A stretch of DNA of 64,000 nucleotides, from contig CH464491.1 of assembly GCA_000002445.1 (NCBI GenBank), positions 1,056,001-1,120,000 of the forward strand, in the 5' to 3' direction. How positions within the stretch are numbered: position 1 is the first letter of the stretch; every line of letters begins with the position of its first letter. This document shows, piece after piece, positions 1 through 64,000 of this stretch. Made by a program: the position numbers and the translations under genes. This DNA comes from Trypanosoma brucei (lineage: Eukaryota). Under the pieces are notes generated by a model that saw only the letters and a program-made list of their open reading frames with translations, did no database searches and had not been told where the DNA came from.

Positions 1-1
1 G

Positions 2-811
2 GACACGACGGCAGGTGGACTACTGGCCTCTGCTCAGTTCAACTTTCAGCGGTATAAAGTTTTGGTGATTAATGTGCACAAGGCACCGGGAAGCAGCCGT
101 GTTGGAATTGGCGCAAACCCCAGTAGCTTTGTCCCGCAAGATTATTACTCCGCCCAGGACATAAAGACCCTTGAGGCGCTACCCAAGGGTGGGTGCGTTG
201 ACTTCGACAAGATTCAAAACTTCTTTTACACTAAGGCGTTTAACACCGAGTCGAAAACCTTTAACGGCATATATGAGCCGCTGGAGTACGAGGATGCCAC
301 TGGGAAGTATAACATTGGCGTCGCGATGTCCATCGCTTCTGCCCGCCATCATGGGGAATGCGGTGCAGTCACCAAAAAACCGCGCGTCTGCGGGTTCTTC
401 GACTGCGTGTTGCACTTTGAGGTTAACGCGGTCCAGGGGCCGTACCTTTCCATCTCTGCAGTCGACCGTGGTGACGACTACGATAGGATTGGTATTACAA
501 TTGCATATGTTTACTACGATGTGGGAAATAAGATGGTGGACGCGAACGGCCGTGTGTACAAGAATGGAGATATCATCAAAGCCGGAGACCCGGTGCCTTG
601 CGAGATGGCGTTGTACCACTGCTATCCAATTGTGAAAGTTATCAACGGATGGAAAGGCGCTCCCATTGCGGCTTCGAAGCGTCGTCCTAACGAGCCACTG
701 CCGAAGGGCGTGTGTGAATTCATCGCAAATGTGGAATTCTTCACTGGCGCAAAAGTTATTTCCATTGGCAACGGCCCGAGGGGTTCAGACATTATATACC
801 TCAAGCAATAA
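2..811 (+). CDS. 3' end of a gene that continues upstream of the window (5'-truncated); conserved hypothetical protein, no family recognised
   Basis: Frame 2 is open from nt 2 with no upstream stop. The ORF-track entry 62..811 begins with a TTG, so the real CDS starts outside the window. Stop at 809-811. Protein is non-repetitive and Cys/Gly-containing. Confidence 0.5.
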   Translation, partial: DTTAGGLLASAQFNFQRYKVLVINVHKAPGSSRVGIGANPSSFVPQDYYSAQDIKTLEALPKGGCVDFDKIQNFFYTKAFNTESKTFNGIYEPLEYEDATGKYNIGVAMSIASARHHGECGAVTKKPRVCGFFDCVLHFEVNAVQGPYLSISAVDRGDDYDRIGITIAYVYYDVGNKMVDANGRVYKNGDIIKAGDPVPCEMALYHCYPIVKVINGWKGAPIAASKRRPNEPLPKGVCEFIANVEFFTGAKVISIGNGPRGSDIIYLKQ

Positions 812-3800
812 AGTGGAGGTGAATAATGTGATGCGGTGAATATGTTTGCATGTGTGTTTGCTGTAGCTTTATGGATTGTGTTGGGTGGCGGGGGGTGGGA
901 GCAATAAAGCAAAGAAGGAATGTAATTTATTTTAAGAGTGTAATGGTATTTTGTTAACGACGCAAAGCAAGGTGAGCAGCAACTGGGCTCAAGTGAAGGA
1001 AATGCATGAAAGGTCCATACGAGTTGCCAGCAATGACTGGACGTGCAAGAGGGGAGAAGGAGGGTAGTGGGATTGGTGTGAAGACAATGCAGTAAGGTGC
1101 ATTGTACTATGAAGAAGGATAAGGAATAGGGAACCACTTTTTCTTTCTTTCTTTTTTCTCTTTTTTTTTTCTGACTAATTTAGCCCATTCCTTATTTTGC
1201 TTTTATTATTATTATTATTATTTTGCGCCACCGCCTCTCCTCCCTGCACTCGTTTCGCACGTCCGCAATAGCGGCAACACCACCAAAAAGCAAGAAAAAT
1301 CTGAAAGAGGGGTTGAAGGAATGAAAAAAATTAAAGAAAAAAAAAGAGAAATGTGTGTTAACGGACCGTGAGGGCGGAGAATGACCGATAACCTTCCATT
1401 AATATTAATCTTTTATTATATCATTATTATACTGAAAATAAAAGGAAGGAAAAAAACAACAACAACAAAAAATGAAGGGGATTTCCCAATGGTTTTTGTA
1501 TATTCAACCCTTTGTCTTTGTCTTTTCTTTCCTTTTTGTTTTGTTTCATTCTCGTTAAATACGCACATGCAGAGAAAGAGGAAAGAGAGGAAGAAAGGAA
1601 AGCAAAAAAAAAAAAGATAATTTGGGGAGTTTGGGAATCCGAAGCGGGAAATTTATATTACGCCAAGCGGAAAGGAGAGGTTAAGATATTATGATAATAT
1701 TTTTATAATATAATTTGAGGGGGAAAAAAAAGAGAAGAGAGAGGGGAAGTAAACCATTTAACAAAAAAAAAAAGAATAAACAGTAAGTAAAGCATAAAAC
1801 GAAACAAAAACAAAGCCAAAGAAAAAGAAACAAAAAGTGAAAATAAATGTGGAGATGGGAGAAGGAGTGGGATCGAAATGAGTGTTTTGGCACTGGTGGG
1901 GACTGCGGGGTCAAGAGAGAAAAGAGAAACTAAAATATTTTGTGATAATTTATATGGATTGTGTTTAATTGCTCTGCCCCATTCCATCATTGCGCGTGTT
2001 TTTTTTTGTTTTTTTTTCTTCAGAAAGAAAGGAACAAAATGAATAGCTATAGGGGCAAAAGGGAAGGAGTGAGGAGGGAGAGAAAAATAAAGGTAAAGGT
2101 AAAGACAGAAGAAACGCTGCGCGTACTCGTGTTGTTGTAATTTGAGAGGGGTAACTGATGTGTAGGTTTTTATTCCATCGGCTCGCTGTGCAGTTGATGA
2201 ACGAATAAATCGGAAATAAAATACACACGCCCATTAAAAAAAAAAAAAAGGAAAAGAAAGAAAGAAAGAAAGGGATGAAAAAAAAAATAATTAAAACATT
2301 TACTGATGCAGCAGTTTTCTTCCCTTTTTGTTTCGTTTTTCGTCTTGTGGAGATTGTCTACGTTTGGTTGCTTTTATGGATATAGTGAGGAAGAAAGGCA
2401 AAAAGTTTTTCTTGTACTTTTTCGTCTTGTCTTTTGTTTTTAAAGGGGGGGAAAAAAATGGTCGAAGTAATATTAGGCTGGTGGGGGAGGGAAACTAATG
2501 GAAAACAAAAAGAAAAAAGAAAAAAAACAAGGAGGGAAGATGAGGAAAAGGGGATGAAATGGGAGGGACGCGACAGAAGGCAAATTATGTGAGTAATAAA
2601 AGCAATATTATTATTTATAATCGTAGGAACGATACTGATAGAAATAGTAATAATTGTTTTGGGGACCACGTGATGGTGCTGTTGGGTTAATATGGAGAAG
2701 AAGATAAGGGAAGACGAAGGAAAAAGAAAGGAAAGTGTGGTTGAATTTAAGGAAGTGAGAGAGGTGTTTTTTTTTTTTCAACCTCGTACCGATTCTTTTT
2801 TGTCCCTAATTTTTCTTTGCTTGTACATTTTGCCGGTAACGCCTTTTTTTTCTTTTTATTTTTCCTTTAACTGCTATTGTTACTATTGTTAATATTATTC
2901 GCTGAGTCTCCTTGGGGCGCCAGTATATATATATATATATATATACATATGTATCTTTCCAAATTTGTGTGTGAATGTGTGCATATGGCGCGGACTTTAT
3001 GTAGTCGAACCCATTCATTTATTTAGTGCCGTGGTGCATTTGGGTGTGAGGAGGGTTTCAAGGGAAGGCATTTTTTTTTTGCAAAATTTGGTTTTCTTTT
3101 TCTCTTTTTTTCTTTCTTTTGGCTGTTGTTTTCTCACTCTCCTTCTCTCCACATATATATTTTTTCCATTTCTGTTTTCATTTTTCTTTTCCTTTTTTTT
3201 TCCCTTTATGACCCTGGCACACGCGCACACAGGCATCATACGCTTACAGGATGGTTCCTTCTTTTACAATTGGTAGACGAATGTGTACTTTTTTTTTTAA
3301 AAAAATTATTGATTGACCGTTGATAATCATCATGTTTGCCTCATTTTTTCCCCTCCTCCATGTGTGTACTTCCCCCCTTTTTTTGTGGCAGTAAGAAATG
3401 AACCAGATAAAGAGAAACACAAACAGCAGAAGAAGACGGATGTTTGTTTGTGTTTGTGTGGATCATGCCACCTGTTTGCCGTAAGGTGAAGCGCACACTT
3501 CCTTCCGTGTTTCCACGTCTTTTCACATCGAATGGACAGTGACATGTTAGTAGTTGCCAGCTTCCTTTTCATCTAATTGTAGGGAAAGCCAATATATATT
3601 TATATGTTTATATAATTCGGTTGTGTGCGGGTACCCACTGGCTCTCTGTTTTGTTTCGTTTTTCTGTTTTTTTTGTGTTCTATGTTTCTTCCGGTTGCAT
3701 ACTCCCAATCCACCCTTCTCCACATATCTGTGTGCCGGGACCTGCGACCGCAGCCATTCGGCGCACTAGGAGGTTCAAATGTTTGCTGAATATTCTCATA

Positions 3801-4375
3801 TCTGTTAATTTACCAGCAGTGAACATTTTGTTTTTTTTTTTAAAAAAAAAAAGAGAGGAATAGTAATAATAAAATGAGAGAACAACAGGCGGCAAAAGTA
3901 ACCTGGTGACCCGTCCGTCTCCACCCTCTCCCTTTTTTCCCTTTTCCCTCCGTGGCTGAAGGCTTTTGGTGACTGATGAGGGCGGAGGTGGCTGGTAGCC
4001 GTTCCGCCTGCATTAACTCGGGAAGTAAAAAATAAAAAGTAAAAAAGGAAAGGAAAGTCAATGGACGGTACTCCGCATTCCACTCGCTGAGCGGAGCTGA
4101 ACTTCACTTTGCATCCTTCTTCTTTTCTTTTCTTTTTCTTTTTCTTTTTCTGCTTTCATACATTTTTCTCATTTTTGTAATTTCTGCTTCGCTGCGGTTG
4201 CGTTTTACCGATTATGCCTTCCGCCGTTCTTTGTGGCAGAGTGCAAAAGGTGCGAAGGCCATTGAAAACAGGGTTGGGGGTTCGTACCGTATAAATTAGA
4301 GTTTTCGTACTTGATAGATAAAATAAGGAAGCCAAAACTGTATTGTGGAAAGAAACTGGAGAGCGTGCTGAAACA

Positions 4376-4726
4376 ATGGCAGATAACCACGAAGAACCCC
4401 ATGAAGATGTGACTGTCAACAGCGATGTTATCCAGGAAGAGGTGGCAACGCTGCTCCGCATGAAGTTTGGGCAGGAGGTATGGAATCCACGCAAGGTGGA
4501 CAGTTGGGTCGACGATGTTGTCGACAGTGTTCTAAAGAACCTCACGGACTTGAAGAAACCCTTTAAATTTGTCGTCAGTTGTGTGATTATGCAGCGCACC
4601 GGGGCTGCCATTTCCACCGGCTTCATTAGTTTATGGGACAACACCTTTGATGGTGTTGTGCATGTGCCCTACGAGAACGAAACACTTCACTGCTTCGTGA
4701 CTGTCTTCTTCGTTAAACTGGATTAG
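4376..4726 (+). CDS. Tctex1-family dynein light chain (DYNLT-like)
   Basis: Translation MADNHEE...FVVSCVIMQRTGAAISTGFISLWDNTFDGVVHVPYENETLHCFVTVFFVKLD has the size (~116 aa) and C-terminal beta-strand pattern of Tctex1. First in-frame ATG is 4376; the ORF-track start 4343 is a TTG. Confidence 0.7.
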   Translation: MADNHEEPHEDVTVNSDVIQEEVATLLRMKFGQEVWNPRKVDSWVDDVVDSVLKNLTDLKKPFKFVVSCVIMQRTGAAISTGFISLWDNTFDGVVHVPYENETLHCFVTVFFVKLD

Positions 4727-5885
4727 TGGGTATCATATCCTCGGGCACTGCGTTTCGCCGCCCCCACCGGCATAAGCCACATGTAAAGATTTGAGAGGGA
4801 AGATAACAGCGATGAATACCAAAGGAAAGGAGAGTGGAGAGGAGGGGAGGGGAGGGGGAGCAACAAATGCCGCACCGTGCACATACGGGAAAAGTGATAT
4901 ATATATATATATTTATTTATTTATTTTATACGTACGTGTTTGTGTGTGTGCTTGTTGGTTTGCGATTGGTTATTTGTTTACGTGAAGTGTGGTGAAATAG
5001 GCAGGTTGCGTGCGTGCGTGTTTTCAAATAGACGAGTAGAGGATTGTGTGTGGAAAGCGATTGGGAAGGACGAAAAGGGCATCAGGGGGTTTGGATTGCT
5101 TATGTTCTACTGGACTCGAGAGGTTTCTTTCACCCCCACTCAATTTATCTACTTTCCTACCTTTTTCGGAATTTGGGCGCGTCTGCGCCGTCCACTTGGA
5201 AAGATGCTGCAGCATACACATCCATGGGAATGTTCGCATTGCATTCCCCCCTTTTCCCACCTGTGGTCTGTTCCCCTGCATACTGTCTTATACCCGTTCT
5301 ACCTTAGATTTCTTTCCCTTCGACCACACATTTGCGCAAGTGTAATCTTTACGTTCTCGCCCCACCCTTCTGTTTTTTTTTTTACTCTTCACTCGACTCT
5401 CCCGTGTGCTGAAGGTGCGTGAATTTATCTTTGTTCGAGCTGCACGGTATTGAAGTGGCGTACCCGCATGTATCTGTGTGTGAAGTTTTTGGCGTTTCTG
5501 CCACTTTATTCCCATCCGTCATCGTACTCTTTGCCCCAGCCCTGTCACAATTTTTCTTTACCACTATAACTCTCTCGGTTTTCTTCCTTTATAATGTTTT
5601 CTTCCCTTCTTATGCATACCATTTATCAGGCATTATCCGCACCTGTGTTCTCACCCAGCCGCTGTAATCCCACTGCTGGTAGGCGTGTGTGTGTGTGTGG
5701 GGCAGCAAGGGGGAGGAGACACACCACCGTGGGCGGTTACAGAATAAGTGGGAATAACAATACCGAGTACACAAAAGCTGGCGACGCGTTGTTTTGTTTT
5801 TTTTTTTTGCACCCACGCGCATTGGCACTCACGGCTTTTTTCTTTCAGCGTTGTCGCCTCCACTTTTGCAGTGCATATCTTTTCT

Positions 5886-7259
5886 ATGCTCGTATGTTGT
5901 CGAAGCAGCTTATCTCTCCTTGCGCGCGCGACCATGCCGTTGTGCTGTTCTCGGCGTTTTTTGACCCATCAGAACAACATTGATGATATCAGCGGCCTCG
6001 TAGACACTAACAGCAACTCTGTTAGTGACGGGCGGCTGCATTGCAGCACGGGGGAAGGTGGAAAGGCTTCGACGTGTGAGCGCGTATCGTTGCGGACCAT
6101 CGCCGAATCGCTGGGAGCAGCGGCAGCGGCGGAACTGCGAGCCGAGGTGGAACGTGACACGCGAGATGGCGTTGCGGCGATTCCACCGCTACCGCCACTT
6201 GGCTGGAGGGTTCGCCATCCTTCAGGGTCTAATTATTTCGTTATGACGCGCACTTTAAAGAACGGCGTCCAGTCTGCGGAGCTGAACAATAGGCGTTATC
6301 GTAGCGTTCACGATATTTTTTTGCAGTCTTTACAAAAAGGTGGGCACAAGTATGCGCAAAAGGGGAAAGGGAGCGAAGGTAGGCAGAAACATGCCAAAGA
6401 GGAGGAGGAACCACCCTCACAGGAAGACGGCAAGTCTTCACCGAAGGTTACTGTTGGGTACGACCGGGAGGGGCGCGGTCACCGCGCCACACTTCAACGA
6501 ATGGACGAGTTGCACGACTCCCCCAAGCTGAGTCGTGCTGATGTGCATCTGACGGTATTTGCACCTTTCCGCGTGTACGACCCGTCATTACATGACCCCA
6601 CAGTGGACATTTGCGAGTGGTCCTCTTTTGACTTAGTTGTGCAGAAAACGGTGCCTGACAACAGGGTTGCAAACAAGCTTCTTCAGCCACTCTCGTGTAC
6701 CCCACAGGACGGTGCTCTCAGCATGTACGTATGTCTCGCCAGTGTTAACAGTGAGATGCGCATTCGATCCATACAGCTTCTTTCCATGAAGGAAGCGCAG
6801 GCTCTTGTTGAGCACGCATGTTTCGGGAATGGTGAGCCGCTCTTCTTGGAACTCCTTCGGCGAAGGGGACGGCGTCGGCCGCTGGTGGAGAGACGCTTTG
6901 ATGATCCTCGACTGCGATATGAGGAAGTTGCGCAACCTCAACAAGTAGCTGATGAGGCCGCCGTGGCGTGTTCTTCTTCATGCTACGGACCTTATTATCC
7001 TGCATTTGAGATGCTGATGGACTCCTGTGGTAGTGCGGGTGAGTACAGTCGTGCTCTTTGCTACGGAGGTCCCTACGTGAGTGAATTGTCAAGGGAATTG
7101 TGTGACGCTTTATTGGATTACATCAAAGGCGACTTGGGTGTATCAGATCAACTGTGCGAGTATGTGTGTCAAATGCAATTCTTCCTAGAGCAGGAGGAGT
7201 ACATGACGTGGCTGGGACAAGTACAGCATGTGGCAAATGCTGTATCGCGAACTGCATAG
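5886..7259 (+). CDS. hypothetical protein (kinetoplastid-type, no recognisable domain)
   Basis: Long ORF, frame-consistent. The N-terminal part of the ORF-track entry (5748-5885) runs through a poly-T/polypyrimidine tract plus AG (tttcag at ~5842-5847) and is UTR. First ATG after that is 5886; alternative start 5934 (MPLCCSRR). Confidence 0.45.
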   Translation: MLVCCRSSLSLLARATMPLCCSRRFLTHQNNIDDISGLVDTNSNSVSDGRLHCSTGEGGKASTCERVSLRTIAESLGAAAAAELRAEVERDTRDGVAAIPPLPPLGWRVRHPSGSNYFVMTRTLKNGVQSAELNNRRYRSVHDIFLQSLQKGGHKYAQKGKGSEGRQKHAKEEEEPPSQEDGKSSPKVTVGYDREGRGHRATLQRMDELHDSPKLSRADVHLTVFAPFRVYDPSLHDPTVDICEWSSFDLVVQKTVPDNRVANKLLQPLSCTPQDGALSMYVCLASVNSEMRIRSIQLLSMKEAQALVEHACFGNGEPLFLELLRRRGRRRPLVERRFDDPRLRYEEVAQPQQVADEAAVACSSSCYGPYYPAFEMLMDSCGSAGEYSRALCYGGPYVSELSRELCDALLDYIKGDLGVSDQLCEYVCQMQFFLEQEEYMTWLGQVQHVANAVSRTA

Positions 7260-7851
7260 GGAAGAAATTATGCAGACGAATGTGTTGGCGGGTTTCTGGT
7301 AACGGATTGATTTGTTTCCTCATATGTCAGCCTAAACATATGTGCTTGCTCATCTGTGTGTGTGTCTTTGTGCCTGTATCAAGGGGTGAACGCAGTGTGG
7401 TGTTTATCGTAGTGCGTGCCTTAAATGCTCTGTTTCTGTGCTTGCTTTCTTCTGTGTATTTGCGTGTTTCATCATTTGTTCCCATGCTTTTTAACTCTCC
7501 TTTAAATAAAAAAAAATGTGCGAAAAGTTTTGCCCTGAAATATATTTTTTTCTGTGAAGAAGAGGGGATCAGGTTGGAATTAGTGTTTTATCGAGGTAAG
7601 GGGAGAAAACACTACGTGGTTGCGGAGACGTATCAGCGAGTGGATATTCGACGAGTTCAAGGGTAAAAGTTGAGTAATAGGAAGGAAAAGGGTGAAGCGC
7701 TTGTAACCTTGCGGAAAGGATACTGCGGGAACACATATACACACAAATATATATATATAGTCCGTCTGAACTAAAGTGTACGACCTTCCATTGTATTGGA
7801 GAGGGGTGAGGAAGGCTCACAAAGCAAACAAAATAATAATATATTTGAGAG

Positions 7852-8322
7852 ATGGCAAATGCTGTTAGCGAAAAGGAGTTAGAAGAGTTTCGAGAGATGT
7901 TTGATCTTGTGGACACCACCCGCAGCGGCCGCATTTCCTGCACTGAGCTTCGCAGGTTGATGGAGACACTTCGACTTCGACCCACGGAGGAGGAACTCGA
8001 GCATATGCTCCGTAGCGCCGACGGTAATGATCCAGACAATGGTATTGATTTTGATGGGTTCGTTGCTATGATGTCGAAGCGAGTACAGACGGATTATACC
8101 CCTGAACAGTTGCGTACGGCATTCAAATTGTTTGAAACAGATGACATGCCAACTGGTTTCGTCTCTACAGAAGTTTTGACGCATGCGCTTGTATCATATG
8201 GAACGGAGAAACTCACTCACGACGATGCCATTAGGCTTCTCTCCACTCTGGATCCAGACAGAACAGGTCGGATCAATTACCTTGAGTTTGTGTCACTGGT
8301 AGGGGGCGGCGGTGTTATGTAG
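7852..8322 (+). CDS. EF-hand calcium-binding protein, calmodulin/centrin-like (4 EF-hand loops, some degenerate)
   Basis: 156 aa. Loops DTTRSGRISCTE and DPDRTGRINYLE fit the 12-residue EF-hand consensus (G6, I8, E12). F-x-x-F-D helix signatures EEFREMFDL and LRTAFKLFE are present. Confidence 0.7.
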   Translation: MANAVSEKELEEFREMFDLVDTTRSGRISCTELRRLMETLRLRPTEEELEHMLRSADGNDPDNGIDFDGFVAMMSKRVQTDYTPEQLRTAFKLFETDDMPTGFVSTEVLTHALVSYGTEKLTHDDAIRLLSTLDPDRTGRINYLEFVSLVGGGGVM

Positions 8323-8963
8323 AGGGGGATGAGATAGGATGAGATGGAGTAAGTGCGTTTGTATTGTACAAGGGCGAAGTAATGGTCTTTTTTTCCCCCC
8401 CCCTTTGCTGCCACCGTCGTCGCTGGTGGGAGTGGCTGTATCCCATGTTGTGGTATCATCATCTCCTTTTAGATTCCGCCTCCCAGCGCTAGTGTGATAT
8501 TTTTATTTCGCCTTGAAAATGGCTCCGCCCGTCTCGCAACACCTCAGCGCAACTTTAGAGTACAAAGGAGAGAAAGAGTCGCACTACTTCTGTTTCTCCC
8601 CTTCCTCACTTCCATTCATATGTTTATGTGAGATTTTTACGGGCATCTGTGCACCTGCTTCGTAGTTCTTGCTTATACCTACTTTGACCGACATACACGT
8701 AGATGCTGTTCCCACTCGCTTTCCTTTTCCCCTCCAAGTGTGTTTTGGTGTTTATGTGTGCCAGTGCGGCTGCATGTTGCAACTCTGTCCTCTCTTTTAC
8801 TTGCTTTCCTTTCTTTCGACTGTCCCTTTCCTGCGTGCTCTTCAAAAGCAGGAGGGGGCCAGTGCTCACACAGCCGTGCAGGGAAGCCAGAGGTTTTTAG
8901 TACGTAATAAGGTGAAGGACGGATACAGGTAGACCAAAGGAGCAAGTTTGAATAGTCAACGCA

Positions 8964-10091
8964 ATGAAAACTTTAGCCAAGAAAACACTGCAAGGAGGTG
9001 TTTCAGGGAAATGCGGCTCACAGATCATCATAGCGCATGGCCTGTTGGGCAACAGCACCAACTGGATGTCGGTGGGACGTCGGCTTGCTGCACATGATGG
9101 GGTACGCGGAAGGCTTGAGGAAATCCACATGCTTGACATGCGGAATCACGGAGAAAGTCCCCACTTCAATGCACACACAAATGCAACGATGGCATCGGAC
9201 ATCGAGCACTTTGTACTTCAGCAACAACGGCAGTGGCAATCTCGAGCGGGGGCGGAAGGTGACGGGGGAATAGTGTTAATCGGGCACAGTATGGGCGGAT
9301 TTGCCGTAATGGGTTCGATGCTTCGCCGTGCTAATGAGACCTCGCTGCTGTTGCAGTCGGGTGTGGAGGAACTCGAGCAGCGCTGCAAACGCGGTGACTA
9401 CTACGGTTGGTGTGACGAACAAGGGAATGCAGCGGAGATGCGGGCTGTGAACCGTGCGATGGGTTTGCCGGAGACGCAACCGTTATACGACATATTGTAT
9501 GACTGCAAGGGAGACAACGTTGCTCGTCCCCCGCGTGTGAAGGCGGTCGTCATTGTGGACATTACACCATCCACTGCCTTGGGGACACATCGGCAGCATG
9601 GTCAAAACTCATCGGAGACGCTTGATGCCATGGTGGCTGCTGACTTGTCTCGGGTACATAGTTTTGGTGATGGGAATGCAGAACTTGAGCGAGTGGGTGT
9701 TTCGAATAAGGCAATGCGTGATTTCCTGCTGACAAACCTTCGCCTCGATCCAAGAACAAAGGAGGCAACGTGGCGGTGCAACCTGCCAGTCCTTCGCGCA
9801 GACTATAATTCTATTGCACTAGGGGTGTCTGGTTGGTTTCTCTCTGCAAGTGAGAAAGTCTCACGTGACCGAGGCGGTGAGTTGGTGGCTCCGTTGAGGT
9901 GTTCGCTGCCTACATTGTTCGTTTTTGGGCAAAATTCACCCTACAACACACCTGAGGACCGTCGCCTCATTCCTCGGTTTTTCTCAAATGCGATTGAAGT
10001 TGAGGTGGAGGGCGCTGGCCACTTTGTCCACTACGAAAAAATGCAAGAGTTTGTGAACGTCGTAGTGCCGTTTTTGACGGAGTATTTGTAA
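8964..10091 (+). CDS. alpha/beta-hydrolase fold protein, ABHD11-like
   Basis: N-terminal HGLLGNSTNW (ABHD11-type HGLFGS motif). Nucleophile elbow GHSMGG. C-terminal His in GAGHFVHYEKMQEF. Confidence 0.65.
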   Translation: MKTLAKKTLQGGVSGKCGSQIIIAHGLLGNSTNWMSVGRRLAAHDGVRGRLEEIHMLDMRNHGESPHFNAHTNATMASDIEHFVLQQQRQWQSRAGAEGDGGIVLIGHSMGGFAVMGSMLRRANETSLLLQSGVEELEQRCKRGDYYGWCDEQGNAAEMRAVNRAMGLPETQPLYDILYDCKGDNVARPPRVKAVVIVDITPSTALGTHRQHGQNSSETLDAMVAADLSRVHSFGDGNAELERVGVSNKAMRDFLLTNLRLDPRTKEATWRCNLPVLRADYNSIALGVSGWFLSASEKVSRDRGGELVAPLRCSLPTLFVFGQNSPYNTPEDRRLIPRFFSNAIEVEVEGAGHFVHYEKMQEFVNVVVPFLTEYL

Positions 10092-10637
10092 ACGGGGATC
10101 GGCTCGTATCAAAGCTCTTATTCGAGGGTTGTGGACATGTTTGGCTTTGCTCCCGATTTGCAGAAAGAGAGGATGGGTTCATTTCTCTCGCAACTTGACG
10201 TGACCGATGCCAAGAATATGAATGCGTGAGGAAAAAAAGAAAGGATAAGTGAGGGGCACCGGAGGGAAAAGATCCCTTCTAAAGAGCTGAATATTAAGAA
10301 AAAAAAAGCGGAGAAACGGAGTAAATAAAGTAACATGCAAATGGAAGCAAGGAGAGGATGCTAGGAGATTACATGGGAAGCGGATCTGTTCCCTTTTCCA
10401 CTCCTTTCCCGAACGCCTGCTCCTCCTAATTTCATCGTTTTGACACCTGTGTGTTCATCATTGAGGTGCCTTCCATACTTCACTATTCTCCCCTCGCCCC
10501 TTGGCGGTGCTGCCACTGAGCTGCCTATTCGCCTCCCAGCGCCGGCTGTAGTTAGCGAGCGCTATTAGCGTATTTTTAACCAGGGCGTATCGTAATCGAC
10601 AACCAATGTAATTGGGTTGAACCGAGTGTTAAACGGA

Positions 10638-12377
10638 ATGATTACATCGGCTGCTCATTTCGCTTGGTGTTACTCTAATTGTTTTTCATCCCTTCGCCAC
10701 TGTAGCCGTAGTAAACTGAAGATTGACATGACTGACAGCGAGTCGGATGCAGGGTTCATCCAACTGCGGAACCGGCTGCTAGAACTACTGTATAGTAGCA
10801 ACTCATCCTTTTCCGTGGATCAAATTGCGCGCATACTCGCTGTGGATGAGTCAAAAATTGTGAATGAACTAAAACACGTTGCTCACAATGACGTGGCGTA
10901 CGATGAGGCAAAAGGAATTGTGCAAGTACGCGCGGATATGTGGAAACCACGGTCAATGAAGGCTGGAGATGTTGTTATTGACACGGCCGCGACAACGACC
11001 CCCGCGGCTGTTGCTGATGTGGCTCCTGGAAGTGTCGCTGTGGAAGCCTATGGTGGTGGCACCTCTGGTGGTGGGGTTGAGCGAAGGAACATAAATGCAG
11101 GGGGGCCGCTTACGCCTTCACCGGTGTTGGGTAGTCCATTGAATCCCATGTTTAAGGCCTACCCAAAGTACGGCAGCCACAATTATTACCCCAATCGTGG
11201 CATGCGTGTTCTGGCGCCCAAAGGGGCGTTACGTAAAACGAAGTACCGCCGTACCGGTGATGCTGAAACGCTCGGTAAAGGTGGCGGCATGAGAGATGAG
11301 GGAACGTCACCAACGGGGCGTGTTGGTTATGTTTGTGTTGCGGATGAGTTCCGTCTCAGTGAGATGGAGTCATACTACTGTGCACAGGGTTATTATGCAA
11401 AGTTTGCTTTCGATGTTCTTCATATTCGCTTCTCTGACAGGGAGATGAAGGCAAAGGACCCACGCGGTGATGGCTTGGGGGCTGGAGGCAGCGGTTGCCA
11501 GGATGGCTCTGGTAACAATTTGGATAATTCAAGCACCAACCCTGCTGGAGGTGAAAAGGTTACCGATCGGACCACTTCATCTGCATTTACGAAACTATCC
11601 CGAAGTGCCGGCTTTGATCTGTTTGTGTTTGGGTACGGGGCGGTGGTGTGGTGGGGATTCGACCAGCGTTTTTTCAAAATTGTGGAGAACGACTTTATGT
11701 TGTCCAGCAGCCCTATTTCCAACCTTATGGTGAACCGCTATGCCACGCATTTGGTGAATGCAAACTACCCTGTGTGGTGTACATACAATCTTGCCCGCAA
11801 AGAATCGCTGGAACCTGATGAACACTTTCGGGAGCAACTCCGCTTCGATCACTTTCTCATTCCATGTGGTCGTGGGGATTTTTCTACAGGTAATGTGTGC
11901 ATGTTATGCGTTTCGCACGCCCTTGCGCAGTCAGCAAAAATTGACTACCTTGAGCTGAAGGTGCAAGAACTGGCGGAGAGATGCTCCCCGCTGCCGCGGG
12001 AACTGCGTGAAAATGGTCGAGTGACCATTGCGGAACGGCGGCTTCTGCAACTCCGTGGGGAGGTGCTGTCGTATCGGTTGATGCTTAAGAGCGGATCTAA
12101 TCTCATGGATGAACCCGACTTCTTTTGGGAAAACGCTTACTTAAAGCCAGTGTTTCAAGCTACCAAGGAGTATTTTGAAATTGCGGAGCGTGTTGAGGCA
12201 CTGGATAATAAACTGGACGCAGCAAACGAAATATTGTCGATGATTGCGGAGGAGTTCTCACAACGTCATGGTGCGCGGCTGGAGTGGATTGTCATTTGGC
12301 TCGTCTTCGTGGAGGTTATTCTTGGTGTGCTGGAGTTGATTATTAACATCAAGCCTTGGGTGGAACGCGGGAAGTGA
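10638..12377 (+). CDS. DUF155 / RMD1 (Rmd1-Sif2) family protein
   Basis: Central block FAFDVLHIRFSD...DLFVFGYGAVVWWGFDQRFF matches the DUF155 core (FVFEYGVVVFWNF-type). C-terminal amphipathic region with a terminal hydrophobic helix. First ATG is 10638 (ORF-track start 10617 is TTG). A one-codon uORF atgtaa sits at 10606. Confidence 0.55.
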   Translation: MITSAAHFAWCYSNCFSSLRHCSRSKLKIDMTDSESDAGFIQLRNRLLELLYSSNSSFSVDQIARILAVDESKIVNELKHVAHNDVAYDEAKGIVQVRADMWKPRSMKAGDVVIDTAATTTPAAVADVAPGSVAVEAYGGGTSGGGVERRNINAGGPLTPSPVLGSPLNPMFKAYPKYGSHNYYPNRGMRVLAPKGALRKTKYRRTGDAETLGKGGGMRDEGTSPTGRVGYVCVADEFRLSEMESYYCAQGYYAKFAFDVLHIRFSDREMKAKDPRGDGLGAGGSGCQDGSGNNLDNSSTNPAGGEKVTDRTTSSAFTKLSRSAGFDLFVFGYGAVVWWGFDQRFFKIVENDFMLSSSPISNLMVNRYATHLVNANYPVWCTYNLARKESLEPDEHFREQLRFDHFLIPCGRGDFSTGNVCMLCVSHALAQSAKIDYLELKVQELAERCSPLPRELRENGRVTIAERRLLQLRGEVLSYRLMLKSGSNLMDEPDFFWENAYLKPVFQATKEYFEIAERVEALDNKLDAANEILSMIAEEFSQRHGARLEWIVIWLVFVEVILGVLELIINIKPWVERGK

Positions 12378-12892
12378 GGGAAAAAGAAAGTATTAAGAGA
12401 GGAAAGTGTAGGTATAAGAGGGTGCAAAGAGAGCAAAAAAAGAAATAATAATAATAAATGGAGTACCAGGTTTCTGTGTTTGTGGAATGGGTGCCACAAC
12501 AAAGTGCCTGTGGAGAATGTGGTGTTGGTTGTGCGTTTCCAATGTTTCTAACATTAACGGAGGCGCTGAAACGCAATATGGGAGAGGTGGTACAATTTGG
12601 TGCCTTGCATAATAATTTCCCATTGTTTCTTCGCTGTTGGTTGCCGATTTATGCGTTGCAGTTAAGAAATGGATGAAAATAAAGGGAACTTCGTTTCAAG
12701 CCCTATTGGTTCATTTTTTTAGTTCGGGCTACATCCACTTCATATTTGTTTAATATTTAGTACTCAGTTGTTTCTTTTTCTCTAAATAAAAGAATATATA
12801 TATTCTTTGTTATACCCTCCTCCTACTATTGTATTTTGGCCCCTTTAGTTTCGCATTCTTCTGGACGTGTGCTTAGACAAAAGAGTATCCAT

Positions 12893-12926
<34 letters not shown>

Positions 12927-13266
12927 TTCGTGTGTGTGCTTCTGTTCATGCGAGGGGTAATTTGATCGTTTCCTCTTCTCTTTATCCTTCAACCAATTTG
13001 ACCTATTCTTTCTTTTTCTTCACGTGGTCACGTTAAGCTTTAGAGGTATCGACATCCCGCCTCTTTGCCTGCAGAAGTAAAAAGAAATTGCACCTGTGGC
13101 AGGCCAGCACGAAGAACTGAAGCACTGTCGTGTGTGTAATATCAGTTGGGGTTTCAGTGGTGTAGGCAGAGTGAGGCATAATACAAATATTGTGAGGGAA
13201 TTTGCCATATTATTCGACATCAGACAGAGGGGAAAGTCAAACAAAGGGAAAAGTACGAGTACATAG

Positions 13267-13482
13267 ATGATCATTCCTGTTCGGTGTTTCACATGCGGCA
13301 ACGTTATTGCAGACAAATATCTGTTGTATCTTGACCTTGTTGCTGAGGGCTCGTCAGAAGAAGCTGCATTGGATGCTTTCAACCTTTGGCGGTTCTGCTG
13401 CCGCCGCATGTTTCTCACACATGTGGACTTCTCCGATCTCTTGCTGAAATATAACCCGGCTGACTCCAGTGTTGCGGTGTAA
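13267..13482 (+). CDS. RPB10: DNA-directed RNA polymerases I/II/III subunit RPABC5 (RPB10)
   Basis: MIIPVRCFTCGNVIADKY...RFCCRRMFLTHVDF...YNP is near-identical in pattern to eukaryotic RPB10 (MIIPVRCFTCGKVIGNKW...[23 protein letters not shown]), with the CX2C...CC zinc motif. Confidence 0.9.
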   Translation: MIIPVRCFTCGNVIADKYLLYLDLVAEGSSEEAALDAFNLWRFCCRRMFLTHVDFSDLLLKYNPADSSVAV

Positions 13483-14179
13483 GCGAAAGAAGCCGTTATG
13501 AGCGCAAGGTTGAGAGGGGGGGGGTTGAGATATATGCGCGTGCCACCTGCCTTTTGTTTGTTTTGATTTGAATAAGCTCTTCGGTTTGAGAGGGGTGGTG
13601 GGGAAATTACATGTGCATGCAAAGAAAGTGAAGGGTATATATGTGTGTGCGTGTGTTATGCATCACGTTCCATGAAATACTCGCAGTTTGTGGGACATGT
13701 TCAACTCTCCAGTTTTATTGACTCCATTCCTTACTGTCCCTGACTAACGTGTGTGTCCTGCTCGTTATTATGCTGCGCTTTATCTTCTCCTGTTTTTTTT
13801 TTAAAAAAAGACACATGCACGAAAAAAAAAAGGAAAATGGTGTAGGGCGCGGAGTAAAAGTTTATGTCTTGTCCACTCGAGTTTGTATTTTTTGTGTTTT
13901 ATCGCCGCATTTTGAATTCTTTGGTCACCATAATGGTGCACTCACTTCCTCCCGGCATTATGCTTTCTCTTTTCCTTGCCCTTTTCTCATTTCTCAGTTT
14001 GTTTAGTTAATTACTCACTCCCTCTAGGTTTATTTACACAGATTAGTTGCGGTTACCTCCCACTGCCTGCTGCGTCCGTTGTCAGCACCACCGCTGCAGT
14101 GTTCTATCAAAAAAGAGAAAAGCAAAAAAGAAAAGAAAAGAAAAGAACGAAGTTGTGACAGGTTAGCAAACATACAAAT

Positions 14180-15727
14180 ATGGTAGGGCAAACCCAATCG
14201 ACAAAAGTGTTGTCGTCCTCAACGTCTCAAGTTGGTCGAGCACGTGTTGACCCTAAGCGAAGGTACGGCTTCGCAAATGCCGTGGCAAAGGGTTCGTTGG
14301 CACGACGCGTGGGTGTAATGAGCGAAAGTGAGCTTTGCAACATCCGCCACATCCTTACTGCTGATGAAGACAGCTACAACGCATATCGCCGCCATGTGGA
14401 TGAACAGCGGGCGGAAGCATCGAAGGCACGTGTTGCTGACTGGCCTGATACTCTCCAAGCTAAGCAGGAAGCATTTTTACGCCTCCGTGAACAGGAAAAG
14501 AAAGAGGAGGAACGCCGCAAAGCAATGCTGATTGAGTTGAGTGGCCAACACCAGGAAGAGGAAAGGAAACAAAAGCAGGCACATATGGCGATGAAACTGC
14601 TTCAGGAAGACCCACGTAGCCATCATGTGCGTAGTCTTATTCTGCTGGACGAAGCGATAAAGGACCGCGATGCGCAGCTTGCCGTGAAGGCGCAGGTTAA
14701 GAAAGCGGAGGAAGAACAACAGAAGAGGGAGCAGGAGATACTTATGAGCGGGGCGCACGATCACATATTGAAGGAGCAGCAGGAGAAGTATGACCGCATC
14801 GCCCGTGAAGTAGATCTCAAGAATAACCACCTTCAACAGATGATGTTCCAGATTGCTGAGAGAAAGAAGCTGAAGGCCTTGAGCAAGGATGACGCGATTG
14901 AGGCCAAGCGTGCAGCAGAGGAGGAGGAGCAGGAAAATTTGGAAGAGTTCATGGACATGCGGAAGAAGATGGCAGAGGTGGACAAATACAATCGAAGTAT
15001 AGCGAAACCACCGCTTTCTAAGCATGGTCGCCTCCTGGAACGCATCAAACGCGACGAACTTGAGGAGAAGGAGCACTCAAGACAGGAACAGGCCCTTGAA
15101 GAGGCCAAGAAGGATATTAAAGCACGGATTGAAAGGAAGCGGGAATACTTTGAGAGGGCCAAGGAAATCAGCCACAAAGCGTTTGAAGCGGAGCACCGTG
15201 CGACGCAGCAAATTGCACAAACCCAGGACGTGTTTGAGAAGCGGTGGACTGATATGGTTGGTCGTATGGCTGCTGACGATGACGCGCGCAAGCAGCAAAT
15301 GGTAGAGGAGCGGCGGCGCAAGGCAGAAGAATTGCGTCGCAGGACGATGGGTGAGGTGGAGCCAGAGGTGCTTCCAGAAAACATCCGTAAGGCACAAACA
15401 CACCGTGCTGGCTTCATGGACGATGAGGAGGCACGGGCTTATCAATTAGAGATGCGAAAGCACCCGGAGAGGGTGCGGATGGAACAGCGGTTAGAAGCGG
15501 AGCGGCTGCGCAGAGAGGCGGAATTGCTGCAACACATCCACAAGCTGCAAGCGGAGGAGAGAAAGGAGAATGAGCGACGTGAGGAAGCAATGGAATTGGA
15601 AGCGCAGCGGTTACTGGAGGAGGCAGTAAAGGAGGATGAAGAGCGCTATAGGGCATATGTGGAGTCGCAGTTACCAGCCAACATGAATCCTTACCTGCGT
15701 CAGAAAGCAATGGAGTTGCACGTGTAA
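14180..15727 (+). CDS. charged (E/K/R/Q-rich) coiled-coil protein, trichohyalin-like low complexity
   Basis: 515 aa, almost entirely heptad-compatible charged residues (EEERRKAMLIEL, EEEQQKREQEIL...). Spurious antisense ORFs (L/S-rich) on the minus strand confirm the codon bias. Confidence 0.55.
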   Translation: MVGQTQSTKVLSSSTSQVGRARVDPKRRYGFANAVAKGSLARRVGVMSESELCNIRHILTADEDSYNAYRRHVDEQRAEASKARVADWPDTLQAKQEAFLRLREQEKKEEERRKAMLIELSGQHQEEERKQKQAHMAMKLLQEDPRSHHVRSLILLDEAIKDRDAQLAVKAQVKKAEEEQQKREQEILMSGAHDHILKEQQEKYDRIAREVDLKNNHLQQMMFQIAERKKLKALSKDDAIEAKRAAEEEEQENLEEFMDMRKKMAEVDKYNRSIAKPPLSKHGRLLERIKRDELEEKEHSRQEQALEEAKKDIKARIERKREYFERAKEISHKAFEAEHRATQQIAQTQDVFEKRWTDMVGRMAADDDARKQQMVEERRRKAEELRRRTMGEVEPEVLPENIRKAQTHRAGFMDDEEARAYQLEMRKHPERVRMEQRLEAERLRREAELLQHIHKLQAEERKENERREEAMELEAQRLLEEAVKEDEERYRAYVESQLPANMNPYLRQKAMELHV

Positions 15728-17133
15728 GAAATTATGTAACACTTGCTTCCCATCCTCTCTTTTGACACAACACGGAGGAGCCGCGAGACAATACGCAAGC
15801 CAAGTGAAGTGAAGTGAAGTGCATTAGAGCGGGTGTGCGTGCACTTACACGTTCGTGTGAACCTGCGACGGAAGTTATGGTATGTATGTGTGTATGTGTA
15901 TTTTTCATTTTTTGTTTTTTGTTATGGTGGTGACATATATAGAGTAGTGCAAAAAACAACACTAAAAAGAAAGGTGGATGAGGGAGGTTGTGCGAGGTAA
16001 ATATGAGAAGAACAGGTGTAGAATTGGATTGACTGTTGTGTTTTCGTGTTTACCGGTGGTTCCGATCGATACCTCGTGCTTCTCCTCTAGGCGATTATGG
16101 GAAGAAAGACAATGGATCGAAAAGAACAACGGAGACAGAAAAAAACAACAACAACTCGAGAACGGCACAAAGAAAAAGTAGAAAAAGAGGACGGTTTCGA
16201 CCAAGGGCGCCTCATGCGCCCAATATTGAATGTTGAGCTAGATGTATCTGTACTGGTCCAATCGTGGGCCCCCTTTTACCGAAGCCGCTGCTGTTTTTGT
16301 GGTTTCGTTTCCTTTTAGAGTTGGGTAGTTTATCTTGCTGCTCTCCGTCATTTTAAAAGGAAAACGAACAAGCCAAAGAAAAAAAGGGGAAGGATTTCTT
16401 ACAGGCAGCATCGCCTGAAGGGGGAAACGAGTTGCGCCGCGAAGGCCCATGGCCCCATCCGTACGTTTGTTTTCTGTCGGACCACCATGGCTTTCTTTTT
16501 TTTTTAATTTTTGTTCTCTCTCACTCCCGTGCCCCTATTGTTATTTCAAATGATGTGTTTCACTCCCAAATGGATCGATGGCAGCCCTTGTTCAAATTAT
16601 TTGCATAATAATGATACCAAAAACCTCCCTTATTTTTCTCTTCTCTTGCATTCCTTTGATTTGAATGTTGCATATTCTTTTCACCCCCTTCAAAAAAAAA
16701 AAAATAATAATAATAACAATAACTGAAATAAAGAAGGCAACCCGTATTTAAACTACTACAGGAACAGCATTTATTGCACTCGCTCTCATTTGAGTGGTTT
16801 GCCGTGTGGCTGGTCAGTTGTTGTAGCTTTGTGGAATCACACTTTGCTGTGGAAGGTGGGAGTGTGACAGTGACTGAAAGAAAAATAAAATAAAAATTTC
16901 AAAAATAAAAGAAGGCGGTGCCACATTTCGACAACAAATTGGGGAAAAGAAAGGACATTTCTGATTTTGATTTCAGCAAGTGATCGAAAGTAATTGCGGT
17001 AAAGGGGGAAGTCGGCCAATATACACGCATATATATATATATATATATATATTCGTTTGCTTTCTTCGCGGAAATTAGAGGCACTATCATACGGCAGTGG
17101 GAGGGACCTAGTGAAACTTCTCTCGCGCACTTC

Positions 17134-18516
17134 ATGATCCGTTGGGACCATGGGGGGTTGGTAACGTCCCCCGCAACTACTGCAGCAAGTGCAGGGATGG
17201 GCTGCGAATATCCTTTTCACCAGGATAATAACCAAACGAGCATATATCCCTCACCACCACCAGGCGTCACTGGGGAGCCGCAAAATATCAGCACGGCGAC
17301 AAGAGTAAATGATGTAGGGGGAGGGGCTGTGGAAGCTCCACACAATATTCCTGCTGGAGCACCATCATCCAACCGTCATCCGTTGGCAGAGAGCGGTGCA
17401 GGGCTTCCTTTCCGCTTTTCACAAAGGGGGTTACCGCCCCATTCCACGCATTTTGTGGATCCGTACAGTCACAACTATTCGATGTACAACAGTTGTGGCC
17501 CACCGCCATCCTCAGTAGGTTACCAACGGTTATGTGGTGGGGCCCCACCTCCTCTACAATTCCGCTCAGGGTCTTCACAGATGTGGCATACTACGGTGAT
17601 GGTTCCCACCCAACACTGGGGAGCGGTTGGTTATTTCCCTGCAATAGTTACCCGTCCCTCGCAACTGAATTTTTCCGGTTCATATGATCCAGTGGCGTGG
17701 TCGGGCCCACCGAGCTATCCTGGGCAATTTGCAGCGGGTAATCGCCGTCAGTTGGGTCAACAAGAACAGTATCGGCAACCGTACTCTAACTACCATAACC
17801 GACCACAACCTCACCGCCAAATGCATGCACAACCACCATATATGGCTCACCGTATGACGGTAAATGCAGTTACGTATGGCTTTGGGGATCCTACACTGGG
17901 GGTTTACCGCACCTCTGCTGATGGGTGGAAATACCGCGGGGCATATGGTGGTGGACGGCGCCCTTCACCTCCATTCCAAGCGATGGTCACTCGACCACTG
18001 GTTTCTAGCAACGGACGCCGCAGGCGGGGGACTCACGCCAGAGCAAACATGGCTGGTGGCTGGGGAGATTTGGATACCTACGACTTATATGCGTTTGAGG
18101 CCGGTGAAAACCTTGATGTGGATAATATGTCTTATGAGGAGTTGTTGGAGCTCACAGAGCGTCTCGGAATGGTGGAGCGTGGTGTGCAACCCGCGAGACT
18201 GAACGAACTGCGTGTTGTGATTACACCTACTCACGTGAAGCAACAATTAGAATCCGATAGGATGGTAGCTGGCCGTAATGGGCTCGTTAAGGGGGGTGCA
18301 AATATTGACCAGGAGGAAAAGGAAGCAAATGAGAAAATGTGCGAGGAAGATCCAATCAAATGTTGTATTTGTCTAGATGGCGTCCTAGTTGGACAAACGG
18401 CCACGCGAATGCCTTGCTGCCGAAACTTTCTTCACGCGTCGTGTGCCGCTCCATGGTTCGAGTCACACTTCCGTTGCCCAATCTGCAAGTCTGATATCCG
18501 TGGCGGCGATCATTAG
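17134..18516 (+). CDS. C-terminal RING-type zinc-finger protein (putative E3 ubiquitin ligase) with P/Q/G-rich N-terminal region
   Basis: C-terminus CCICLDGVLVGQTATRMPCCRNFLHASCAAPWFESHFRCPICKSD has a C-x2-C...C...H...C...H...C-x2-C arrangement (atypical spacing). N-terminal 300 aa is proline/glutamine/tyrosine-rich. Confidence 0.6.
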   Translation: MIRWDHGGLVTSPATTAASAGMGCEYPFHQDNNQTSIYPSPPPGVTGEPQNISTATRVNDVGGGAVEAPHNIPAGAPSSNRHPLAESGAGLPFRFSQRGLPPHSTHFVDPYSHNYSMYNSCGPPPSSVGYQRLCGGAPPPLQFRSGSSQMWHTTVMVPTQHWGAVGYFPAIVTRPSQLNFSGSYDPVAWSGPPSYPGQFAAGNRRQLGQQEQYRQPYSNYHNRPQPHRQMHAQPPYMAHRMTVNAVTYGFGDPTLGVYRTSADGWKYRGAYGGGRRPSPPFQAMVTRPLVSSNGRRRRGTHARANMAGGWGDLDTYDLYAFEAGENLDVDNMSYEELLELTERLGMVERGVQPARLNELRVVITPTHVKQQLESDRMVAGRNGLVKGGANIDQEEKEANEKMCEEDPIKCCICLDGVLVGQTATRMPCCRNFLHASCAAPWFESHFRCPICKSDIRGGDH

Positions 18517-19577
18517 CTATTTTTGTTCGACCGTCATGCTACCCAGTTGCAACACCTTCTCGCTCTTGTCACTTTGCAGTGCAATGGCTTGCGAGGGAAA
18601 CAAAGGGAAAATGTAATGTGTTAAAAAGAGGGGAAAGGGAGTTGGGAACATGTTACTAAGGTTGTAACCCATTTTCACGGGTTCACTTTACTTTGCTTTG
18701 ATTTTCTTCTCTCTCTCTCTCTCTCCTTTTTTTTTTCCACCGGTTGCTTTAATGAGTTTCCAAACTGCTGTTTTCCTACTCTACTAACCGCTTTCTTTCC
18801 CCCTCCTCCTCTCAAGGGAGTTTCGGTTGATAGGAGAAATTTCATTGCCCACCAATGACCGTCTTTATTATTATTATTATCATTATTATTATTATTTATA
18901 CTCTTGTCGTTGCCGTTGGTGTTTTGCTTCCCTGTCTTCCCCTACCGTCACGCTAACTACTCTTCTGCATTATGGTCGTATGTAAAAGTGTCCGTAAAAA
19001 AAAAAAATAATAATGAAAGAAGGAGTACCGTAAAAATACAGCGCGATTTGTTTGTAAAAAAAGAAACAAAAAGATAAAGAAAGAAAGGATGTGTGCGTGT
19101 CTGTATTTGTGCGGAACGGACTAGTGGGAAAAGGGATCATGGGATGCAAAATGTTAGGGGAAGGGGGAGTGAGATGATATAAGTGAGGAAAAGAGAATCA
19201 TGGTGGCGGTGAACACTGAAAGACGGTGATTTCTTTTCTTTTTCTTTTTTTTTTTTGGAACGTGCACGTTTTTTTTTCTTTTTTCTTTTTTGCTGATCGA
19301 CGTTATATGATACGTATTCATGTAAATATATTTATTCATTTACATATTTATTTATATCTACATTAACCGAGGAAGTTGCTGTTGTTCATAAATGCCTCTC
19401 ACGGGGAAAAGAACCGATGGCGGTGATGGGGAATGGAGGTTAACAAAAGGGGGATTGATGTCCGGGGAAAGGAAAAGAAAAGAATAAAAAAATTAGAAAA
19501 AAAAGAGAGGAAATAAAATAAGAAAAGGGAGTTAAGAAGGAAGGAGGAAACACAAATGTTGAACAGGAAAAGAGACT

Positions 19578-19582
<5 letters not shown>

Positions 19583-19618
<36 letters not shown>
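19583..19618. repeat. (TA)18 dinucleotide microsatellite
   Basis: Uninterrupted tatata... run. One of >=15 (TA)n/(AT)n loci in intergenic DNA: 2924-2944, 12896-12922, 17029-17052, 21549-21569, 26335-26352, 35775-35813, 40684-40699, 42323-42340, 54321-54336, 57103-57134 and others. Confidence 0.95.
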
Positions 19619-19622
<4 letters not shown>

Positions 19623-19814
19623 GAAGGGAGCGTTGGATGAGAGGCGCGTATTTATATAAAATGTAAAAAGCAAGCGCGGAGAAAAGAATTTAGCGGTTAC
19701 TAAGAAAGCATGCGTGCGTGTTTAAAAGAAGAGAGAAGGAAGTGAAATAATAATAAGAAAAAAAAACGAAAAATTAAGACCCGAGTTCCTCCCGCTTCCC
19801 TCACCGCGAACCAA

Positions 19815-20450
19815 ATGGTCCTTAACCCGTGTTCCTCTATTCTTATTTTTCCTTTTTCTTTGAAACTCCTTACAATTCTTTTTGTTTCGTTTTTGTTCTT
19901 TTCTTTTTCTCTTTTTCCCGGTTACCCTCTGCGGTTTATTTACCTACATTTTATGTTTATGTTTGTGCTTGTTTTTTTTTTCTTCCCTTCCCTCATGATT
20001 CGATGACCTTATCCTTTTCTTTTCGGTTGTTGGTTTGTGTTCTTTTTTTTTGTTTTTGTCGCCTTCTTCGTATTAGCTTTTCTTGAAGGTGCTTGTGTTT
20101 TGTTCGCGGTGTTCTTTTTTTTCTTTCTTCCTTTTTTTTTCTTTTTTTCTTTTTCTTTTTTTTTTTTTACAATTAGTTTGTTTGTGTCTTTGGGTTTACT
20201 CCAGTTTTCACTTCTTCCTTTTCTCCTCATATTACTTACTTCTGTTCGTCTTTTTTTTTTCTTTTTTGTTACTGTAAGTGTTTACTCTGCTAGCGATAAG
20301 CTGACAGTAACTTCTCGCCCCTTACTCTCCCTGTTTCTCCCTTTTTTTTCATTTTTATTTATTTATTTGTTTGCCTACTTACTTCTTTCTTACTTTTTTA
20401 GATAAGTTTCCCTCGGCGTATATGTCTGTGTGCGTTGCTACTGCTGTGGA
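19815..20450 (+). repeat. ~630-nt near-pure polypyrimidine (T/C) low-complexity block on the coding strand
   Basis: Sequence is almost exclusively t and c (ttttctttttc... motifs). The complement yields the K-rich pseudo-ORF 20009..20230. Followed by an AT-rich tacata/tatata block (20577-20760) and a polypurine block (20790-20860). Confidence 0.85.
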
Positions 20451-21849
20451 GGGGATTTTTATTTTTATTTTTTTTCTTTTTGTTATTATGAGTACAAGAG
20501 GGAGCTTAAAGAAAAAGTGAAAGATGCATATGTGGTTTTCCACACACTCAGAGTGAATGACTGAAGTGGTGGTTGTATGAAATACACAAATATATACGTA
20601 TATATAAATATATATATTTCTTTATGTATTCATACATATATTCACATATTTACATATTTTTATATAAATGTGTGTATTAATAATGATACTACTAGTAGTG
20701 ATATATATGTTTATATGTATTTATTTATATATATTTATGTACTCGTGTGTGCCCTTATGCTTACGTAGGATAACAGATACATATGCACACAAACAAGAAA
20801 AGAAAAAAAAGAAGAAAAAGAGAAAAGGAGGAAAGAAGAAAATGAACATTTACACCCCAGTGCTTTCCTGTGGATTTGTTCTTAATCGAACACACTCCCT
20901 CAAATCCCCCCCGTTTTTTTATATATTGAGTAAAAGCTGCCTCTTTTCTTTTTCTTTTTTTTTTCGTAATGATTGTTTTATTTAAAATATAAAAACTAAT
21001 ATTTTTGTTTTTGTTTCATTTTTGCCTCTTTGAGGAAGGGAAGGAAAGGGAAGGAGGGGAGAAGGGAGGACTCACGAGGGTGATTGAGGGGAGTTCTACA
21101 AAAAAAGTTGATTTTTGGCAGGGTGGCATTTCGTTAAAATTTTTTTATTTTCTTTTTTCTTTTTTTTTTTGCTTCGGTGTGGTGAAGGGCGATGATGGAG
21201 CTGACGTGGATTTACCCACGTTTATCTCTTTTTCTTTCTTTCCTTCTTGTTTCGTTTTTGTTTCGTTTCGTTGTGTTTGTGATTGTGCTTGTGTCTTACT
21301 TGCGTGTCATAATTTGTGAAAAAGAAGGGGTGGGGTTTGTAAGGAAAGGAAAAAGGAAAAAAAATTAGAAATAAAAATAGAAGGGAAGGGAAGAAAAGAG
21401 GGAAAAGAAATAAATGAATAACAAAGGGGGAAAGGAATGAAGGTATTGCAGGAAGTTAAGTTGTAGGTGTTTGTTGGGTGGTCGGTAACAGAAATAAAAA
21501 CGAAAAGAATCGCACATTTTTTTAAAAAAATTTCGAAACGATCATCGAATATATATATATATATATATTATGCCGAAAGAAAAGATTCATTCTCCCCGTT
21601 TTCATATCTAATTTTCATTATTATTACTATTATTGTATATTGACTTTTTCTTGCTTTCCTTCCCCTGGGCATTATGTTGTTTGCCGTCGTCGTAATTCTT
21701 AAGGGAATGTGGTCAACCACTCACGCCCCCCTTCTTAGCATTTTTTTTTTGTTTCACCACCCTTTCCTCAAATCCAGGAACAAAAAATAACCGAAATAAC
21801 CAAAACAAACAAACAATAAATGAGCGTATCGTCTCTATGAAAAGTTAAG

Positions 21850-22300
21850 CGGTGTCTTTTCTTTTTGTTTCGTCGCCGTCTTTAATTCATCCACCTTCTT
21901 TTTTTTTTCCTGCGGTTCCTCTTGTGATTGTGTGTCATATGAAGTGTTGGAATCTGAGGCACACTCTAAAAATCACGTTGTGGCAACTTCCATGGTTTTT
22001 TTTTCTCCCTTCGACTATCATATTCCCTTTTTATCTTGTTCTTTCTGCTTTTTTTTTCCTTTCCTTTTCTCTACGTTTTTTTTAGTTTAATTGGTTTTCT
22101 TTCGTGACTTTTTTTTTCCTTCTTTTAATGATGTTTACTGGTTTGTTCTGGCGCTTCTTATTATGCCCCTTTCTTTCTTTCTTGCTTCTGGTTTCCGCAT
22201 CCGCTATTTGTACTTTTCTGCTACCGCCGTGAATTGCAAAGTTTCTTCCCTCTTTTTTTTTCCCCCTCTTCTGGTTTTTGTCCATCAACTTGTGTTTTAA
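21850..22300 (+). promoter_or_regulatory. extended polypyrimidine tract region upstream of LeuRS; candidate trans-splicing (SL acceptor) / polyadenylation guide region
   Basis: ~450 nt of C/T-rich sequence ending ~200 nt before ATG 22518 on the sense strand. This is the kinetoplastid convention for pre-mRNA processing signals. Confidence 0.4.
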
Positions 22301-22517
22301 TTATTTTGTATTGTTGTTGTTGTTGGTTCTGATGCTTGACAAGCGGTTTAAGTCAAGCTATTGGTTATAATAGCCAACTGGCGGCAAGTAAACATATTCA
22401 TCGCAACAGTGCTTTAAGGGGAGCAACATACTAAAACAAAATTTCCATAAGGTAGTAAGTGAATAAATAGGGGAATAATATAAAAGCATAAACTCGAAAA
22501 AAAAAAGAAAGAAACTC

Positions 22518-25500
22518 ATGTCGACTGTACGACGTGATAGACTTGTAAGCATCGAAGCCGAGGCACAAGCACGATGGTCGAAGGAGAAAATTTACGAGTT
22601 GGATGCTCCACTAAAAGGTGAAGAAACGCAGCCGAAGTTTTTCACAACGTTTCCGTATCCCTACATGAATGGGCGGTTACATCTCGGTCATACCTTCTCC
22701 CTTACAAAATGTGAGTTTGCCACACGTTTCTGGCGGATGAAAGGGTACCGGTCGTTATGGCCATTTGGTCTTCATGTAACGGGAACGCCCATCGCTGCCT
22801 GCGCACAGAAAATAAAGTTGGAGATGGAACTTTACGGCAACCCTCCACAATTTCCCGCGGAGGTGGAGGACAAACCGTTGGAGAAGAAAGATGAGGTGGC
22901 TACAATTGGTCAACACAAGGGCAAGCGTGGTAAAGCAGGTCCTGCAAAACCACAATGGATTATTATGCGCACGATGGGGATCGAGGAGAGTGAAATACCA
23001 AAATTCGCCGATCCGCTGCACTGGTTTGACTTCTTCCCTCCACTCGCTATTCAAGACTTAAAGCGCCTTGGTTGCCATATTGACTACCGCCGCTCCTTCA
23101 TTACGACGGACCGCAATCCGTATTATGATCGCTTCGTCTCATGGCAGTTCCGAAACCTTCGCAGCTCCAATTACCTCCACTACGGCAAACGATATTGCAT
23201 TTACTCTCCACTGGATAAACAACCTTGTGCTGATCACGACCGAGCAAGTGGTGAGGGCGCCCTGCCGCAAGAATATACCGTTGTTAAGCTGAAGGTAAAG
23301 AATCCCCTGGAGCAGCCGGCACTTGCACCATTCAGCGAAATTATTGGTAATCGTTCAGTGATTCTTCCGGGGGCGACTCTGCGCCCGGAGACGGTCATTG
23401 GCCAAACAAACTGTTGGGTTTCTCCCAACTTCTCGTACATGGCATACAGCATTCTTAATGGCACTGGGGAGGAGGAGATTTACATTATGACTTCTCGGGC
23501 TGCGAGAAACCTTGCCTATCAGAACTTTACGGTGAACGGGAAAACTGGTGTGGACCCGTCGCCACTGTTTGAGGTGGATGGTGCCAAACTCATTGGTCTG
23601 CCGCTCTCTGCACCTTTGTGCCCGTACGATACGATTTACACACTTCCAATGCAAAGCATCATTGAGACAAAAGGTACTGGTGTGGTTATGTCCGTTCCGG
23701 CTGATAGCCCAGACGACTACATCAACTACGTGCAACTTGTGAACAAACCCGACTATCGGGCGAAGCTTGGTTTGAAAGACGAGTGGGTAGCTAATAAAAT
23801 TGTTTCACTAATTGAGGTTCCAGGGGAAATGGGCCGTGAAAGTGCCAAATACATGTGTGAGAAACTGAAGATTAACGGCCCCAATGCCACGGATTTGCTT
23901 GAGGAGGCCAAGAAGGTAATTTATCAAGCTGGGTTCTACCAAGGCGTGATGATTGCTGGGCCATTCGCGGGTGAGAAGGTTTCCGCTGCGAAGGTGAAGA
24001 CAGTGAAACTTCTGGAGGAGCAGAACGCCGCCATTCGTTACTACGAACCCGCGCGCATCGTCGTTAGTCGTTCAGGGGAGGAATGTGTTGTCGCCCTATG
24101 CGACCAGTGGTACATTGAATACGGCAAGGAGGAGTGGAAGGAGATGGTTATGCGGCACCTAAAGAACATGAACCTGGCTCCTGTCGTCCGCAATGGGTTC
24201 GAGGAGACACTCAATTGGCTTGCCGACTGGCCATGCAGCCGCAACTTTGGGCTTGGGACCAAGTTCCCCTCTGACGAAGGAGGGACAATGATTATCGACA
24301 GCTTGAGTGACTCCACCATCTATATGGCGTACTACACAATTGCTCACTTCTTGCACAAGGGGGCCGATGGTATTCACCGTCTTGACGCGCATCACGAAAA
24401 TGCGCTTGGTGTGGAGCCGGAAATGTTCACAGATGAGACATTCGATTACATTTTCCGCGGTAGAGGCACACCGGAGTCCGTTCATGCTGTTAATGGTCTC
24501 CCCACAGAAGCGGCCGAAAAGATGCGGCGGGAATTTTTATATTGGTATCCTGTTGACCTCCGGTGCTCTGGGAAGGATCTCATTCAAAACCACCTAACGA
24601 TGTTTCTCTATAATCATGCGGCGATTTGGCCCGACGACGAGAGCAAGTGGCCGCGATCGGTTTTCGCCAACGGTCACGTCCTCGTAGACAACGAAAAAAT
24701 GTCCAAATCGAAGGGGAATTTCATGACATTAGAGGAGGCAATAAACGAATACGGCAGTGACGCAACTCGCCTGGCCTGCGCGGATGCAGGTGACACATTG
24801 GATGACGCGAACTTTGTCCGTGAAACCGCTACAGGATTTATTATGAAATTAACGACAGTAATTGATGGGTCGGAGGAGCTGTTGAAGAACAAAAGATCTC
24901 TGCGGGGCGGAGAGTTTAACATTTTTGATAGAATATTCAGCAACACCATTAATACTATCATCATTCGCGTGGAAAAGTACTACACAAATATGCAGTTCCG
25001 CAATGTGCTTAATGCGGCCTACCATGAGTTGTCTAACGAGTTCAGTCAGTACAAACTGAACTGTGACACGATGCAAATGCATGCGGATCTTGCTGAACGT
25101 TACCTCGAGGTGATAACACTCCTCCTCGCCCCTATTGCCCCCCACTTTTCAGAGTACATGTGGACGACTGTGCTTGGTCGAAAAACTTCTGTTGTACTGG
25201 AACCGTTTCCGAAGGTAACGGCCCCTGTCGAGTATGCCACACTTGTTGCGAGTCGCGTTTTGACAGATGTCGTGAAGGAGATCCGTGCGCAGGTAACGAA
25301 AGCACAAAAGAAACGTGGCCCCATCACTGAGGTTTGTGTGTACACTTCTGGTGCCTACTCCGAGTGGCAGGTGAAGGCGCTTGGGCTTCTACGCGAGTTG
25401 TATGAGGCCAACAACAAGTCATTTCCCGCAGAGTTCTCGAAGGCTGTGATGGCGCGGCGGCAGGACTGGATGACAAAAGATATCCTTCCCGATGTGATGG

Positions 25501-25742
25501 CTTTTGTTTCTTTCACCAAAATGAACGTGGAGCAGTACGGGGAGGAGGCGCTAGCATCAACTCCAGCAATTAACGACATGGAAGTATTGAAGGAGGTACA
25601 TGCGAGCGTATGCAAGTTATCAGGTGTGCCAACGGTACATATTCTATCCAATGAAGACGAGACGTACACAGAACATCGTGTGGCACGTAAGAAGTGCCGT
25701 CCGGGTGAGCCTTCCGTAGCCTTTCCGGACAAGAAGGCATGA
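22518..25742 (+). CDS. LeuRS: leucyl-tRNA synthetase, cytosolic (archaeal/eukaryotic) type
   Basis: 1074 aa. Class I signature PYMNGRLHLGHTFS (HIGH variant HLGH) and KMSKS (DNEKMSKSKGNF). Overall architecture with CP1 editing insert and C-terminal extension typical of eukaryotic cytosolic LeuRS. Confidence 0.9.
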   Translation: MSTVRRDRLVSIEAEAQARWSKEKIYELDAPLKGEETQPKFFTTFPYPYMNGRLHLGHTFSLTKCEFATRFWRMKGYRSLWPFGLHVTGTPIAACAQKIKLEMELYGNPPQFPAEVEDKPLEKKDEVATIGQHKGKRGKAGPAKPQWIIMRTMGIEESEIPKFADPLHWFDFFPPLAIQDLKRLGCHIDYRRSFITTDRNPYYDRFVSWQFRNLRSSNYLHYGKRYCIYSPLDKQPCADHDRASGEGALPQEYTVVKLKVKNPLEQPALAPFSEIIGNRSVILPGATLRPETVIGQTNCWVSPNFSYMAYSILNGTGEEEIYIMTSRAARNLAYQNFTVNGKTGVDPSPLFEVDGAKLIGLPLSAPLCPYDTIYTLPMQSIIETKGTGVVMSVPADSPDDYINYVQLVNKPDYRAKLGLKDEWVANKIVSLIEVPGEMGRESAKYMCEKLKINGPNATDLLEEAKKVIYQAGFYQGVMIAGPFAGEKVSAAKVKTVKLLEEQNAAIRYYEPARIVVSRSGEECVVALCDQWYIEYGKEEWKEMVMRHLKNMNLAPVVRNGFEETLNWLADWPCSRNFGLGTKFPSDEGGTMIIDSLSDSTIYMAYYTIAHFLHKGADGIHRLDAHHENALGVEPEMFTDETFDYIFRGRGTPESVHAVNGLPTEAAEKMRREFLYWYPVDLRCSGKDLIQNHLTMFLYNHAAIWPDDESKWPRSVFANGHVLVDNEKMSKSKGNFMTLEEAINEYGSDATRLACADAGDTLDDANFVRETATGFIMKLTTVIDGSEELLKNKRSLRGGEFNIFDRIFSNTINTIIIRVEKYYTNMQFRNVLNAAYHELSNEFSQYKLNCDTMQMHADLAERYLEVITLLLAPIAPHFSEYMWTTVLGRKTSVVLEPFPKVTAPVEYATLVASRVLTDVVKEIRAQVTKAQKKRGPITEVCVYTSGAYSEWQVKALGLLRELYEANNKSFPAEFSKAVMARRQDWMTKDILPDVMAFVSFTKMNVEQYGEEALASTPAINDMEVLKEVHASVCKLSGVPTVHILSNEDETYTEHRVARKKCRPGEPSVAFPDKKA

Positions 25743-26073
25743 GTTGATTTTTCATAAGGTTTGTTGAGAATACACCATTATAACGCGTGCCCTTGCAAGC
25801 TTGTGAAGAGACGAAAAGCCAAAAGGGAAGGTTGAAAACAGGAGTGAATAATATATATATATTTTTTTTTTTCTGGGGAATCTGGAAGGGGGATGAGGAC
25901 ATGTGTCAATACTGATCAAGGGAGGTGAGGTCGGTGAAGCTCTAGTTTTTCCCCCTGACTTATAACCTTTAAAAGAAGGATTTCCCTTATGTTATTTCGT
26001 GATGCGTGAGTGTATAGATGCGCGTGATAAAATGTTTGATGAGAGAAGGGAGCTGACATGTTTGCTATCGTGT

Positions 26074-26113
26074 CAAAAGGAGGGGAAAAGGGTTACATTT
26101 TCCCCTCCTTTTG
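26074..26113. repeat. perfect 16-bp inverted repeat (hairpin; stem caaaaggaggggaaaa / ttttcccctccttttg, 8-nt loop gggttaca)
   Basis: Read directly: 26074-26089 is the exact reverse complement of 26098-26113. Lies in the LeuRS-RPT2 spacer. Confidence 0.9.
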
Positions 26114-26726
26114 TCTTTGGTTGTGCCCGGTAGTGCTCACACAAATCTCATTTTTGTTTTCTACATCGTCCCGTTCTCCACTTATCCTGCATTTTGGCGT
26201 GCTGCCATCTGTGCACCATCGCATCCCGCAGTGCGAAAGCCACTTCAACTCCTTTCCCCATTTTCCTCCTGCGCTGCTGAATGTGCATTCGTAAGAGAAG
26301 GCAACGTGGCTTTCATGTTTTTATCGCGAAAACAATATATATATATATATATTTATTTGTTTATTCATTACTGAATTCCCGGATAATGCAACAATTGGTA
26401 ATTGGTTATAGTTATAAATGAACTATTAAGGAGGTGGTGCTTTACCCTCACTCGCTGTCACTCTTCTTTGGTGTTAGTGTCAACGAAACGTCTTTTTTTA
26501 AAGTCGTAAACCCCATGCTAGTCACGTTTAACCGCTTCCTCTCCCCCCCCTTTCCCCTCGTATCATTCTTTAGGAAGGTGATTTGGCAACTATATTGTTG
26601 AAACCCCTCTTAGACGCTTCTACATTCCTTGTATTGAACGCATATTGCCGTCACTGCGGTAACTTCATTTAGTTACTTTCCTTTCTGTGCTTCTTTTTGT
26701 AGAACGCAGGTGCCGGTTTGAGAGGA

Positions 26727-28040
26727 ATGGGGCAAGCAGGTGGGAAGGAGCAGAAGCGCCAACAGGAGAAATGGGAACCTCCGGTGGCGACGGATATTGG
26801 AAAAAAGAAGAAGCGTCATGGCCCTGATGCGGCGGCAAAACTGCCGAAGATATACCCCTCCAGGGCCTGCCTCTTGAAGCAACTACGTCTTGAGCGGTGC
26901 AAAGACTACCTATTGTTGGAGGATGAACTACTCACAATGATTACGTCGCAGTGGGACGCACAGGAAAATCTTGAGGAGGGTGCCATGTCACATTATGAAG
27001 CAGAACTAAGCAAAGTAGATGCTTTGCGTGGGATGCCACTCGAGGTCGGCACCCTTGAGGAGGTTATCGACGATACGCATGCCATAGTTTCCACAGCCGG
27101 CTCGGAGTACTACGTTGCGATGCTTTCGTTCGTTGATAAGGAAAAGTTGGAACTTGGTTGCAGCGTGCTACTCCATGACCGCTACCATAATGTTGTGGGA
27201 CTTCTGGAGAGTAACACAGATCCGCTCGTAAGTGTCATGAAGGTTGATAAGGCACCGCAGGAAACCTATGCTGATATTGGCGGATTAGAGGATCAGATTC
27301 AGGAGATAAAAGAGGCGGTTGAGTTCCCTTTGTCACATCCTGAATTGTTTGATGAAGTCGGCGTAAAGCCACCGAAAGGAGTTATCCTCTACGGTGTCCC
27401 AGGCACTGGTAAGACTTTGCTCGCAAAAGCTGTGGCAAATCAAACGAGTGCCACGTTCCTGCGTGTGGTGGGGTCTGAACTTATTCAAAAATACTCCGGT
27501 GAAGGACCCAAACTCGTCCGGGAATTGTTTCGTGTGGCTGAGGAAAACAGTCCGTCCATCGTTTTTATCGATGAAATTGATGCAATCGGGACAAAAAGGT
27601 ACGATACAGACAGCGGTGGCGCCAAAGAAGTGCAGCGTACCATGTTGGAGTTGCTCACTCAACTCGATGGATTTGATAGCTGTAATGATGTGAAGGTCAT
27701 TATGGCAACAAATCGCATCGAAACATTGGATCCGGCGCTCATTCGTCCGGGCCGTATCGACCGGAAGATTGAGTTCCCGTTTCCCGATGAGAAGACAAAG
27801 AAGATGATTTTTGAGATTCACACGAGCCGCATGTCCCTAGCAGAGGATGTTGATCTGTCGGAGTTCATCCACGCAAAAGACGAGATGAGCGGGGCTGATA
27901 TCAAAGCCATTTGTACCGAGGCTGGTCTCCTGGCCTTGCGCGACCGGCGCATGAAAGTATGTCAGTCCGATTTCGTAAAGGGAAAAGAAAATGTGCAATA
28001 CCGCAAGGATAAGGGTCGCTTCTCCAAGTTTTACCTTTAG
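26727..28040 (+). CDS. RPT2: 26S proteasome regulatory ATPase subunit RPT2 (PSMC1/S4)
   Basis: Near collinear match to PSMC1 along its length: N-terminal MGQ..., PPVPTRVGKKKKK-like basic tract, Walker A GVPGTGKT, Walker [24 protein letters not shown]-terminal hydrophobic-Tyr-X (FYL). First ATG is 26727. Confidence 0.9.
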
Positions 28041-28814
28041 CGGCGTGGTCGGGAATGAGTTGTGTGGGAGGCGGGATGGGTGTAAAAGTCATGCAAAGCA
28101 CAGGGAAAGGCCACAATTCCATATGTGTTTCGACTTTTCTAGTGGCCGCTCGTTCCCTTTAAACTCGTTTCCCTCACTGTCCCGCCTACACCAAAGGTTG
28201 TGGAGTGCCTTTTCTCCCATAATCCCCTCATTTATTACTTCCCTCTGATGAATCTGACAGATGTTGAGTGAATACAGGACTGTGTGTGCGCATGTGTAGT
28301 TGGGTTATATATGCGTCCGCACCGTGAAGAGAAACGACGAGACCGTTGATGTTTCTGGTGTCATGAAACGTACAAAATGATGATTTCCCCCCCTTTCATC
28401 TTCTGACACCTTGCGCAGTACATTTTCAGCGTTTCTATGCATATTACAAATATGTGGGGCAAGTAAAACCGTTTTCTTTTTGTTGGTTCTGTTTTGCACT
28501 ACTTTGCGGTATATCGTCTCCCCGTCTTGTTGTTCCCTTTATTTTGCATTCGCCACAAACGCGGCCTTTGGTTTCCACAGTAGACACGCAAAATACAATC
28601 AGTAAATAAAAAGGTAGCGCAGAGGCGACAGGTGGCACTGACAGTTTGCCACTTTTAACGCACTTGTCTCTGCAAGATAGCAGGGAGGCTGTTATCTTTC
28701 TTTTCGGTTGAAGCTGTTTTTTTTTTTTTGTTCTATAGGTGTATTTATATTCTTTTTTTGTTATTATTATCGTTACCCTTGGAAGACAGCCAATCACTTT
28801 GTTGAGTCGCAGGA

Positions 28815-29735
28815 ATGATGCTCGCAGTTATCGTAGCTTTTGCGGTCATTTTTTTTGTTACGTTGGCTCTTGCCGGCCGGGGGCTTCTTCCTTTTTATCG
28901 TTATCCTCCCATCGCCCTCAACCCAGACGTATATCAGTCGTTCAAACTTGTGAAGAAAACTCGCGTGACGCATGATTCTTTCATTTTTCGCTTTGCCCTC
29001 CACGCCTCGCATCAATGCCTTGGTTTACCGACGGGTCACCACATTCGGTTCCGTGTCGCGTCCAAACACAACTTTACGGGCACCCCACAAGTTGTTCAGC
29101 ACTCTTACACTCCCATTTCATCAAATGACGACAAGGGATTCGTGGATTTCCTTGTGAAAATATATTACAAGGGCTCCAATCCGGCATTCCCCAACGGTGG
29201 GCGGCTCTCACAACATCTTGACAGTTTGTCCATTGGTGAGGCTGTGGAGATGTTGGGCCCAGTGGGGAAGTTTCAGTACATGGGAAACGGTGACTATACG
29301 GTGGAGATGGGTAAGGGAGAGGTAAAGCGGCAGCATGTAGCTGGTTTTGCAATGGTTGCTGGTGGTACAGGGATTACACCAATGATGCAAATTATTCATG
29401 CCATACTTAAATCACCTGAGGATCCCACGCGGCTTTGGTTAGTCTATTCCAACCACACAGAAGAGGACATTTTACTGCGGGATGCACTAGCCGAGGCATG
29501 TAAGGACCCGCGTGTGAAGGTATGGCACACTCTCACTCGCAGTGCCCCCCCGGATTGGGCGTATGGAAGAGGGCGTGTTAACGAAGAGATGCTTCGCACT
29601 CACCTCCCCCCACCGCAGCTGGAGGAGGGCTCAGTAACCGTATTGTTATGTGGTCCCCCGCTTATGCTTCAGGACGCAGTGAAGCCAAACCTGCTCAACA
29701 TTGGGTACTCACAAGACAATATATTTACCTTTTAA
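28815..29735 (+). CDS. NADH-cytochrome b5 reductase, N-terminally membrane-anchored
   Basis: N-terminal hydrophobic helix MMLAVIVAFAVIFFVTLALAG. FAD motif VVQHSYTPISSNDDKGFVDFLVKIYYK (compare RPYTPISS...KGFVDLVIKVY). NADH motif GGTGITPM. CGPPLM near C-terminus. Confidence 0.85.
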   Translation: MMLAVIVAFAVIFFVTLALAGRGLLPFYRYPPIALNPDVYQSFKLVKKTRVTHDSFIFRFALHASHQCLGLPTGHHIRFRVASKHNFTGTPQVVQHSYTPISSNDDKGFVDFLVKIYYKGSNPAFPNGGRLSQHLDSLSIGEAVEMLGPVGKFQYMGNGDYTVEMGKGEVKRQHVAGFAMVAGGTGITPMMQIIHAILKSPEDPTRLWLVYSNHTEEDILLRDALAEACKDPRVKVWHTLTRSAPPDWAYGRGRVNEEMLRTHLPPPQLEEGSVTVLLCGPPLMLQDAVKPNLLNIGYSQDNIFTF

Positions 29736-30821
29736 TGAAACGTTCAGTAGGGTTTGTTGTTGGTGTTGTTGGGGGCAAAGGGAGCGTCGCAAATTCAAGT
29801 GCTCTAGCGGACGAGTGTAAATAATATGAACAATAAAACACAACCGAGCACGTGCCAACAAATGGTGGCACGCATAGCCAGTTGGCACAAAGACTGCACT
29901 GGAGCTGCTCCCTTGTGCATCGTCTCTCCATAATCCCCTTCTTCGGTCGTAATCATGCGACGCAAATTTACAATAACAAATTAATCAGCTCAGTGAGGTT
30001 AAGGCACCGAGACACATTTCTGTACAGTTGTTACAACAGGTGGAATGAATGAGGAATGAGGGAGAGGGGATCAGAAAAGTACTCAACTGTGGTTGCTTGT
30101 CGCGGTGTTTCGTGCAGCTTTCTTTCAGTGAAGAAATGGTTATCGTACGATCGTATTTTACCCCACATACACTCCGTTTTCTTGCCTTAATATGATACGG
30201 TGTGGAAGCAAAACTCTGACAGTGATTTCCCCTCGCTCGTGTATTTTACCCGTCGTAACGAAATGATATTTTCCGTGCTCTCTTTTCTTCTTTTCACCGC
30301 CAGGCCGCAGAGACGGTTAGGTTTGGGAGTGATACCGTTTTGTTTTTTTTTGTTTTTTTTGTAAAGGAGAGAATAATAAAGACAAAGTGTTCTGTAACCT
30401 TCCTCTTTTGTGTGTGGAAAAATAAAAGAGGATACAAAGAGGGGAGAGAGGCGTATAGTCATCAAAGTTCCCGAGCGGGAAGAGAAGAAAAGGGGGAAAA
30501 AGTAAAGGGACAGGAAAAGAGGTCGAAATACTCGTTCGTCTACAGTCTTTGCCTTCTTTCAGCTGTGACTGAAGCGGGGAACTCAAGTACACTTTTATTT
30601 GGGTGGGGGAAGTGAGAGTAGGTTCTCTAAAAAAGAATTTAACGTCCGCTGCGTCACACACACACACACACTCATATACATATATAGGAAACTAGGGGGA
30701 AAAGGTAAGAAGAAGGGAGTAGGTAATTGTAAACGATAAGAGCCTGTCAAAAGGTACAGGTAAATCGACAGAAACAAACAGTAGGGACACATTTTCACTT
30801 CCAACCGACCCAAATACATAT

Positions 30822-31544
30822 ATGGAAACGAAAGAGAGTTGCAGGGAGCAGGACCCTGACGTGGTGTGTGGACAGGAAGAAGCACAAACCCCTGAAGCCA
30901 CATGTGGGGAAGAAGCGACAGAAACACAAGAGGCGCCCGAGGCTACAGAAATGAAAGGAGAGGAACAACAGGACGACAATCCTTCGTGTGAAAATGAGGA
31001 AGCACAAAACGCCGGTGCTCCCCCTGATGAAGAGGAGGGAGACGTAACCGAACCCCCGGATGCAGCAGCCGGGTCCCATACGTCACAGGAAGCTGGAGTG
31101 AACTCCGTTACTGCTGAAGGGGGTTCCGCTTGCACTTCCCCAAAGGGCGTAAGTGTTACGGCACCTTCACCTACTGAAGACAATTTTCCGGATCGACAAC
31201 CACAAATTCGACGGCGGTTGTCATGTGCAGGGCTGCGAATCGGGGAACACTCGCGTCAGGTCGATGAGGAATACGGTTATCCTCCGTCACATTATCACAC
31301 ACTTACTGTGAATTGCGGTGGTGCCAACGGGGATGGCGATAATATTAACTGTGGGCAACCCTTTGCTCCCATGGCGAGGGGAGTGGGACTTGTTGATCTT
31401 CCGTCCATGTATGCGAAAAAAGATAACGCTAATGGAGATGCCGTTCTCCCAGCCGCCTCACTGTTTGCGCATGGAAGCCCGGGGGAGGAATGGGAATCCA
31501 CCTTCACCGTTAAGATGGGTTTACATGCCAATGATGATGACTGA
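30822..31544 (+). CDS. acidic (D/E-rich) hypothetical protein, probably intrinsically disordered N-terminal half
   Basis: 240-aa ORF with coding-like codon usage. N-terminus very E/D/T/P-rich; no domain recognised. Confidence 0.4.
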   Translation: METKESCREQDPDVVCGQEEAQTPEATCGEEATETQEAPEATEMKGEEQQDDNPSCENEEAQNAGAPPDEEEGDVTEPPDAAAGSHTSQEAGVNSVTAEGGSACTSPKGVSVTAPSPTEDNFPDRQPQIRRRLSCAGLRIGEHSRQVDEEYGYPPSHYHTLTVNCGGANGDGDNINCGQPFAPMARGVGLVDLPSMYAKKDNANGDAVLPAASLFAHGSPGEEWESTFTVKMGLHANDDD

Positions 31545-31785
31545 TTGAAATGGTGTTATTGTTCGCCCTGCGAGGTCCTTTCTTTTCATTTTCTTTCCTT
31601 TTGTTTTATTTTATTCTTATCCTTATTATTTTATACCATTGTTTTAAGCAGCAACTAGTTTACTCCGTTTTCCTCCTTTTTTTTTTTGCGTCTGTGTTTT
31701 GTAACACTATTGCTTGTAGGGTGAGAATGGGATATTCCGCTAAGGAGGGAGAGGGGTTACAAAAGAAGAAAAAAAAAAGAAAAGA

Positions 31786-31813
31786 ATGGGATGGGATGGG
31801 ATGGGATGGATGG
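31786..31813. repeat. (ATGGG)4(ATGG)2 microsatellite immediately 5' of the 23-bp inverted repeat
   Basis: atgggatgggatgggatgggatggatgg read directly. Confidence 0.9.
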
Positions 31814-31822
31814 ATGAGAAGG

Positions 31823-31919
31823 GGGGGGACACAAATCCAACATAACCTGAAGAAGAGCGTACTTTTGCATGCGTATGTTTTTTTTTGTGTGTGTGATTAT
31901 GTTGGATTTGTGTCCCCCC
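31823..31919. repeat. perfect 23-bp inverted repeat (ggggggacacaaatccaacataa ... ttatgttggatttgtgtcccccc) with 51-nt spacer
   Basis: 31823-31845 is the exact reverse complement of 31897-31919. Both + and - ORF-track translations in this region show the mirrored peptides GTQIQHN / YVGFVSP. Confidence 0.9.
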
Positions 31920-33610
31920 TCCCAATTCCTTTTTTGTTTTCAGTTTGCCTCCTTCCCGCTGCGAAGTGTGTAGTTATATTACGCCTCTATACCCTTTTTA
32001 AAATTTGACAGTTCCTTTTTTATTTTGATGATTTTCATTCTTCCGCTAATGATGGTGGGTGCAGCCGTTTGGTACGGTACAGTTTTTCTTTTTCGTTTTT
32101 TTTATTTCATGTATTTCCATCCCTTTTCCCCTTTTACACACATCCTTTTCTTTTTGTATTGCAATTGCACACATTTTGTTTCGTTTCATACTGGCGGCCG
32201 CAAGCACCCGCATGAGTACAGAAAAAAAAAAAAGACATATGTGGATGGGGCGGATGAAAAAGAAACTTGTCTCATATTTTTCACACGCATTTTCTTACCG
32301 TACGCATTGGTGAGAGTACACGTGTGTAAATTTATTGCCAGTGCGTAAGCAGTTGGTTGAAAGGAGATTTAAAAACAAAAAATGTTGGAGGTGGAAGGCG
32401 CAAAGAGATATGTTCTTGTGTGAAGAAGGAAGGTTGGAAAGAACAACATGGTTGATCCCATGACATGTAAATACACGCATATAGTAATAATCAAAAATAA
32501 AAAGAGGAAAAAAGAGGAAATGCAGCCACCTACGGTACATGAAGCACAGGGCGTATATGATAGTAAAACCAGAGACACCAGGCTGCACCCATCATTTTAA
32601 GTGTTCTCATCTTTGCCTTTTTTTTTCTTTTGCATGGCTTTACATCGCTGAATGGACTTTACCTAAATGCGGGAAAGTGTATGTATGAATCTGTATAAAT
32701 AAATAAATAAATATAAATAAATATATATATATATATATTCGTGTGTGGGTGTGGGTAGGTGTGTGGGAGAGAAAGGAGGGGATTTCATGCGCATACATTT
32801 ATATGTCTATGAAGTATGTGCGTGTGAAACAATTATTCCTTTGCTCCCTTTTTCTTCTTCTTCTTCTTTTGTCTTGTCTTCCTTTTTAATCGTTTGGGAA
32901 GCTAAGATACGATTGAGCCATGATAAGAAAAAAAAATGAATAGATGAGGGGAATAGACAGTGTAATTGCAAAAAGAAAAAAAAAGCAGGGGAAAAGCCTT
33001 TCCCTCTGTTCAACTTTATTTTTCTCCCCGTCGTCGCACTCTTCTTTTTCATTTCTTCGATTTTTTTTTCCAAAAAAAAAAATCCCCTTCTCTCTCATTT
33101 GTGCACCCCTTTCTAATTTACGAGAGTAACGTTGGGGGAGAAAAAGCATGAAAAAAAAAGATACGTGGGATCTTTCAATAATAATTATTGAGGGTTGTTG
33201 TTGTTATTATTATCCGTATCATTATTTTTGTTATTGCTTTTCCCCCGTTTGTCTCCTTTTCGTCTTCGCCTTTGTTGTAATTTATATTTCCCACGGTTTG
33301 TTTGTAATTGTTTTTTTTCTTTTTTGCCATCCCTTTAATCAGAAGCACCCACAACACCTTACCCGAAGTTTGGTAGGGGGGAAAAAAATGAAGGGATGTC
33401 AAGGCATTTGGCACATTTCGTAGACGAGCAGGAAAAGTCAAATAAAATGAAAAGAAATGGGATGAAGTGAAGTAAGGATGAAATGCAGCGAAGTGGATAA
33501 AAGCGGAGAAAGGAATGCGGGGGGAGAGTGGGTGATGTTTAATATTCGAGAAATTTTCTTGAAAACATGTGTGAATGAGTTGAGTTGATTGAGACGTTTT
33601 GATGTTTTTG

Positions 33611-33645
33611 CTGCTGTTGTTATTGTTGTTGTTGTTGTTGTTGTG
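33611..33645. repeat. (GTT)n / (GCT)n trinucleotide repeat
   Basis: gctgctgttgttattgttgttgttgttgttgttgtg. Produces the poly-N run in the spurious minus-strand ORF 33175..33813. Confidence 0.9.
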
Positions 33646-34028
33646 TTTTGCTGTTGAATGTAAGTGACCACTGATTCGGAGTGCATACGGTTTTGGTCCT
33701 ACCTTATGCTTTGTGTTGTCATGTGCGTTTTTTTTTTTTTTTGGTACCCTCTTCCCAATGTGTATGTTAGCGCGTGTACGGGCTTGAGCCACGTGGCTTG
33801 AAGATTTCGCCATGTGTTTCCCTCCTATTATTGTTATTTATGGAACTGTTCTTTTCCCTTTATTCTGCTTTGCGTTTTGGTGGGAAAAAGAAGAGCACGC
33901 CACAAGGGAGAAACAGTGAAAAGCAGAAGGGGGAATACTCATAAGCAATCAGATACAAAGGGAAAGGGAAAAAGAAAGCATAAAGAATAGGAGCACAGTG
34001 AGGGAAAGAGCGGGGCGAATCATTCATC

Positions 34029-34817
34029 ATGATTCCTGCCCTTAATGGTGTTGTTACAAAAACTGTTCTTCTCGTGCGACCGCGCTACGCACAACAGTTG
34101 GAGCTCCGCGCCCTTACAAAATACAAATTACACGAGGCCGGTTTTATCATCGTTCGTGAAGAGTACCGTCGGGTGAATGAAGAGCTTGCTGATAAAATTG
34201 CCGTTCAGCTCGACCGCGCTGCCTTTCTTAGTGGCACGGCGGCTCCCGAAGAGGTGGAGGCAGTTAACGAGGGTGATAGTGCCACAAATGGCTCGCGGAT
34301 GTTCACACGCTCGCACGTTACAGTTGGCGCACAAGAACTTGTGGGGAATGCGTACTTATACGTCCTGGCCCATCGGGATTGCCACGCAGAGCTGCTTCGG
34401 TTCCTTGACCGCCTTTTTGCTGATGAGGATTACACAATGCTGTTGATGAGTATTAACGAAGAGGGAAAGGAGGCAGGTTCAGCAGCGGGGTCAGCGGCCA
34501 CTCAACAGCAGGGTGATTCGCGCGGCCCGTCTATTCAATGCCCGCTATTCTGCAATGTCACAAGTGTCGCAGCAAAACAAGTTGTTCAACTGCTATTTCC
34601 ACGTATGCTTGTCCACGATGTGCCGAACCGTACGGTAACGCGTGAGTATGTGCAGGCGGAGTTGAAGAACGCGTTGATGCCTGCGCTCGTTGAGCTGTCG
34701 AGAGCAAAACCAGAAAACCCCATCCGGTGGTTAGCTGAGCGATTGTTGAATACAAACGTGCGGGCTCCTCCACTAATATCCGCAGCTAACGGCGATACTG
34801 AGGTTACAGAACAGTAG
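34029..34817 (+). CDS. protein with degenerate nucleoside-diphosphate-kinase-like N-terminal region and C-terminal Dpy-30/RIIa-like dimerisation motif
   Basis: C-terminus VQAELKNALMPALVELSRAKPENPIRWLAERLL fits the Dpy-30 motif (..L..GL..L...RP.DPI.FLA.YLL). N-terminal TVLLVRP...HEAGFIIVREEYRRVNEELADK resembles the NDK start TFIAIKPD...GF.LVA.K........HY. Confidence 0.45.
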   Translation: MIPALNGVVTKTVLLVRPRYAQQLELRALTKYKLHEAGFIIVREEYRRVNEELADKIAVQLDRAAFLSGTAAPEEVEAVNEGDSATNGSRMFTRSHVTVGAQELVGNAYLYVLAHRDCHAELLRFLDRLFADEDYTMLLMSINEEGKEAGSAAGSAATQQQGDSRGPSIQCPLFCNVTSVAAKQVVQLLFPRMLVHDVPNRTVTREYVQAELKNALMPALVELSRAKPENPIRWLAERLLNTNVRAPPLISAANGDTEVTEQ

Positions 34818-35770
34818 AGGGCGGTTGCAAGTGCTTTCATGAATGAAAGGAATGCGTTACTTTTTGTTGTAAAATGTCCTCACACATTTGAGAGTGGGCA
34901 GACGATACGAAGATAGAGGTGGCGAGTGAAAGCAGTGCGACATTATGGTGGTGGCGAATTTTTGGTTGTGTATTATTGTGTTGCTTATGTATGTGGCGGC
35001 TGAAGGTACGAATGGTGAACCTTCGTAACACAATTCTTATGTTCTCTTGTTTCTGTCCCATGTGCTTTTTTGTTTTGTGATTTGTTCTCCATCATGTATA
35101 GTTGCACTAGATGACACATGTGAGGAAGTACAAGTGGAACTGGGATAAAAAAAATCTTTAAGGATTAGTTCTACGTAGGGTTGGCGAAATCCCTGCGAGT
35201 TGATGTTGTTTTTTTCCCTCATCATTGTTGCTTTCGTCTTGAGCGTATTTCAGTTGGGTTTTGACTTCTTTTCCTCCCCCTTTTGTGTTTATTTTTGTTT
35301 CTGCCCCAAGTAAGCTAACTTAAGGATGTGTTGGTGAAGGTCAGCCTCTGTTACTCGTTAAAGTGCGTGGGTGCGGTGCACTCATCTCAGATGACGAACA
35401 CGTAGCGATGGTAAATAGCTGAAGTGAGCGAACGCATGATAAAATGTCTATTTTTTGAGGTAAAAGCAAAAAAAAAAACAACAACAACTGTGGGGTTACA
35501 AGTGAGGGAAAGTTTTGGATGGTGTATTTGTCGTTCATCCTTCCCCATTTATATTTTTTGGCACCCTACAAATTCTCATGTGATGTGCTGTCACTGCTAC
35601 CCCCTCTCTTTTTCGTATGGGGTCGGAAGGAGGGTGGAACTGGAGAGTGAGTTGATTTCGCGTGTCGGAAGCGATTGCAAGACAGGCATGATTGTTATCG
35701 GCAACGCTGATGCGGAAATGAATGAGAATAACTATGATGTGGTGTGCATGTGTCGGCATATGAGCATATA

Positions 35771-35774
<4 letters not shown>

Positions 35775-35813
<39 letters not shown>
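35775..35813. repeat. (TA)19 dinucleotide microsatellite
   Basis: Uninterrupted run read directly; upstream of the subtilisin gene. Confidence 0.95.
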
Positions 35814-35816
<3 letters not shown>

Positions 35817-36137
35817 TGTTCCTCAGCGGGCCGCGCTTGCGCTGCTACAATTACTGTTGTGGTGTTTGTAGCCTTACCATGCGTGTAAGGTATACGGACG
35901 GTTAATTTTGGGTAAAAATAATGAAGCCGTGCATTTTGTTTGCAACTGGTTTTCGGTCGCTCTCGTCCATTAGCCGGTACTTCGCCTCTGGGAGGTGACC
36001 GAGGGCATCATTCGGTACTTTTAGTTACCATCAGGAGTGATCTGTCAGGAAGGCTGAGAAGAAAATTTCCCCCACTTTTCCCCGCCTAACTTTATCTACT
36101 CTCTACCATTTAATAATCGATGAAATGAAATCACAGC

Positions 36138-39100
36138 ATGACATGCATACAGGAAAACATTACAGGGCTGCTTTTCTTGTGTTGTTGCCTGTCACTTTCG
36201 CTATGGGTACTTTCGACTTGCAAAGCCCATGCTGATGGGGAAACCGCAGAGCCAAACACCAGCTGTTCGTATATGTTGATGCTCGATTGTCTTTTACATC
36301 CTGAGGCTACTGAGGTGGCGACCCGACGTCTGCAGAAAACAAATAGGTGGAAATGGTGGCGTAGTGGCCTTCCAAGTGGATCGGAAGTGCATGTGCATCC
36401 CCCTCCAGCGCCTTTTGGGACGTGGAATGACTTTCTGTTGATGGATGTTCGCTCTCCCCTTTGTGGTAAGTTGTCAGGGAATGTTATGGAGAGTGAAATA
36501 AGTGGGACCTCATTCGCTCTTCCTACCGTAGGGCGAGTTATTGTATTACGTGTCGTGGAAGATAGGTGGGTTCCAAAAGAATTTACGCGCACCCATTCGA
36601 TTGAGTCACGAGGCGACAAACTTTCCCGATGGCGGTACCCCCGTCAGTATTTGAGGCTACGAACGGCACTGAGGTGGAGCGGGTTGGGTGTTCGAGTGGC
36701 TGTACTCGACAATGGTGTTGATGCGGCGCTTTTACCACAACGGGATGTAGAGGGGATACCGAATTCTGCGGGGGAAAAAAGTGACTGGTCAGTTGCACTA
36801 TGCAGGAGTTTTGTGCCCGATGTGCCATGCGAGAACCGCCGTGATTCACATGGCACCTTCAGCGTGTCCGTTACAGCTGGCAACATTTCCTTGACTAGTA
36901 ACCTTCGCAGTAGCGAAGGGTTCGGCAATCAAACCACGTCCTTTACCGATGGGAGCACCGCAGAAGAAATGCCTGCAGTGAGTAAACATTACGTGGGCGT
37001 GGCCCCTGGTTCTACTGTTGGTATGTTTCGTGTGTTCGACGATGCTCGGGGCTCAAAGACATCGTGGCTGGTGTCTGCTTTGAACGATGTGTTGCAGTGG
37101 CGAGCCGATGTTGTGAGTTTGGCGTTTGGTGGCACTGATAATATGGACACCATTTTCACCGAGAAAATCCGTGTGTTGGCGATGTCAGGCGTCGTTGTCG
37201 TTGCGGCAGCTGGAAATGATGGTCCAACAATGGGAACAATTCACAACCCCGCTGACCAGGCGGAGGTATTGGCGGTTGGCTCCCTTGGAACGGTTAATTG
37301 CCACATCGTTGCGAACGCTATGACTGCGCACCCCGGCCACGATGATAGAGAGGGAAACTGCACAGACAGTCGTGACCAGCGGTGGGTCTCGCAGTTTTCC
37401 GGCAGGGGTCCGTCTACGGTGGAATTCCCATTCGGCGCTGGTCGGGTACGGCCGGATATTTTGGCGCTTGGAGAACATGTGGTTGGTGTAGGGCGTGTGA
37501 TGGAGAAGTTTGGTATGAGTGGTGAGGAGAGGGTGCTGGGGCTGCAGGTATCTCACGGCACAAGTGTTGCAACGGCACTTGTAGCTGGGGTTGCTGCGTT
37601 GTGCATAGAAGCACTACGGACTCTGGGTGACGGGACACGCGTTAACGTCGCACTTGTGAAGGGACTTCTAATTGAGACGGCTGTGGAGCTGGTTCCTAAC
37701 ACTGAGAGCCTTAACTCTGTTGAAAGGGTTCTGATGCAGGAAAGGAAGAAGTACTCTTCACAGGGTGCTGGGAGCTGGTCAACCGAAGGAGATGCGTTCT
37801 TGAATGGGAAGCGACGGAGAACGCTCGATGGGGTCGATATGGTCCACACTCTATTTCACTACCGGAACGTACTTCAGTTCAGTCGTTTGAGCCAAGGCGG
37901 TGGGGAGGTGTGTCCCACATGCGCGCTCTCTCGAATCGAACAGAGGGCCCACGAATACGATCGACTACTGGAGGTTTTTGCGTTCCCCAAGGCTGTTGAT
38001 GCAACGGGCGACCATCACCTTCCACATGGTGGCAAAGGACCAGCCGCAGCAACATTAGGCCCCTGCCTGCTCAACTGGCCTTACTGCGAGCAGCCTTTGT
38101 TTCCCTCTGCAGCACCTATCGCGTTTAATTTAACCCTTCATAATGCTCGCTGTGAGTCCTCGCGGCTAAATCTCATTTCGCCAAACGTAACAATTTCAGG
38201 AGCCGAAGGTTTTTGCAGTATGAATCGCGTCTGTGAGCCAGGTTATCTTGGTGCCGAAATCGCACAGCAATTAGTGCTTGTGCGAGCTGATGCTTCCCTT
38301 GTTATGTCTGCCCACAGTGGATGGCTATCACTATTTGCCCTTTCACCTGCGAATGCCTCCACGACGCAAATACCACCACCTACGTCAGCGGCTGAATCCA
38401 ACTCTCCAGATTCTTTTGCTTTGGATAGGTACGATCTTATTACAGTGATTGGATCTGTAAGACTTGCCTACCTGTGCACGGCAAGCGGTGAACATCAGAA
38501 GGCGAATGCGGATGTCGATGAATCAGGGGGAGTTCGTTCGGTTACTGTGCCCTTTAAATTACCGGTTGTGCGGCGCCCCTCCCGACTTGAGCGTGTGGGT
38601 TTTGATATGAGTCATCAGTGGTTTTATCCTCCAGGTCAAGTACCTGATGATGATATCCGTCAAGAGAGACATGTACTTCACTACCGCCGCGGCAACGGGC
38701 GCCTTCGCGGCCATGCTGTGCGAAGTCGCTCGGGAGAAAAGCGGTGTGGTGCCTACGAATGTGAGAGTGATCATCTCTATACAAATATGGCACTGTTCTT
38801 CTTGTATCTTCGGCGGGTTCTTGGTTTATTTGTTGAGCAGCCACTGCTCACTTACCTACCATTCGGTGTTAGCAAGATTAACGGTGTTGGAGGGGTTAAT
38901 GCGAAGAGGGATGTAAAGAATGTTTCTGTAGCGGCGTTGAAGCGGTATTATGGGAACATAGGCACTCTCATACTGTTCGATCTGGAGTTACCGCTTTTGC
39001 GGATGGAGCGTACTCTTATTTCGGACGCAGTTCGTTACGAAAAACTACACTTACTAGTTGTGAGCGAATGGTTCAGCAGGAGCATAGCACGGGGAACCTC

Positions 39101-40601
39101 GTCTCATAGTTCAACCCCCGGTGGATCCTTATTTCCCTCCCTTAAAGGCAACCAGAACGTGAATTCCTCCTTTTGCGATGCTGATGAACCGAAGGTTAAG
39201 AGTAATGGGTGTCTACCAAAGGAACCTATGGTTTTGGACGGATCGTCACATGTGCCGTCGTTGAATGCCCTTCTCCGTGATGTTTCTCATGGAAAACTTC
39301 AACTGGACACAGAACACGTGGTTAGTGGCGAACTAGTTTTGGCAACCTGTCCACACCACTCGTACAAAATGCCTTCCAGTTTTTGGTCCATATCATCGTG
39401 GATTTCTTGGCTTTGGTTTGGAGGAGCGCAGCGCGCAGATGGTTGTGTGGACCGGCACTTGGGCGAGATTCAATCAGCAGGAGTGGTTCTCTGGCCCCCT
39501 ACTGGTGAAAGGAACAAACAAGGAGACGAGTCCCACAGCGAACTAGGCGGAGAACGTTCTAGTGCAGACTACAAACCTACAGCAGTTTGCAGTATTGCAA
39601 AAAATTGGGCCAGAGGTCTTTACTTTCTTAGCAAGTTGAAGGACAGCGGGGGCAACTTAAACTGCGACGACGCGACCAACGGTTGTGGTGATGGTACTAA
39701 ACAACGGGAAGTGGACGTTATGCACCCCGTGGGGCAATCTGCGTTTGTCCCCATTTTTGGTTTCGTCGGTTCAGGTGGTGACTGCTTGGGTGAAGATGGT
39801 TTGTTTGACAACGAGGGGTGCATGAAGGGAGCACCTGCCGCTGAATCCTTAAGGCACGCTGGTGGGCGTGTGGTCCTTTTTACTGATTCCAATAGTTTCA
39901 GTGATTTGCCACACAGCGCAGCCACACTGCATCGGCTGAACCTGTTAATCTATGACACGTCGAGGCTACTCTCTCGGTCGAGTACAGAAACTTCCTTTGC
40001 AATTGATATTTCTCATAAAATTGAGGCTATAGTGCGTGAAGAGAGTTTTCAACCCTCCCTCTCACTGGGCCTCATTGGCGACTTTGTGAGTTTCCTCCAC
40101 AATGGAGGGACAAAGAACTTTATGCAGGGCGTTGACTGTCGCCGTTCGGACGGTACGAGTCTGGGACATCATTGGAATGATATCTCGACCTCCGAAAAGG
40201 CAGAAAATGGCGGACGGGACGGTCTCCATGCTGCAAATGAGGAGGATAAGGCGAGTTTGCTTGCCCTTCGTTTATTTCAGGGTGCGCCGCAGCGGGTTGC
40301 GATAGCTGAGAGGGTTCGTGCCGTTTTAGTTGACTGGGAAGCGGCCATTGCCTCTGAAGCTGATTATGCTGAGACAGATGCGGTGATTACAGATGGAGAT
40401 TGTAATGGTTCATTTTTCGTTCAAACCGCGGATTCGAGGAAACTGTGGTCTAATTGTACGTACGGCGGTGAGGGAGTTAATATGATACTTTGGACGCACA
40501 TACTGGGTCTAACATTTACGACGTTAGTACTGTATGCGACCAATTGCCTCCGATGCCTGTTGGAGAACATGAAGGTTGTGGCAGTGGAACCATCTGAGTA
40601 G
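36138..40601 (+). CDS. subtilisin-like serine peptidase (MEROPS S8), type I membrane protein with ~1000-aa C-terminal extension
   Basis: Signal peptide MTCIQENITGLLFLCCCLSLSLWVLSTCKA|HADG. Catalytic D191 (VAVLDNGVD, nt 36708). H238 (DSHGTFS, nt 36849). Oxyanion N360 (AAAGNDG). S476 (SHGTSVATALVAGVAALC, nt 37563). C-terminal TM helix ILWTHILGLTFTTLVLYATNCL followed by a short tail. The rest is unrecognisable. Confidence 0.85.
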   Translation: MTCIQENITGLLFLCCCLSLSLWVLSTCKAHADGETAEPNTSCSYMLMLDCLLHPEATEVATRRLQKTNRWKWWRSGLPSGSEVHVHPPPAPFGTWNDFLLMDVRSPLCGKLSGNVMESEISGTSFALPTVGRVIVLRVVEDRWVPKEFTRTHSIESRGDKLSRWRYPRQYLRLRTALRWSGLGVRVAVLDNGVDAALLPQRDVEGIPNSAGEKSDWSVALCRSFVPDVPCENRRDSHGTFSVSVTAGNISLTSNLRSSEGFGNQTTSFTDGSTAEEMPAVSKHYVGVAPGSTVGMFRVFDDARGSKTSWLVSALNDVLQWRADVVSLAFGGTDNMDTIFTEKIRVLAMSGVVVVAAAGNDGPTMGTIHNPADQAEVLAVGSLGTVNCHIVANAMTAHPGHDDREGNCTDSRDQRWVSQFSGRGPSTVEFPFGAGRVRPDILALGEHVVGVGRVMEKFGMSGEERVLGLQVSHGTSVATALVAGVAALCIEALRTLGDGTRVNVALVKGLLIETAVELVPNTESLNSVERVLMQERKKYSSQGAGSWSTEGDAFLNGKRRRTLDGVDMVHTLFHYRNVLQFSRLSQGGGEVCPTCALSRIEQRAHEYDRLLEVFAFPKAVDATGDHHLPHGGKGPAAATLGPCLLNWPYCEQPLFPSAAPIAFNLTLHNARCESSRLNLISPNVTISGAEGFCSMNRVCEPGYLGAEIAQQLVLVRADASLVMSAHSGWLSLFALSPANASTTQIPPPTSAAESNSPDSFALDRYDLITVIGSVRLAYLCTASGEHQKANADVDESGGVRSVTVPFKLPVVRRPSRLERVGFDMSHQWFYPPGQVPDDDIRQERHVLHYRRGNGRLRGHAVRSRSGEKRCGAYECESDHLYTNMALFFLYLRRVLGLFVEQPLLTYLPFGVSKINGVGGVNAKRDVKNVSVAALKRYYGNIGTLILFDLELPLLRMERTLISDAVRYEKLHLLVVSEWFSRSIARGTSSHSSTPGGSLFPSLKGNQNVNSSFCDADEPKVKSNGCLPKEPMVLDGSSHVPSLNALLRDVSHGKLQLDTEHVVSGELVLATCPHHSYKMPSSFWSISSWISWLWFGGAQRADGCVDRHLGEIQSAGVVLWPPTGERNKQGDESHSELGGERSSADYKPTAVCSIAKNWARGLYFLSKLKDSGGNLNCDDATNGCGDGTKQREVDVMHPVGQSAFVPIFGFVGSGGDCLGEDGLFDNEGCMKGAPAAESLRHAGGRVVLFTDSNSFSDLPHSAATLHRLNLLIYDTSRLLSRSSTETSFAIDISHKIEAIVREESFQPSLSLGLIGDFVSFLHNGGTKNFMQGVDCRRSDGTSLGHHWNDISTSEKAENGGRDGLHAANEEDKASLLALRLFQGAPQRVAIAERVRAVLVDWEAAIASEADYAETDAVITDGDCNGSFFVQTADSRKLWSNCTYGGEGVNMILWTHILGLTFTTLVLYATNCLRCLLENMKVVAVEPSE

Positions 40602-40943
40602 CGCATTGTATGGCGAGCGGACGCATAATGAGAGGATGGGAGGCGAACCGTGCTCTAAATTCTGCATACCTTGTTTCAGGCACATATATATATATATATT
40701 ATTTTTAAAAAATTAATGACGTGTCATTGCATGCATGCACCGTTTCATACTGATGAACTTATGTACACCCATAACTGTTGGTTGCCTCTCCACTTTTCTT
40801 AGGTACTATTTGACTGAATCAAGGTAATTCTGTGGCCTCTCTCTTTTTGTGTTGCGAAGGCATTCGGCTATTGTTCAGCTCGCAACTGACTTCTTGTTGA
40901 GGACCACAGTAGCGCACATTCACTGAAGTTGTACGGCATCACG

Positions 40944-41822
40944 ATGAAAGCCAGGCGGGCTGCTCGCGGCTCACTAAAGGAGCCTAAGCAAATTCCTTAC
41001 ACAAAATCCTCACCATTTGTAGCTTCTGCTCAGGCACGAGGTGCCGGTAACTTACTATGGAAGAAACCAATGGCTTTCCTGTCACGTATGGTTTCGGTGG
41101 TGATGGAAAAGGTTCGATCGTCACCGAGTAAGCATCTCAAATACGGCGATATTTTGCGCGACATTCCCTTCCATGTGCACAACCGCATTATCAGTTACTT
41201 CTCGACGCATCCAACCCTTTGCGTAGAGGTGTTTGGTGTTTCCCACGGGCAGTGTATCCGCTTCACCCATGGGCCGTGGGCTAGACAAACAGCAATTGTT
41301 ATTGGTGTGCGGGGCGGGAAGCTTTGGGTGCTGGACAAAGATGGCCCTGTGATGGCCCGACCCTTGTTTACAATAGAGCAACATGACTGGGAAAAGCTTT
41401 TGCCGGATGAGGAGCTGCTGAAGCGACTCAAAGAGGGACTAGAAGTGGCGCGACGAGGTGCAGAGCTGGACTATGATCCCGAGCAGCGGGAGTTTCTGCA
41501 GAAGGCGCCTGATTTATTTGTAGAAGTGGTTGATGACGACATGGATTATGCAAACGCTGGCTCCTCGGCAGCATTGAGCAGCCGAGGTAGCTGCGCCAAA
41601 ACCATTCGAAGTGAGCGGTATACCAGCAACGTAAACCCGGTTAGAGGCATGGACGATGGTATTTTTGAACTTCCTGAGCGGTCCCGAAAACGCGTGATTC
41701 TCGTTCCTCAGATTGCTCAAGTAACGGGAGACGCGGGATGGGCTGGTGAGGGTCTCGTCGTGGTGAATGGGGGTGGTGTGAGGTCTTTTACATCTTCCTT
41801 ATCCGCCTCGGTGCTTTTGTAA
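40944..41822 (+). CDS. hypothetical protein
   Basis: 292-aa ORF with non-repetitive, coding-like composition. First ATG is 40944 (ORF-track 40929 is TTG). Only ~340 nt downstream of the subtilisin stop. Confidence 0.45.
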   Translation: MKARRAARGSLKEPKQIPYTKSSPFVASAQARGAGNLLWKKPMAFLSRMVSVVMEKVRSSPSKHLKYGDILRDIPFHVHNRIISYFSTHPTLCVEVFGVSHGQCIRFTHGPWARQTAIVIGVRGGKLWVLDKDGPVMARPLFTIEQHDWEKLLPDEELLKRLKEGLEVARRGAELDYDPEQREFLQKAPDLFVEVVDDDMDYANAGSSAALSSRGSCAKTIRSERYTSNVNPVRGMDDGIFELPERSRKRVILVPQIAQVTGDAGWAGEGLVVVNGGGVRSFTSSLSASVLL

Positions 41823-43721
41823 TCAAGGGTACAATATGAAAGGGTCTGGGGCCTGGCTGGAACAAACTACAACCAAGCGTGTTGCATGAGTGTGCCTTAA
41901 TCGTGTGTGATTCAATATGGCAATCAACGAAGGGTAGGGTAGAAGAGGAATTGAAGTAATCATGCGCATTAATGTATTTTTAGTGCGCATTATGCGTGCT
42001 TTTGTAGCCGCTATTCGATTCTCTCCGCTGTATGACAAACTTTTTACTCCTGGGCGTTCCCTATTTGTTGCAACCACCTTTGGTGTCTCTTATCATCAAG
42101 GATATTAACGCCCGCTGCCACCTCACCTCTGTCCTTTCTTCATGTTTACTTGTTTCGATAAGGTCACGTATACATGAGTTATTCTTGAGGGACTAGGGCA
42201 CAATGAAGTAAGTTTTTACCTTCTTGGGGTCGCCGTTTTCCACCTCATATGAAGGAGCGTGTAGAAGTTCCGTGGAATGTATCCTGGGTACCCGCCACCG
42301 CTGTTAGGTCGGCACACGGAAATATATATATATATATATGAATTGGGTCGCTTCATCACTTGTTGTGGGTTTGTCCCTTATCTTGTGGTTAAAGTTTATT
42401 TCCCGCTAATCATTAGACGTGACTTACGCGATTTGGTGGAAGGTTGTGCCGTGTTCCTTTACACTATTTGGTGTAGTGCAGTATGCCGTATGCCAGGGGC
42501 AAGCTGCTTAGCGTTGGCTTCTTACGAAAGGAGTCCCTGGCGATGCCGGCCACCTCAACGTGGTGCCAGGGTCCAGTACCCCGTATCATCGGGGGAAGCC
42601 AAGAGCCAGCAGCGTTCCTTTCATGGGGAACAATGCTTTGCACCGGCTACGGCATCATACAGCACAGGGATCAGCAGCGTCTTGCTGGGACACCGTTTTT
42701 CATTTGTCGGTCCCTGGGCACGTGCCAGCGTGCCATCAGCAGTATCATCCGCACTAAGATGCTGCTGTCCGGTGATGTGGACCTCCGAAAAAAAAAAGGA
42801 TTGCCAATTGACATCTTTGGGAGAGTCCGGGGCGGGAGGCTTCTCGCCCCATCTGCTGTATTCCGTTCATATGCGGAAATACAACAAAAATTATAGAGGG
42901 TGTGTTAGGATGAATGAAAAAGGGAGACTCTGCCACAGTCGCCAGACCGATAGCATCTCAGGGCTCTACGGTGATGGCTGATGGCCGCGCCAGTGGGGGG
43001 AAACTCCCACGAAGGCACGAAGAAAATTCTAAAAAAAAAAATACGAAAGGAGTATTATTTTCCTCTCCCTGAGTAACGCTTCCTGTTGGGCCAACAACTC
43101 CCTTATGTAAACCCCCATGCGCGTTTTGGTTGGGTTTATCAGCTATTATGAAGCGGTGTGGCGTGTGTGTGTTGGTTTGGCCCTTCAAGTGACGCATTTG
43201 GTGTAGGGAACCGATGCGGTGGCTCGTTTTTTCCTAAATGAATTGAGGAGGGACAAACTGACTGGAATGAAAGGGGGGATGAATTATTGCGGGAATGCAG
43301 CCTGTCTCGTTAAATGTAAGGTGTAATGCCGCTTGTAAGGCTGAATTTTAAATTTGGGTGTCTCGGGTCATTTTTCGTAAATTTAAACTTAGTGTCTACC
43401 GTGGGAATACATGTTTAATGATTTTATTTGACTCCCACCATTATCGTATGTGGAGTGGAGGGGGGGGGGTGAATGTGCCGTGTTCTTTTCCGTGACGTTG
43501 ATTCATTCTTTGCCAGTCGATCTAAACACAATTTATTATTACCTTGCATACGTTGCTTGGCGGTATGTAGGTGATGAGGACAGAAGGGCTCGTGGCTGTT
43601 GGATTATTCTTTCTTCCCCCCTCTGGACATGCTTCATGTTATATTTCCGGTGGCAATTTCGACAAGATTTAACGTTTCACGTTGTCTTCCCTTGTGTCGC
43701 ATCTAGTTTTCAGCGTGTTTG

Positions 43722-44450
43722 ATGCCCTGTAATGAACAGACCTCTCATAAACCGAAGCCCAACCAGCTCGTGGATGGTGGACAGATGAAGGTGTTAAGTG
43801 CAGGGGAGCAGGTACTTGTGCTGAGACATCTCTCAAGGACTTATCGCTTAGGTGTTGCACTTGTTCGAGTGCTAGCGGCACTGCAGTTGCTGCTGGCTTT
43901 TTTGTATATATGTTTAATAATTGTAGGCTACCCGCTGGTAGTGGTTGATTTAAATGATAATATGTCAAATACCTCGGCATCCCCAACGAAACCAGGCGCT
44001 CTTTCCCGTGGGGGTACCGCAGCCATTACCATATCGGCCGTTCTTTTGGCCGTTGCGGGCCTCTCTGATATACGGTCGTGCCGTGGAGTACTTTACGTGC
44101 ATCCTTCACTACCTGATATTGGTAGCCATACAAACAATTTTCCTCGCACCACGCAAACCAGGCATGTGGAAGGGAATACCGATTCCTTTTCTGATATCTC
44201 TCCACGATATCAGTTTGTGATTGCTCTTTTGTCGCTATTACCGACTACCTATTGGCTCTTTACAATGGTTTCATACCGCTGGCACTTGGCACAGAAGGGT
44301 GCATTGTTGTTTGGATTTGTAGAGAACTGGCGAGAACTGTTGATAGTTATATGGCAACCTGTGGGGCATACAATATTTGGAATGTTGCTTGCCTCAATGG
44401 TTTCAGCCAAGGAAGACCTGATCGGCTTGGCGCATATGAAGTACGAGTAA
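43722..44450 (+). CDS. hypothetical integral membrane protein (about 4 predicted TM helices)
   Basis: Hydrophobic stretches LGVALVRVLAALQLLLAFLYICLIIVGYPLVVV, TAAITISAVLLAVAGL, FVIALLSLLPTTYWLFTMV, LLIVIWQPVGHTIFGMLLASMV. First ATG is 43722. Confidence 0.45.
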   Translation: MPCNEQTSHKPKPNQLVDGGQMKVLSAGEQVLVLRHLSRTYRLGVALVRVLAALQLLLAFLYICLIIVGYPLVVVDLNDNMSNTSASPTKPGALSRGGTAAITISAVLLAVAGLSDIRSCRGVLYVHPSLPDIGSHTNNFPRTTQTRHVEGNTDSFSDISPRYQFVIALLSLLPTTYWLFTMVSYRWHLAQKGALLFGFVENWRELLIVIWQPVGHTIFGMLLASMVSAKEDLIGLAHMKYE

Positions 44451-45036
44451 CAGGAGTGTTCATGTTATAAAGCGGTATCCGCAGCGCGAATCATGCGCAC
44501 CAGCGGGGGAGGGGAGGGGACGAACCAAATAAGTGGCGGTTTGGCGATGGGGCCGGTGGGCCCATTTACTCGTAGGGAGTGGAAGGGGTAAATCACGCAC
44601 ATGCTTCTCTCGACCTTTACACAGCTATTTGAAGACAAAAAAAAACTCGCCCTCTCAGGTACACGAGCAAAGATGTGTGTACACATGTACTAGTGCCTTC
44701 TTTTTTTTTTAAATTCAGAACACACTATTTGGTTGTTACTGACTGCTTTTCCCCACATAAATGGTAGAGTTTGCCATTGTCCATGTTGTTCATTGCAACT
44801 GCGCCTATTAAGGAACCGCCTGTTTGCGGTATGCCCATCCATAAAAGTGAGTCGTTTCGTATTCCTCATGCATGGGGTGCCTCTTTGCATTTTTGTGCAT
44901 CAGTATTTTCAGTTAATTCCTCGACTTTCTAACCATTGTAAAATTGGGTAAGCATATATGAATATAAACATTTATTTCCCCCTATTCTCTTGGAGGTGAA
45001 GACTTGGACTGACTTCGTTGGACATAATTTGACAGC

Positions 45037-46101
45037 ATGGGGCACTCGAAGGAAACTGGCAGAAGGGTAAAGAAGGCCAAATGGAAGAAACAGGAGGGAT
45101 CGCGAGTCGTAGAAAAGCAGACGAACCATACTGTAAAGAACGGCCAAGAAAAGAGCAAGAAGTCGTCACAAGGGAATGTTGATGACCGGTACGTTGTAGT
45201 GATCACAAATGTGGAAAATGACTTCGCAAAGGTACACCGGGAGGCCTTTCCCCGCTTCTGCTGCCTGGACAAGAAATTCGAACGTGGATGTTCTTCTCCC
45301 TCCTGTGAAATGGAAAGGAGAACGGGTACCACATCAGATGCATCGCAGGGGCGTGCTCAGTGTCACTACACCGTGTCGGCTCGCACCGAGACTCGGTCAG
45401 TGGAGATAGCGATATACGGTAAAGCTGATGGTAATGTTTCAACCGTGTTTACTCCTGTTCCCGGGAAGCATGCAGCGACTCTTAATGGAGGTAAGAAAAG
45501 TGATGACAGTGCTCCCGTCGCGAAAGCCAAGGGCAAGGAAAGGCATAAACGGGAGGTCGAAGATGACACAATAGTGGAATGTGTCTACGGCCTAACCGGT
45601 AGCGGCACGCGCTTCGACACTCTTGAAGATATGGTCACGAGCCTTTCTCGGAAGCCGTACTTTACGCACCCTCCGAAATTCTTATTAAATATAGCGGGTA
45701 ATGAAGATGGTGCAATTCTGAAGTCACCAAAGGGCATGAAGCGGTCACGTGAAAGCGGGGAAGGGGAACACTCGCAGTCTACACCTTCAGTTGGAGGAGA
45801 ATTGCGCCAGTCGACGGTGCGTCAGTCGGAAATGGTGACAGCTTCCGCCGCCACTTCTTCACGTATCGGTGCGAAGGAACTTCGACAGCAGTTGAAGGAC
45901 ATTCCTGGCTTCGTGACGTGCTGGGCGCTGTACCAGCAACATTTCCGTTTGGTGTTTGTGTCGAAGGCGGCACTATTTAAGGCCAAGCACCTTCTGGATC
46001 AGTTTGAAGTGGATGGCAGCGTCCGCGTATCAATAACACTGCCGGATAGTGCAGCGAAAGAGTTTGTCAACCAACTTTCTGCGGAAGAGAACACCATATA
46101 G
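45037..46101 (+). CDS. hypothetical protein, basic N-terminus, possible RRM-like beta-alpha-beta modules
   Basis: 354-aa ORF starting MGHSKETGRRVKKAKWKK. Segments RYVVVITNVENDFAKVHREAF and GFVTCWALYQQHFRLVFVSKAALFKAKHLLDQF vaguely RRM-like. No firm family. Confidence 0.4.
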   Translation: MGHSKETGRRVKKAKWKKQEGSRVVEKQTNHTVKNGQEKSKKSSQGNVDDRYVVVITNVENDFAKVHREAFPRFCCLDKKFERGCSSPSCEMERRTGTTSDASQGRAQCHYTVSARTETRSVEIAIYGKADGNVSTVFTPVPGKHAATLNGGKKSDDSAPVAKAKGKERHKREVEDDTIVECVYGLTGSGTRFDTLEDMVTSLSRKPYFTHPPKFLLNIAGNEDGAILKSPKGMKRSRESGEGEHSQSTPSVGGELRQSTVRQSEMVTASAATSSRIGAKELRQQLKDIPGFVTCWALYQQHFRLVFVSKAALFKAKHLLDQFEVDGSVRVSITLPDSAAKEFVNQLSAEENTI

Positions 46102-47038
46102 CTGGATTAGTGTAAGTTAACTTCTTATGTGAGAGAGCGCAACCATCTGAATGAAACGCGATAGGAAAATATGTTCTGTGATCGCGTTGTGCAAGGGGAT
46201 GGAGAGCATTAACGGGCCTGTTCATATTCTGGTCGGATGTTGAGGCAATCTAAACTGGCCAACGGTTTCACGGTCTGCTGCTGGGTGAAACGAAGCACAA
46301 ACGACAGAACCAACGCAAGATAGGAACCGTTCCTCCCCCTGCTGCAGTATAGGGCGAGTGAAGATGAACAGGGAATGTGGTTTGTCTGTTGTTTACTCCG
46401 GTGCTGCGTCTTTGGTTGTGCTATACAAGCACAGGTGTGTGTGTGTGTGGAAGGGAACTGCTGGGTGAGTGTTGTGGAAGCCATTGTGCGGATGTTTGCG
46501 TCACCATTTGGTTTCCCCATTAATCGTTAACTAAGCGCAAACTGAATAATGACTTTGTCCACCCTTTACCTTTGTGAACAAGTATTTCCCTCTTTTTCCC
46601 CCTTCCTGCACTGCATTTGGTGGAATAGGGTGAGGAAAGGGATCACATTGGATGGAGGACGCGCAGGTAAGGGGTCTCTAACTTTTCCGTAAAGAAAAAA
46701 CTTTCCAGCAACAACGTTTGTGATATACCCATTGGTCTAATATCTCTTTTTTCATTCTTTTGTCTTTCTCACTTTAACTTTTTTTTGTTGTAAATGTTTC
46801 GTCGTTTATAGTCGTGGTGCAGAGATTCAGGGAAAGAGTGATTGAGCTGGTTTCCCTATTTTTTTGTCGTGATATTACCCTTACAGGGTGTACCATTTGA
46901 TTATTGCGATCGGCAGTGGGGGAGTCAACTCCAGCGGCGGTCAGACAAGAAAGAACCAACCCGTGGAGAGACAAAGGGAATAGGAGTGAAGAGAGAGCGA
47001 AACACCGAAAGCTTTTGGTACCGCCGAAGTCAAACGGA

Positions 47039-48427
47039 ATGGCCCGTCGGCAACGTGTCCCCCGCATAAAGGAACACCGCAAGAAACGGAATAAGAATCC
47101 AAAATTGTCGCCCTACCAGCGTGAGCTACGGCGAACGAAGCTCGCCAATCAACCACCCATCATGAAAGCCAATGGGCGGGATTGTTCGATTAGCCAGCGG
47201 TCCCTTAGTCAATATCTTGCGGAAAGACATGAACGAGAACAACAGCGCAAACAACGGCGACGCGAAAAGGTGGCGGAGGCGGCGGCAGCGGCAGCATCGG
47301 CGAGTGAAGGACCCGGTGGTGTCGGCACCCCCATTGGCAGTGACTCCACTTCCCTTTCCTCTCCTCCTTTAGTGAACAATGGAAACCTCAGTGATGGCTT
47401 GGGAGAACGCAACAAAAAATCAAAGGTGCTAAAGTTAGCCGCAAAACGAGTTCTCACGGCGGAAAAAGCAGACTCCGGGGTGACTGTTGACACTAAGGCG
47501 GCACCCGTACCTCTCAACGAACAGATTGCTGCGACGCTGGCGCGCCCGGTGCTTGCATTTCGCACTCGCGATGGGAGTGGGGCGGAGAGCATCACAGATG
47601 ATAGCAAGGAGTCCATCATTGCCAGGAAGAAAGAGAAGAAACATCGCAAGAAGGTGGAGGCTAGGCGGGAGCGACTGCAGGCAAAGTTGCAGGAGATGGA
47701 GAAGCAGCTAGCCGATGAGGTGCTCTCCACAAAAGGAGGTAAGAAACGAAGGAGAGCTGACCCCGTCGATGCGAAAGACATTGCATACGAAAGGATGCTG
47801 AGGAAGATGCAAAAGGAGAAAGCAGCGACTGAGGCGGCGGAGAAACGTGCGGCAGGCAAGAAAGGCAAGAAGACGGTTGATAGCAACAACTTAGATGGAG
47901 TGAAGGAGAGCCGCAAACGAATCAGTTTTGATGATGGTATCTCTGGTACCGAAACAGGTGATGGGCCGCATAGGCCTATGCGCTACCCGAAGGATAAAGG
48001 TGAGGATCAACCTCGTGATTTCTGTGAGTTGGTGGATGTTGTTCGTTATGGGGAACGTGTAGAAGCGCCACCGGTCTTCGACACGGTGCCAAGCCGCAAT
48101 GCTTCCATTACGCGGCTTGCAAGCCGACTGGACCAATCTTCACAGCGCAGTGCGAAGGGGGCAGCGAAAGGTCCACAGTCAGAGCGACTGCGATTGCTTT
48201 CTTCTGTTGGCGGCATGGGTGAGCAAAGGCGGTTGGAGCGTTTAGGATTTGTTCCCGCTGACGGGAGCACCAAAGTAACGCGTGGATCGGGGCAAGCGTT
48301 GTCCAAGGAGGAGGAGATGGAAAGATTGCGATTGAGCGTAGTGGAAGCTTACAGGCGAAATAAGCGTGTTGCTTTGGAGGCGCGAAACGGGACGGATATG
48401 CGTCACCAATTTCCACTTTTCTCCTGA
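47039..48427 (+). CDS. highly basic K/R-rich protein (nucleolar/ribosome-biogenesis-like low complexity)
   Basis: 462 aa from the first ATG (MARRQRVPRIKEHRKKRNK...). The ORF-track start 46904 is TTG, and the intervening in-frame stretch has no ATG. Lys/Arg/Glu-rich with KKEKKHRKKVEARRERLQAKLQEMEKQL. A 5-codon uORF sits at 46794. Confidence 0.5.
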   Translation: MARRQRVPRIKEHRKKRNKNPKLSPYQRELRRTKLANQPPIMKANGRDCSISQRSLSQYLAERHEREQQRKQRRREKVAEAAAAAASASEGPGGVGTPIGSDSTSLSSPPLVNNGNLSDGLGERNKKSKVLKLAAKRVLTAEKADSGVTVDTKAAPVPLNEQIAATLARPVLAFRTRDGSGAESITDDSKESIIARKKEKKHRKKVEARRERLQAKLQEMEKQLADEVLSTKGGKKRRRADPVDAKDIAYERMLRKMQKEKAATEAAEKRAAGKKGKKTVDSNNLDGVKESRKRISFDDGISGTETGDGPHRPMRYPKDKGEDQPRDFCELVDVVRYGERVEAPPVFDTVPSRNASITRLASRLDQSSQRSAKGAAKGPQSERLRLLSSVGGMGEQRRLERLGFVPADGSTKVTRGSGQALSKEEEMERLRLSVVEAYRRNKRVALEARNGTDMRHQFPLFS

Positions 48428-49341
48428 GAATGCCGCTTTTTCCCATGCTGTTCTCGTGTTGATGTTAACGTCTGTTATAACTTTAATTGTACGTTGAAAG
48501 GATTTGCGACGGTAGCAATCTTCTGCATAGGCACTACGGCAGTTTCAAAACGTTTAATGGATATAAGTATTAAGTCAATTCCACGTGAGAGGACGTATGT
48601 TTGCCTGGAAAAAAGAATCAAGAGAATGGCATGAAAACGGAGGGTATGTGTAAGTGAGGCCTGTGATGTGGGACCATGGGGGCGAGTGAGGGGATACATG
48701 ACGGGGTTGAGAAGCGCGGTGACTCAGTCAAACGAGTAGGAATAACTCGACTCTTTCTTTCTTCATCTCTTGTTTACGCAAGTGTTGTTATTATATGCGC
48801 GAGTTGGGAAGTGATGTCTGCCTTTTTGTGGCGGCAATTGAGTATTACGCATTTCTTTCCGTATTCACTACACTTCTCACTTGCCTGCTGAGTGGTTAAT
48901 CCCGCCCCGACGTGTTGTTGCCGTGTCCTACGCTATTGTTAACCTCATCAGTGGTTGAACGTACGAACACGCACTTTTTGACAGAACGTAAAGTGTCAGA
49001 TGACAGTAATAATAATAATAATAATGATCTTTCTTCCCTCATTTACCAACTGTATATCTACGAGCAGCTCTCTCATGTTTTCTTCAAACCGAATTTATTT
49101 TCTAAAATACGCGCGGCAAGGGAAGGAATTGTAAGTTAAGGGAGGACGGAGGCACCCGTAACACATATAACTGAAGTTGTGAAGGTGGTTGGTGGGAGGA
49201 AGTTTCTCGAACTTTTTTTTTTAAAAAGTAAAGAACAAGGGGGTGCCATTTGATTTCGGGTGCAAAGCACCAATATTTTTTCTCGGGCTTTGGTTACGGC
49301 ATTAACACACAACTGAGCTATTGAAACCTTTGAAGTTCGTG

Positions 49342-52300
49342 ATGGGGCAGCGCTGGCACGACATTCTTATCGCGGGTGATGAAGGTGACCGTTCCTTTAG
49401 TGATGCCGCCCCTTTCGTGGTTGAGGCGCTGGAGATAATATTTCACACCCGGCTGTTACATTCCGGCGTCGGTGTGGAGTGCGACAGCGCGGAGCTCTCA
49501 ACCATCAAAGATGATCACTTGGCGTTTAGGGTTGCACGTAAGGATGTTGAGGCGCTGCGTGGAATGATGGCAACACTTTTGGAGTCCGCCCACGATTCAC
49601 TCTTGACTCTGCAGGCTGCAGACATTTTACCCGACGATTCTGCGGAGAATGCAGTCAATCCTGGTCGTTCCTTATTATCTTGTGACAGAGGTCTCGTTTC
49701 TCCCCGCATCTTGAAGTTAAATCCGTTTCTACGGTCACACCCGACCTTTGACTATAAGGTTTTTCGTGCCAAATTTGAGCGACTCTGTCAAATAGTTGCT
49801 GACGCTCGACTCTTCTCAGCTTGTGAACCGCGGGTTAAGATCCTGCAGAGTCGATATCGGTTGTATCGCGCCTTTAATATGAGGCGAGAAGAACATTTCC
49901 ATCCCACGCTTGGCCCTGGGAATCTCAGGCGTGCCCCCAAGACTGACGTGCGGCGGGTAGGGACATGCATGTCGGCATCATCAGTGGTGGATTTTGTGCA
50001 GAAAACAGTGTCCAATGAGCCAAACCTCGTGCTATCTACCTCAAGCGTGCTTTCCACTGCAACCGACAAGGGCAGAGCCCGCAATCCAATAGGCAGGGGT
50101 TTTACCTCGGAGGTGCAACTGGCGGTACCTCAGCAAACATTTAGCATGCCAACCAAGGATAGTGGCACTCATGACTCTACAGGCGAGCGGACTGTTACGT
50201 TGAAGGCACTTGCTGACGCCTTCTTTGGACCTTCTCTTCCGCCGCAGGATCGGGTCTTCACAATGGAGGGATTGGGACTTCGTTTGAGCAGTTCCAAAAC
50301 AACGTCGCACACGGTTGACATTCTTGAGGCACGTAATGAGCACCATACTGCTGCAAATGCGGTTCCGATCCTGCGACAATTCCTTGACGTTTATAGTGGC
50401 AATGGGGGTGCACTGCTCGGTCGTCTTGTGACGCCGATGATTTCTCGGATATCTCGGAATAAGAAGGATGTGTTGGAGGTTGAATTCACAGTCACTGGCC
50501 ACCGTCCAGGTGAGGTGCAACACATCGCATCTTGGTGTGTTCGCACTGGTTTTTTCGCCTCAGGGGGGAATTGGCCCTCCCTTCGTATCACCATGCGCCC
50601 GTCCGCCGGCGACGGTGGCGAGTGCACGGCAAAAAGCATGGAGGATGTATTGAAACATATATTTGAACCGATTTGGCTCGCACTCCTTTGCCCTGAAAAA
50701 TATCCGGATGTTGCACAACTCTTTCGGCGTCTTGTTTCTGTTTCTGTACTCGTCAGTGGCGAAGCAGGTGTGCAGGAGATGCCCACCGAGGGTGACCCGG
50801 CCATGTACTCCGTGGAGAAGGGTGACATGCCACCTAGTTCGTTTTTCATCTATCACGTTTGGCGCAATGTGCAGCTTTTGAATTGCTTCATCGCGACGCA
50901 TGTCGTTTCTTCCCTGTCGGCGAAAGAGCCCCCTACGTCCACCACAGAGGATGTGAAGGTGGAATTCGGCAACAGTACTGCGCACCCCTCCCACGTACAA
51001 CGGCCCCTGTTCCAGCGCTACGAACCCCTTAAGCGCCAACCACTTCGCTTTCGCCTCTACACATCCGGCACGCGTAAGAAAACGTTCGTCGAAACTGTCA
51101 TTGGTTTACTTGTCACGGACCAGGTGGTTGGCCCTCTGGAGGTCCTTGCATGGAGTTCACTTACGTATTTCTACTATCTAACACAACGTAGCATTGTTGT
51201 GACACCTTACCACACCTACGACAGCACTCCGTACTCGATGCTAAAGCGTGCTATTCCTTTTGCAGTTGAAACAGGACTACGGGTGTCGGTTTCTACAATT
51301 GACCCTCTTTACTTCCACACAAACGAAGAGGCACTGAACGAAGAACTTAACGGTATCATGAAGATCCATCAGGTGAGTACGCCTGAGGTTATGGAGATTT
51401 GTCTCAACTCGGCGGGGTACATCAACTTTGATATTGAGAAGAGGTGTAAGTTTATTGGTGGGCCGTGGCGACGCGTGAGTGCGCAGAACAACAACTTTAC
51501 GGTGACACAGGTGAATTCCCTACGACTGCGCTTTCGTGAGTTGTCTCTCACTCATGAAATGGATCTCTTGTTTCGCAAGGGACTTACTAAGTGGGGCGGA
51601 CACAGCGAAAGCAAGAGACTTTCTGAGGATTTTTTGGTGCATGGTGGTTGGTCGTTACTGGCAACGGGGTCCTCTGCCTCTACCTCAGCGGAGAGACGCC
51701 GGGAGAACCTTTGGCGTTTCTTCGATATTCCACCGCTTCCGGAGAAAGTATCCGGGGCAATGACAATGCCCGGCAGCGGAAGGCGGCTATTTGTGGACAA
51801 ATTGATCAAATTCCCACGCATTGTCGTATTGGGACCGCGAGGTAGAAAAAGAAGTGAAGCACGGTGTGTGGTGGAGGCGCTTCAGCGGCGTGAGTACTAT
51901 AAAGCTTTTACTGTCCATTACGAACTAGCGGCCCCGTTGGCTTCACTGGCAGGTACTGCGGGGGTGGAGGCTTTACTCGCGTCTCAAAGGTCCAGCAGGT
52001 CAAGTGGTCGCGGCTTCACTTCTACGGAAAAGTGGCGGGAGCATCACGATAAGGGGGAGCAAACTCAGCAACCGTCCACGCGAGCGTCCGGTAACATTTC
52101 GTCATCGATTCGTTCATTTTCCTCCCCTGTGGTACGAGAGCAAGGGGTGACAGTCCCCACGACCTTTTGCTTTCGTGATGGGGTGAGGGACGTTGTGGTT
52201 CCTGCAAACGCGAATGCGACAACAAAAGAGTACTTTCGGCCTCTTCCGTCCTGGGCTAAGTTTCAGGCTGACGCAAGACAGTTAAGGGCCCTATCGAGTG

Positions 52301-54018
52301 ATTCATCAATGCTCCGCTACGCAAACCGGCGTCTGGACATGTTGGAATGCAAGTTTAACCTCCATGTAGCGCTTACAAACGACGACCAGGAAACCCAAGA
52401 GGGCCACTTAACAGATATGCTGCGTGAGAAGAGTGACATATACAAGTGTGTTAAGGTGGATGTCCACTGCCATATGGCATCAGGGATGACGGCTAAGGAA
52501 CTTCTTAAATTTATCAAAGAGAAGGTTCGCATGAATCGTAACGATGTGGTGGATATCGATAGGAGTACCGGTTTCCCCATCACATTGGGTGAATTGTTCG
52601 CCAAGATACATGCGGAAAAGCTGAGTGGCACCACATTCGATGTGGAGGACCTGACTATTGCCTCGTTGAACGTTAAGGCTGGGAAGGCAACGTTCAACCG
52701 CTTCGACGTGTTCAACGGGCGGTACAGCCCACTGGGACAATCCGCATTACGTTCACTGCTTCTCAAAACAGATAACTTCATTGGTGGACGCTACTTCGCC
52801 GAACTTATTCGTACTGTGTTTGACCGTCAGGCCGCCGACGGCTACAGCTTCTCCGAATACCGTCTTTCTATTTACGGCAGGTGCCATGATGAATGGGACC
52901 GCTTATCTCGGTGGTTCCTCACCCATGATATGCTGCATCCAACAAATCGTTGGATCGTGCAGGTACCACGGCTTTACGGCATATACCGTCAGAACAAGAT
53001 ATTATCATCCTTCGAAGACCTTTTGACCAACATATTTCTTCCCTTATGGCAGGCCTCCATAGACCCCGAAAAACATCCATTCCTTAACTACTTTCTTGCA
53101 CACGTTAGCGGTTTCGACTTGGTGGACAATGAAAGTGAGCGAGAGACTGACTCGCTGATTAATACCTCCCCTTCACAGTGGACCTCCGTGGAGAATCCTC
53201 CATTTATGTACTGGTTGTATTACATGTGGGCTAACATCACTTCGCTGAACCGCTACCGTGCAGCACGAGGGCTAACCACATTTTCGTTGCGCCCACACGC
53301 GGGTGAGAGTGGCGACCCTGGGCACATGGCCGAGGCATTTCTTGTTGCGGATGGTGTTAATCACGGTATCAACCTTAAGGATACTCCGGTGCTGCAATAT
53401 TTGTATTACCTCGGACAAATACCGCTTGGAATCACCCCCCTTTCCAATAACGCCCTATTTTGCAGGTATAACGAGAATCCCTTTGCACTGTTCTTTCGGC
53501 GTGGCCTCAATGTTGCGCTCTCCACCGATGGGGCGCTCATTTTTCATCACACGGAGGAACCGTTGATCGAGGAATACAGCACTGCTGCAAACTACTGGAA
53601 CTTGTCGCAGGTGGATTTGTGCGAGATTGCCAAAAACAGTGTTCTGATGTCCGGCTTTCCTTCGTACCGAAAGAAAAAGTGGCTTGGGGAGTTGTACGCC
53701 CTGCGCAGTGCAGTCGGCAACGATATGCGTTTGACACGTGTGCCGCAATCTCGCTGCACATTCCGGTATGAGGTATACCTGGAAGAACTGAGCTACCTTG
53801 AGGCAGTGGCATCAAAGGAGGTGTCCCCGAGCCAAATCATGACTTGGCAGTTAGAGGGGTTGTATACGATGACTACCTTGGGTCTTACGCGCGATGAAGT
53901 GATGAAGCAACGACTAAAAAACCAAGGTGTCGGTGAATATGCATCGCCGGTGGAGTCTAGGACGAAAGCAACCACTGTTCTTACGGGGCCAATAATAGTA
54001 GCACCCTCTCGGTTGTAG
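49342..54018 (+). CDS. AMP deaminase (adenosine/AMP deaminase superfamily) with ~950-aa N-terminal extension
   Basis: C-terminal catalytic domain carries AMPD signatures VDVHCHMASGM..LLKFIK (compare [21 protein letters not shown]), EYRLSIYGR, RPHAGESG, and ALSTDGALIFHHTEEPLIEEYSTAA (compare [22 protein letters not shown]). First ATG is 49342 (MGQRWHDIL). Confidence 0.85.
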   Translation: MGQRWHDILIAGDEGDRSFSDAAPFVVEALEIIFHTRLLHSGVGVECDSAELSTIKDDHLAFRVARKDVEALRGMMATLLESAHDSLLTLQAADILPDDSAENAVNPGRSLLSCDRGLVSPRILKLNPFLRSHPTFDYKVFRAKFERLCQIVADARLFSACEPRVKILQSRYRLYRAFNMRREEHFHPTLGPGNLRRAPKTDVRRVGTCMSASSVVDFVQKTVSNEPNLVLSTSSVLSTATDKGRARNPIGRGFTSEVQLAVPQQTFSMPTKDSGTHDSTGERTVTLKALADAFFGPSLPPQDRVFTMEGLGLRLSSSKTTSHTVDILEARNEHHTAANAVPILRQFLDVYSGNGGALLGRLVTPMISRISRNKKDVLEVEFTVTGHRPGEVQHIASWCVRTGFFASGGNWPSLRITMRPSAGDGGECTAKSMEDVLKHIFEPIWLALLCPEKYPDVAQLFRRLVSVSVLVSGEAGVQEMPTEGDPAMYSVEKGDMPPSSFFIYHVWRNVQLLNCFIATHVVSSLSAKEPPTSTTEDVKVEFGNSTAHPSHVQRPLFQRYEPLKRQPLRFRLYTSGTRKKTFVETVIGLLVTDQVVGPLEVLAWSSLTYFYYLTQRSIVVTPYHTYDSTPYSMLKRAIPFAVETGLRVSVSTIDPLYFHTNEEALNEELNGIMKIHQVSTPEVMEICLNSAGYINFDIEKRCKFIGGPWRRVSAQNNNFTVTQVNSLRLRFRELSLTHEMDLLFRKGLTKWGGHSESKRLSEDFLVHGGWSLLATGSSASTSAERRRENLWRFFDIPPLPEKVSGAMTMPGSGRRLFVDKLIKFPRIVVLGPRGRKRSEARCVVEALQRREYYKAFTVHYELAAPLASLAGTAGVEALLASQRSSRSSGRGFTSTEKWREHHDKGEQTQQPSTRASGNISSSIRSFSSPVVREQGVTVPTTFCFRDGVRDVVVPANANATTKEYFRPLPSWAKFQADARQLRALSSDSSMLRYANRRLDMLECKFNLHVALTNDDQETQEGHLTDMLREKSDIYKCVKVDVHCHMASGMTAKELLKFIKEKVRMNRNDVVDIDRSTGFPITLGELFAKIHAEKLSGTTFDVEDLTIASLNVKAGKATFNRFDVFNGRYSPLGQSALRSLLLKTDNFIGGRYFAELIRTVFDRQAADGYSFSEYRLSIYGRCHDEWDRLSRWFLTHDMLHPTNRWIVQVPRLYGIYRQNKILSSFEDLLTNIFLPLWQASIDPEKHPFLNYFLAHVSGFDLVDNESERETDSLINTSPSQWTSVENPPFMYWLYYMWANITSLNRYRAARGLTTFSLRPHAGESGDPGHMAEAFLVADGVNHGINLKDTPVLQYLYYLGQIPLGITPLSNNALFCRYNENPFALFFRRGLNVALSTDGALIFHHTEEPLIEEYSTAANYWNLSQVDLCEIAKNSVLMSGFPSYRKKKWLGELYALRSAVGNDMRLTRVPQSRCTFRYEVYLEELSYLEAVASKEVSPSQIMTWQLEGLYTMTTLGLTRDEVMKQRLKNQGVGEYASPVESRTKATTVLTGPIIVAPSRL

Positions 54019-54172
54019 TGTGCTTCTTTTGTTGTCCCCGTCGTTGTCGCTTCTGGTTATGTTTTTTGAGGGTCTTTATTTTTGTTTCATCCTTTTTTTG
54101 TTTTCATGCCATTCTCTTGGCGTAGCTGTTGCTTAACTAAGTGCGGCGATGTGCTTACTGGGAAGGTGATGT

Positions 54173-54244
54173 GGAAGAGGAAGAAGGATGTGCTGCGGAA
54201 GACAAGTGGGTTAAACGAACGCATGATATTCTTCTTCCTCTTCC
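54173..54244. repeat. 14-bp homopurine/homopyrimidine inverted repeat (ggaagaggaagaag ... cttcttcctcttcc), 44-nt spacer
   Basis: 54173-54186 is the reverse complement of 54231-54244. Lies just downstream of the AMP deaminase stop. Confidence 0.85.
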
Positions 54245-55657
54245 CTCTTGTCAAGTGCATCCGTCGGGGAGGAGAATACGGGAAGGGAGATCTGGTGAGC
54301 GAACACAACCAAAATATGCATGCGCATATATATATACACACAAAACAAAAACAAATAACCACGCCCTTACTCATGGGAGCAATTTATTACAACCCTTTTT
54401 GACTTTCCTGCTCGCGGAGTGCGGACGACAGGGAGAAGACTTGGATCGCCGTTTTTCCTTTTTTTTTTTTGTGTGTACAGGTGCGTCGCACAAGCTGATG
54501 TTCGAATCTAACTGCGCAGTGGTATGACAGGCGGAAAGCTGGGTGATTCATTTCCCCTCAGCGCTCCGTCCATTTTTCTTTTCCTTTTGTTTGCGGTCAT
54601 GCGTGCATATATATGTACACGCGTGCGATGGTGCTCAGTCGTCTCCTCTTTTCATCGAATGAGCATTTCTTCGTCTCAAGGGTGAAATGGGCGCAGACAG
54701 ATGGTTATCCCACTGCTTCGTTTTAATTTATTGTAAAAAGGGAATTTTTATTAATCGTTATTGCCCTTATTTGGACTTTCGATTTTCCTTTCCCGAAGTA
54801 CGTTTGTGAAAATGGCTTTTTTTTTTGGTAATTAACTGCTTACAAGTGCGTGTTTTGCATAAAGAATTGAATCTTCGTTGGTGAGGTGTGTGTGTGTCGA
54901 AACATAAGCGTTTGTATGCAGTGCATGCGTTTGTGATAATAATCGGTATTTTTGTGTGTTTACCGCTGTGATGTTTGTGGCCTACATTCATTTTTTTCCC
55001 TTCATGTTTGTTCTTTATTTATTTTAACCGCGTTATGGCGAGCTCGACTTGTTGAGATAGGTGAGGAATGGGCGATGGACTAAACCGGTAGTCAAAAGTT
55101 GACCATTATTTTCCCTGCACAGTGTTGAAACCGCTGCTGCAACTCTTTTGTTTACTTTTCTCCTCTCCCCCAACTCCCCCCCACACACGTATGTTTTTTT
55201 TTGTTTGTTTTGTCTTGTTTTTGTTTTCTACCCTCCTGTGGTGCCCGCTTTTCCCGAGTTCTGTTTCTCTCCTTTTTTTTCTCTCTTACTTTTTCCACCG
55301 CTTTCTTGCTTTCCTTTCATTTTGTTTGTTTCCTGACTTCCCCATTTTTTTTTTTTTTACTCACGTGCCAACCCGACACACTCAACACGCACGGCATTTG
55401 GTTTTGTTCTTGCGTCTGTTTAGTAACCTTTTGAGCCGGAAGTTGTAGTACGTATCGAAAAGCGTAAGTAAGCGAAAGATACGAAGCACGGGAAAGAAAT
55501 TTGTCGGAGGTACGCAGGGTGCGGTTTGCGGTCGAAAATTACCGACTGACTGTAACAATAACAGCAGCGGTGGTAAAAAAATAAAAAATAATAATAATAA
55601 TAATAATAGTAGCGAGAGGAAAAGATAAGAAAAGAGAGGAAATCTAGGGGAGGGAAT

Positions 55658-57013
55658 ATGAGGTGGCCACGCGGGACAGTCGCGCTTCACCCCGCTGGTT
55701 TACTTGGGTGCAACTTTGTATCATCGGCGCGGCGCCTTTTGTACTGTTCCTCGGTTCCATTCTCGCTTTACCGCAGCACGCATGGAAGTATGAAGTCGGT
55801 CGCTGCTCAACTAAAGTCCGATTGGGTGTTTATTCGCCGCAGACGAATGGAATCGCCCCCACCCGACCGAACAGAAGGTGAGCAGGCAGTCAGCGCGGAG
55901 GGTGATGACTCCAACGACAATAATAATGCAGCCATGAAGTGTTTTGATCATTGGTCTAGCGATATGAATGGGTGCACTGCCGAGGAGTTTCTGCAGGGCG
56001 CCAAGCAATCGTACCGCAGCCTTGGCGTATTGCTTGAAACCCTTAGGGAGGCTGCTTCGCACAATGGACCGACTGGAAGGCCTGTCGCACGTGAGGTAGC
56101 ACTTGCCAAACTACAGGGTTTACTGTTGAAAAACTATAGTGTGAAGGAAGATATAGTGGGTGAGGCAGTTATTTCTTCGGAGAAGGGATCCGCAAAGGGC
56201 ACAGATGCTTTTCACAAAACAGTTAGCAAGGCACTGAAACAAGTATTACCCCTCTCGCAGGGTCTCTCCGAGCATCTCTCCGAAATGTGGGATAAACAGC
56301 GGACTTTAGATTTCAATATTTTTGATATAGCCGCACCTGATGATTATGTTATCGACGCGGATATGAAACTTTTCAATCCGTTTCTCGTGAAATCCTCTGA
56401 TGATTTGCTGGAATACGCTGCATGGAAAAAAAATGGGGAGGAGTGTCCGAAACCCGTATCGGTTGATGCAACAACTGGAGGTGCCTGCTCCTCCCCTCCA
56501 TTGAAATGTTCGTTCTCCTCTGGAAAGTTTGATCCCGAGAAGGTGGGCGAGCGGGAAACGTGGAGCATTGGGTGTTTACAACGAGTGCTCAAACCAGCCC
56601 CCAAACTCATGCCGATTGCATTTGTTTCACTGGACGTGGTGATGCCCCCACAACGTTACTGTGAAGCCTTCGACTGGTTTTACCAACGCACATGCGGCTA
56701 CTCAAGTGAGTACGAGCGTGTAGAGGCCGCAAGGTTGTACACCAGTCCGAGCTTCTTTTTGGGCATATTTCGTCAGTGTTTGTTTTTGGTGGACTTCGTT
56801 AAGCGAATGTTTGTTGGTCGGCCGCTACAGTTGGACTGCACTCGACTGGTGCAGAAGCTGCATGGCAATTCTGTCGATATTAGACGCAGTCCCCCGGCTG
56901 TACGGAAGTTACTTTGCTTTTACATGGAAGGGGACGGACGCTGGACGCTCTTTGACGTGTTTATCCTTGAGCGCGTTTTGGTTCCGGTCTCCCCGACGGC
57001 TTCAAGCAAATAA
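55658..57013 (+). CDS. hypothetical protein
   Basis: 451-aa ORF, non-repetitive with coding-like codon usage. Alternative start MKSVAAQL at ~55790. No family recognised. Confidence 0.4.
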   Translation: MRWPRGTVALHPAGLLGCNFVSSARRLLYCSSVPFSLYRSTHGSMKSVAAQLKSDWVFIRRRRMESPPPDRTEGEQAVSAEGDDSNDNNNAAMKCFDHWSSDMNGCTAEEFLQGAKQSYRSLGVLLETLREAASHNGPTGRPVAREVALAKLQGLLLKNYSVKEDIVGEAVISSEKGSAKGTDAFHKTVSKALKQVLPLSQGLSEHLSEMWDKQRTLDFNIFDIAAPDDYVIDADMKLFNPFLVKSSDDLLEYAAWKKNGEECPKPVSVDATTGGACSSPPLKCSFSSGKFDPEKVGERETWSIGCLQRVLKPAPKLMPIAFVSLDVVMPPQRYCEAFDWFYQRTCGYSSEYERVEAARLYTSPSFFLGIFRQCLFLVDFVKRMFVGRPLQLDCTRLVQKLHGNSVDIRRSPPAVRKLLCFYMEGDGRWTLFDVFILERVLVPVSPTASSK

Positions 57014-57096
57014 CTTCGGGTGTACGCGTATTTGTGTAAGGTGGAAATGGCATCTCCCCCGCCATTTCTAAGCGGTGCGATAAATATCTGTATATC

Positions 57097-57102
<6 letters not shown>

Positions 57103-57134
<32 letters not shown>
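57103..57134. repeat. (TA)16 dinucleotide microsatellite
   Basis: Uninterrupted run ~90 nt downstream of the 55658-57013 CDS stop. Confidence 0.95.
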
Positions 57135-57138
<4 letters not shown>

Positions 57139-58655
57139 GTTATGAGCATCCTTACATTTGAAATCCTTCCGAAAAACAGACGTATATATATACCGTAGTG
57201 CGCGTTTTTATTGCATGGTGGGCGACGCTGATGACGGCAGTGAGAACAACGTTATTGTTTGTGAAAATGTTTTTTAAAGCAATTATTATTCTTTCTCTTC
57301 GTACAGGTATTACCTGCTTTATTTGTATGGCGGAAGAGTAGCAACCGAGGGAGTCGTTAACAAAAAAAAGTGATGTGGAAATGAAAAAAGATTACGTTAA
57401 AAATGAGGGAGGCGAATCAGTGTTACGAATTCTAAGGGATGTCACATATGCGTGTATGTGTTTGTTGTGTGCTCACAAAACTGAAGCGGATCGGTGAGAG
57501 ATGATGGGGTGTGAAATGAACATAAAGGGGAGGTTGAATGGGTTGCAGGAGTGAATGGTGTCGGTGAATAAATAAAAATTCCGAGGTTTTAAAGATCAAG
57601 TTCCATTTTTTCCCAAGGGACGACGATTGTGGCTTCACATGGCAATGCATATATTCCGTGATGTTGGTTCTTAGTTTCCCTTGAGGGGGTTTGTTCTTAA
57701 TTTTCTTGCGTCTTATTCTTTGTTTCGAAAACCTCATAACTCGCAGTGAACGAGCAAATTGGGAGGTTGTTTCTCTTTTCTTTACTCTCCGACCACTTGT
57801 TATGCCGTCCACCTTCGGTTTATTTTCTTTAAAAAGGGAGTTCACATGAGAGAAGAACACTAGCCGGCCGCTCATCAGGTTGACTACGGGATGCCTTGAC
57901 TTTATTATTATTATTATCATTTTGTCCATAAACTCTTGCTTTCACCGTGAACGTGAAGTGATCTGATCTTTTAATTGCTTCACACCAAACCCCCTAATTT
58001 TCTTCTTCCTCCCGCCCGCTCTGATACGACACCGTGTAATTATATCCTGAGCCTGATTTTTACTCTTAACGTCCTTTTTTGTGCCATTTATTTTTCTTGA
58101 ATATACGTTTCCCCGAGGAAGCTTTCTGCACTACTGTTTTTTGTACAAGCAATACATGTATATAAATATGTATATTTTTCCTCCCACCTTTTTCTTTAAT
58201 TTCTTTGCCGAACCTGTACACACGCAAACAATAAATATAAACCGATTACATGCTTTAACGAGTAGAGATCCGTTACGTATTATCACTTCGGATCAGTTCA
58301 CTCCCATATTAGGTGTGAATATATCACACACCTCACCTTCTTTATATAGCTTCCTTGCATAGAACTGCCCTTGTATTGTGTATTAGACCAACACGGGATA
58401 TAATTTCTACGAGATTGGTAAGGTCAATCAGTGGCTAAGTGGAGAAGCAGTGAAAATACAAAGGGGATTTGAATCATAGCTCATTTATTTGTTTTTTCCT
58501 CTTTTCTGGTTCTACCGACCGTCGTAGAAGAGTGTAACGGTATATATATTAATATATCTTTCACTCCTCTCTCTTGCTCGTTGTTTTTTTTTTGATTCCG
58601 CTTGAGCGTGCGCACCATACGAGAGGGAGGAACAGACGGTTTTTTTTTTTGGGAT

Positions 58656-60359
58656 ATGAGTAAAAAGGGTAACATTCGCCTTCAGCCGCTCTCTAATGAT
58701 CCAGAAGGCGCCCCAGGCTCATCGCTCCAGCAGATAAAGGTGCAACAGAAAGCTCGCGAGGATAATGAAAAGATACGACTGAAGCGTGTGAAGGGTGCTA
58801 TCGTACTTATTTCACAATTTCTTCTGGACCAGGGATACGTGGGTTCGCTGCAGATGCTTCAGCAGGAAAGCGGTTTGTCGCTTCAAAAGTTCTCACCAGC
58901 CGATAATATAGATCTCCTCTCCATTATTATGGAATATGAGCAGTATTTTGAATTCCGTTTCAATCGCCGCCCCAAACTGTTTCGAGCCAATGAAGGGGTG
59001 GAAGAGGGTTGTGTAGATGTTCCATCCGGTGGCGAACGCATGGCCGTGCGACGGCGAGGTAATGAGCAACTCGGTGGAAGGCCGAAGCCGCAACCTCTCA
59101 GAGCAAATGGTGGGCCCATAACTTATGGCAATGCCGCCTCTGTGGGTGAAGCACCTCAAAGCACTGCGCAAGAGTTAAAGCGACCAGGTCCTGGTGCACA
59201 GTGTCTCGCCCGTGGTTTGGTATTGGCTCATAAGGCATCTCCTCCATTGGGTCCATCGCCAAGTTCACCACCGGGGTCTAATGCGAGGCGGCCGGTAGTA
59301 ACGGAGTGTCCTTTCGGGTTGGCGGGCATGCGTGTGGAGGCGGCACCGGAGTTTAGTGGGGATGCGGCTGCATGTAGGTCTGACGATGATGGTTTCTTCG
59401 GTCGAGCGCTGAAGCCGCTGCCGCGGTTTCCAACGGTGGAACTACAGGAACTTGCCATGACAATACAACGTGACATCCTCGACAGTAACCCCAATGTGCG
59501 ATGGGGTAGTATAGCGGCGCTAGATGAGGTGAAACGTCTTCTAAAGGAGGCTGTAGTAATGCCCGTCAAATATCCAGAACTGTTTGCGGGTATTGTGCGC
59601 CCATGGAAAGGTATTCTTCTTTTCGGACCTCCTGGAACAGGCAAAACACTTCTTGCGAAGGCTGTGGCGACGGAGTGTCGTACCACATTTTTTAATATTT
59701 CCGCATCTAGTGTTGTGTCCAAGTGGCGTGGCGATAGTGAGAAGTTAGTGCGTTTGTTGTTTGACATAGCTGTTCATTATGCGCCTAGCACTATATTTAT
59801 AGATGAGATCGATTCCCTCATGTCAGCGCGCGGCGGTGAAGGGACGCATGAAGGGTCGAGACGCATGAAGACAGAGTTGTTGATACAAATGGATGGCTTG
59901 TCAAAACGGCGCGGTGGCGAGGTAGTGTTTGTTCTTGCTGCAAGTAACACTCCGTGGGATCTTGATAGTGCAATGTTGCGTCGCTTAGAGAAACGTATTC
60001 TTGTTGGTCTTCCAACGCATGAAGCACGGGCGACAATGTTTCGGCAGATTCTTACTGCATCGGCGGCATCGGCAGATATTGACTGGAATGCATGCGCCGC
60101 GGCTACGGATGGTATGTCAGGCGCTGATATTGATGTCATCTGCCGTGAGGCAATGATGCGGCCCATTCGACTCATGATTGAGAAGTTAGAGGGTGCCGGG
60201 AGTCCATCCGACCTGAAATCAGGTGTAGTTCAACGACCAGTGATCACCATGCAGGATATTATGGCTAGCGTGGCATGTACGCAGAGCAGCGTGCAGCAGT
60301 CGGATTTAAGTAAGTTTGAGGCCTGGGCGCGCAAGTATGGCTCCGGAGCGTCGTCATAA
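58656..60359 (+). CDS. katanin p60-like AAA ATPase with N-terminal LisH motif (KATNAL2-like)
   Basis: N-terminal LisH-like IVLISQFLLDQGYVGSLQMLQQESGL. Meiotic-clade AAA module: Walker [16 protein letters not shown], Walker B IFIDEIDSL, second region of homology VLAASNTPWDLDSAMLRRLEKRI. C-terminal Vps4/katanin-type helix. First ATG is 58656 after a T12 tract. Confidence 0.8.
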   Translation: MSKKGNIRLQPLSNDPEGAPGSSLQQIKVQQKAREDNEKIRLKRVKGAIVLISQFLLDQGYVGSLQMLQQESGLSLQKFSPADNIDLLSIIMEYEQYFEFRFNRRPKLFRANEGVEEGCVDVPSGGERMAVRRRGNEQLGGRPKPQPLRANGGPITYGNAASVGEAPQSTAQELKRPGPGAQCLARGLVLAHKASPPLGPSPSSPPGSNARRPVVTECPFGLAGMRVEAAPEFSGDAAACRSDDDGFFGRALKPLPRFPTVELQELAMTIQRDILDSNPNVRWGSIAALDEVKRLLKEAVVMPVKYPELFAGIVRPWKGILLFGPPGTGKTLLAKAVATECRTTFFNISASSVVSKWRGDSEKLVRLLFDIAVHYAPSTIFIDEIDSLMSARGGEGTHEGSRRMKTELLIQMDGLSKRRGGEVVFVLAASNTPWDLDSAMLRRLEKRILVGLPTHEARATMFRQILTASAASADIDWNACAAATDGMSGADIDVICREAMMRPIRLMIEKLEGAGSPSDLKSGVVQRPVITMQDIMASVACTQSSVQQSDLSKFEAWARKYGSGASS

Positions 60360-61424
60360 TTTCAGTATTTTATTTGCATGCCTCTCCTCTTCACCCTTCA
60401 TCTTCCCTAATTGTTGCTGTTGCGATGCGTGGTCAATCACCTGGTGCAGTAAACACGCGCCATTCCCAGGATTGTGGCGACAGAAAGGCCCGTGTACGGG
60501 GGTTGATTTCGATTTCTTTGTTTTTCTGTTGTGTGGATCGTGTAGCTGGCAATGCCTGTGATCTTCTTGTGCGCGTCTTCTGTTGTCACTGCTCACGCAC
60601 AGGTTGGCGTTGGGCTTTTTTCCCCGCTTGAATGTGCCGTTATTTTTCTTTTTACCCCCTATTCTTTCTTCTACATTACCCCCCCCCCCCCATGTTACTT
60701 GATCGTTTTGTTATATGTGCTGTTGTTTGCAGGCACTTTTGTTGCTTTTGCGAAGCACTCGTTAGGTATAAATATATACATTTAGGGACTACGCATTCTT
60801 TTTGCGACCACTCGAGGGAGCTGTTTTATCTCCCTCTCTCCTCTATTACATTATGTTATTACCGATGGTATTGTTACGGTAAGTTGTTGCTCCCCCCTTT
60901 TTTTTCATGTGCATCTTTCATTGATATGGCACGTTTAAATTCTCTAGTCCTGTGTCGTTGTGGTTGTGGTTGTGGTTTTCTTTCCTTATCTTTTTACTCC
61001 TAAGTGAAAAACGTCTTTTAGCACCTTCATGCGTGTGGGGAAGAGCAGAATCGACTTACCAGTTTTCTCTTCTGCAGTGGTATTTTCTTCACTTTTTGTT
61101 GAAAATTCGAATTATGGTGGGCGTCATCTTTGGAATTAGCGTCTATGATTTCGTCGTCTTTTTTCGGTCACATTGCTCCGTTTCTCGTTCTTCTTTTCAC
61201 GGACTTTCCTCGTATTATCCTCTTCTCTCTTCTCTTGCAACTACTTAATTATTTACTTACTGAAAGTCAGTTAGACACCTGAGAGTGACAAGTTACCGCC
61301 TCGCCAAAAATCATACGTGCAGGGCAAACACTAAACTAGATAATTACTATTACAATTACAATTACCATTTCCTTTTTCGTTATTATTGTTGGGATTACTC
61401 TGTACTCCTTCACCTTTACCTCAA

Positions 61425-62726
61425 ATGGTTTGCAGCACGGAGCGAGCTCCTGTTGTTATTTTAGACGGCGGCTCGCACCACCTCCGCGCCGGTTATGCCA
61501 GTGACGGAGCGCCCCGTTTGGACATCCCCGCACTTGTCGGCCACCCACGTAACCGCGGTGTTGCGGTGGCAGCAGGAATGAATGAATACGAAATTGGCGA
61601 CGTTGCCCTCGCCAAACGCGGGATGTTAACAGTTAGTAGTCCCATCGAGAGTGGCAGGGTGGTAAGTTGGGAAAATATGGAGAAACTGTGGGGCCACGTC
61701 ATGTATTCTGAACTGCGTGTGAGGCCGGAGAGCCATTGTTTTATTGTCCCGCAGTCTGTTAACACACCTGCTTCACAAAAGGAGAAAACACTGGAACTTA
61801 TGATGGAGACATTCCATGTGCATTCGCTCTTCCTGGGCGCATCACAGGTTCTTAGCTTGTATAGCTATGGTCTTACGACAGGGCTGGTGATTGACAGCGG
61901 CAAAGACCGCACAATGGCTGTACCGGTGCATGAGGGTTATGCCCTCGGCCGACACGTAGCGGAGAGTGATGTTGCGGGGGAGAAATTGACAGAGTATTTT
62001 GCTTCACTGCTCCGTCTTGAGGGTTACAGCTTTGGTACACCAATGGAAATGCAAGTGCTCAACAATGCTAAGGAGGATCTCTGTTATGTCAAGCCCCCTA
62101 TATTCAACATGACTGGACCCAGCGCATTCTTTTCCCCATCAGAGTTTCCTGGCGAATGCGACTATGATCTCTCACTTGAAGGCGCGCCTGGCGAAGGGTT
62201 TGAGGATGGTAGAGAGGATCACTCGTCGGATGAAAGAGTTTTTTATCTTCCGGATGGTAATGCCATTCCTATATCAACCCATCGCAGTTTGACGACAGAG
62301 GCTCTCTTCGATTTTGGTATTTTGGGTAGCCAGTACGTACCCAAGTCACGCTACATGACAGAGTTGGGGGAAATATTCCAACCATCGTTTCCCATGGGTG
62401 TTAGTTGGCTCGCATTTGCTGCTATCAACAACTGTCAGCCGGTTATTCGAGCGCAGCTTTATGCTAGTATTGTCCTCTCCGGTGGAAATGTCTCGTTTCC
62501 CGGCACAAGGGAAAGAATAGAAACAGAAGTAACACAGCTCTACAGGGAAACCCACACCAGCGAGGCGGTGACACCCATAGCAGTTAATGATATTCCCTGT
62601 CGCGTGTACAGTGCATGGGTTGGTGGTTCGATGCTCGCAGGCACTTCCATGTTCCCGCATCTTGCTGTCTCACGGCAAGAATATGAAGAACAAGGACACC
62701 GCGTTGTGCACTGCAAGTGCCAGTAG
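61425..62726 (+). CDS. actin-related / actin-like protein (divergent, with insertions)
   Basis: APVVILDGGSHHLRAGYASDGAPR matches the actin N-terminal phosphate-1 loop (DNGSG..KAGFAGDDAPR). C-terminus YSAWVGGSMLAGTSMFPHLAVSRQEYEEQGHRVVHCKC matches actin [39 protein letters not shown]. First ATG is 61425. Confidence 0.75.
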   Translation: MVCSTERAPVVILDGGSHHLRAGYASDGAPRLDIPALVGHPRNRGVAVAAGMNEYEIGDVALAKRGMLTVSSPIESGRVVSWENMEKLWGHVMYSELRVRPESHCFIVPQSVNTPASQKEKTLELMMETFHVHSLFLGASQVLSLYSYGLTTGLVIDSGKDRTMAVPVHEGYALGRHVAESDVAGEKLTEYFASLLRLEGYSFGTPMEMQVLNNAKEDLCYVKPPIFNMTGPSAFFSPSEFPGECDYDLSLEGAPGEGFEDGREDHSSDERVFYLPDGNAIPISTHRSLTTEALFDFGILGSQYVPKSRYMTELGEIFQPSFPMGVSWLAFAAINNCQPVIRAQLYASIVLSGGNVSFPGTRERIETEVTQLYRETHTSEAVTPIAVNDIPCRVYSAWVGGSMLAGTSMFPHLAVSRQEYEEQGHRVVHCKCQ

Positions 62727-63314
62727 TGTGGATGTTGTTTGCGTTAAAAATGTTCACTGTCAAGCTCCACCTTTGGCTGTGCTGTAGTTTTCCATCACTT
62801 TGTTCTTGTGTACATTCAGCAGGGGTGCGGCACCGTTGAATTCAAATTTGGCCCACAATGTTCAGTTGTTGAAGAAATGTGAAACACTTGTCAACCTTCC
62901 TAAGTTTCTTCCTACTGCCGCTTACGTTGTGTGCGCGCGCACAGGTGGGTACGTATATGTAATATATATACAAGGACGCGCGCGCTGTAGAGGATGTTAA
63001 GCAACAGCAGCGACAGGGCTCGAGTTGGGTTAGGGGTCATCCTAAGAAGATAAGATCTCTTCACTTATCCCTGTGGAAGAATGTGTCGTCCATTGGCGGA
63101 TTGCACAAAAAGAAAAAAGTCTACACTCCCTCCCCGTACGGCCTTCTTTCGATTGCTAGATTGTTTGCTGCTCCTTACCGAGGTCGAAGTTTTGGTTCCC
63201 TGTATCTCTTTTAGTCGTTTCCCTCCTTTTTTTTTTCATCATTTTACAGTTCTCCAGCACGAACTTTCTCTCCCAGGGTTCTCACGTGGTTCAGTAGTGG
63301 CTCACCATCCTGCT

Positions 63315-64000
63315 ATGCGCTCCGGTTTGTTCGGAACCGAGGGACTCCGTAAGGAAACTCCACGTGGCTACACGGTGGTGGTGGAGGGTACCACCGCGGT
63401 TCTGTTTCCACCAGCCGCCGGGAGCAGTACTCAAATTGGTCGAGGGTTCAGTGACATTGACAAGGAGGAGGTTGGGAAGCAAAGGAAGGATGACTCTTGC
63501 GCCCCTAATTGCTCTCTAAACAGCAAGGAGGACAATACCTGCGGTGAAGAAGATGAGGAATGTGGCCAAGCTGTGTTTTACAACCCTGCACAGGTGGTGA
63601 ACCGTGACCTGAGTGTCTGTGTGATTGCTTGCTTCTCACAGCTGAGAAAGGAGGAACCGAAGAATAAGGGTGGTACGCGCCGTGGCATTACTATTCTTGA
63701 GGCATTAAGCGCAACAGGGCTTCGGGCCATTCGGTATTATAAAGAAATTCCAGATGTGAGGTTTATTATTGCCAATGATATCGACTGTGACGCGGTTGAA
63801 TGCATTCGACGAAACTGTGAGTTTAATGAGGTACCCTGTGTTGCACCGACTTTTCAGGAAAACTTCCCGTCCTCTTGTATTCGCGTGGATGAGACAACAG
63901 GAACAGTTGAAAGCGGGGGAGCAATTTTTGCTAATTTGGACGATGCGAATGATCTTATGTTTAGGCTCGCTACCAATCCAACTGTTAACCCTGGCCATCG
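63315..64000 (+). CDS. TRM1: tRNA (guanine26-N2)-dimethyltransferase TRM1, 5' part (runs off window end)
   Basis: Not in the ORF track because there is no stop inside the window. Translation from ATG 63315 gives ...VVVEGTTAVLFP...FYNPAQVVNRDLSV...ILEALSATGLRAIRYYKEIPDVRFIIANDIDCDAVECIRRNCEFN, matching TRM1 signature blocks (FYNP.....NRDLS, LEALSATGLR.IRY). Confidence 0.8.
   Translation, partial: MRSGLFGTEGLRKETPRGYTVVVEGTTAVLFPPAAGSSTQIGRGFSDIDKEEVGKQRKDDSCAPNCSLNSKEDNTCGEEDEECGQAVFYNPAQVVNRDLSVCVIACFSQLRKEEPKNKGGTRRGITILEALSATGLRAIRYYKEIPDVRFIIANDIDCDAVECIRRNCEFNEVPCVAPTFQENFPSSCIRVDETTGTVESGGAIFANLDDANDLMFRLATNPTVNPGH

What the first reader, a model, noticed from the sequence alone, without database searches (positions are those of the whole stretch)
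31786..31919. Perfect 23-bp inverted repeat with adjacent (ATGGG)n microsatellite in a 2.5-kb ORF-free spacer
A 23/23 perfect inverted repeat separated by 51 nt will fold into a long hairpin in the polycistronic precursor RNA. Chance expectation for a perfect 23-mer inverted repeat within 100 nt in 64 kb is negligible. In RNAi-competent trypanosomes (T. brucei) long intramolecular dsRNA is a Dicer substrate. It could also be a processing/stability element, a cruciform-forming site, or a remnant of a small palindromic element. The G6/C6 ends and flanking GT/AC-rich sequence suggest replication-slippage origin.
Basis: seen in the sequence. Interest (0 to 1): 0.5.

Follow-up and report, generated by a model that had tools for sequence, protein, structure and literature searches.

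The report
Young single-copy RNA hairpin in trypanosome spacer
A real, far-from-chance 23-bp perfect inverted repeat sits in the non-coding stretch after a Trypanosoma brucei-specific gene, but it is single-copy, found only in the brucei group and best read as a young replication-error by-product, not a small-RNA gene.

Summary
Arms 31823-31845 and 31897-31919 are 23/23 complementary with a 51-nt spacer, next to an (ATGGG)5.8 array. In 200 local shuffles no perfect stem exceeded 15 bp.

The window matches T. brucei brucei TREU927 chromosome 11. The hairpin lies 278 nt after the stop of Tb11.02.1240, a brucei-specific gene, on the transcribed strand, 6 nt before a polypyrimidine-AG signal.

It is present in all four Trypanozoon genomes I could fetch and absent from the T. 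vivax syntenic spacer. It has no second copy in the DNA held and matches no Rfam family. The arms vary as much as the surrounding spacer, so there is no sign of constraint. Two weaker hairpins lie in other spacers of the same window.

Best reading: a young inverted duplication made in one step by replication template switching in a slippage-prone tract. It is transcribed, probably neutral, and at most a local structural element.

The Dicer idea is weak. Known T. brucei siRNA-producing inverted repeats have arms of 422 bp to 10 kb, and two small-RNA surveys found no miRNAs.

Whether the hairpin survives in a mature RNA is unresolved.

Interest is low to moderate.

The parts
30822..31544 (+). 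Upstream gene Tb11.02.1240 (probably Tb927.11.3760), a 240-aa protein specific to T. brucei spp. Its stop codon lies 278 nt before the hairpin.
   Evidence: 100% identical to XP_828457.1, with no homologue outside the Trypanozoon cluster. No Pfam domain. The new-style ID is inferred from gene order between Tb927.11.3750 and Tb927.11.3780.
31576..31687 (+). Two polypyrimidine tracts (31576-31624 and 31668-31687) followed by AGs at 31647 and 31718. These are candidate trans-splice/polyadenylation signals right after the upstream gene.
   Evidence: Tract map. Transcript contigs of the upstream gene from six RNA-seq runs all end at 31613-31633.
31786..31813 (+). (ATGGG)n microsatellite. Positions 31788-31805 form a canonical G-quadruplex motif, G3-AT-G3-AT-G3-AT-G3.
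   Evidence: TRF: 5.8 copies. One of four such motifs in 64 kb. Two units shorter in GCA_003543875.1 and T. b. gambiense, which removes the canonical motif.
31821..31828 (+). G8 homopolymer. Its last six G form the outer end of the 5' arm. Length is polymorphic.
   Evidence: 7, 8 or 11 G in the four Trypanozoon genomes.
31823..31845 (+). 5' arm of the inverted repeat (A/C-rich, unlike the G/T-rich sense-strand background).
   Evidence: the repeat finder I2, 23/23. Invariant in four genomes. Positive GC skew and mostly negative AT skew across most of the spacer.
31846..31896 (+). 51-nt spacer/loop. On the + strand RNA only, 31848-31862 pairs with 31873-31887 (15 bp with many G-U pairs), leaving a 10-nt apical loop at 31863-31872.
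   Evidence: RNA fold. The inner helix is absent on the - strand and with DNA parameters. The T-run and GT tract are polymorphic.
31897..31919 (+). 3' arm of the inverted repeat (T/G-rich, continuous with the GT-rich tract before it).
   Evidence: One A-to-G change at 31906 in GCA_003543875.1 turns an A-U pair into G-U.
31926..31943 (+). 16-nt polypyrimidine tract followed directly by AG (31942-31943), 6 nt after the 3' arm. A candidate trans-splice acceptor signal.
   Evidence: Tract map. It can pair with the purine tract 31761-31789 in the wider fold, though this is low-complexity pairing.
33849..33930 (+). Polypyrimidine tract (33849-33871), AG at 33889, and the 5' ends of the Dpy-30 mRNA contigs (33904-33930). 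This marks the downstream limit of the non-coding spacer RNA.
34029..34817 (+). Downstream gene: Dpy-30 motif protein (262 aa, XP_828458.1).

Best explanation
The feature is a single-copy inverted duplication of about 23-25 nt, restricted to the Trypanozoon lineage. It lies in the non-coding, Pol II-transcribed spacer downstream of the brucei-specific gene Tb11.02.1240.

The most likely origin is one replication template-switch event. The nascent strand briefly copied the opposite or folded-back strand, inside a tract full of slippage-prone runs (G8, T9, (GT)n, (ATGGG)n). The T/G-rich 3' arm fits the local sense-strand composition, so it is probably the original, and the A/C-rich 5' arm the copy.

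The polycistronic precursor RNA should fold here into a 25-bp perfect stem, extended on the + strand by a 15-bp G-U-rich inner helix. I think the hairpin is selectively neutral. At most it is a passive structural block that could influence use of the polypyrimidine-AG signal 6 nt downstream, or decay of the spacer RNA. It is not a dedicated small-RNA gene.

Shown: the repeat, its non-random nature, its strand, its position, its restriction to the brucei group, its single-copy status in the DNA held, and the lack of detectable constraint.
Inferred: the template-switch origin, which arm is ancestral, that it is transcribed, and neutrality.
For: - Perfect 23/23 repeat far beyond the shuffle null.
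- Present in the window (= TREU927 proteins), T. equiperdum OVI, GCA_003543875.1 and T. b. gambiense DAL972.
- Absent from the syntenic 2.9-kb spacer of T. vivax, which has no inverted repeat of 14 nt or more.
- No spacer similarity to T. vivax, T. cruzi or T. theileri beyond low-complexity matches.
- No second copy in 64 kb or in any fetched locus. No called ORF resembling the hairpin translations among 5.8 billion proteins.
- Arms carry 1 substitution in 46 nt against 0.67 expected from the spacer-wide 1.45% variable sites, so no constraint signal.
- All local indels sit in homopolymers or microsatellites.
- A perfect 46-nt pairing survives with probability 0.5 at 1.5% divergence and 0.1 at 5%, which fits a young event.
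- Template switching is documented to create perfect stems of tens of bases in a single event in unstructured sequence (PMC8794818; PMC10710096).
- Two further strong hairpins lie in other spacers of the same window: 26074-26113, 16 bp perfect, and 54173-54244. This suggests a recurring mutational product, not a unique device.
- No Rfam family at gathering score.
Against: - No alignable outgroup was available, so the state before the event, which is the defining evidence for a template switch, was not seen.
- Strain divergence is too low (0.4-1.2%) to exclude purifying selection on the stem.
- The only arm substitution keeps pairing (A-U to G-U) on the + strand RNA. The inner G-U helix exists only on the transcribed strand. 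Both are weak hints of an RNA-level role.
- The position directly upstream of a polypyrimidine-AG signal and next to a G-quadruplex motif could be functional.
- Genome-wide copy number could not be measured.
Confidence: 0.55

Rival explanations
1. Cis-acting RNA structural element. The hairpin sits in the 3'UTR of Tb11.02.1240 or at the 5' end of an unannotated spacer transcript. It would control mRNA stability or translation, or the choice of poly(A)/trans-splice site, for example by binding a protein or by presenting or masking the polypyrimidine tract 6 nt downstream. The neighbouring G-quadruplex motif could compete for the G-run.
For: - On the transcribed strand. The + strand fold is 11 kcal/mol stronger than the - strand because of a G-U-rich inner helix.
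- The polypyrimidine tract 31926-31941 plus AG follows the 3' arm directly. A purine tract upstream can pair with it.
- The only arm substitution is G-U compatible.
- Discrete 3'UTR stem-loops do regulate trypanosome mRNAs, for example the NT8 element (PMC4066783; PMC8053114).
- Tb927.11.3760 mRNA, if that is this gene, is selectively enriched with EIF4E3 (PMC9585242).
Against: - No conservation outside near-identical genomes and no excess constraint on the arms.
- The canonical G-quadruplex motif is lost in two of four genomes.
- The inner helix and the outer extension are poly-U or polypyrimidine pairing with purine runs, which arises easily by composition.
- Transcript contigs of the upstream gene stop about 190 nt before the hairpin, so it may not be in that mRNA.
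Confidence: 0.25
2. Endogenous Dicer substrate. TbDCL2 or TbDCL1 would cut the 25-bp stem and yield one discrete 22-25 nt duplex, a miRNA-like or short hairpin-RNA locus acting on its own transcript or in trans.
For: - T. brucei is RNAi-competent, and fold-back RNAs from inverted repeats do give siRNAs (PMC3447711).
- Stem plus inner helix total about 40 bp with a 10-nt apical loop.
- Sub-threshold resemblance to miRNA-precursor models in Rfam (mir-3923 at 39 bits).
- Template-switch hairpins have become miRNA genes in primates (PMC10710096).
Against: - Known siRNA-yielding inverted repeats have arms of 422-10,011 bp. Seven were catalogued and none is here; the chromosome 11 one is at 4.22 Mb.
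- No miRNAs were found in AGO1-bound procyclic libraries or in slender/procyclic small-RNA libraries.
- The Rfam hits occur on both strands and are far below gathering scores (39 against 94 bits), so they only say 'this is a hairpin'.
- The perfect stem equals a single siRNA length.
- No Drosha-type enzyme is known in trypanosomes to free the stem base (my own knowledge, not tested).
- No second site in 64 kb matches the arm as a possible target.
Confidence: 0.1
3. DNA-level element. The repeat would extrude as a cruciform, or fold in single-stranded DNA, and act as a fragile site, recombination or replication pause site. Alternatively it is the terminal inverted repeats of a miniature foldback/MITE-like mobile element.
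For: - The single-stranded DNA fold is -25.3 kcal/mol, z -6.9.
- Formally it is a 97-bp unit with 23-bp terminal inverted repeats.
- Indel polymorphism is dense around it.
Against: - A 51-nt spacer strongly disfavours cruciform extrusion from duplex DNA (my own knowledge, not tested).
- The indels are ordinary homopolymer and microsatellite slippage, seen throughout the spacer.
- No direct repeats flank the unit (GAGAAGG on one side, TCCCAAT on the other).
- No other copy in any DNA held.
- DNA transposons with inverted termini are not known in T. brucei (my own knowledge).
Confidence: 0.07

Closest known systems
Template-switch-mutation (TSM) hairpins (Monttinen and Loytynoja 2022, PMC8794818; Monttinen et al. 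2023, PMC10710096)
   Same: A perfect reverse-complement repeat tens of bases long, close together, lineage-specific, lying in otherwise unstructured transcribed non-coding sequence, and not explained by point mutations.
   Different: The ancestral, pre-event sequence could not be reconstructed, because no outgroup aligns. The loop is long (51 nt). Those papers studied mammalian and rRNA loci, not kinetoplastids.
T. brucei long inverted-repeat siRNA loci IR1-IR7 (Tschudi et al. 2012, PMC3447711)
   Same: Same organism. Near-perfect inverted repeats transcribed by Pol II that can fold back into double-stranded RNA.
   Different: Arms there are 422-10,011 bp, against 23 bp here. Those loci have sequenced AGO1-bound siRNAs, and this one is not among them. 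A 23-25 bp stem can give at most one siRNA-length duplex.
Discrete 3'UTR stem-loop regulators in trypanosomes, e.g. the NT8 purine-responsive element (PMC4066783, PMC8053114)
   Same: A short RNA stem-loop downstream of a coding region, in an organism that regulates genes post-transcriptionally.
   Different: The NT8 element was shown by reporter assays to be necessary and sufficient, and has identified binding proteins. Here there is no functional evidence, it is unclear whether the hairpin is in the mature mRNA, and the stem is much longer and perfectly paired.
Animal/plant miRNA precursors and Drosophila hairpin RNAs
   Same: Overall shape on the + strand: about 40 bp of stem with an internal loop and a 10-nt apical loop. 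Weak covariance-model resemblance.
   Different: No Rfam family reaches its gathering score. No small RNA is known from the site. Two T. brucei small-RNA surveys report no miRNAs.

Membership tests
T. brucei long-IR siRNA loci (Tschudi 2012) | Inverted-repeat arms of hundreds to thousands of bp (422-10,011 bp) with about 99-100% identity | tested here: not met
   Arms are 23 bp (25 bp in RNA).
T. brucei long-IR siRNA loci (Tschudi 2012) | AGO1-bound 22-25 nt siRNAs mapping to the arms, dependent on DCL1/DCL2 | not testable with these tools
   No read data are available. The locus is not one of the seven listed repeats. The 'miscellaneous' loci in the supplement carry no coordinates.
miRNA precursor / hairpin-RNA gene | Match to a curated precursor family at its gathering score | tested here: not met
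   No hits at gathering score in the whole window. Best sub-threshold hit is 39.4 bits against 94, and hits occur on both strands.
miRNA precursor / hairpin-RNA gene | A discrete mature small RNA with defined ends, produced from the stem | not testable with these tools
   Literature only: no miRNAs detected in T. brucei libraries.
Template-switch-mutation hairpin | Perfect reverse-complement copy of a nearby sequence, not made up mainly of simple repeats | tested here: met
   23/23 with a 51-nt gap. Arm complexity is ordinary apart from the G6/C6 ends: the two commonest dinucleotides make up 0.41.
Template-switch-mutation hairpin | The parent/outgroup sequence has the source arm but lacks the copy (event placed on a tree branch) | not testable with these tools
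   All four Trypanozoon genomes already have both arms. T. vivax, T. cruzi and T. theileri spacers do not align. T. congolense DNA could not be fetched.
Regulatory 3'UTR stem-loop (NT8 PuRE type) | Located inside the mature mRNA 3'UTR | tested here: inconclusive
   Transcript contigs of the upstream gene from six RNA-seq runs end 69-89 nt after the stop, about 190 nt before the hairpin. They end inside a T-rich tract where assemblies can break. The Dpy-30 mRNA starts at about 33904-33930.
Regulatory 3'UTR stem-loop (NT8 PuRE type) | Necessary and/or sufficient for regulation in reporter assays; bound by a specific protein | not testable with these tools
   Needs an experiment.
Regulatory 3'UTR stem-loop (NT8 PuRE type) | Evolutionary constraint or covariation in the stem | tested here: inconclusive
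   1 substitution in 46 arm positions against 0.67 expected, and it is G-U compatible. Divergence of 0.4-1.2% gives no power.
MITE / foldback transposable element | Multiple dispersed copies | tested here: not met
   No other copy in the 64-kb window or in any fetched locus. No related called ORF in the protein collection. The whole genome was not searchable.
MITE / foldback transposable element | Target-site duplication flanking the terminal inverted repeats | tested here: not met
   The flanks ...GATGAGAAGG and TCCCAATTCC... share no direct repeat.
Canonical G-quadruplex motif (G3+N1-7)x3 G3+ | Four G3 runs with loops of 1-7 nt, conserved among relatives | tested here: inconclusive
   Met in the window (31788-31805) and in T. 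equiperdum OVI. Lost as a canonical motif in GCA_003543875.1 and T. b. gambiense, which have two fewer ATGGG units.

The most novel reading that the evidence does not exclude
The hairpin is a newly born hairpin-RNA gene of the Trypanozoon lineage. A template-switch event created a Dicer-competent stem. TbDCL2/TbDCL1 cut it into one discrete 23-25 nt AGO1-loaded small RNA. That would be the first miRNA-like locus in a trypanosome, possibly made only in life stages not yet sequenced deeply. A milder version: it works with the adjacent G-quadruplex motif as a structural switch that sets poly(A)/trans-splice site choice for a brucei-specific gene or spacer lncRNA.
Probability: 0.06. Interest if true: 0.7.

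Novelty: new member of a known kind. Interest (0 to 1): 0.22.

Why it matters
If the best reading is right, this matters little for trypanosome biology. It would be a clean, dated example in a kinetoplastid of how replication errors place perfect RNA hairpins into transcribed non-coding sequence. Such hairpins are the raw material from which regulatory stem-loops or small-RNA genes could later evolve.

It would matter more if the stem turned out to be processed or to steer RNA processing. Trypanosomes regulate genes almost entirely after transcription. They have no known miRNAs, and few discrete cis-elements have been defined.

Three strong hairpins in one 64-kb window, each 150-330 nt past a stop codon, suggests that a genome-wide census against poly(A) and spliced-leader maps would be worth more than study of this one locus.

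Tried and rejected
- **Rfam:** the whole window at gathering score gave nothing. A permissive scan of the spacer gave only generic hairpin hits on both strands.
- **Upstream gene homologues:** a homology search found none outside the brucei cluster.
- **T. congolense locus:** the orthologue's protein is not in the contig index, so the nearest outgroup was not available.
- **siRNA paper supplements:** only convergent-transcription units have coordinates. The 'miscellaneous' loci do not.
- **lncRNA catalogue (PMC9200285):** no supplements are held.
- **Spacer as remnant of an ancestral gene:** tblastn with the T. cruzi, T. theileri and T. vivax positional genes found nothing.
- **Fishing for transcript contigs or other copies:** a concatenated translation of the hairpin-spanning ORFs gave no hits.
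- **Logan RNA-seq contigs of the neighbouring genes:** none reaches the hairpin.
- **Coding reading of the 152-aa ORF across the hairpin:** rejected. Frames differ between haplotypes and there is no Pfam match.
- **Literature on the gene IDs:** nothing for Tb11.02.1240. One table entry for Tb927.11.3760.
- **Not done:** scans of the bacterial, viral and metagenome DNA collections for the arm, because they do not hold trypanosome genomes.

Full report
**1.

The window has a perfect inverted repeat. Its arms are 31823-31845 (GGGGGGACACAAATCCAACATAA) and 31897-31919, 23 of 23 positions complementary, with 51 nt between them. An (ATGGG)5.8 array lies just upstream at 31786-31813.

A naive expectation for such a stem in 64 kb is about 1e-7. 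In 200 shuffles that keep dinucleotide content within 300-nt blocks, the longest perfect stem was 15 bp. The arm occurs nowhere else in the window, even with three mismatches allowed.

As RNA, the + strand of 31780-31930 folds at -61.9 kcal/mol (z -5.9) and the - strand at -51.0 (z -7.0). In a 120-nt sliding scan of both strands it is the strongest fold in the window apart from a (TA)n palindrome at about 35.8 kb.

On the + strand the perfect stem grows to 25 bp through a G-U and a G-C pair. A second 15-bp helix, rich in G-U pairs (31848-31862 with 31873-31887), forms inside the loop and leaves a 10-nt apical loop. That inner helix is missing on the - strand and with DNA parameters. It is largely a purine run paired with poly-U, so I give it little weight.

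**2. Where it is**

Three proteins encoded around the site are 100% identical to T. brucei brucei TREU927 proteins:
- NADH-cytochrome b5 reductase;
- the hypothetical protein Tb11.02.1240;
- a Dpy-30 motif protein.

The downstream subtilisin-like gene is Tb11.02.1280 = Tb927.11.3780, and the b5 reductase is Tb927.11.3750. By gene order, the upstream gene is probably Tb927.11.3760. That is an inference.

Every ORF over 250 aa in the window is on the + strand, so the site lies inside one polycistronic transcription unit. The hairpin starts 278 nt after the stop of Tb11.02.1240 and 2.1 kb before the Dpy-30 start codon.

The 2.5-kb interval has no credible coding sequence. Its mechanical ORFs are low-complexity and have no Pfam match reaching the curated cut-off. 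The ORFs crossing the hairpin change frame between strains.

**3. RNA processing signals around it**

Polypyrimidine tracts followed by AG, the trypanosome trans-splicing signal, lie at:
- 31576-31624 (AG at 31647);
- 31668-31687 (AG at 31718);
- 31926-31941, with the AG directly after it and only 6 nt past the 3' arm.

Some public Logan contigs proved to be transcriptome assemblies. One begins with the 3' part of the spliced leader and ends in poly(A).

Dpy-30 mRNA contigs from five runs begin at 33904-33930, just after the 33849-33871 tract. So the spacer is not part of the Dpy-30 5'UTR.

Contigs of the upstream gene from six runs all end at 31613-31633, which is 69-89 nt after the stop and about 190 nt before the hairpin. 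That could be a poly(A) site. In that case the hairpin lies in a separate spacer transcript or in discarded RNA. It could equally be an assembly break in a T-rich tract, and one contig does run on into unrelated sequence. I treat this as unresolved.

**4. Conservation**

The hairpin is present at the same place in T. equiperdum OVI, in assembly GCA_003543875.1 (from memory, T. b. equiperdum IVM-t1) and in T. b. gambiense DAL972. The differences among these genomes are:
- ATGGG copy number (two units fewer in two genomes);
- G-run length (7, 8 or 11);
- the loop T-run and GT tract;
- one A-to-G change in the 3' arm of GCA_003543875.1, which turns an A-U pair into G-U.

Across the whole spacer, 36 of about 2,480 sites vary and there are 32 indel events, nearly all in homopolymers or microsatellites. 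That predicts 0.67 substitutions in the 46 arm positions, and 1 is observed. The data therefore show neither constraint nor decay. They have no power.

Outside Trypanozoon the picture is different:
- The T. vivax syntenic spacer (2.9 kb) has no inverted repeat of 14 nt or more.
- The T. cruzi and T. theileri spacers are only about 0.9-1.2 kb.
- None of these aligns with the T. brucei spacer beyond low-complexity matches.
- The gene between the b5 reductase and Dpy-30 is itself replaced. The T. cruzi and T. theileri versions are related to each other, but not to the T. vivax or T. brucei genes.

T. congolense DNA could not be fetched.

**5. What it is not**

- **Not a known RNA family.** No Rfam family reaches its gathering score anywhere in the window. 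The permissive scan gives miRNA-precursor models on both strands at less than half their thresholds, which only says 'hairpin'.
- **Not a detected dispersed repeat.** There is no second copy in the window or in any fetched locus. There is no related called ORF in the protein collection. No target-site duplication flanks it. The whole genome could not be searched.
- **Not one of the known siRNA-yielding inverted repeats.** Those seven loci have arms of 422 to 10,011 bp, and the chromosome 11 one lies at 4.22 Mb. T. brucei siRNAs are 22-25 nt, so this stem is only one siRNA long. AGO1-bound libraries and slender/procyclic small-RNA libraries revealed no miRNAs.

**6. Most likely explanation**

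A perfect stem of this length cannot come from point mutations. Slippage makes direct repeats, not inverted ones. Replication template switching is documented to create perfect stems of tens of bases in one event in previously unstructured, transcribed sequence (PMC8794818; PMC10710096).

The site is full of slippage-prone runs that are polymorphic today. Most of the spacer's sense strand is G/T-rich. The 3' arm matches that composition and continues a GT-rich tract, while the 5' arm is A/C-rich. So I infer the 5' arm is the copy.

A 46-nt perfect pairing has a 50% chance of surviving 1.5% divergence and a 10% chance of surviving 5%. The event is therefore either recent, on the stem lineage of Trypanozoon, or the pairing is maintained. 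With no evidence for maintenance I favour recency and neutrality (confidence 0.55).

The same window holds two more strong hairpins in other spacers:
- a 16-bp perfect stem with an 8-nt loop at 26074-26113, also beyond the shuffle null and conserved in two other genomes (L001 and L003);
- a 19-bp RNA stem at 54173-54244.

They lie 331 and 154 nt after stop codons. This makes the 23-bp hairpin the extreme member of a recurring kind, not a unique device.

**7. Rivals**

- **Cis-acting structural role in mRNA stability or processing-site choice (0.25).** This is the main alternative, given the strand asymmetry, the G-U-compatible change, the polypyrimidine-AG signal right after the stem, and the known NT8 3'UTR stem-loop precedent.
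- **Dicer substrate (0.10).** Possible but goes against the published surveys.
- **DNA-level role or mobile-element remnant (0.07).** Unlikely, given the 51-nt spacer, no flanking duplications and no other copies.

The (ATGGG)n array is a canonical G-quadruplex motif, one of four in the window. The canonical form is lost in two of four genomes, which argues against an essential role.

**8. Verdict**

This is a real and statistically striking feature, but an ordinary one in kind: a lineage-specific, single-copy hairpin in transcribed non-coding DNA, probably a template-switch product. It is a new member of a known kind and interest is low to moderate.

The decisive data are small-RNA reads, poly(A) and spliced-leader maps, a genome-wide hairpin census and a closer outgroup. 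All of these exist publicly or are easy to generate, but none was reachable with these tools.

Noticed in passing
window 26074-26113: A second perfect hairpin: 16-bp stem (CAAAAGGAGGGGAAAA / TTTTCCCCTCCTTTTG) with an 8-nt loop, 331 nt after the leucyl-tRNA synthetase stop. RNA fold -29.7 kcal/mol, z -5.7. It also exceeds the shuffle null (0 of 200 shuffles reach 16 bp) and is conserved in L001 (17 bp) and L003.
   Followed up: partly
window 54173-54244: A third strong hairpin: 14-bp perfect core, 25 nt at 84%, 19 bp as + strand RNA. Fold -39.5 kcal/mol, z -5.1. It lies 154 nt after the stop of the 1,565-aa ORF. With the other two, that makes three hairpins 150-330 nt past stop codons in one 64-kb window.
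   Followed up: partly
window 30822-31544, with L004 2260-3084, L007 3706-5115, L008 3261-4838: The gene slot between NADH-cytochrome b5 reductase and the Dpy-30 gene has turned over. T. brucei has a 240-aa brucei-specific protein and T. vivax an unrelated 274-aa one. T. cruzi (469 aa) and T. theileri (525 aa) share a homologous gene (E 3e-16) that has no trace in the T. brucei interval.
   Followed up: partly
L017 (Logan ERR7929157_8073), maps to window 34106-35478: A transcript contig that starts with the 3' part of the spliced leader and ends in poly(A). Its first 1.9 kb is a different mRNA (514-aa ORF) fused to the Dpy-30 mRNA, so it is a chimeric assembly. It places a Dpy-30 poly(A) site near window 35478, while other contigs run on to about 35950, suggesting alternative poly(A) sites.
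   Followed up: partly
L018 (Logan ERR7929163_5433), maps to window 26577-30155: A single 3.6-kb RNA-seq contig spans the proteasome ATPase gene, the intergenic region and the b5 reductase gene. The libraries therefore contain enough unprocessed or read-through RNA to bridge some spacers.
   Followed up: no
window 35757-35821 and 57080-57143: (TA)n palindromic microsatellites. The first gives the strongest local fold in the whole window (z -5.7). The transcript contigs L011-L015 align in two pieces here, with a small gap around 35783-35796, which indicates length polymorphism.
   Followed up: no
L009 3775-4113 (T. b. gambiense), about window 32.8-33.2 kb: The gambiense assembly carries a called 112-aa gene on the minus strand inside the spacer, opposite to the direction of the transcription unit. 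It is probably a spurious call in low-complexity sequence.
   Followed up: no
window 33599-33656 and 32694-32738: A (TTG)20 array and an AT-rich (TAAA/TA)n array in the same spacer. Both vary in length among the four Trypanozoon genomes.
   Followed up: partly
window 21038-21066, 41726-41752 (+) and 3924-3948 (-): The only other canonical G-quadruplex motifs in the 64 kb, besides the (ATGGG)n array.
   Followed up: no

What the first reader, a model, noticed from the sequence alone, without database searches (positions are those of the whole stretch)
49342..54018. AMP deaminase paralog with substitution in the catalytic STDDP motif (reads STDGA) and a ~950-aa N-terminal extension
The catalytic-domain motifs are present: H-x-H (VDVHCHM), HAGE (RPHAGESG) and the first Asp of the STDDP motif. 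The second Asp is Gly (gat ggg at 53527-53532), and the following Pro is Ala. In the adenosine/AMP deaminase superfamily (ADA SLNTDDP Asp295/Asp296) the second Asp contacts the purine. By established knowledge of that family this copy could be a catalytically impaired pseudo-enzyme or have altered specificity. The extension has no recognisable domain.
Basis: partly seen in the sequence, partly recalled or inferred. Interest (0 to 1): 0.5.

Follow-up and report, generated by a model that had tools for sequence, protein, structure and literature searches.

The report
Glycosomal two-unit AMP deaminase, altered site
This Trypanosoma brucei gene encodes the glycosome-targeted "AMP deaminase", which is two fused AMP-deaminase copies: the first is catalytically dead, and the second keeps its zinc site but lacks an aspartate that contacts the substrate, so it may not be an ordinary AMP deaminase.

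Summary
Window 49342-54018 (+) encodes a 1558-aa protein identical to T. brucei TREU927 "AMP deaminase, putative" (XP_828464.1). Its C-terminal AMPD domain reads STDGA where AMPDs read STDDP. G1397 aligns to Arabidopsis D737, which is Asp in 109 of 109 canonical AMPDs.

Gly is fixed in all 14 kinetoplastid orthologs examined, from Bodo to Leishmania, Phytomonas and Trypanosoma. Diplonemid orthologs keep DDP.

The "extension with no recognisable domain" is wrong. Residues ~130-746 are a degenerate second AMPD unit (Pfam 2.7e-28; hhalign 99.9%) that has lost all its metal ligands. Two-unit AMPDs are the rule in Euglenozoa.

The protein ends in SRL, a PTS1 signal, and its T. cruzi ortholog was found in glycosome proteomes. 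Trypanosomatids also carry a slower-evolving, non-PTS1 paralog with a fully canonical second unit.

The same Asp mutated to Ala inactivates Plasmodium AMPD. Yet here the six zinc and catalytic residues stay invariant, unlike truly dead units, which lose three or more.

Best reading: an attenuated or re-specified deaminase with a built-in pseudo-subunit. A fully dead pseudoenzyme is the main rival. Only an enzyme assay can decide.

The parts
49342..54018 (+). Complete CDS, 1558 aa plus stop. Identical to T. brucei brucei TREU927 'AMP deaminase, putative' XP_828464.1 / UniProt Q386C9.
   Evidence: the N-terminus is conserved in orthologs
49342..51579 (+). Unit 1: degenerate, catalytically dead AMP-deaminase unit (aa 1-746; HMM-supported core aa ~130-746). 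Residues 5-40, 'WHDILIAGDEGD...VVEALEIIFHTRLL', resemble the AMPD N-terminal 'FQRV.I.G...AL.IR.KY' motif (read by eye).
   Evidence: Pfam E 2.7e-28; 2A3L E 7.6e-22, collinear; BLASTP against unit 2, 2e-19; hhalign Prob 99.9, E 1e-31
49939..49965 (+). Unit 1 remnant of the HxH zinc site: KTDVRRVGT. Both His positions are Arg.
51043..51081 (+). Unit 1 remnant of the RPHxGE region: LRFRLYTSGTRKK. The third zinc His and the catalytic Glu are lost, and the position varies among orthologs (Y/H/G/C).
51292..51306 (+). Unit 1 remnant of STDDP: STIDP. The zinc-binding Asp is replaced by Ile.
51580..51804 (+). Poorly conserved linker between the two units (aa 747-821).
51805..53826 (+). Unit 2: AMP-deaminase unit (aa 822-1495). 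It starts with 'FPRIVVLGP...VVEALQRREYY'. The catalytic barrel spans aa ~943-1495.
   Evidence: Pfam E 9e-216; 2A3L 3.3e-146 and AMPD2 1.5e-142; AF2 model pLDDT 79.5, pTM 0.83; Foldseek target-normalised TM-score 0.87-0.89 to 8HU6 and 0.86 to 2A3L
52459..52473 (+). DVHCH: zinc ligands H1042 and H1044 (AtAMPD H391/H393). V1041 replaces the near-universal Thr in this clade only.
53293..53307 (+). PHAGE: zinc ligand H1319 and catalytic E1322 (AtAMPD H659/E662).
53359..53373 (+). NHGIN: catalytic H1341 (AtAMPD H681).
53521..53535 (+). STDGA. D1396 is the zinc ligand (AtAMPD D736). G1397 replaces the substrate-contacting Asp (AtAMPD D737, PfAMPD D595). A1398 replaces Pro.
53461..53463 (+). C1374: a clade-diagnostic Leu->Cys in 'NNALFC'. 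It is 14/14 in the Gly clade and Leu in 109/109 canonical AMPDs. The other diagnostic residues are W971 (52252-52254) and F1288 (53203-53205).
54007..54015 (+). C-terminal SRL, a PTS1-type glycosomal targeting tripeptide.
   Evidence: The S-x-L ending is conserved in orthologs while the preceding tail is not. Literature: PMC7082770 and PMC9512073 Table S2.

Best explanation
This is the T. brucei glycosome-targeted member of a euglenozoan family of two-unit AMP deaminases.

Shown: the protein is a head-to-tail fusion of two complete AMPD units. Unit 1 has lost all four zinc ligands and cannot be a deaminase. Unit 2 has the AMPD fold and keeps every zinc and catalytic residue (H1042, H1044, H1319, E1322, H1341, D1396). 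It has Gly where all other AMPDs have the Asp that contacts the bound nucleotide. The protein ends in the PTS1 tripeptide SRL. The Gly, together with four other clade-specific changes (L->W971, T->V1041, Y->F1288, L->C1374), is fixed across kinetoplastids, while diplonemid PTS1 orthologs keep Asp.

Inferred: the protein is imported into glycosomes via SRL. Unit 1 serves as a built-in non-catalytic partner of unit 2, standing in for a second subunit of the normally oligomeric enzyme. Unit 2 still binds zinc and a nucleotide, and its metal centre is still used. Canonical AMP->IMP turnover is strongly weakened, or the substrate preference has shifted. On this reading it is an attenuated or re-specified deaminase kept under selection, not an inert relic. 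Bulk cellular AMP deamination would then fall to the separate, slower-evolving, non-PTS1 paralog whose second unit is fully canonical.
For: - Identity, architecture and motifs.
- Gly is fixed in 14/14 kinetoplastid orthologs, including Bodo, Leishmania, Phytomonas, Strigomonas and five Trypanosoma. Asp is present in 109/109 canonical AMPDs, 14/14 trypanosomatid canonical paralogs and 8/8 PTS1 orthologs that keep DDP (diplonemids and unnamed relatives).
- An NJ tree places the Gly clade as a single group next to the diplonemid PTS1 group.
- Among 340 AMPD-like units, losses among the six zinc/catalytic residues are bimodal: 251 units with none, 7 with one or two, 82 with three or more. The kinetoplastid clade supplies 15 of the 20 units that keep all six yet lack the second Asp. 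Only 28% of unit-2 columns are invariant in the clade, so all six staying invariant is unlikely without selection on them (0.28^6 is about 5e-4, treating positions as independent, which they are not fully).
- The same residue matters in true AMPDs: PfAMPD D595A is inactive (10.1101/447789). Both Asp residues of STDD lie within 3.1 A of coformycin 5'-phosphate in 2A3L (PMC3042610).
- Glycosomal location: the SRL ending, with an S-x-L or PTS1-like ending in nearly all orthologs, and detection of the T. cruzi ortholog Tc00.1047053511857.80 in purified glycosomes.
- A canonical paralog exists in all trypanosomatids and in Bodo.
Against: - No activity data exist for this protein or any ortholog in the literature I could search.
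- D->A at this position kills PfAMPD. From memory, mouse ADA D296A keeps about 0.001% of kcat/Km; the D296A structure 1FKX is listed.
- No new conserved acidic residue appears that could replace the lost carboxylate.
- Two of the co-fixed changes (T->V, Y->F) remove hydroxyl groups. That looks like dismantling a hydrogen-bond network rather than compensating for it (my inference, no coordinates available).
- Unit 2 evolves much faster than unit 2 of the canonical paralog: T. grayi vs T. vivax is 68% against 91% identity.
- Unit 2 retains 70% of canonical conserved positions. That is only modestly above dead clades (63-65%) and below the canonical paralog (78%).
- Pseudoenzymes can keep a metal site purely for folding or ligand binding.
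- The proposed role of unit 1 as an intramolecular partner is untested. The AF2 model of unit 1 failed (pLDDT 38.9).
Confidence: 0.5

Rival explanations
1. Fully dead pseudoenzyme. Neither unit catalyses deamination. The protein persists in glycosomes as a nucleotide-binding sensor, scaffold or regulator, comparable to trypanosomatid 'prozymes' or to the kinetically inactive glycosomal APRT2.
For: - PfAMPD D595A is inactive.
- No compensating carboxylate has appeared, and hydroxyl-bearing neighbours have been lost.
- Evolution is faster than in the canonical paralog.
- Retention of canonical positions is only slightly above that of dead clades.
- A canonical paralog exists that could supply all AMPD activity.
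- Precedent: T. brucei glycosomal APRT2 has no measurable activity (PMC8836349). Dead paralogs are recurrent in trypanosomatids. Other T. brucei-group AMPD paralogs are clearly dead, for example T. congolense P0014.
Against: - All six zinc and catalytic residues, including the non-ligand E1322 and H1341, are invariant from Bodo to Trypanosoma. Units that are clearly dead almost always lose three or more of them.
- The second-shell Asp (AtAMPD D598 = D1259) is also invariant in the seven Trypanosoma sequences.
Confidence: 0.3
2. Ordinary AMP deaminase. The second Asp is dispensable in this sequence context, and the protein performs normal AMP->IMP conversion inside glycosomes, as current pathway maps assume.
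For: - Unit 2 keeps the AMPD fold and the full metal and catalytic set.
- The pathway logic fits: HGPRT, IMPDH, GMP reductase and adenylate kinase also carry PTS1 signals.
- From memory, some other amidohydrolase-superfamily deaminases have Gly after the zinc-binding Asp and are active.
Against: - Asp is invariant at this site in 109/109 canonical AMPDs.
- The direct mutant in PfAMPD is inactive.
- No replacement residue is evident.
- Constraint is relaxed relative to the canonical paralog.
Confidence: 0.15
3. Artefact: a misalignment, a sequencing error, or a decaying pseudogene.
For: None found.
Against: - The 1558-codon ORF is intact.
- The motif is the same in independent assemblies and subspecies.
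- Three independent alignment methods agree.
- Orthologs are conserved across the class.
- The T. cruzi ortholog was detected as protein.
Confidence: 0.01

Closest known systems
Canonical eukaryotic AMP deaminase (Arabidopsis FAC1/AMPD, PDB 2A3L; human AMPD2, PDB 8HU6)
   Same: Unit 2 is 36-38% identical to these in the structural alignment. It has the same fold (Foldseek target-normalised TM-score 0.86-0.89) and the same HxH, H..E and H residues and zinc Asp. It keeps the ribose-facing Phe and Tyr and the second-shell Asp.
   Different: The second Asp of STDDP is Gly. Four further near-universal residues are changed (W971, V1041, F1288, C1374). A whole dead AMPD unit is fused upstream. A PTS1 signal sits at the C-terminus.
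Trypanosomatid non-PTS1 two-unit AMPD paralog (e.g. L. donovani P0153, 1480 aa; T. brucei equiperdum P0291; T. cruzi P0286; Bodo P0295)
   Same: Same architecture: a dead unit 1 followed by unit 2. Same taxa.
   Different: Its unit 2 is fully canonical (DDP), it has no PTS1 signal, and it evolves much more slowly (unit 2 89-97% identical among Trypanosoma, against 67-78% here).
Diplonemid PTS1 AMP deaminases (Diplonema papillatum P0243, ending AKL; Artemidia motanka P0157, ending ARL)
   Same: They have a degenerate N-terminal AMPD-like unit, unit 2 and a PTS1 signal, and they form the nearest group in the NJ tree.
   Different: They keep STDDP, and also Thr, Tyr and Leu at the positions that changed in kinetoplastids. 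Unit 1 is shorter.
T. brucei glycosomal APRT2 and trypanosomatid prozymes (AdoMetDC, DHS, PRMT1)
   Same: These are paralogs of metabolic enzymes with impaired or absent catalysis that are nonetheless retained. APRT2 is also a glycosomal purine-salvage isoform whose cytosolic paralog does the work.
   Different: Here the dead copy is fused in cis to a copy that is almost intact. No activating heteromer has been shown, and no activity has been measured.
Apostichopus japonicus AMPD2-like paralog P0036
   Same: An independent D->G (STDGP) in a duplicated AMPD, with all other catalytic residues kept.
   Different: A single-unit metazoan protein with no PTS1 signal. It is 75% identical to its canonical neighbour. 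Nothing is known about its function.

Membership tests
AMP deaminase (Pfam PF19326; EC 3.5.4.6) | Significant match to the family profile across the catalytic domain | tested here: met
   Unit 2 scores E 9e-216, 718 bits against a cutoff of 27. Unit 1 scores E 2.7e-28, 99 bits.
AMP deaminase (Pfam PF19326; EC 3.5.4.6) | AMPD-type (beta/alpha)8 amidohydrolase fold | tested here: met
   For unit 2: the AF2 model has pLDDT 79.5 and pTM 0.83, and its best PDB matches are 8HU6 and 2A3L with target-normalised TM-scores of 0.86-0.89. For unit 1 the model was unusable (pLDDT 38.9), so support comes from sequence only.
AMP deaminase (Pfam PF19326; EC 3.5.4.6) | Four zinc ligands (HxH, the His of PHxGE, the first Asp of STDDP) | tested here: met
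   Unit 2 has H1042, H1044, H1319 and D1396. Unit 1 has lost all four (R204, R205, a variable residue, and I653).
AMP deaminase (Pfam PF19326; EC 3.5.4.6) | Catalytic Glu and His (AtAMPD E662, H681) | tested here: met
   E1322 and H1341 are present in unit 2 and invariant in 14/14 orthologs.
AMP deaminase (Pfam PF19326; EC 3.5.4.6) | Second Asp of STDDP (AtAMPD D737), which contacts the substrate and is invariant in the ADA/AMPD clade | tested here: not met
   G1397 occupies this position. Asp is present in 109/109 canonical AMPDs. PfAMPD D595A is inactive.
AMP deaminase (Pfam PF19326; EC 3.5.4.6) | Catalyses AMP + H2O -> IMP + NH3 | not testable with these tools
   No assay of this protein or any ortholog was found in the searchable literature.
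PTS1-targeted glycosomal matrix proteins | C-terminal tripeptide of the [SAC][KRH][LM] type | tested here: met
   The protein ends in SRL. Orthologs end in SKL, SRL, SQL, SHM, SLL, SSL, GRL or SNL, while the preceding ~40 residues are unconserved.
PTS1-targeted glycosomal matrix proteins | Experimental localisation to glycosomes | not testable with these tools
   Literature only. The T. cruzi ortholog (Tc00.1047053511857.80, ending SRL) was found in a glycosome proteome, and the paper states that AMPD was detected in glycosome proteomes of other trypanosomes (PMC7082770).
Trypanosomatid prozyme-type pseudoenzymes | Loss of catalytic residues in a retained paralogous copy | tested here: met
   Met for unit 1 (all metal ligands lost, yet conserved among orthologs). 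Only one substrate-contact residue is lost in unit 2.
Trypanosomatid prozyme-type pseudoenzymes | The dead copy activates a catalytic partner by forming a complex with it | not testable with these tools
   No structure of the two units together could be modelled, because the protein exceeds the size limit and the unit 1 model failed.

The most novel reading that the evidence does not exclude
Kinetoplastid glycosomes may contain no conventional AMP deaminase. Their 'AMPD' would instead be a cis-fused pseudo-subunit plus a remodelled catalytic unit. That unit would either act on a different nucleotide or work as a deliberately detuned valve that protects the small, closed glycosomal adenylate pool. 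The same D->G change arose independently in a sea-cucumber AMPD2 duplicate, so 'Gly-type' AMPD paralogs could be a recurrent functional class rather than accidents.
Probability: 0.2. Interest if true: 0.7.

Novelty: new variant of a known kind. Interest (0 to 1): 0.5.

Why it matters
Purine salvage is essential in trypanosomatids, and pathway maps place AMP->IMP conversion in the glycosome on the strength of this gene's annotation. If the glycosomal copy is attenuated, re-specified or dead, as was recently shown for glycosomal APRT2, then the glycosomal arm of adenine-nucleotide interconversion needs redrawing. The slower-evolving non-PTS1 paralog would become the relevant enzyme and drug target.

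The two-unit architecture is present in every euglenozoan AMPD paralog examined here. Truncated gene models hide it in T. cruzi CL Brener (791 aa) and Bodo saltans (668 aa). It offers a natural series of alive/dead domain combinations for studying how pseudoenzymes arise.

The question can be tested directly with a recombinant enzyme assay and a single G1397D reversion.

Tried and rejected
- AF2 model of unit 1 from a six-sequence alignment was unusable (pLDDT 38.9). Homology of unit 1 therefore rests on profile methods.
- I first concluded that the organism was absent from NCBI, because the word-indexed search listed only a Logan representative. An exact cluster look-up showed the protein is T. 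brucei TREU927 XP_828464.1. That search tool is not complete: the search with unit 2 did not return the orthologs P0001-P0006.
- I suspected that loss of the phosphate-pocket Lys (AtAMPD K462, window V1123) belonged to the Gly-clade remodelling. It is Asn in the canonical trypanosomatid paralog and in diplonemids as well, so it is euglenozoan-wide and not informative.
- Retention of canonical conserved positions does not separate active from dead units well (70% here, 63-65% in dead clades, 78% in canonical).
- A search for a conserved new acidic residue that could replace the lost Asp found none.
- The tools give no atomic coordinates, so I could not test whether V1041, F1288, T1365 and C1374 surround G1397. 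The unit 2 model shows lower confidence (pLDDT 60-64) in exactly the two ten-residue blocks that contain TPLSNNALFC and TDGALIFHHT. This may only reflect an alignment dominated by canonical sequences.
- Literature searches for a pseudoenzyme description or a biochemical characterisation of trypanosomatid AMPD found nothing.
- The NJ tree has no support values and long branches. I use it only as a suggestion.
Full report
**What is there.** Window 49342-54018 (+) is an intact 1558-codon ORF. An exact-sequence look-up identifies the product as "AMP deaminase, putative" of Trypanosoma brucei brucei TREU927 (XP_828464.1, EAN79352.1, UniProt Q386C9). The same sequence occurs in T. equiperdum, on a 5.26-Mb contig. 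All 17 ORFs of 250 aa or more in the window lie on the + strand. The gene is therefore already annotated. What had not been examined, in any literature I could search, is its active site and its architecture.

**The observation.**
- The C-terminal part is a strong AMP_deaminase match: PF19326, E 9e-216.
- HMMER alignments to Arabidopsis AMPD (2A3L, 3.3e-146) and human AMPD2 (1.5e-142) put 'STDGA' exactly under 'STDDP'.
- Using the chain-to-protein offset of 138, G1397 corresponds to AtAMPD D737 and D1396 to the zinc ligand D736.
- HxH (H1042, H1044), PHAGE (H1319, E1322) and NHGIN (H1341) are all present.
- In an HMM built from 45 canonical AMPDs, the second-Asp column is Asp in 109/109 canonical sequences.
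- An AF2 model of unit 2 (pLDDT 79.5, pTM 0.83) matches AMPD2 (8HU6) and 2A3L with target-normalised TM-scores of 0.86-0.89.

This part of the finding is confirmed.

**The 'extension' is a second AMPD unit.**
- Residues 1-943 alone hit PF19326 at E 2.7e-28.
- They align to 2A3L at E 7.6e-22, in three collinear segments covering chain residues 183-688.
- They match the protein's own C-terminal half at 2e-19.
- A profile of six Trypanosoma N-terminal regions aligns to a profile of 12 canonical AMPDs with 99.9% probability, E 1e-31, over 505 columns. This covers residues 130-741.
- By eye, the AMPD N-terminal motif 'FQRV.I.G...AL.IR.KY' also occurs twice, at aa 5-40 and at aa 823-857.
- The protein is therefore a head-to-tail fusion of two whole AMPD units joined by a roughly 75-aa unconserved linker.
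- Unit 1 is catalytically dead. The HxH positions are R204 and R205. The PHxGE region reads 'RLYTSGT' and varies among orthologs. The HGI His is Gly. STDDP reads STIDP, with the zinc Asp replaced by Ile.
- Unit 1 is nevertheless conserved among orthologs, with invariant blocks such as FFIYHVWRN, YYLTQR and VETGL. It is maintained by selection.

**Orthologs and paralogs.**
- Gly at the second-Asp position, with all six zinc and catalytic residues intact, is found in T. grayi, T. conorhini, T. cruzi, T. vivax, Phytomonas EM1, Leishmania martiniquensis, Strigomonas culicis, Bodo saltans and several unnamed environmental sequences. That is 14/14. One partial relative, P0009, reads TDSS.
- The Bodo gene model is only 668 aa. 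The DNA just upstream, interrupted by runs of N, encodes unit 1 fragments.
- Diplonemid proteins with the same organisation and a PTS1 signal keep STDDP: Diplonema papillatum (ending AKL) and Artemidia motanka (ending ARL).
- A rough NJ tree places the Gly clade as one group beside them. Unit 1 sequences group with other unit 1 sequences, which suggests that the tandem duplication predates the kinetoplastid-diplonemid split (no support values).
- An exhaustive profile search shows that two-unit AMPD-like proteins are widespread in Euglenozoa (Entosiphon, Papus, Diplonema, Namystynia) with many alive/dead combinations.
- Trypanosomatids and Bodo also have a non-PTS1 two-unit paralog whose unit 2 is fully canonical. 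Examples are L. donovani (1480 aa), T. brucei equiperdum (1417 aa) and T. cruzi.
- That paralog evolves far more slowly. Its unit 2 is 91% identical between T. grayi and T. vivax, against 68% for the Gly paralog.
- Other paralogs are dead in both units, for example T. congolense P0014.
- At least one T. brucei AMPD (Tb927.9.9740) localises to the paraflagellar rod and cytoplasm (10.1101/2024.04.19.590284). I did not establish which paralog this is.

**Localisation.** The protein ends in SRL. Every ortholog ends in a PTS1-like tripeptide, although the preceding ~40 residues are unconserved. A published survey lists AMPD PTS1 signals as SRL in T. brucei and T. cruzi, SHL in L. major and SKL in Bodo and two Diplonema species (PMC9512073 Table S2). 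The T. cruzi ortholog was detected in purified glycosomes. It is annotated there as a 791-aa model, Tc00.1047053511857.80, ending SRL (PMC7082770).

**What the Gly means.** Evidence that the change is damaging:
- In PfAMPD, mutating the same residue (D595A) abolished complementation of yeast amd1-delta (10.1101/447789).
- In 2A3L, both Asp residues of STDD lie within 3.1 A of coformycin 5'-phosphate (PMC3042610).
- From memory, mouse ADA D296A retains about 0.001% of kcat/Km through loss of the hydrogen bond to purine N7. The D296A structure 1FKX appears.
- No conserved new acidic residue appears in the clade.
- The only other clade-diagnostic changes are L->W971, T->V1041, Y->F1288 and L->C1374, with S->T/V at position 1365. 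Two of them remove hydroxyl groups. I read this as dismantling of the Asp's surroundings, but that is inference without coordinates.
- Unit 2 is less constrained than its canonical paralog.

Evidence that the site is still used:
- Across 340 AMPD-like units, losses among the six zinc/catalytic residues are bimodal: 251 units have none, 7 have one or two, and 82 have three or more.
- The kinetoplastid clade supplies 15 of the 20 units that keep all six yet lack the second Asp.
- It has held that state since before Bodo diverged, although only 28% of its columns are invariant.
- E1322 and H1341 are not metal ligands, so their invariance is hard to explain by folding alone.

**Conclusion.** I commit to the following reading. 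The protein is a glycosomal, two-unit AMPD in which unit 1 is a built-in pseudo-subunit. Unit 2 is a zinc-containing deaminase whose action on AMP is strongly attenuated or whose specificity has shifted (confidence about 0.5 for the mechanism; above 0.9 for identity and architecture).
- The main rival is a fully dead pseudoenzyme (0.3). It is supported by the parallel with kinetically inactive glycosomal APRT2 in T. brucei (PMC8836349).
- A normally efficient AMPD is less likely (0.15).
- An artefact is excluded.

**Novelty.** The gene and its glycosomal targeting are known. Three things appear not to have been described: the clade-wide active-site change, its absence in diplonemid orthologs, and the fused dead unit. 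This makes it a new variant of a known kind, of moderate interest, and directly testable by assaying the recombinant protein and a G1397D revertant.

Noticed in passing
The S-x-L ending is conserved in orthologs although the preceding ~40 residues are not.
   Followed up: yes
P0153, P0284-P0295 (other genomes; not in the window): All trypanosomatids and Bodo carry a second two-unit AMPD paralog without a PTS1 signal. Its unit 1 is dead and its unit 2 is fully canonical (HxH, H..E, H, DDP). It evolves about three to four times more slowly than the window's paralog.
   Followed up: yes
P0133-P0166 and others: Two-unit AMPD-like proteins are widespread, including in a euglenid, a prokinetoplastid and diplonemids, with every combination of intact and dead units. 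One 7575-aa protein (P0142) carries two dead units at its C-terminus. One group of unknown taxa (P0146, P0154, P0155, P0161, P0162, P0165) has an intact unit 1 and a unit 2 reading DNP or DTP, sometimes with the catalytic Glu lost as well.
   Followed up: partly
P0036 vs P0073 (Apostichopus japonicus): A sea-cucumber AMPD2-like paralog, 75% identical to its canonical neighbour on the same contig, independently reads STDGP. Its other catalytic residues are intact, and it also reads SPLANNCLFL instead of SPLSNNSLFL.
   Followed up: partly
L001 3737-8007 (Bodo saltans CYKH01001969.1); T. cruzi Tc00.1047053511857.80: Public gene models hide the two-unit architecture. The Bodo model is 668 aa because assembly gaps split off unit 1 into fragments. 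The T. cruzi CL Brener model used in the glycosome proteome is 791 aa, against 1522 aa in another T. cruzi assembly (P0004).
   Followed up: yes
P0009 (Logan assembly, partial 455 aa, ends SNL): A 60%-identical relative reads GTDSS at the motif, with Ser instead of Gly at the second-Asp position. The organism is unknown.
   Followed up: no
window aa 1365-1374 and 1395-1404 (53434-53463; 53524-53553): In the otherwise confident AF2 model of unit 2, pLDDT falls to 60-64 in two ten-residue blocks. These are the blocks containing TPLSNNALFC and TDGALIFHHT, the segments that carry the clade-specific substitutions. This could be an effect of the alignment rather than a real structural difference.
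   Followed up: no
window 1-64000: All 17 ORFs of 250 aa or more are on the + strand. Neighbours with Pfam matches are a subtilase-like S8 protein (36138-40601), an AAA ATPase with a Vps4 C-terminal domain (58602-60359) and an actin-family protein (61386-62726). The ORFs flanking the AMPD gene (46904-48427 and 55658-57013) have no Pfam match.
   Followed up: partly
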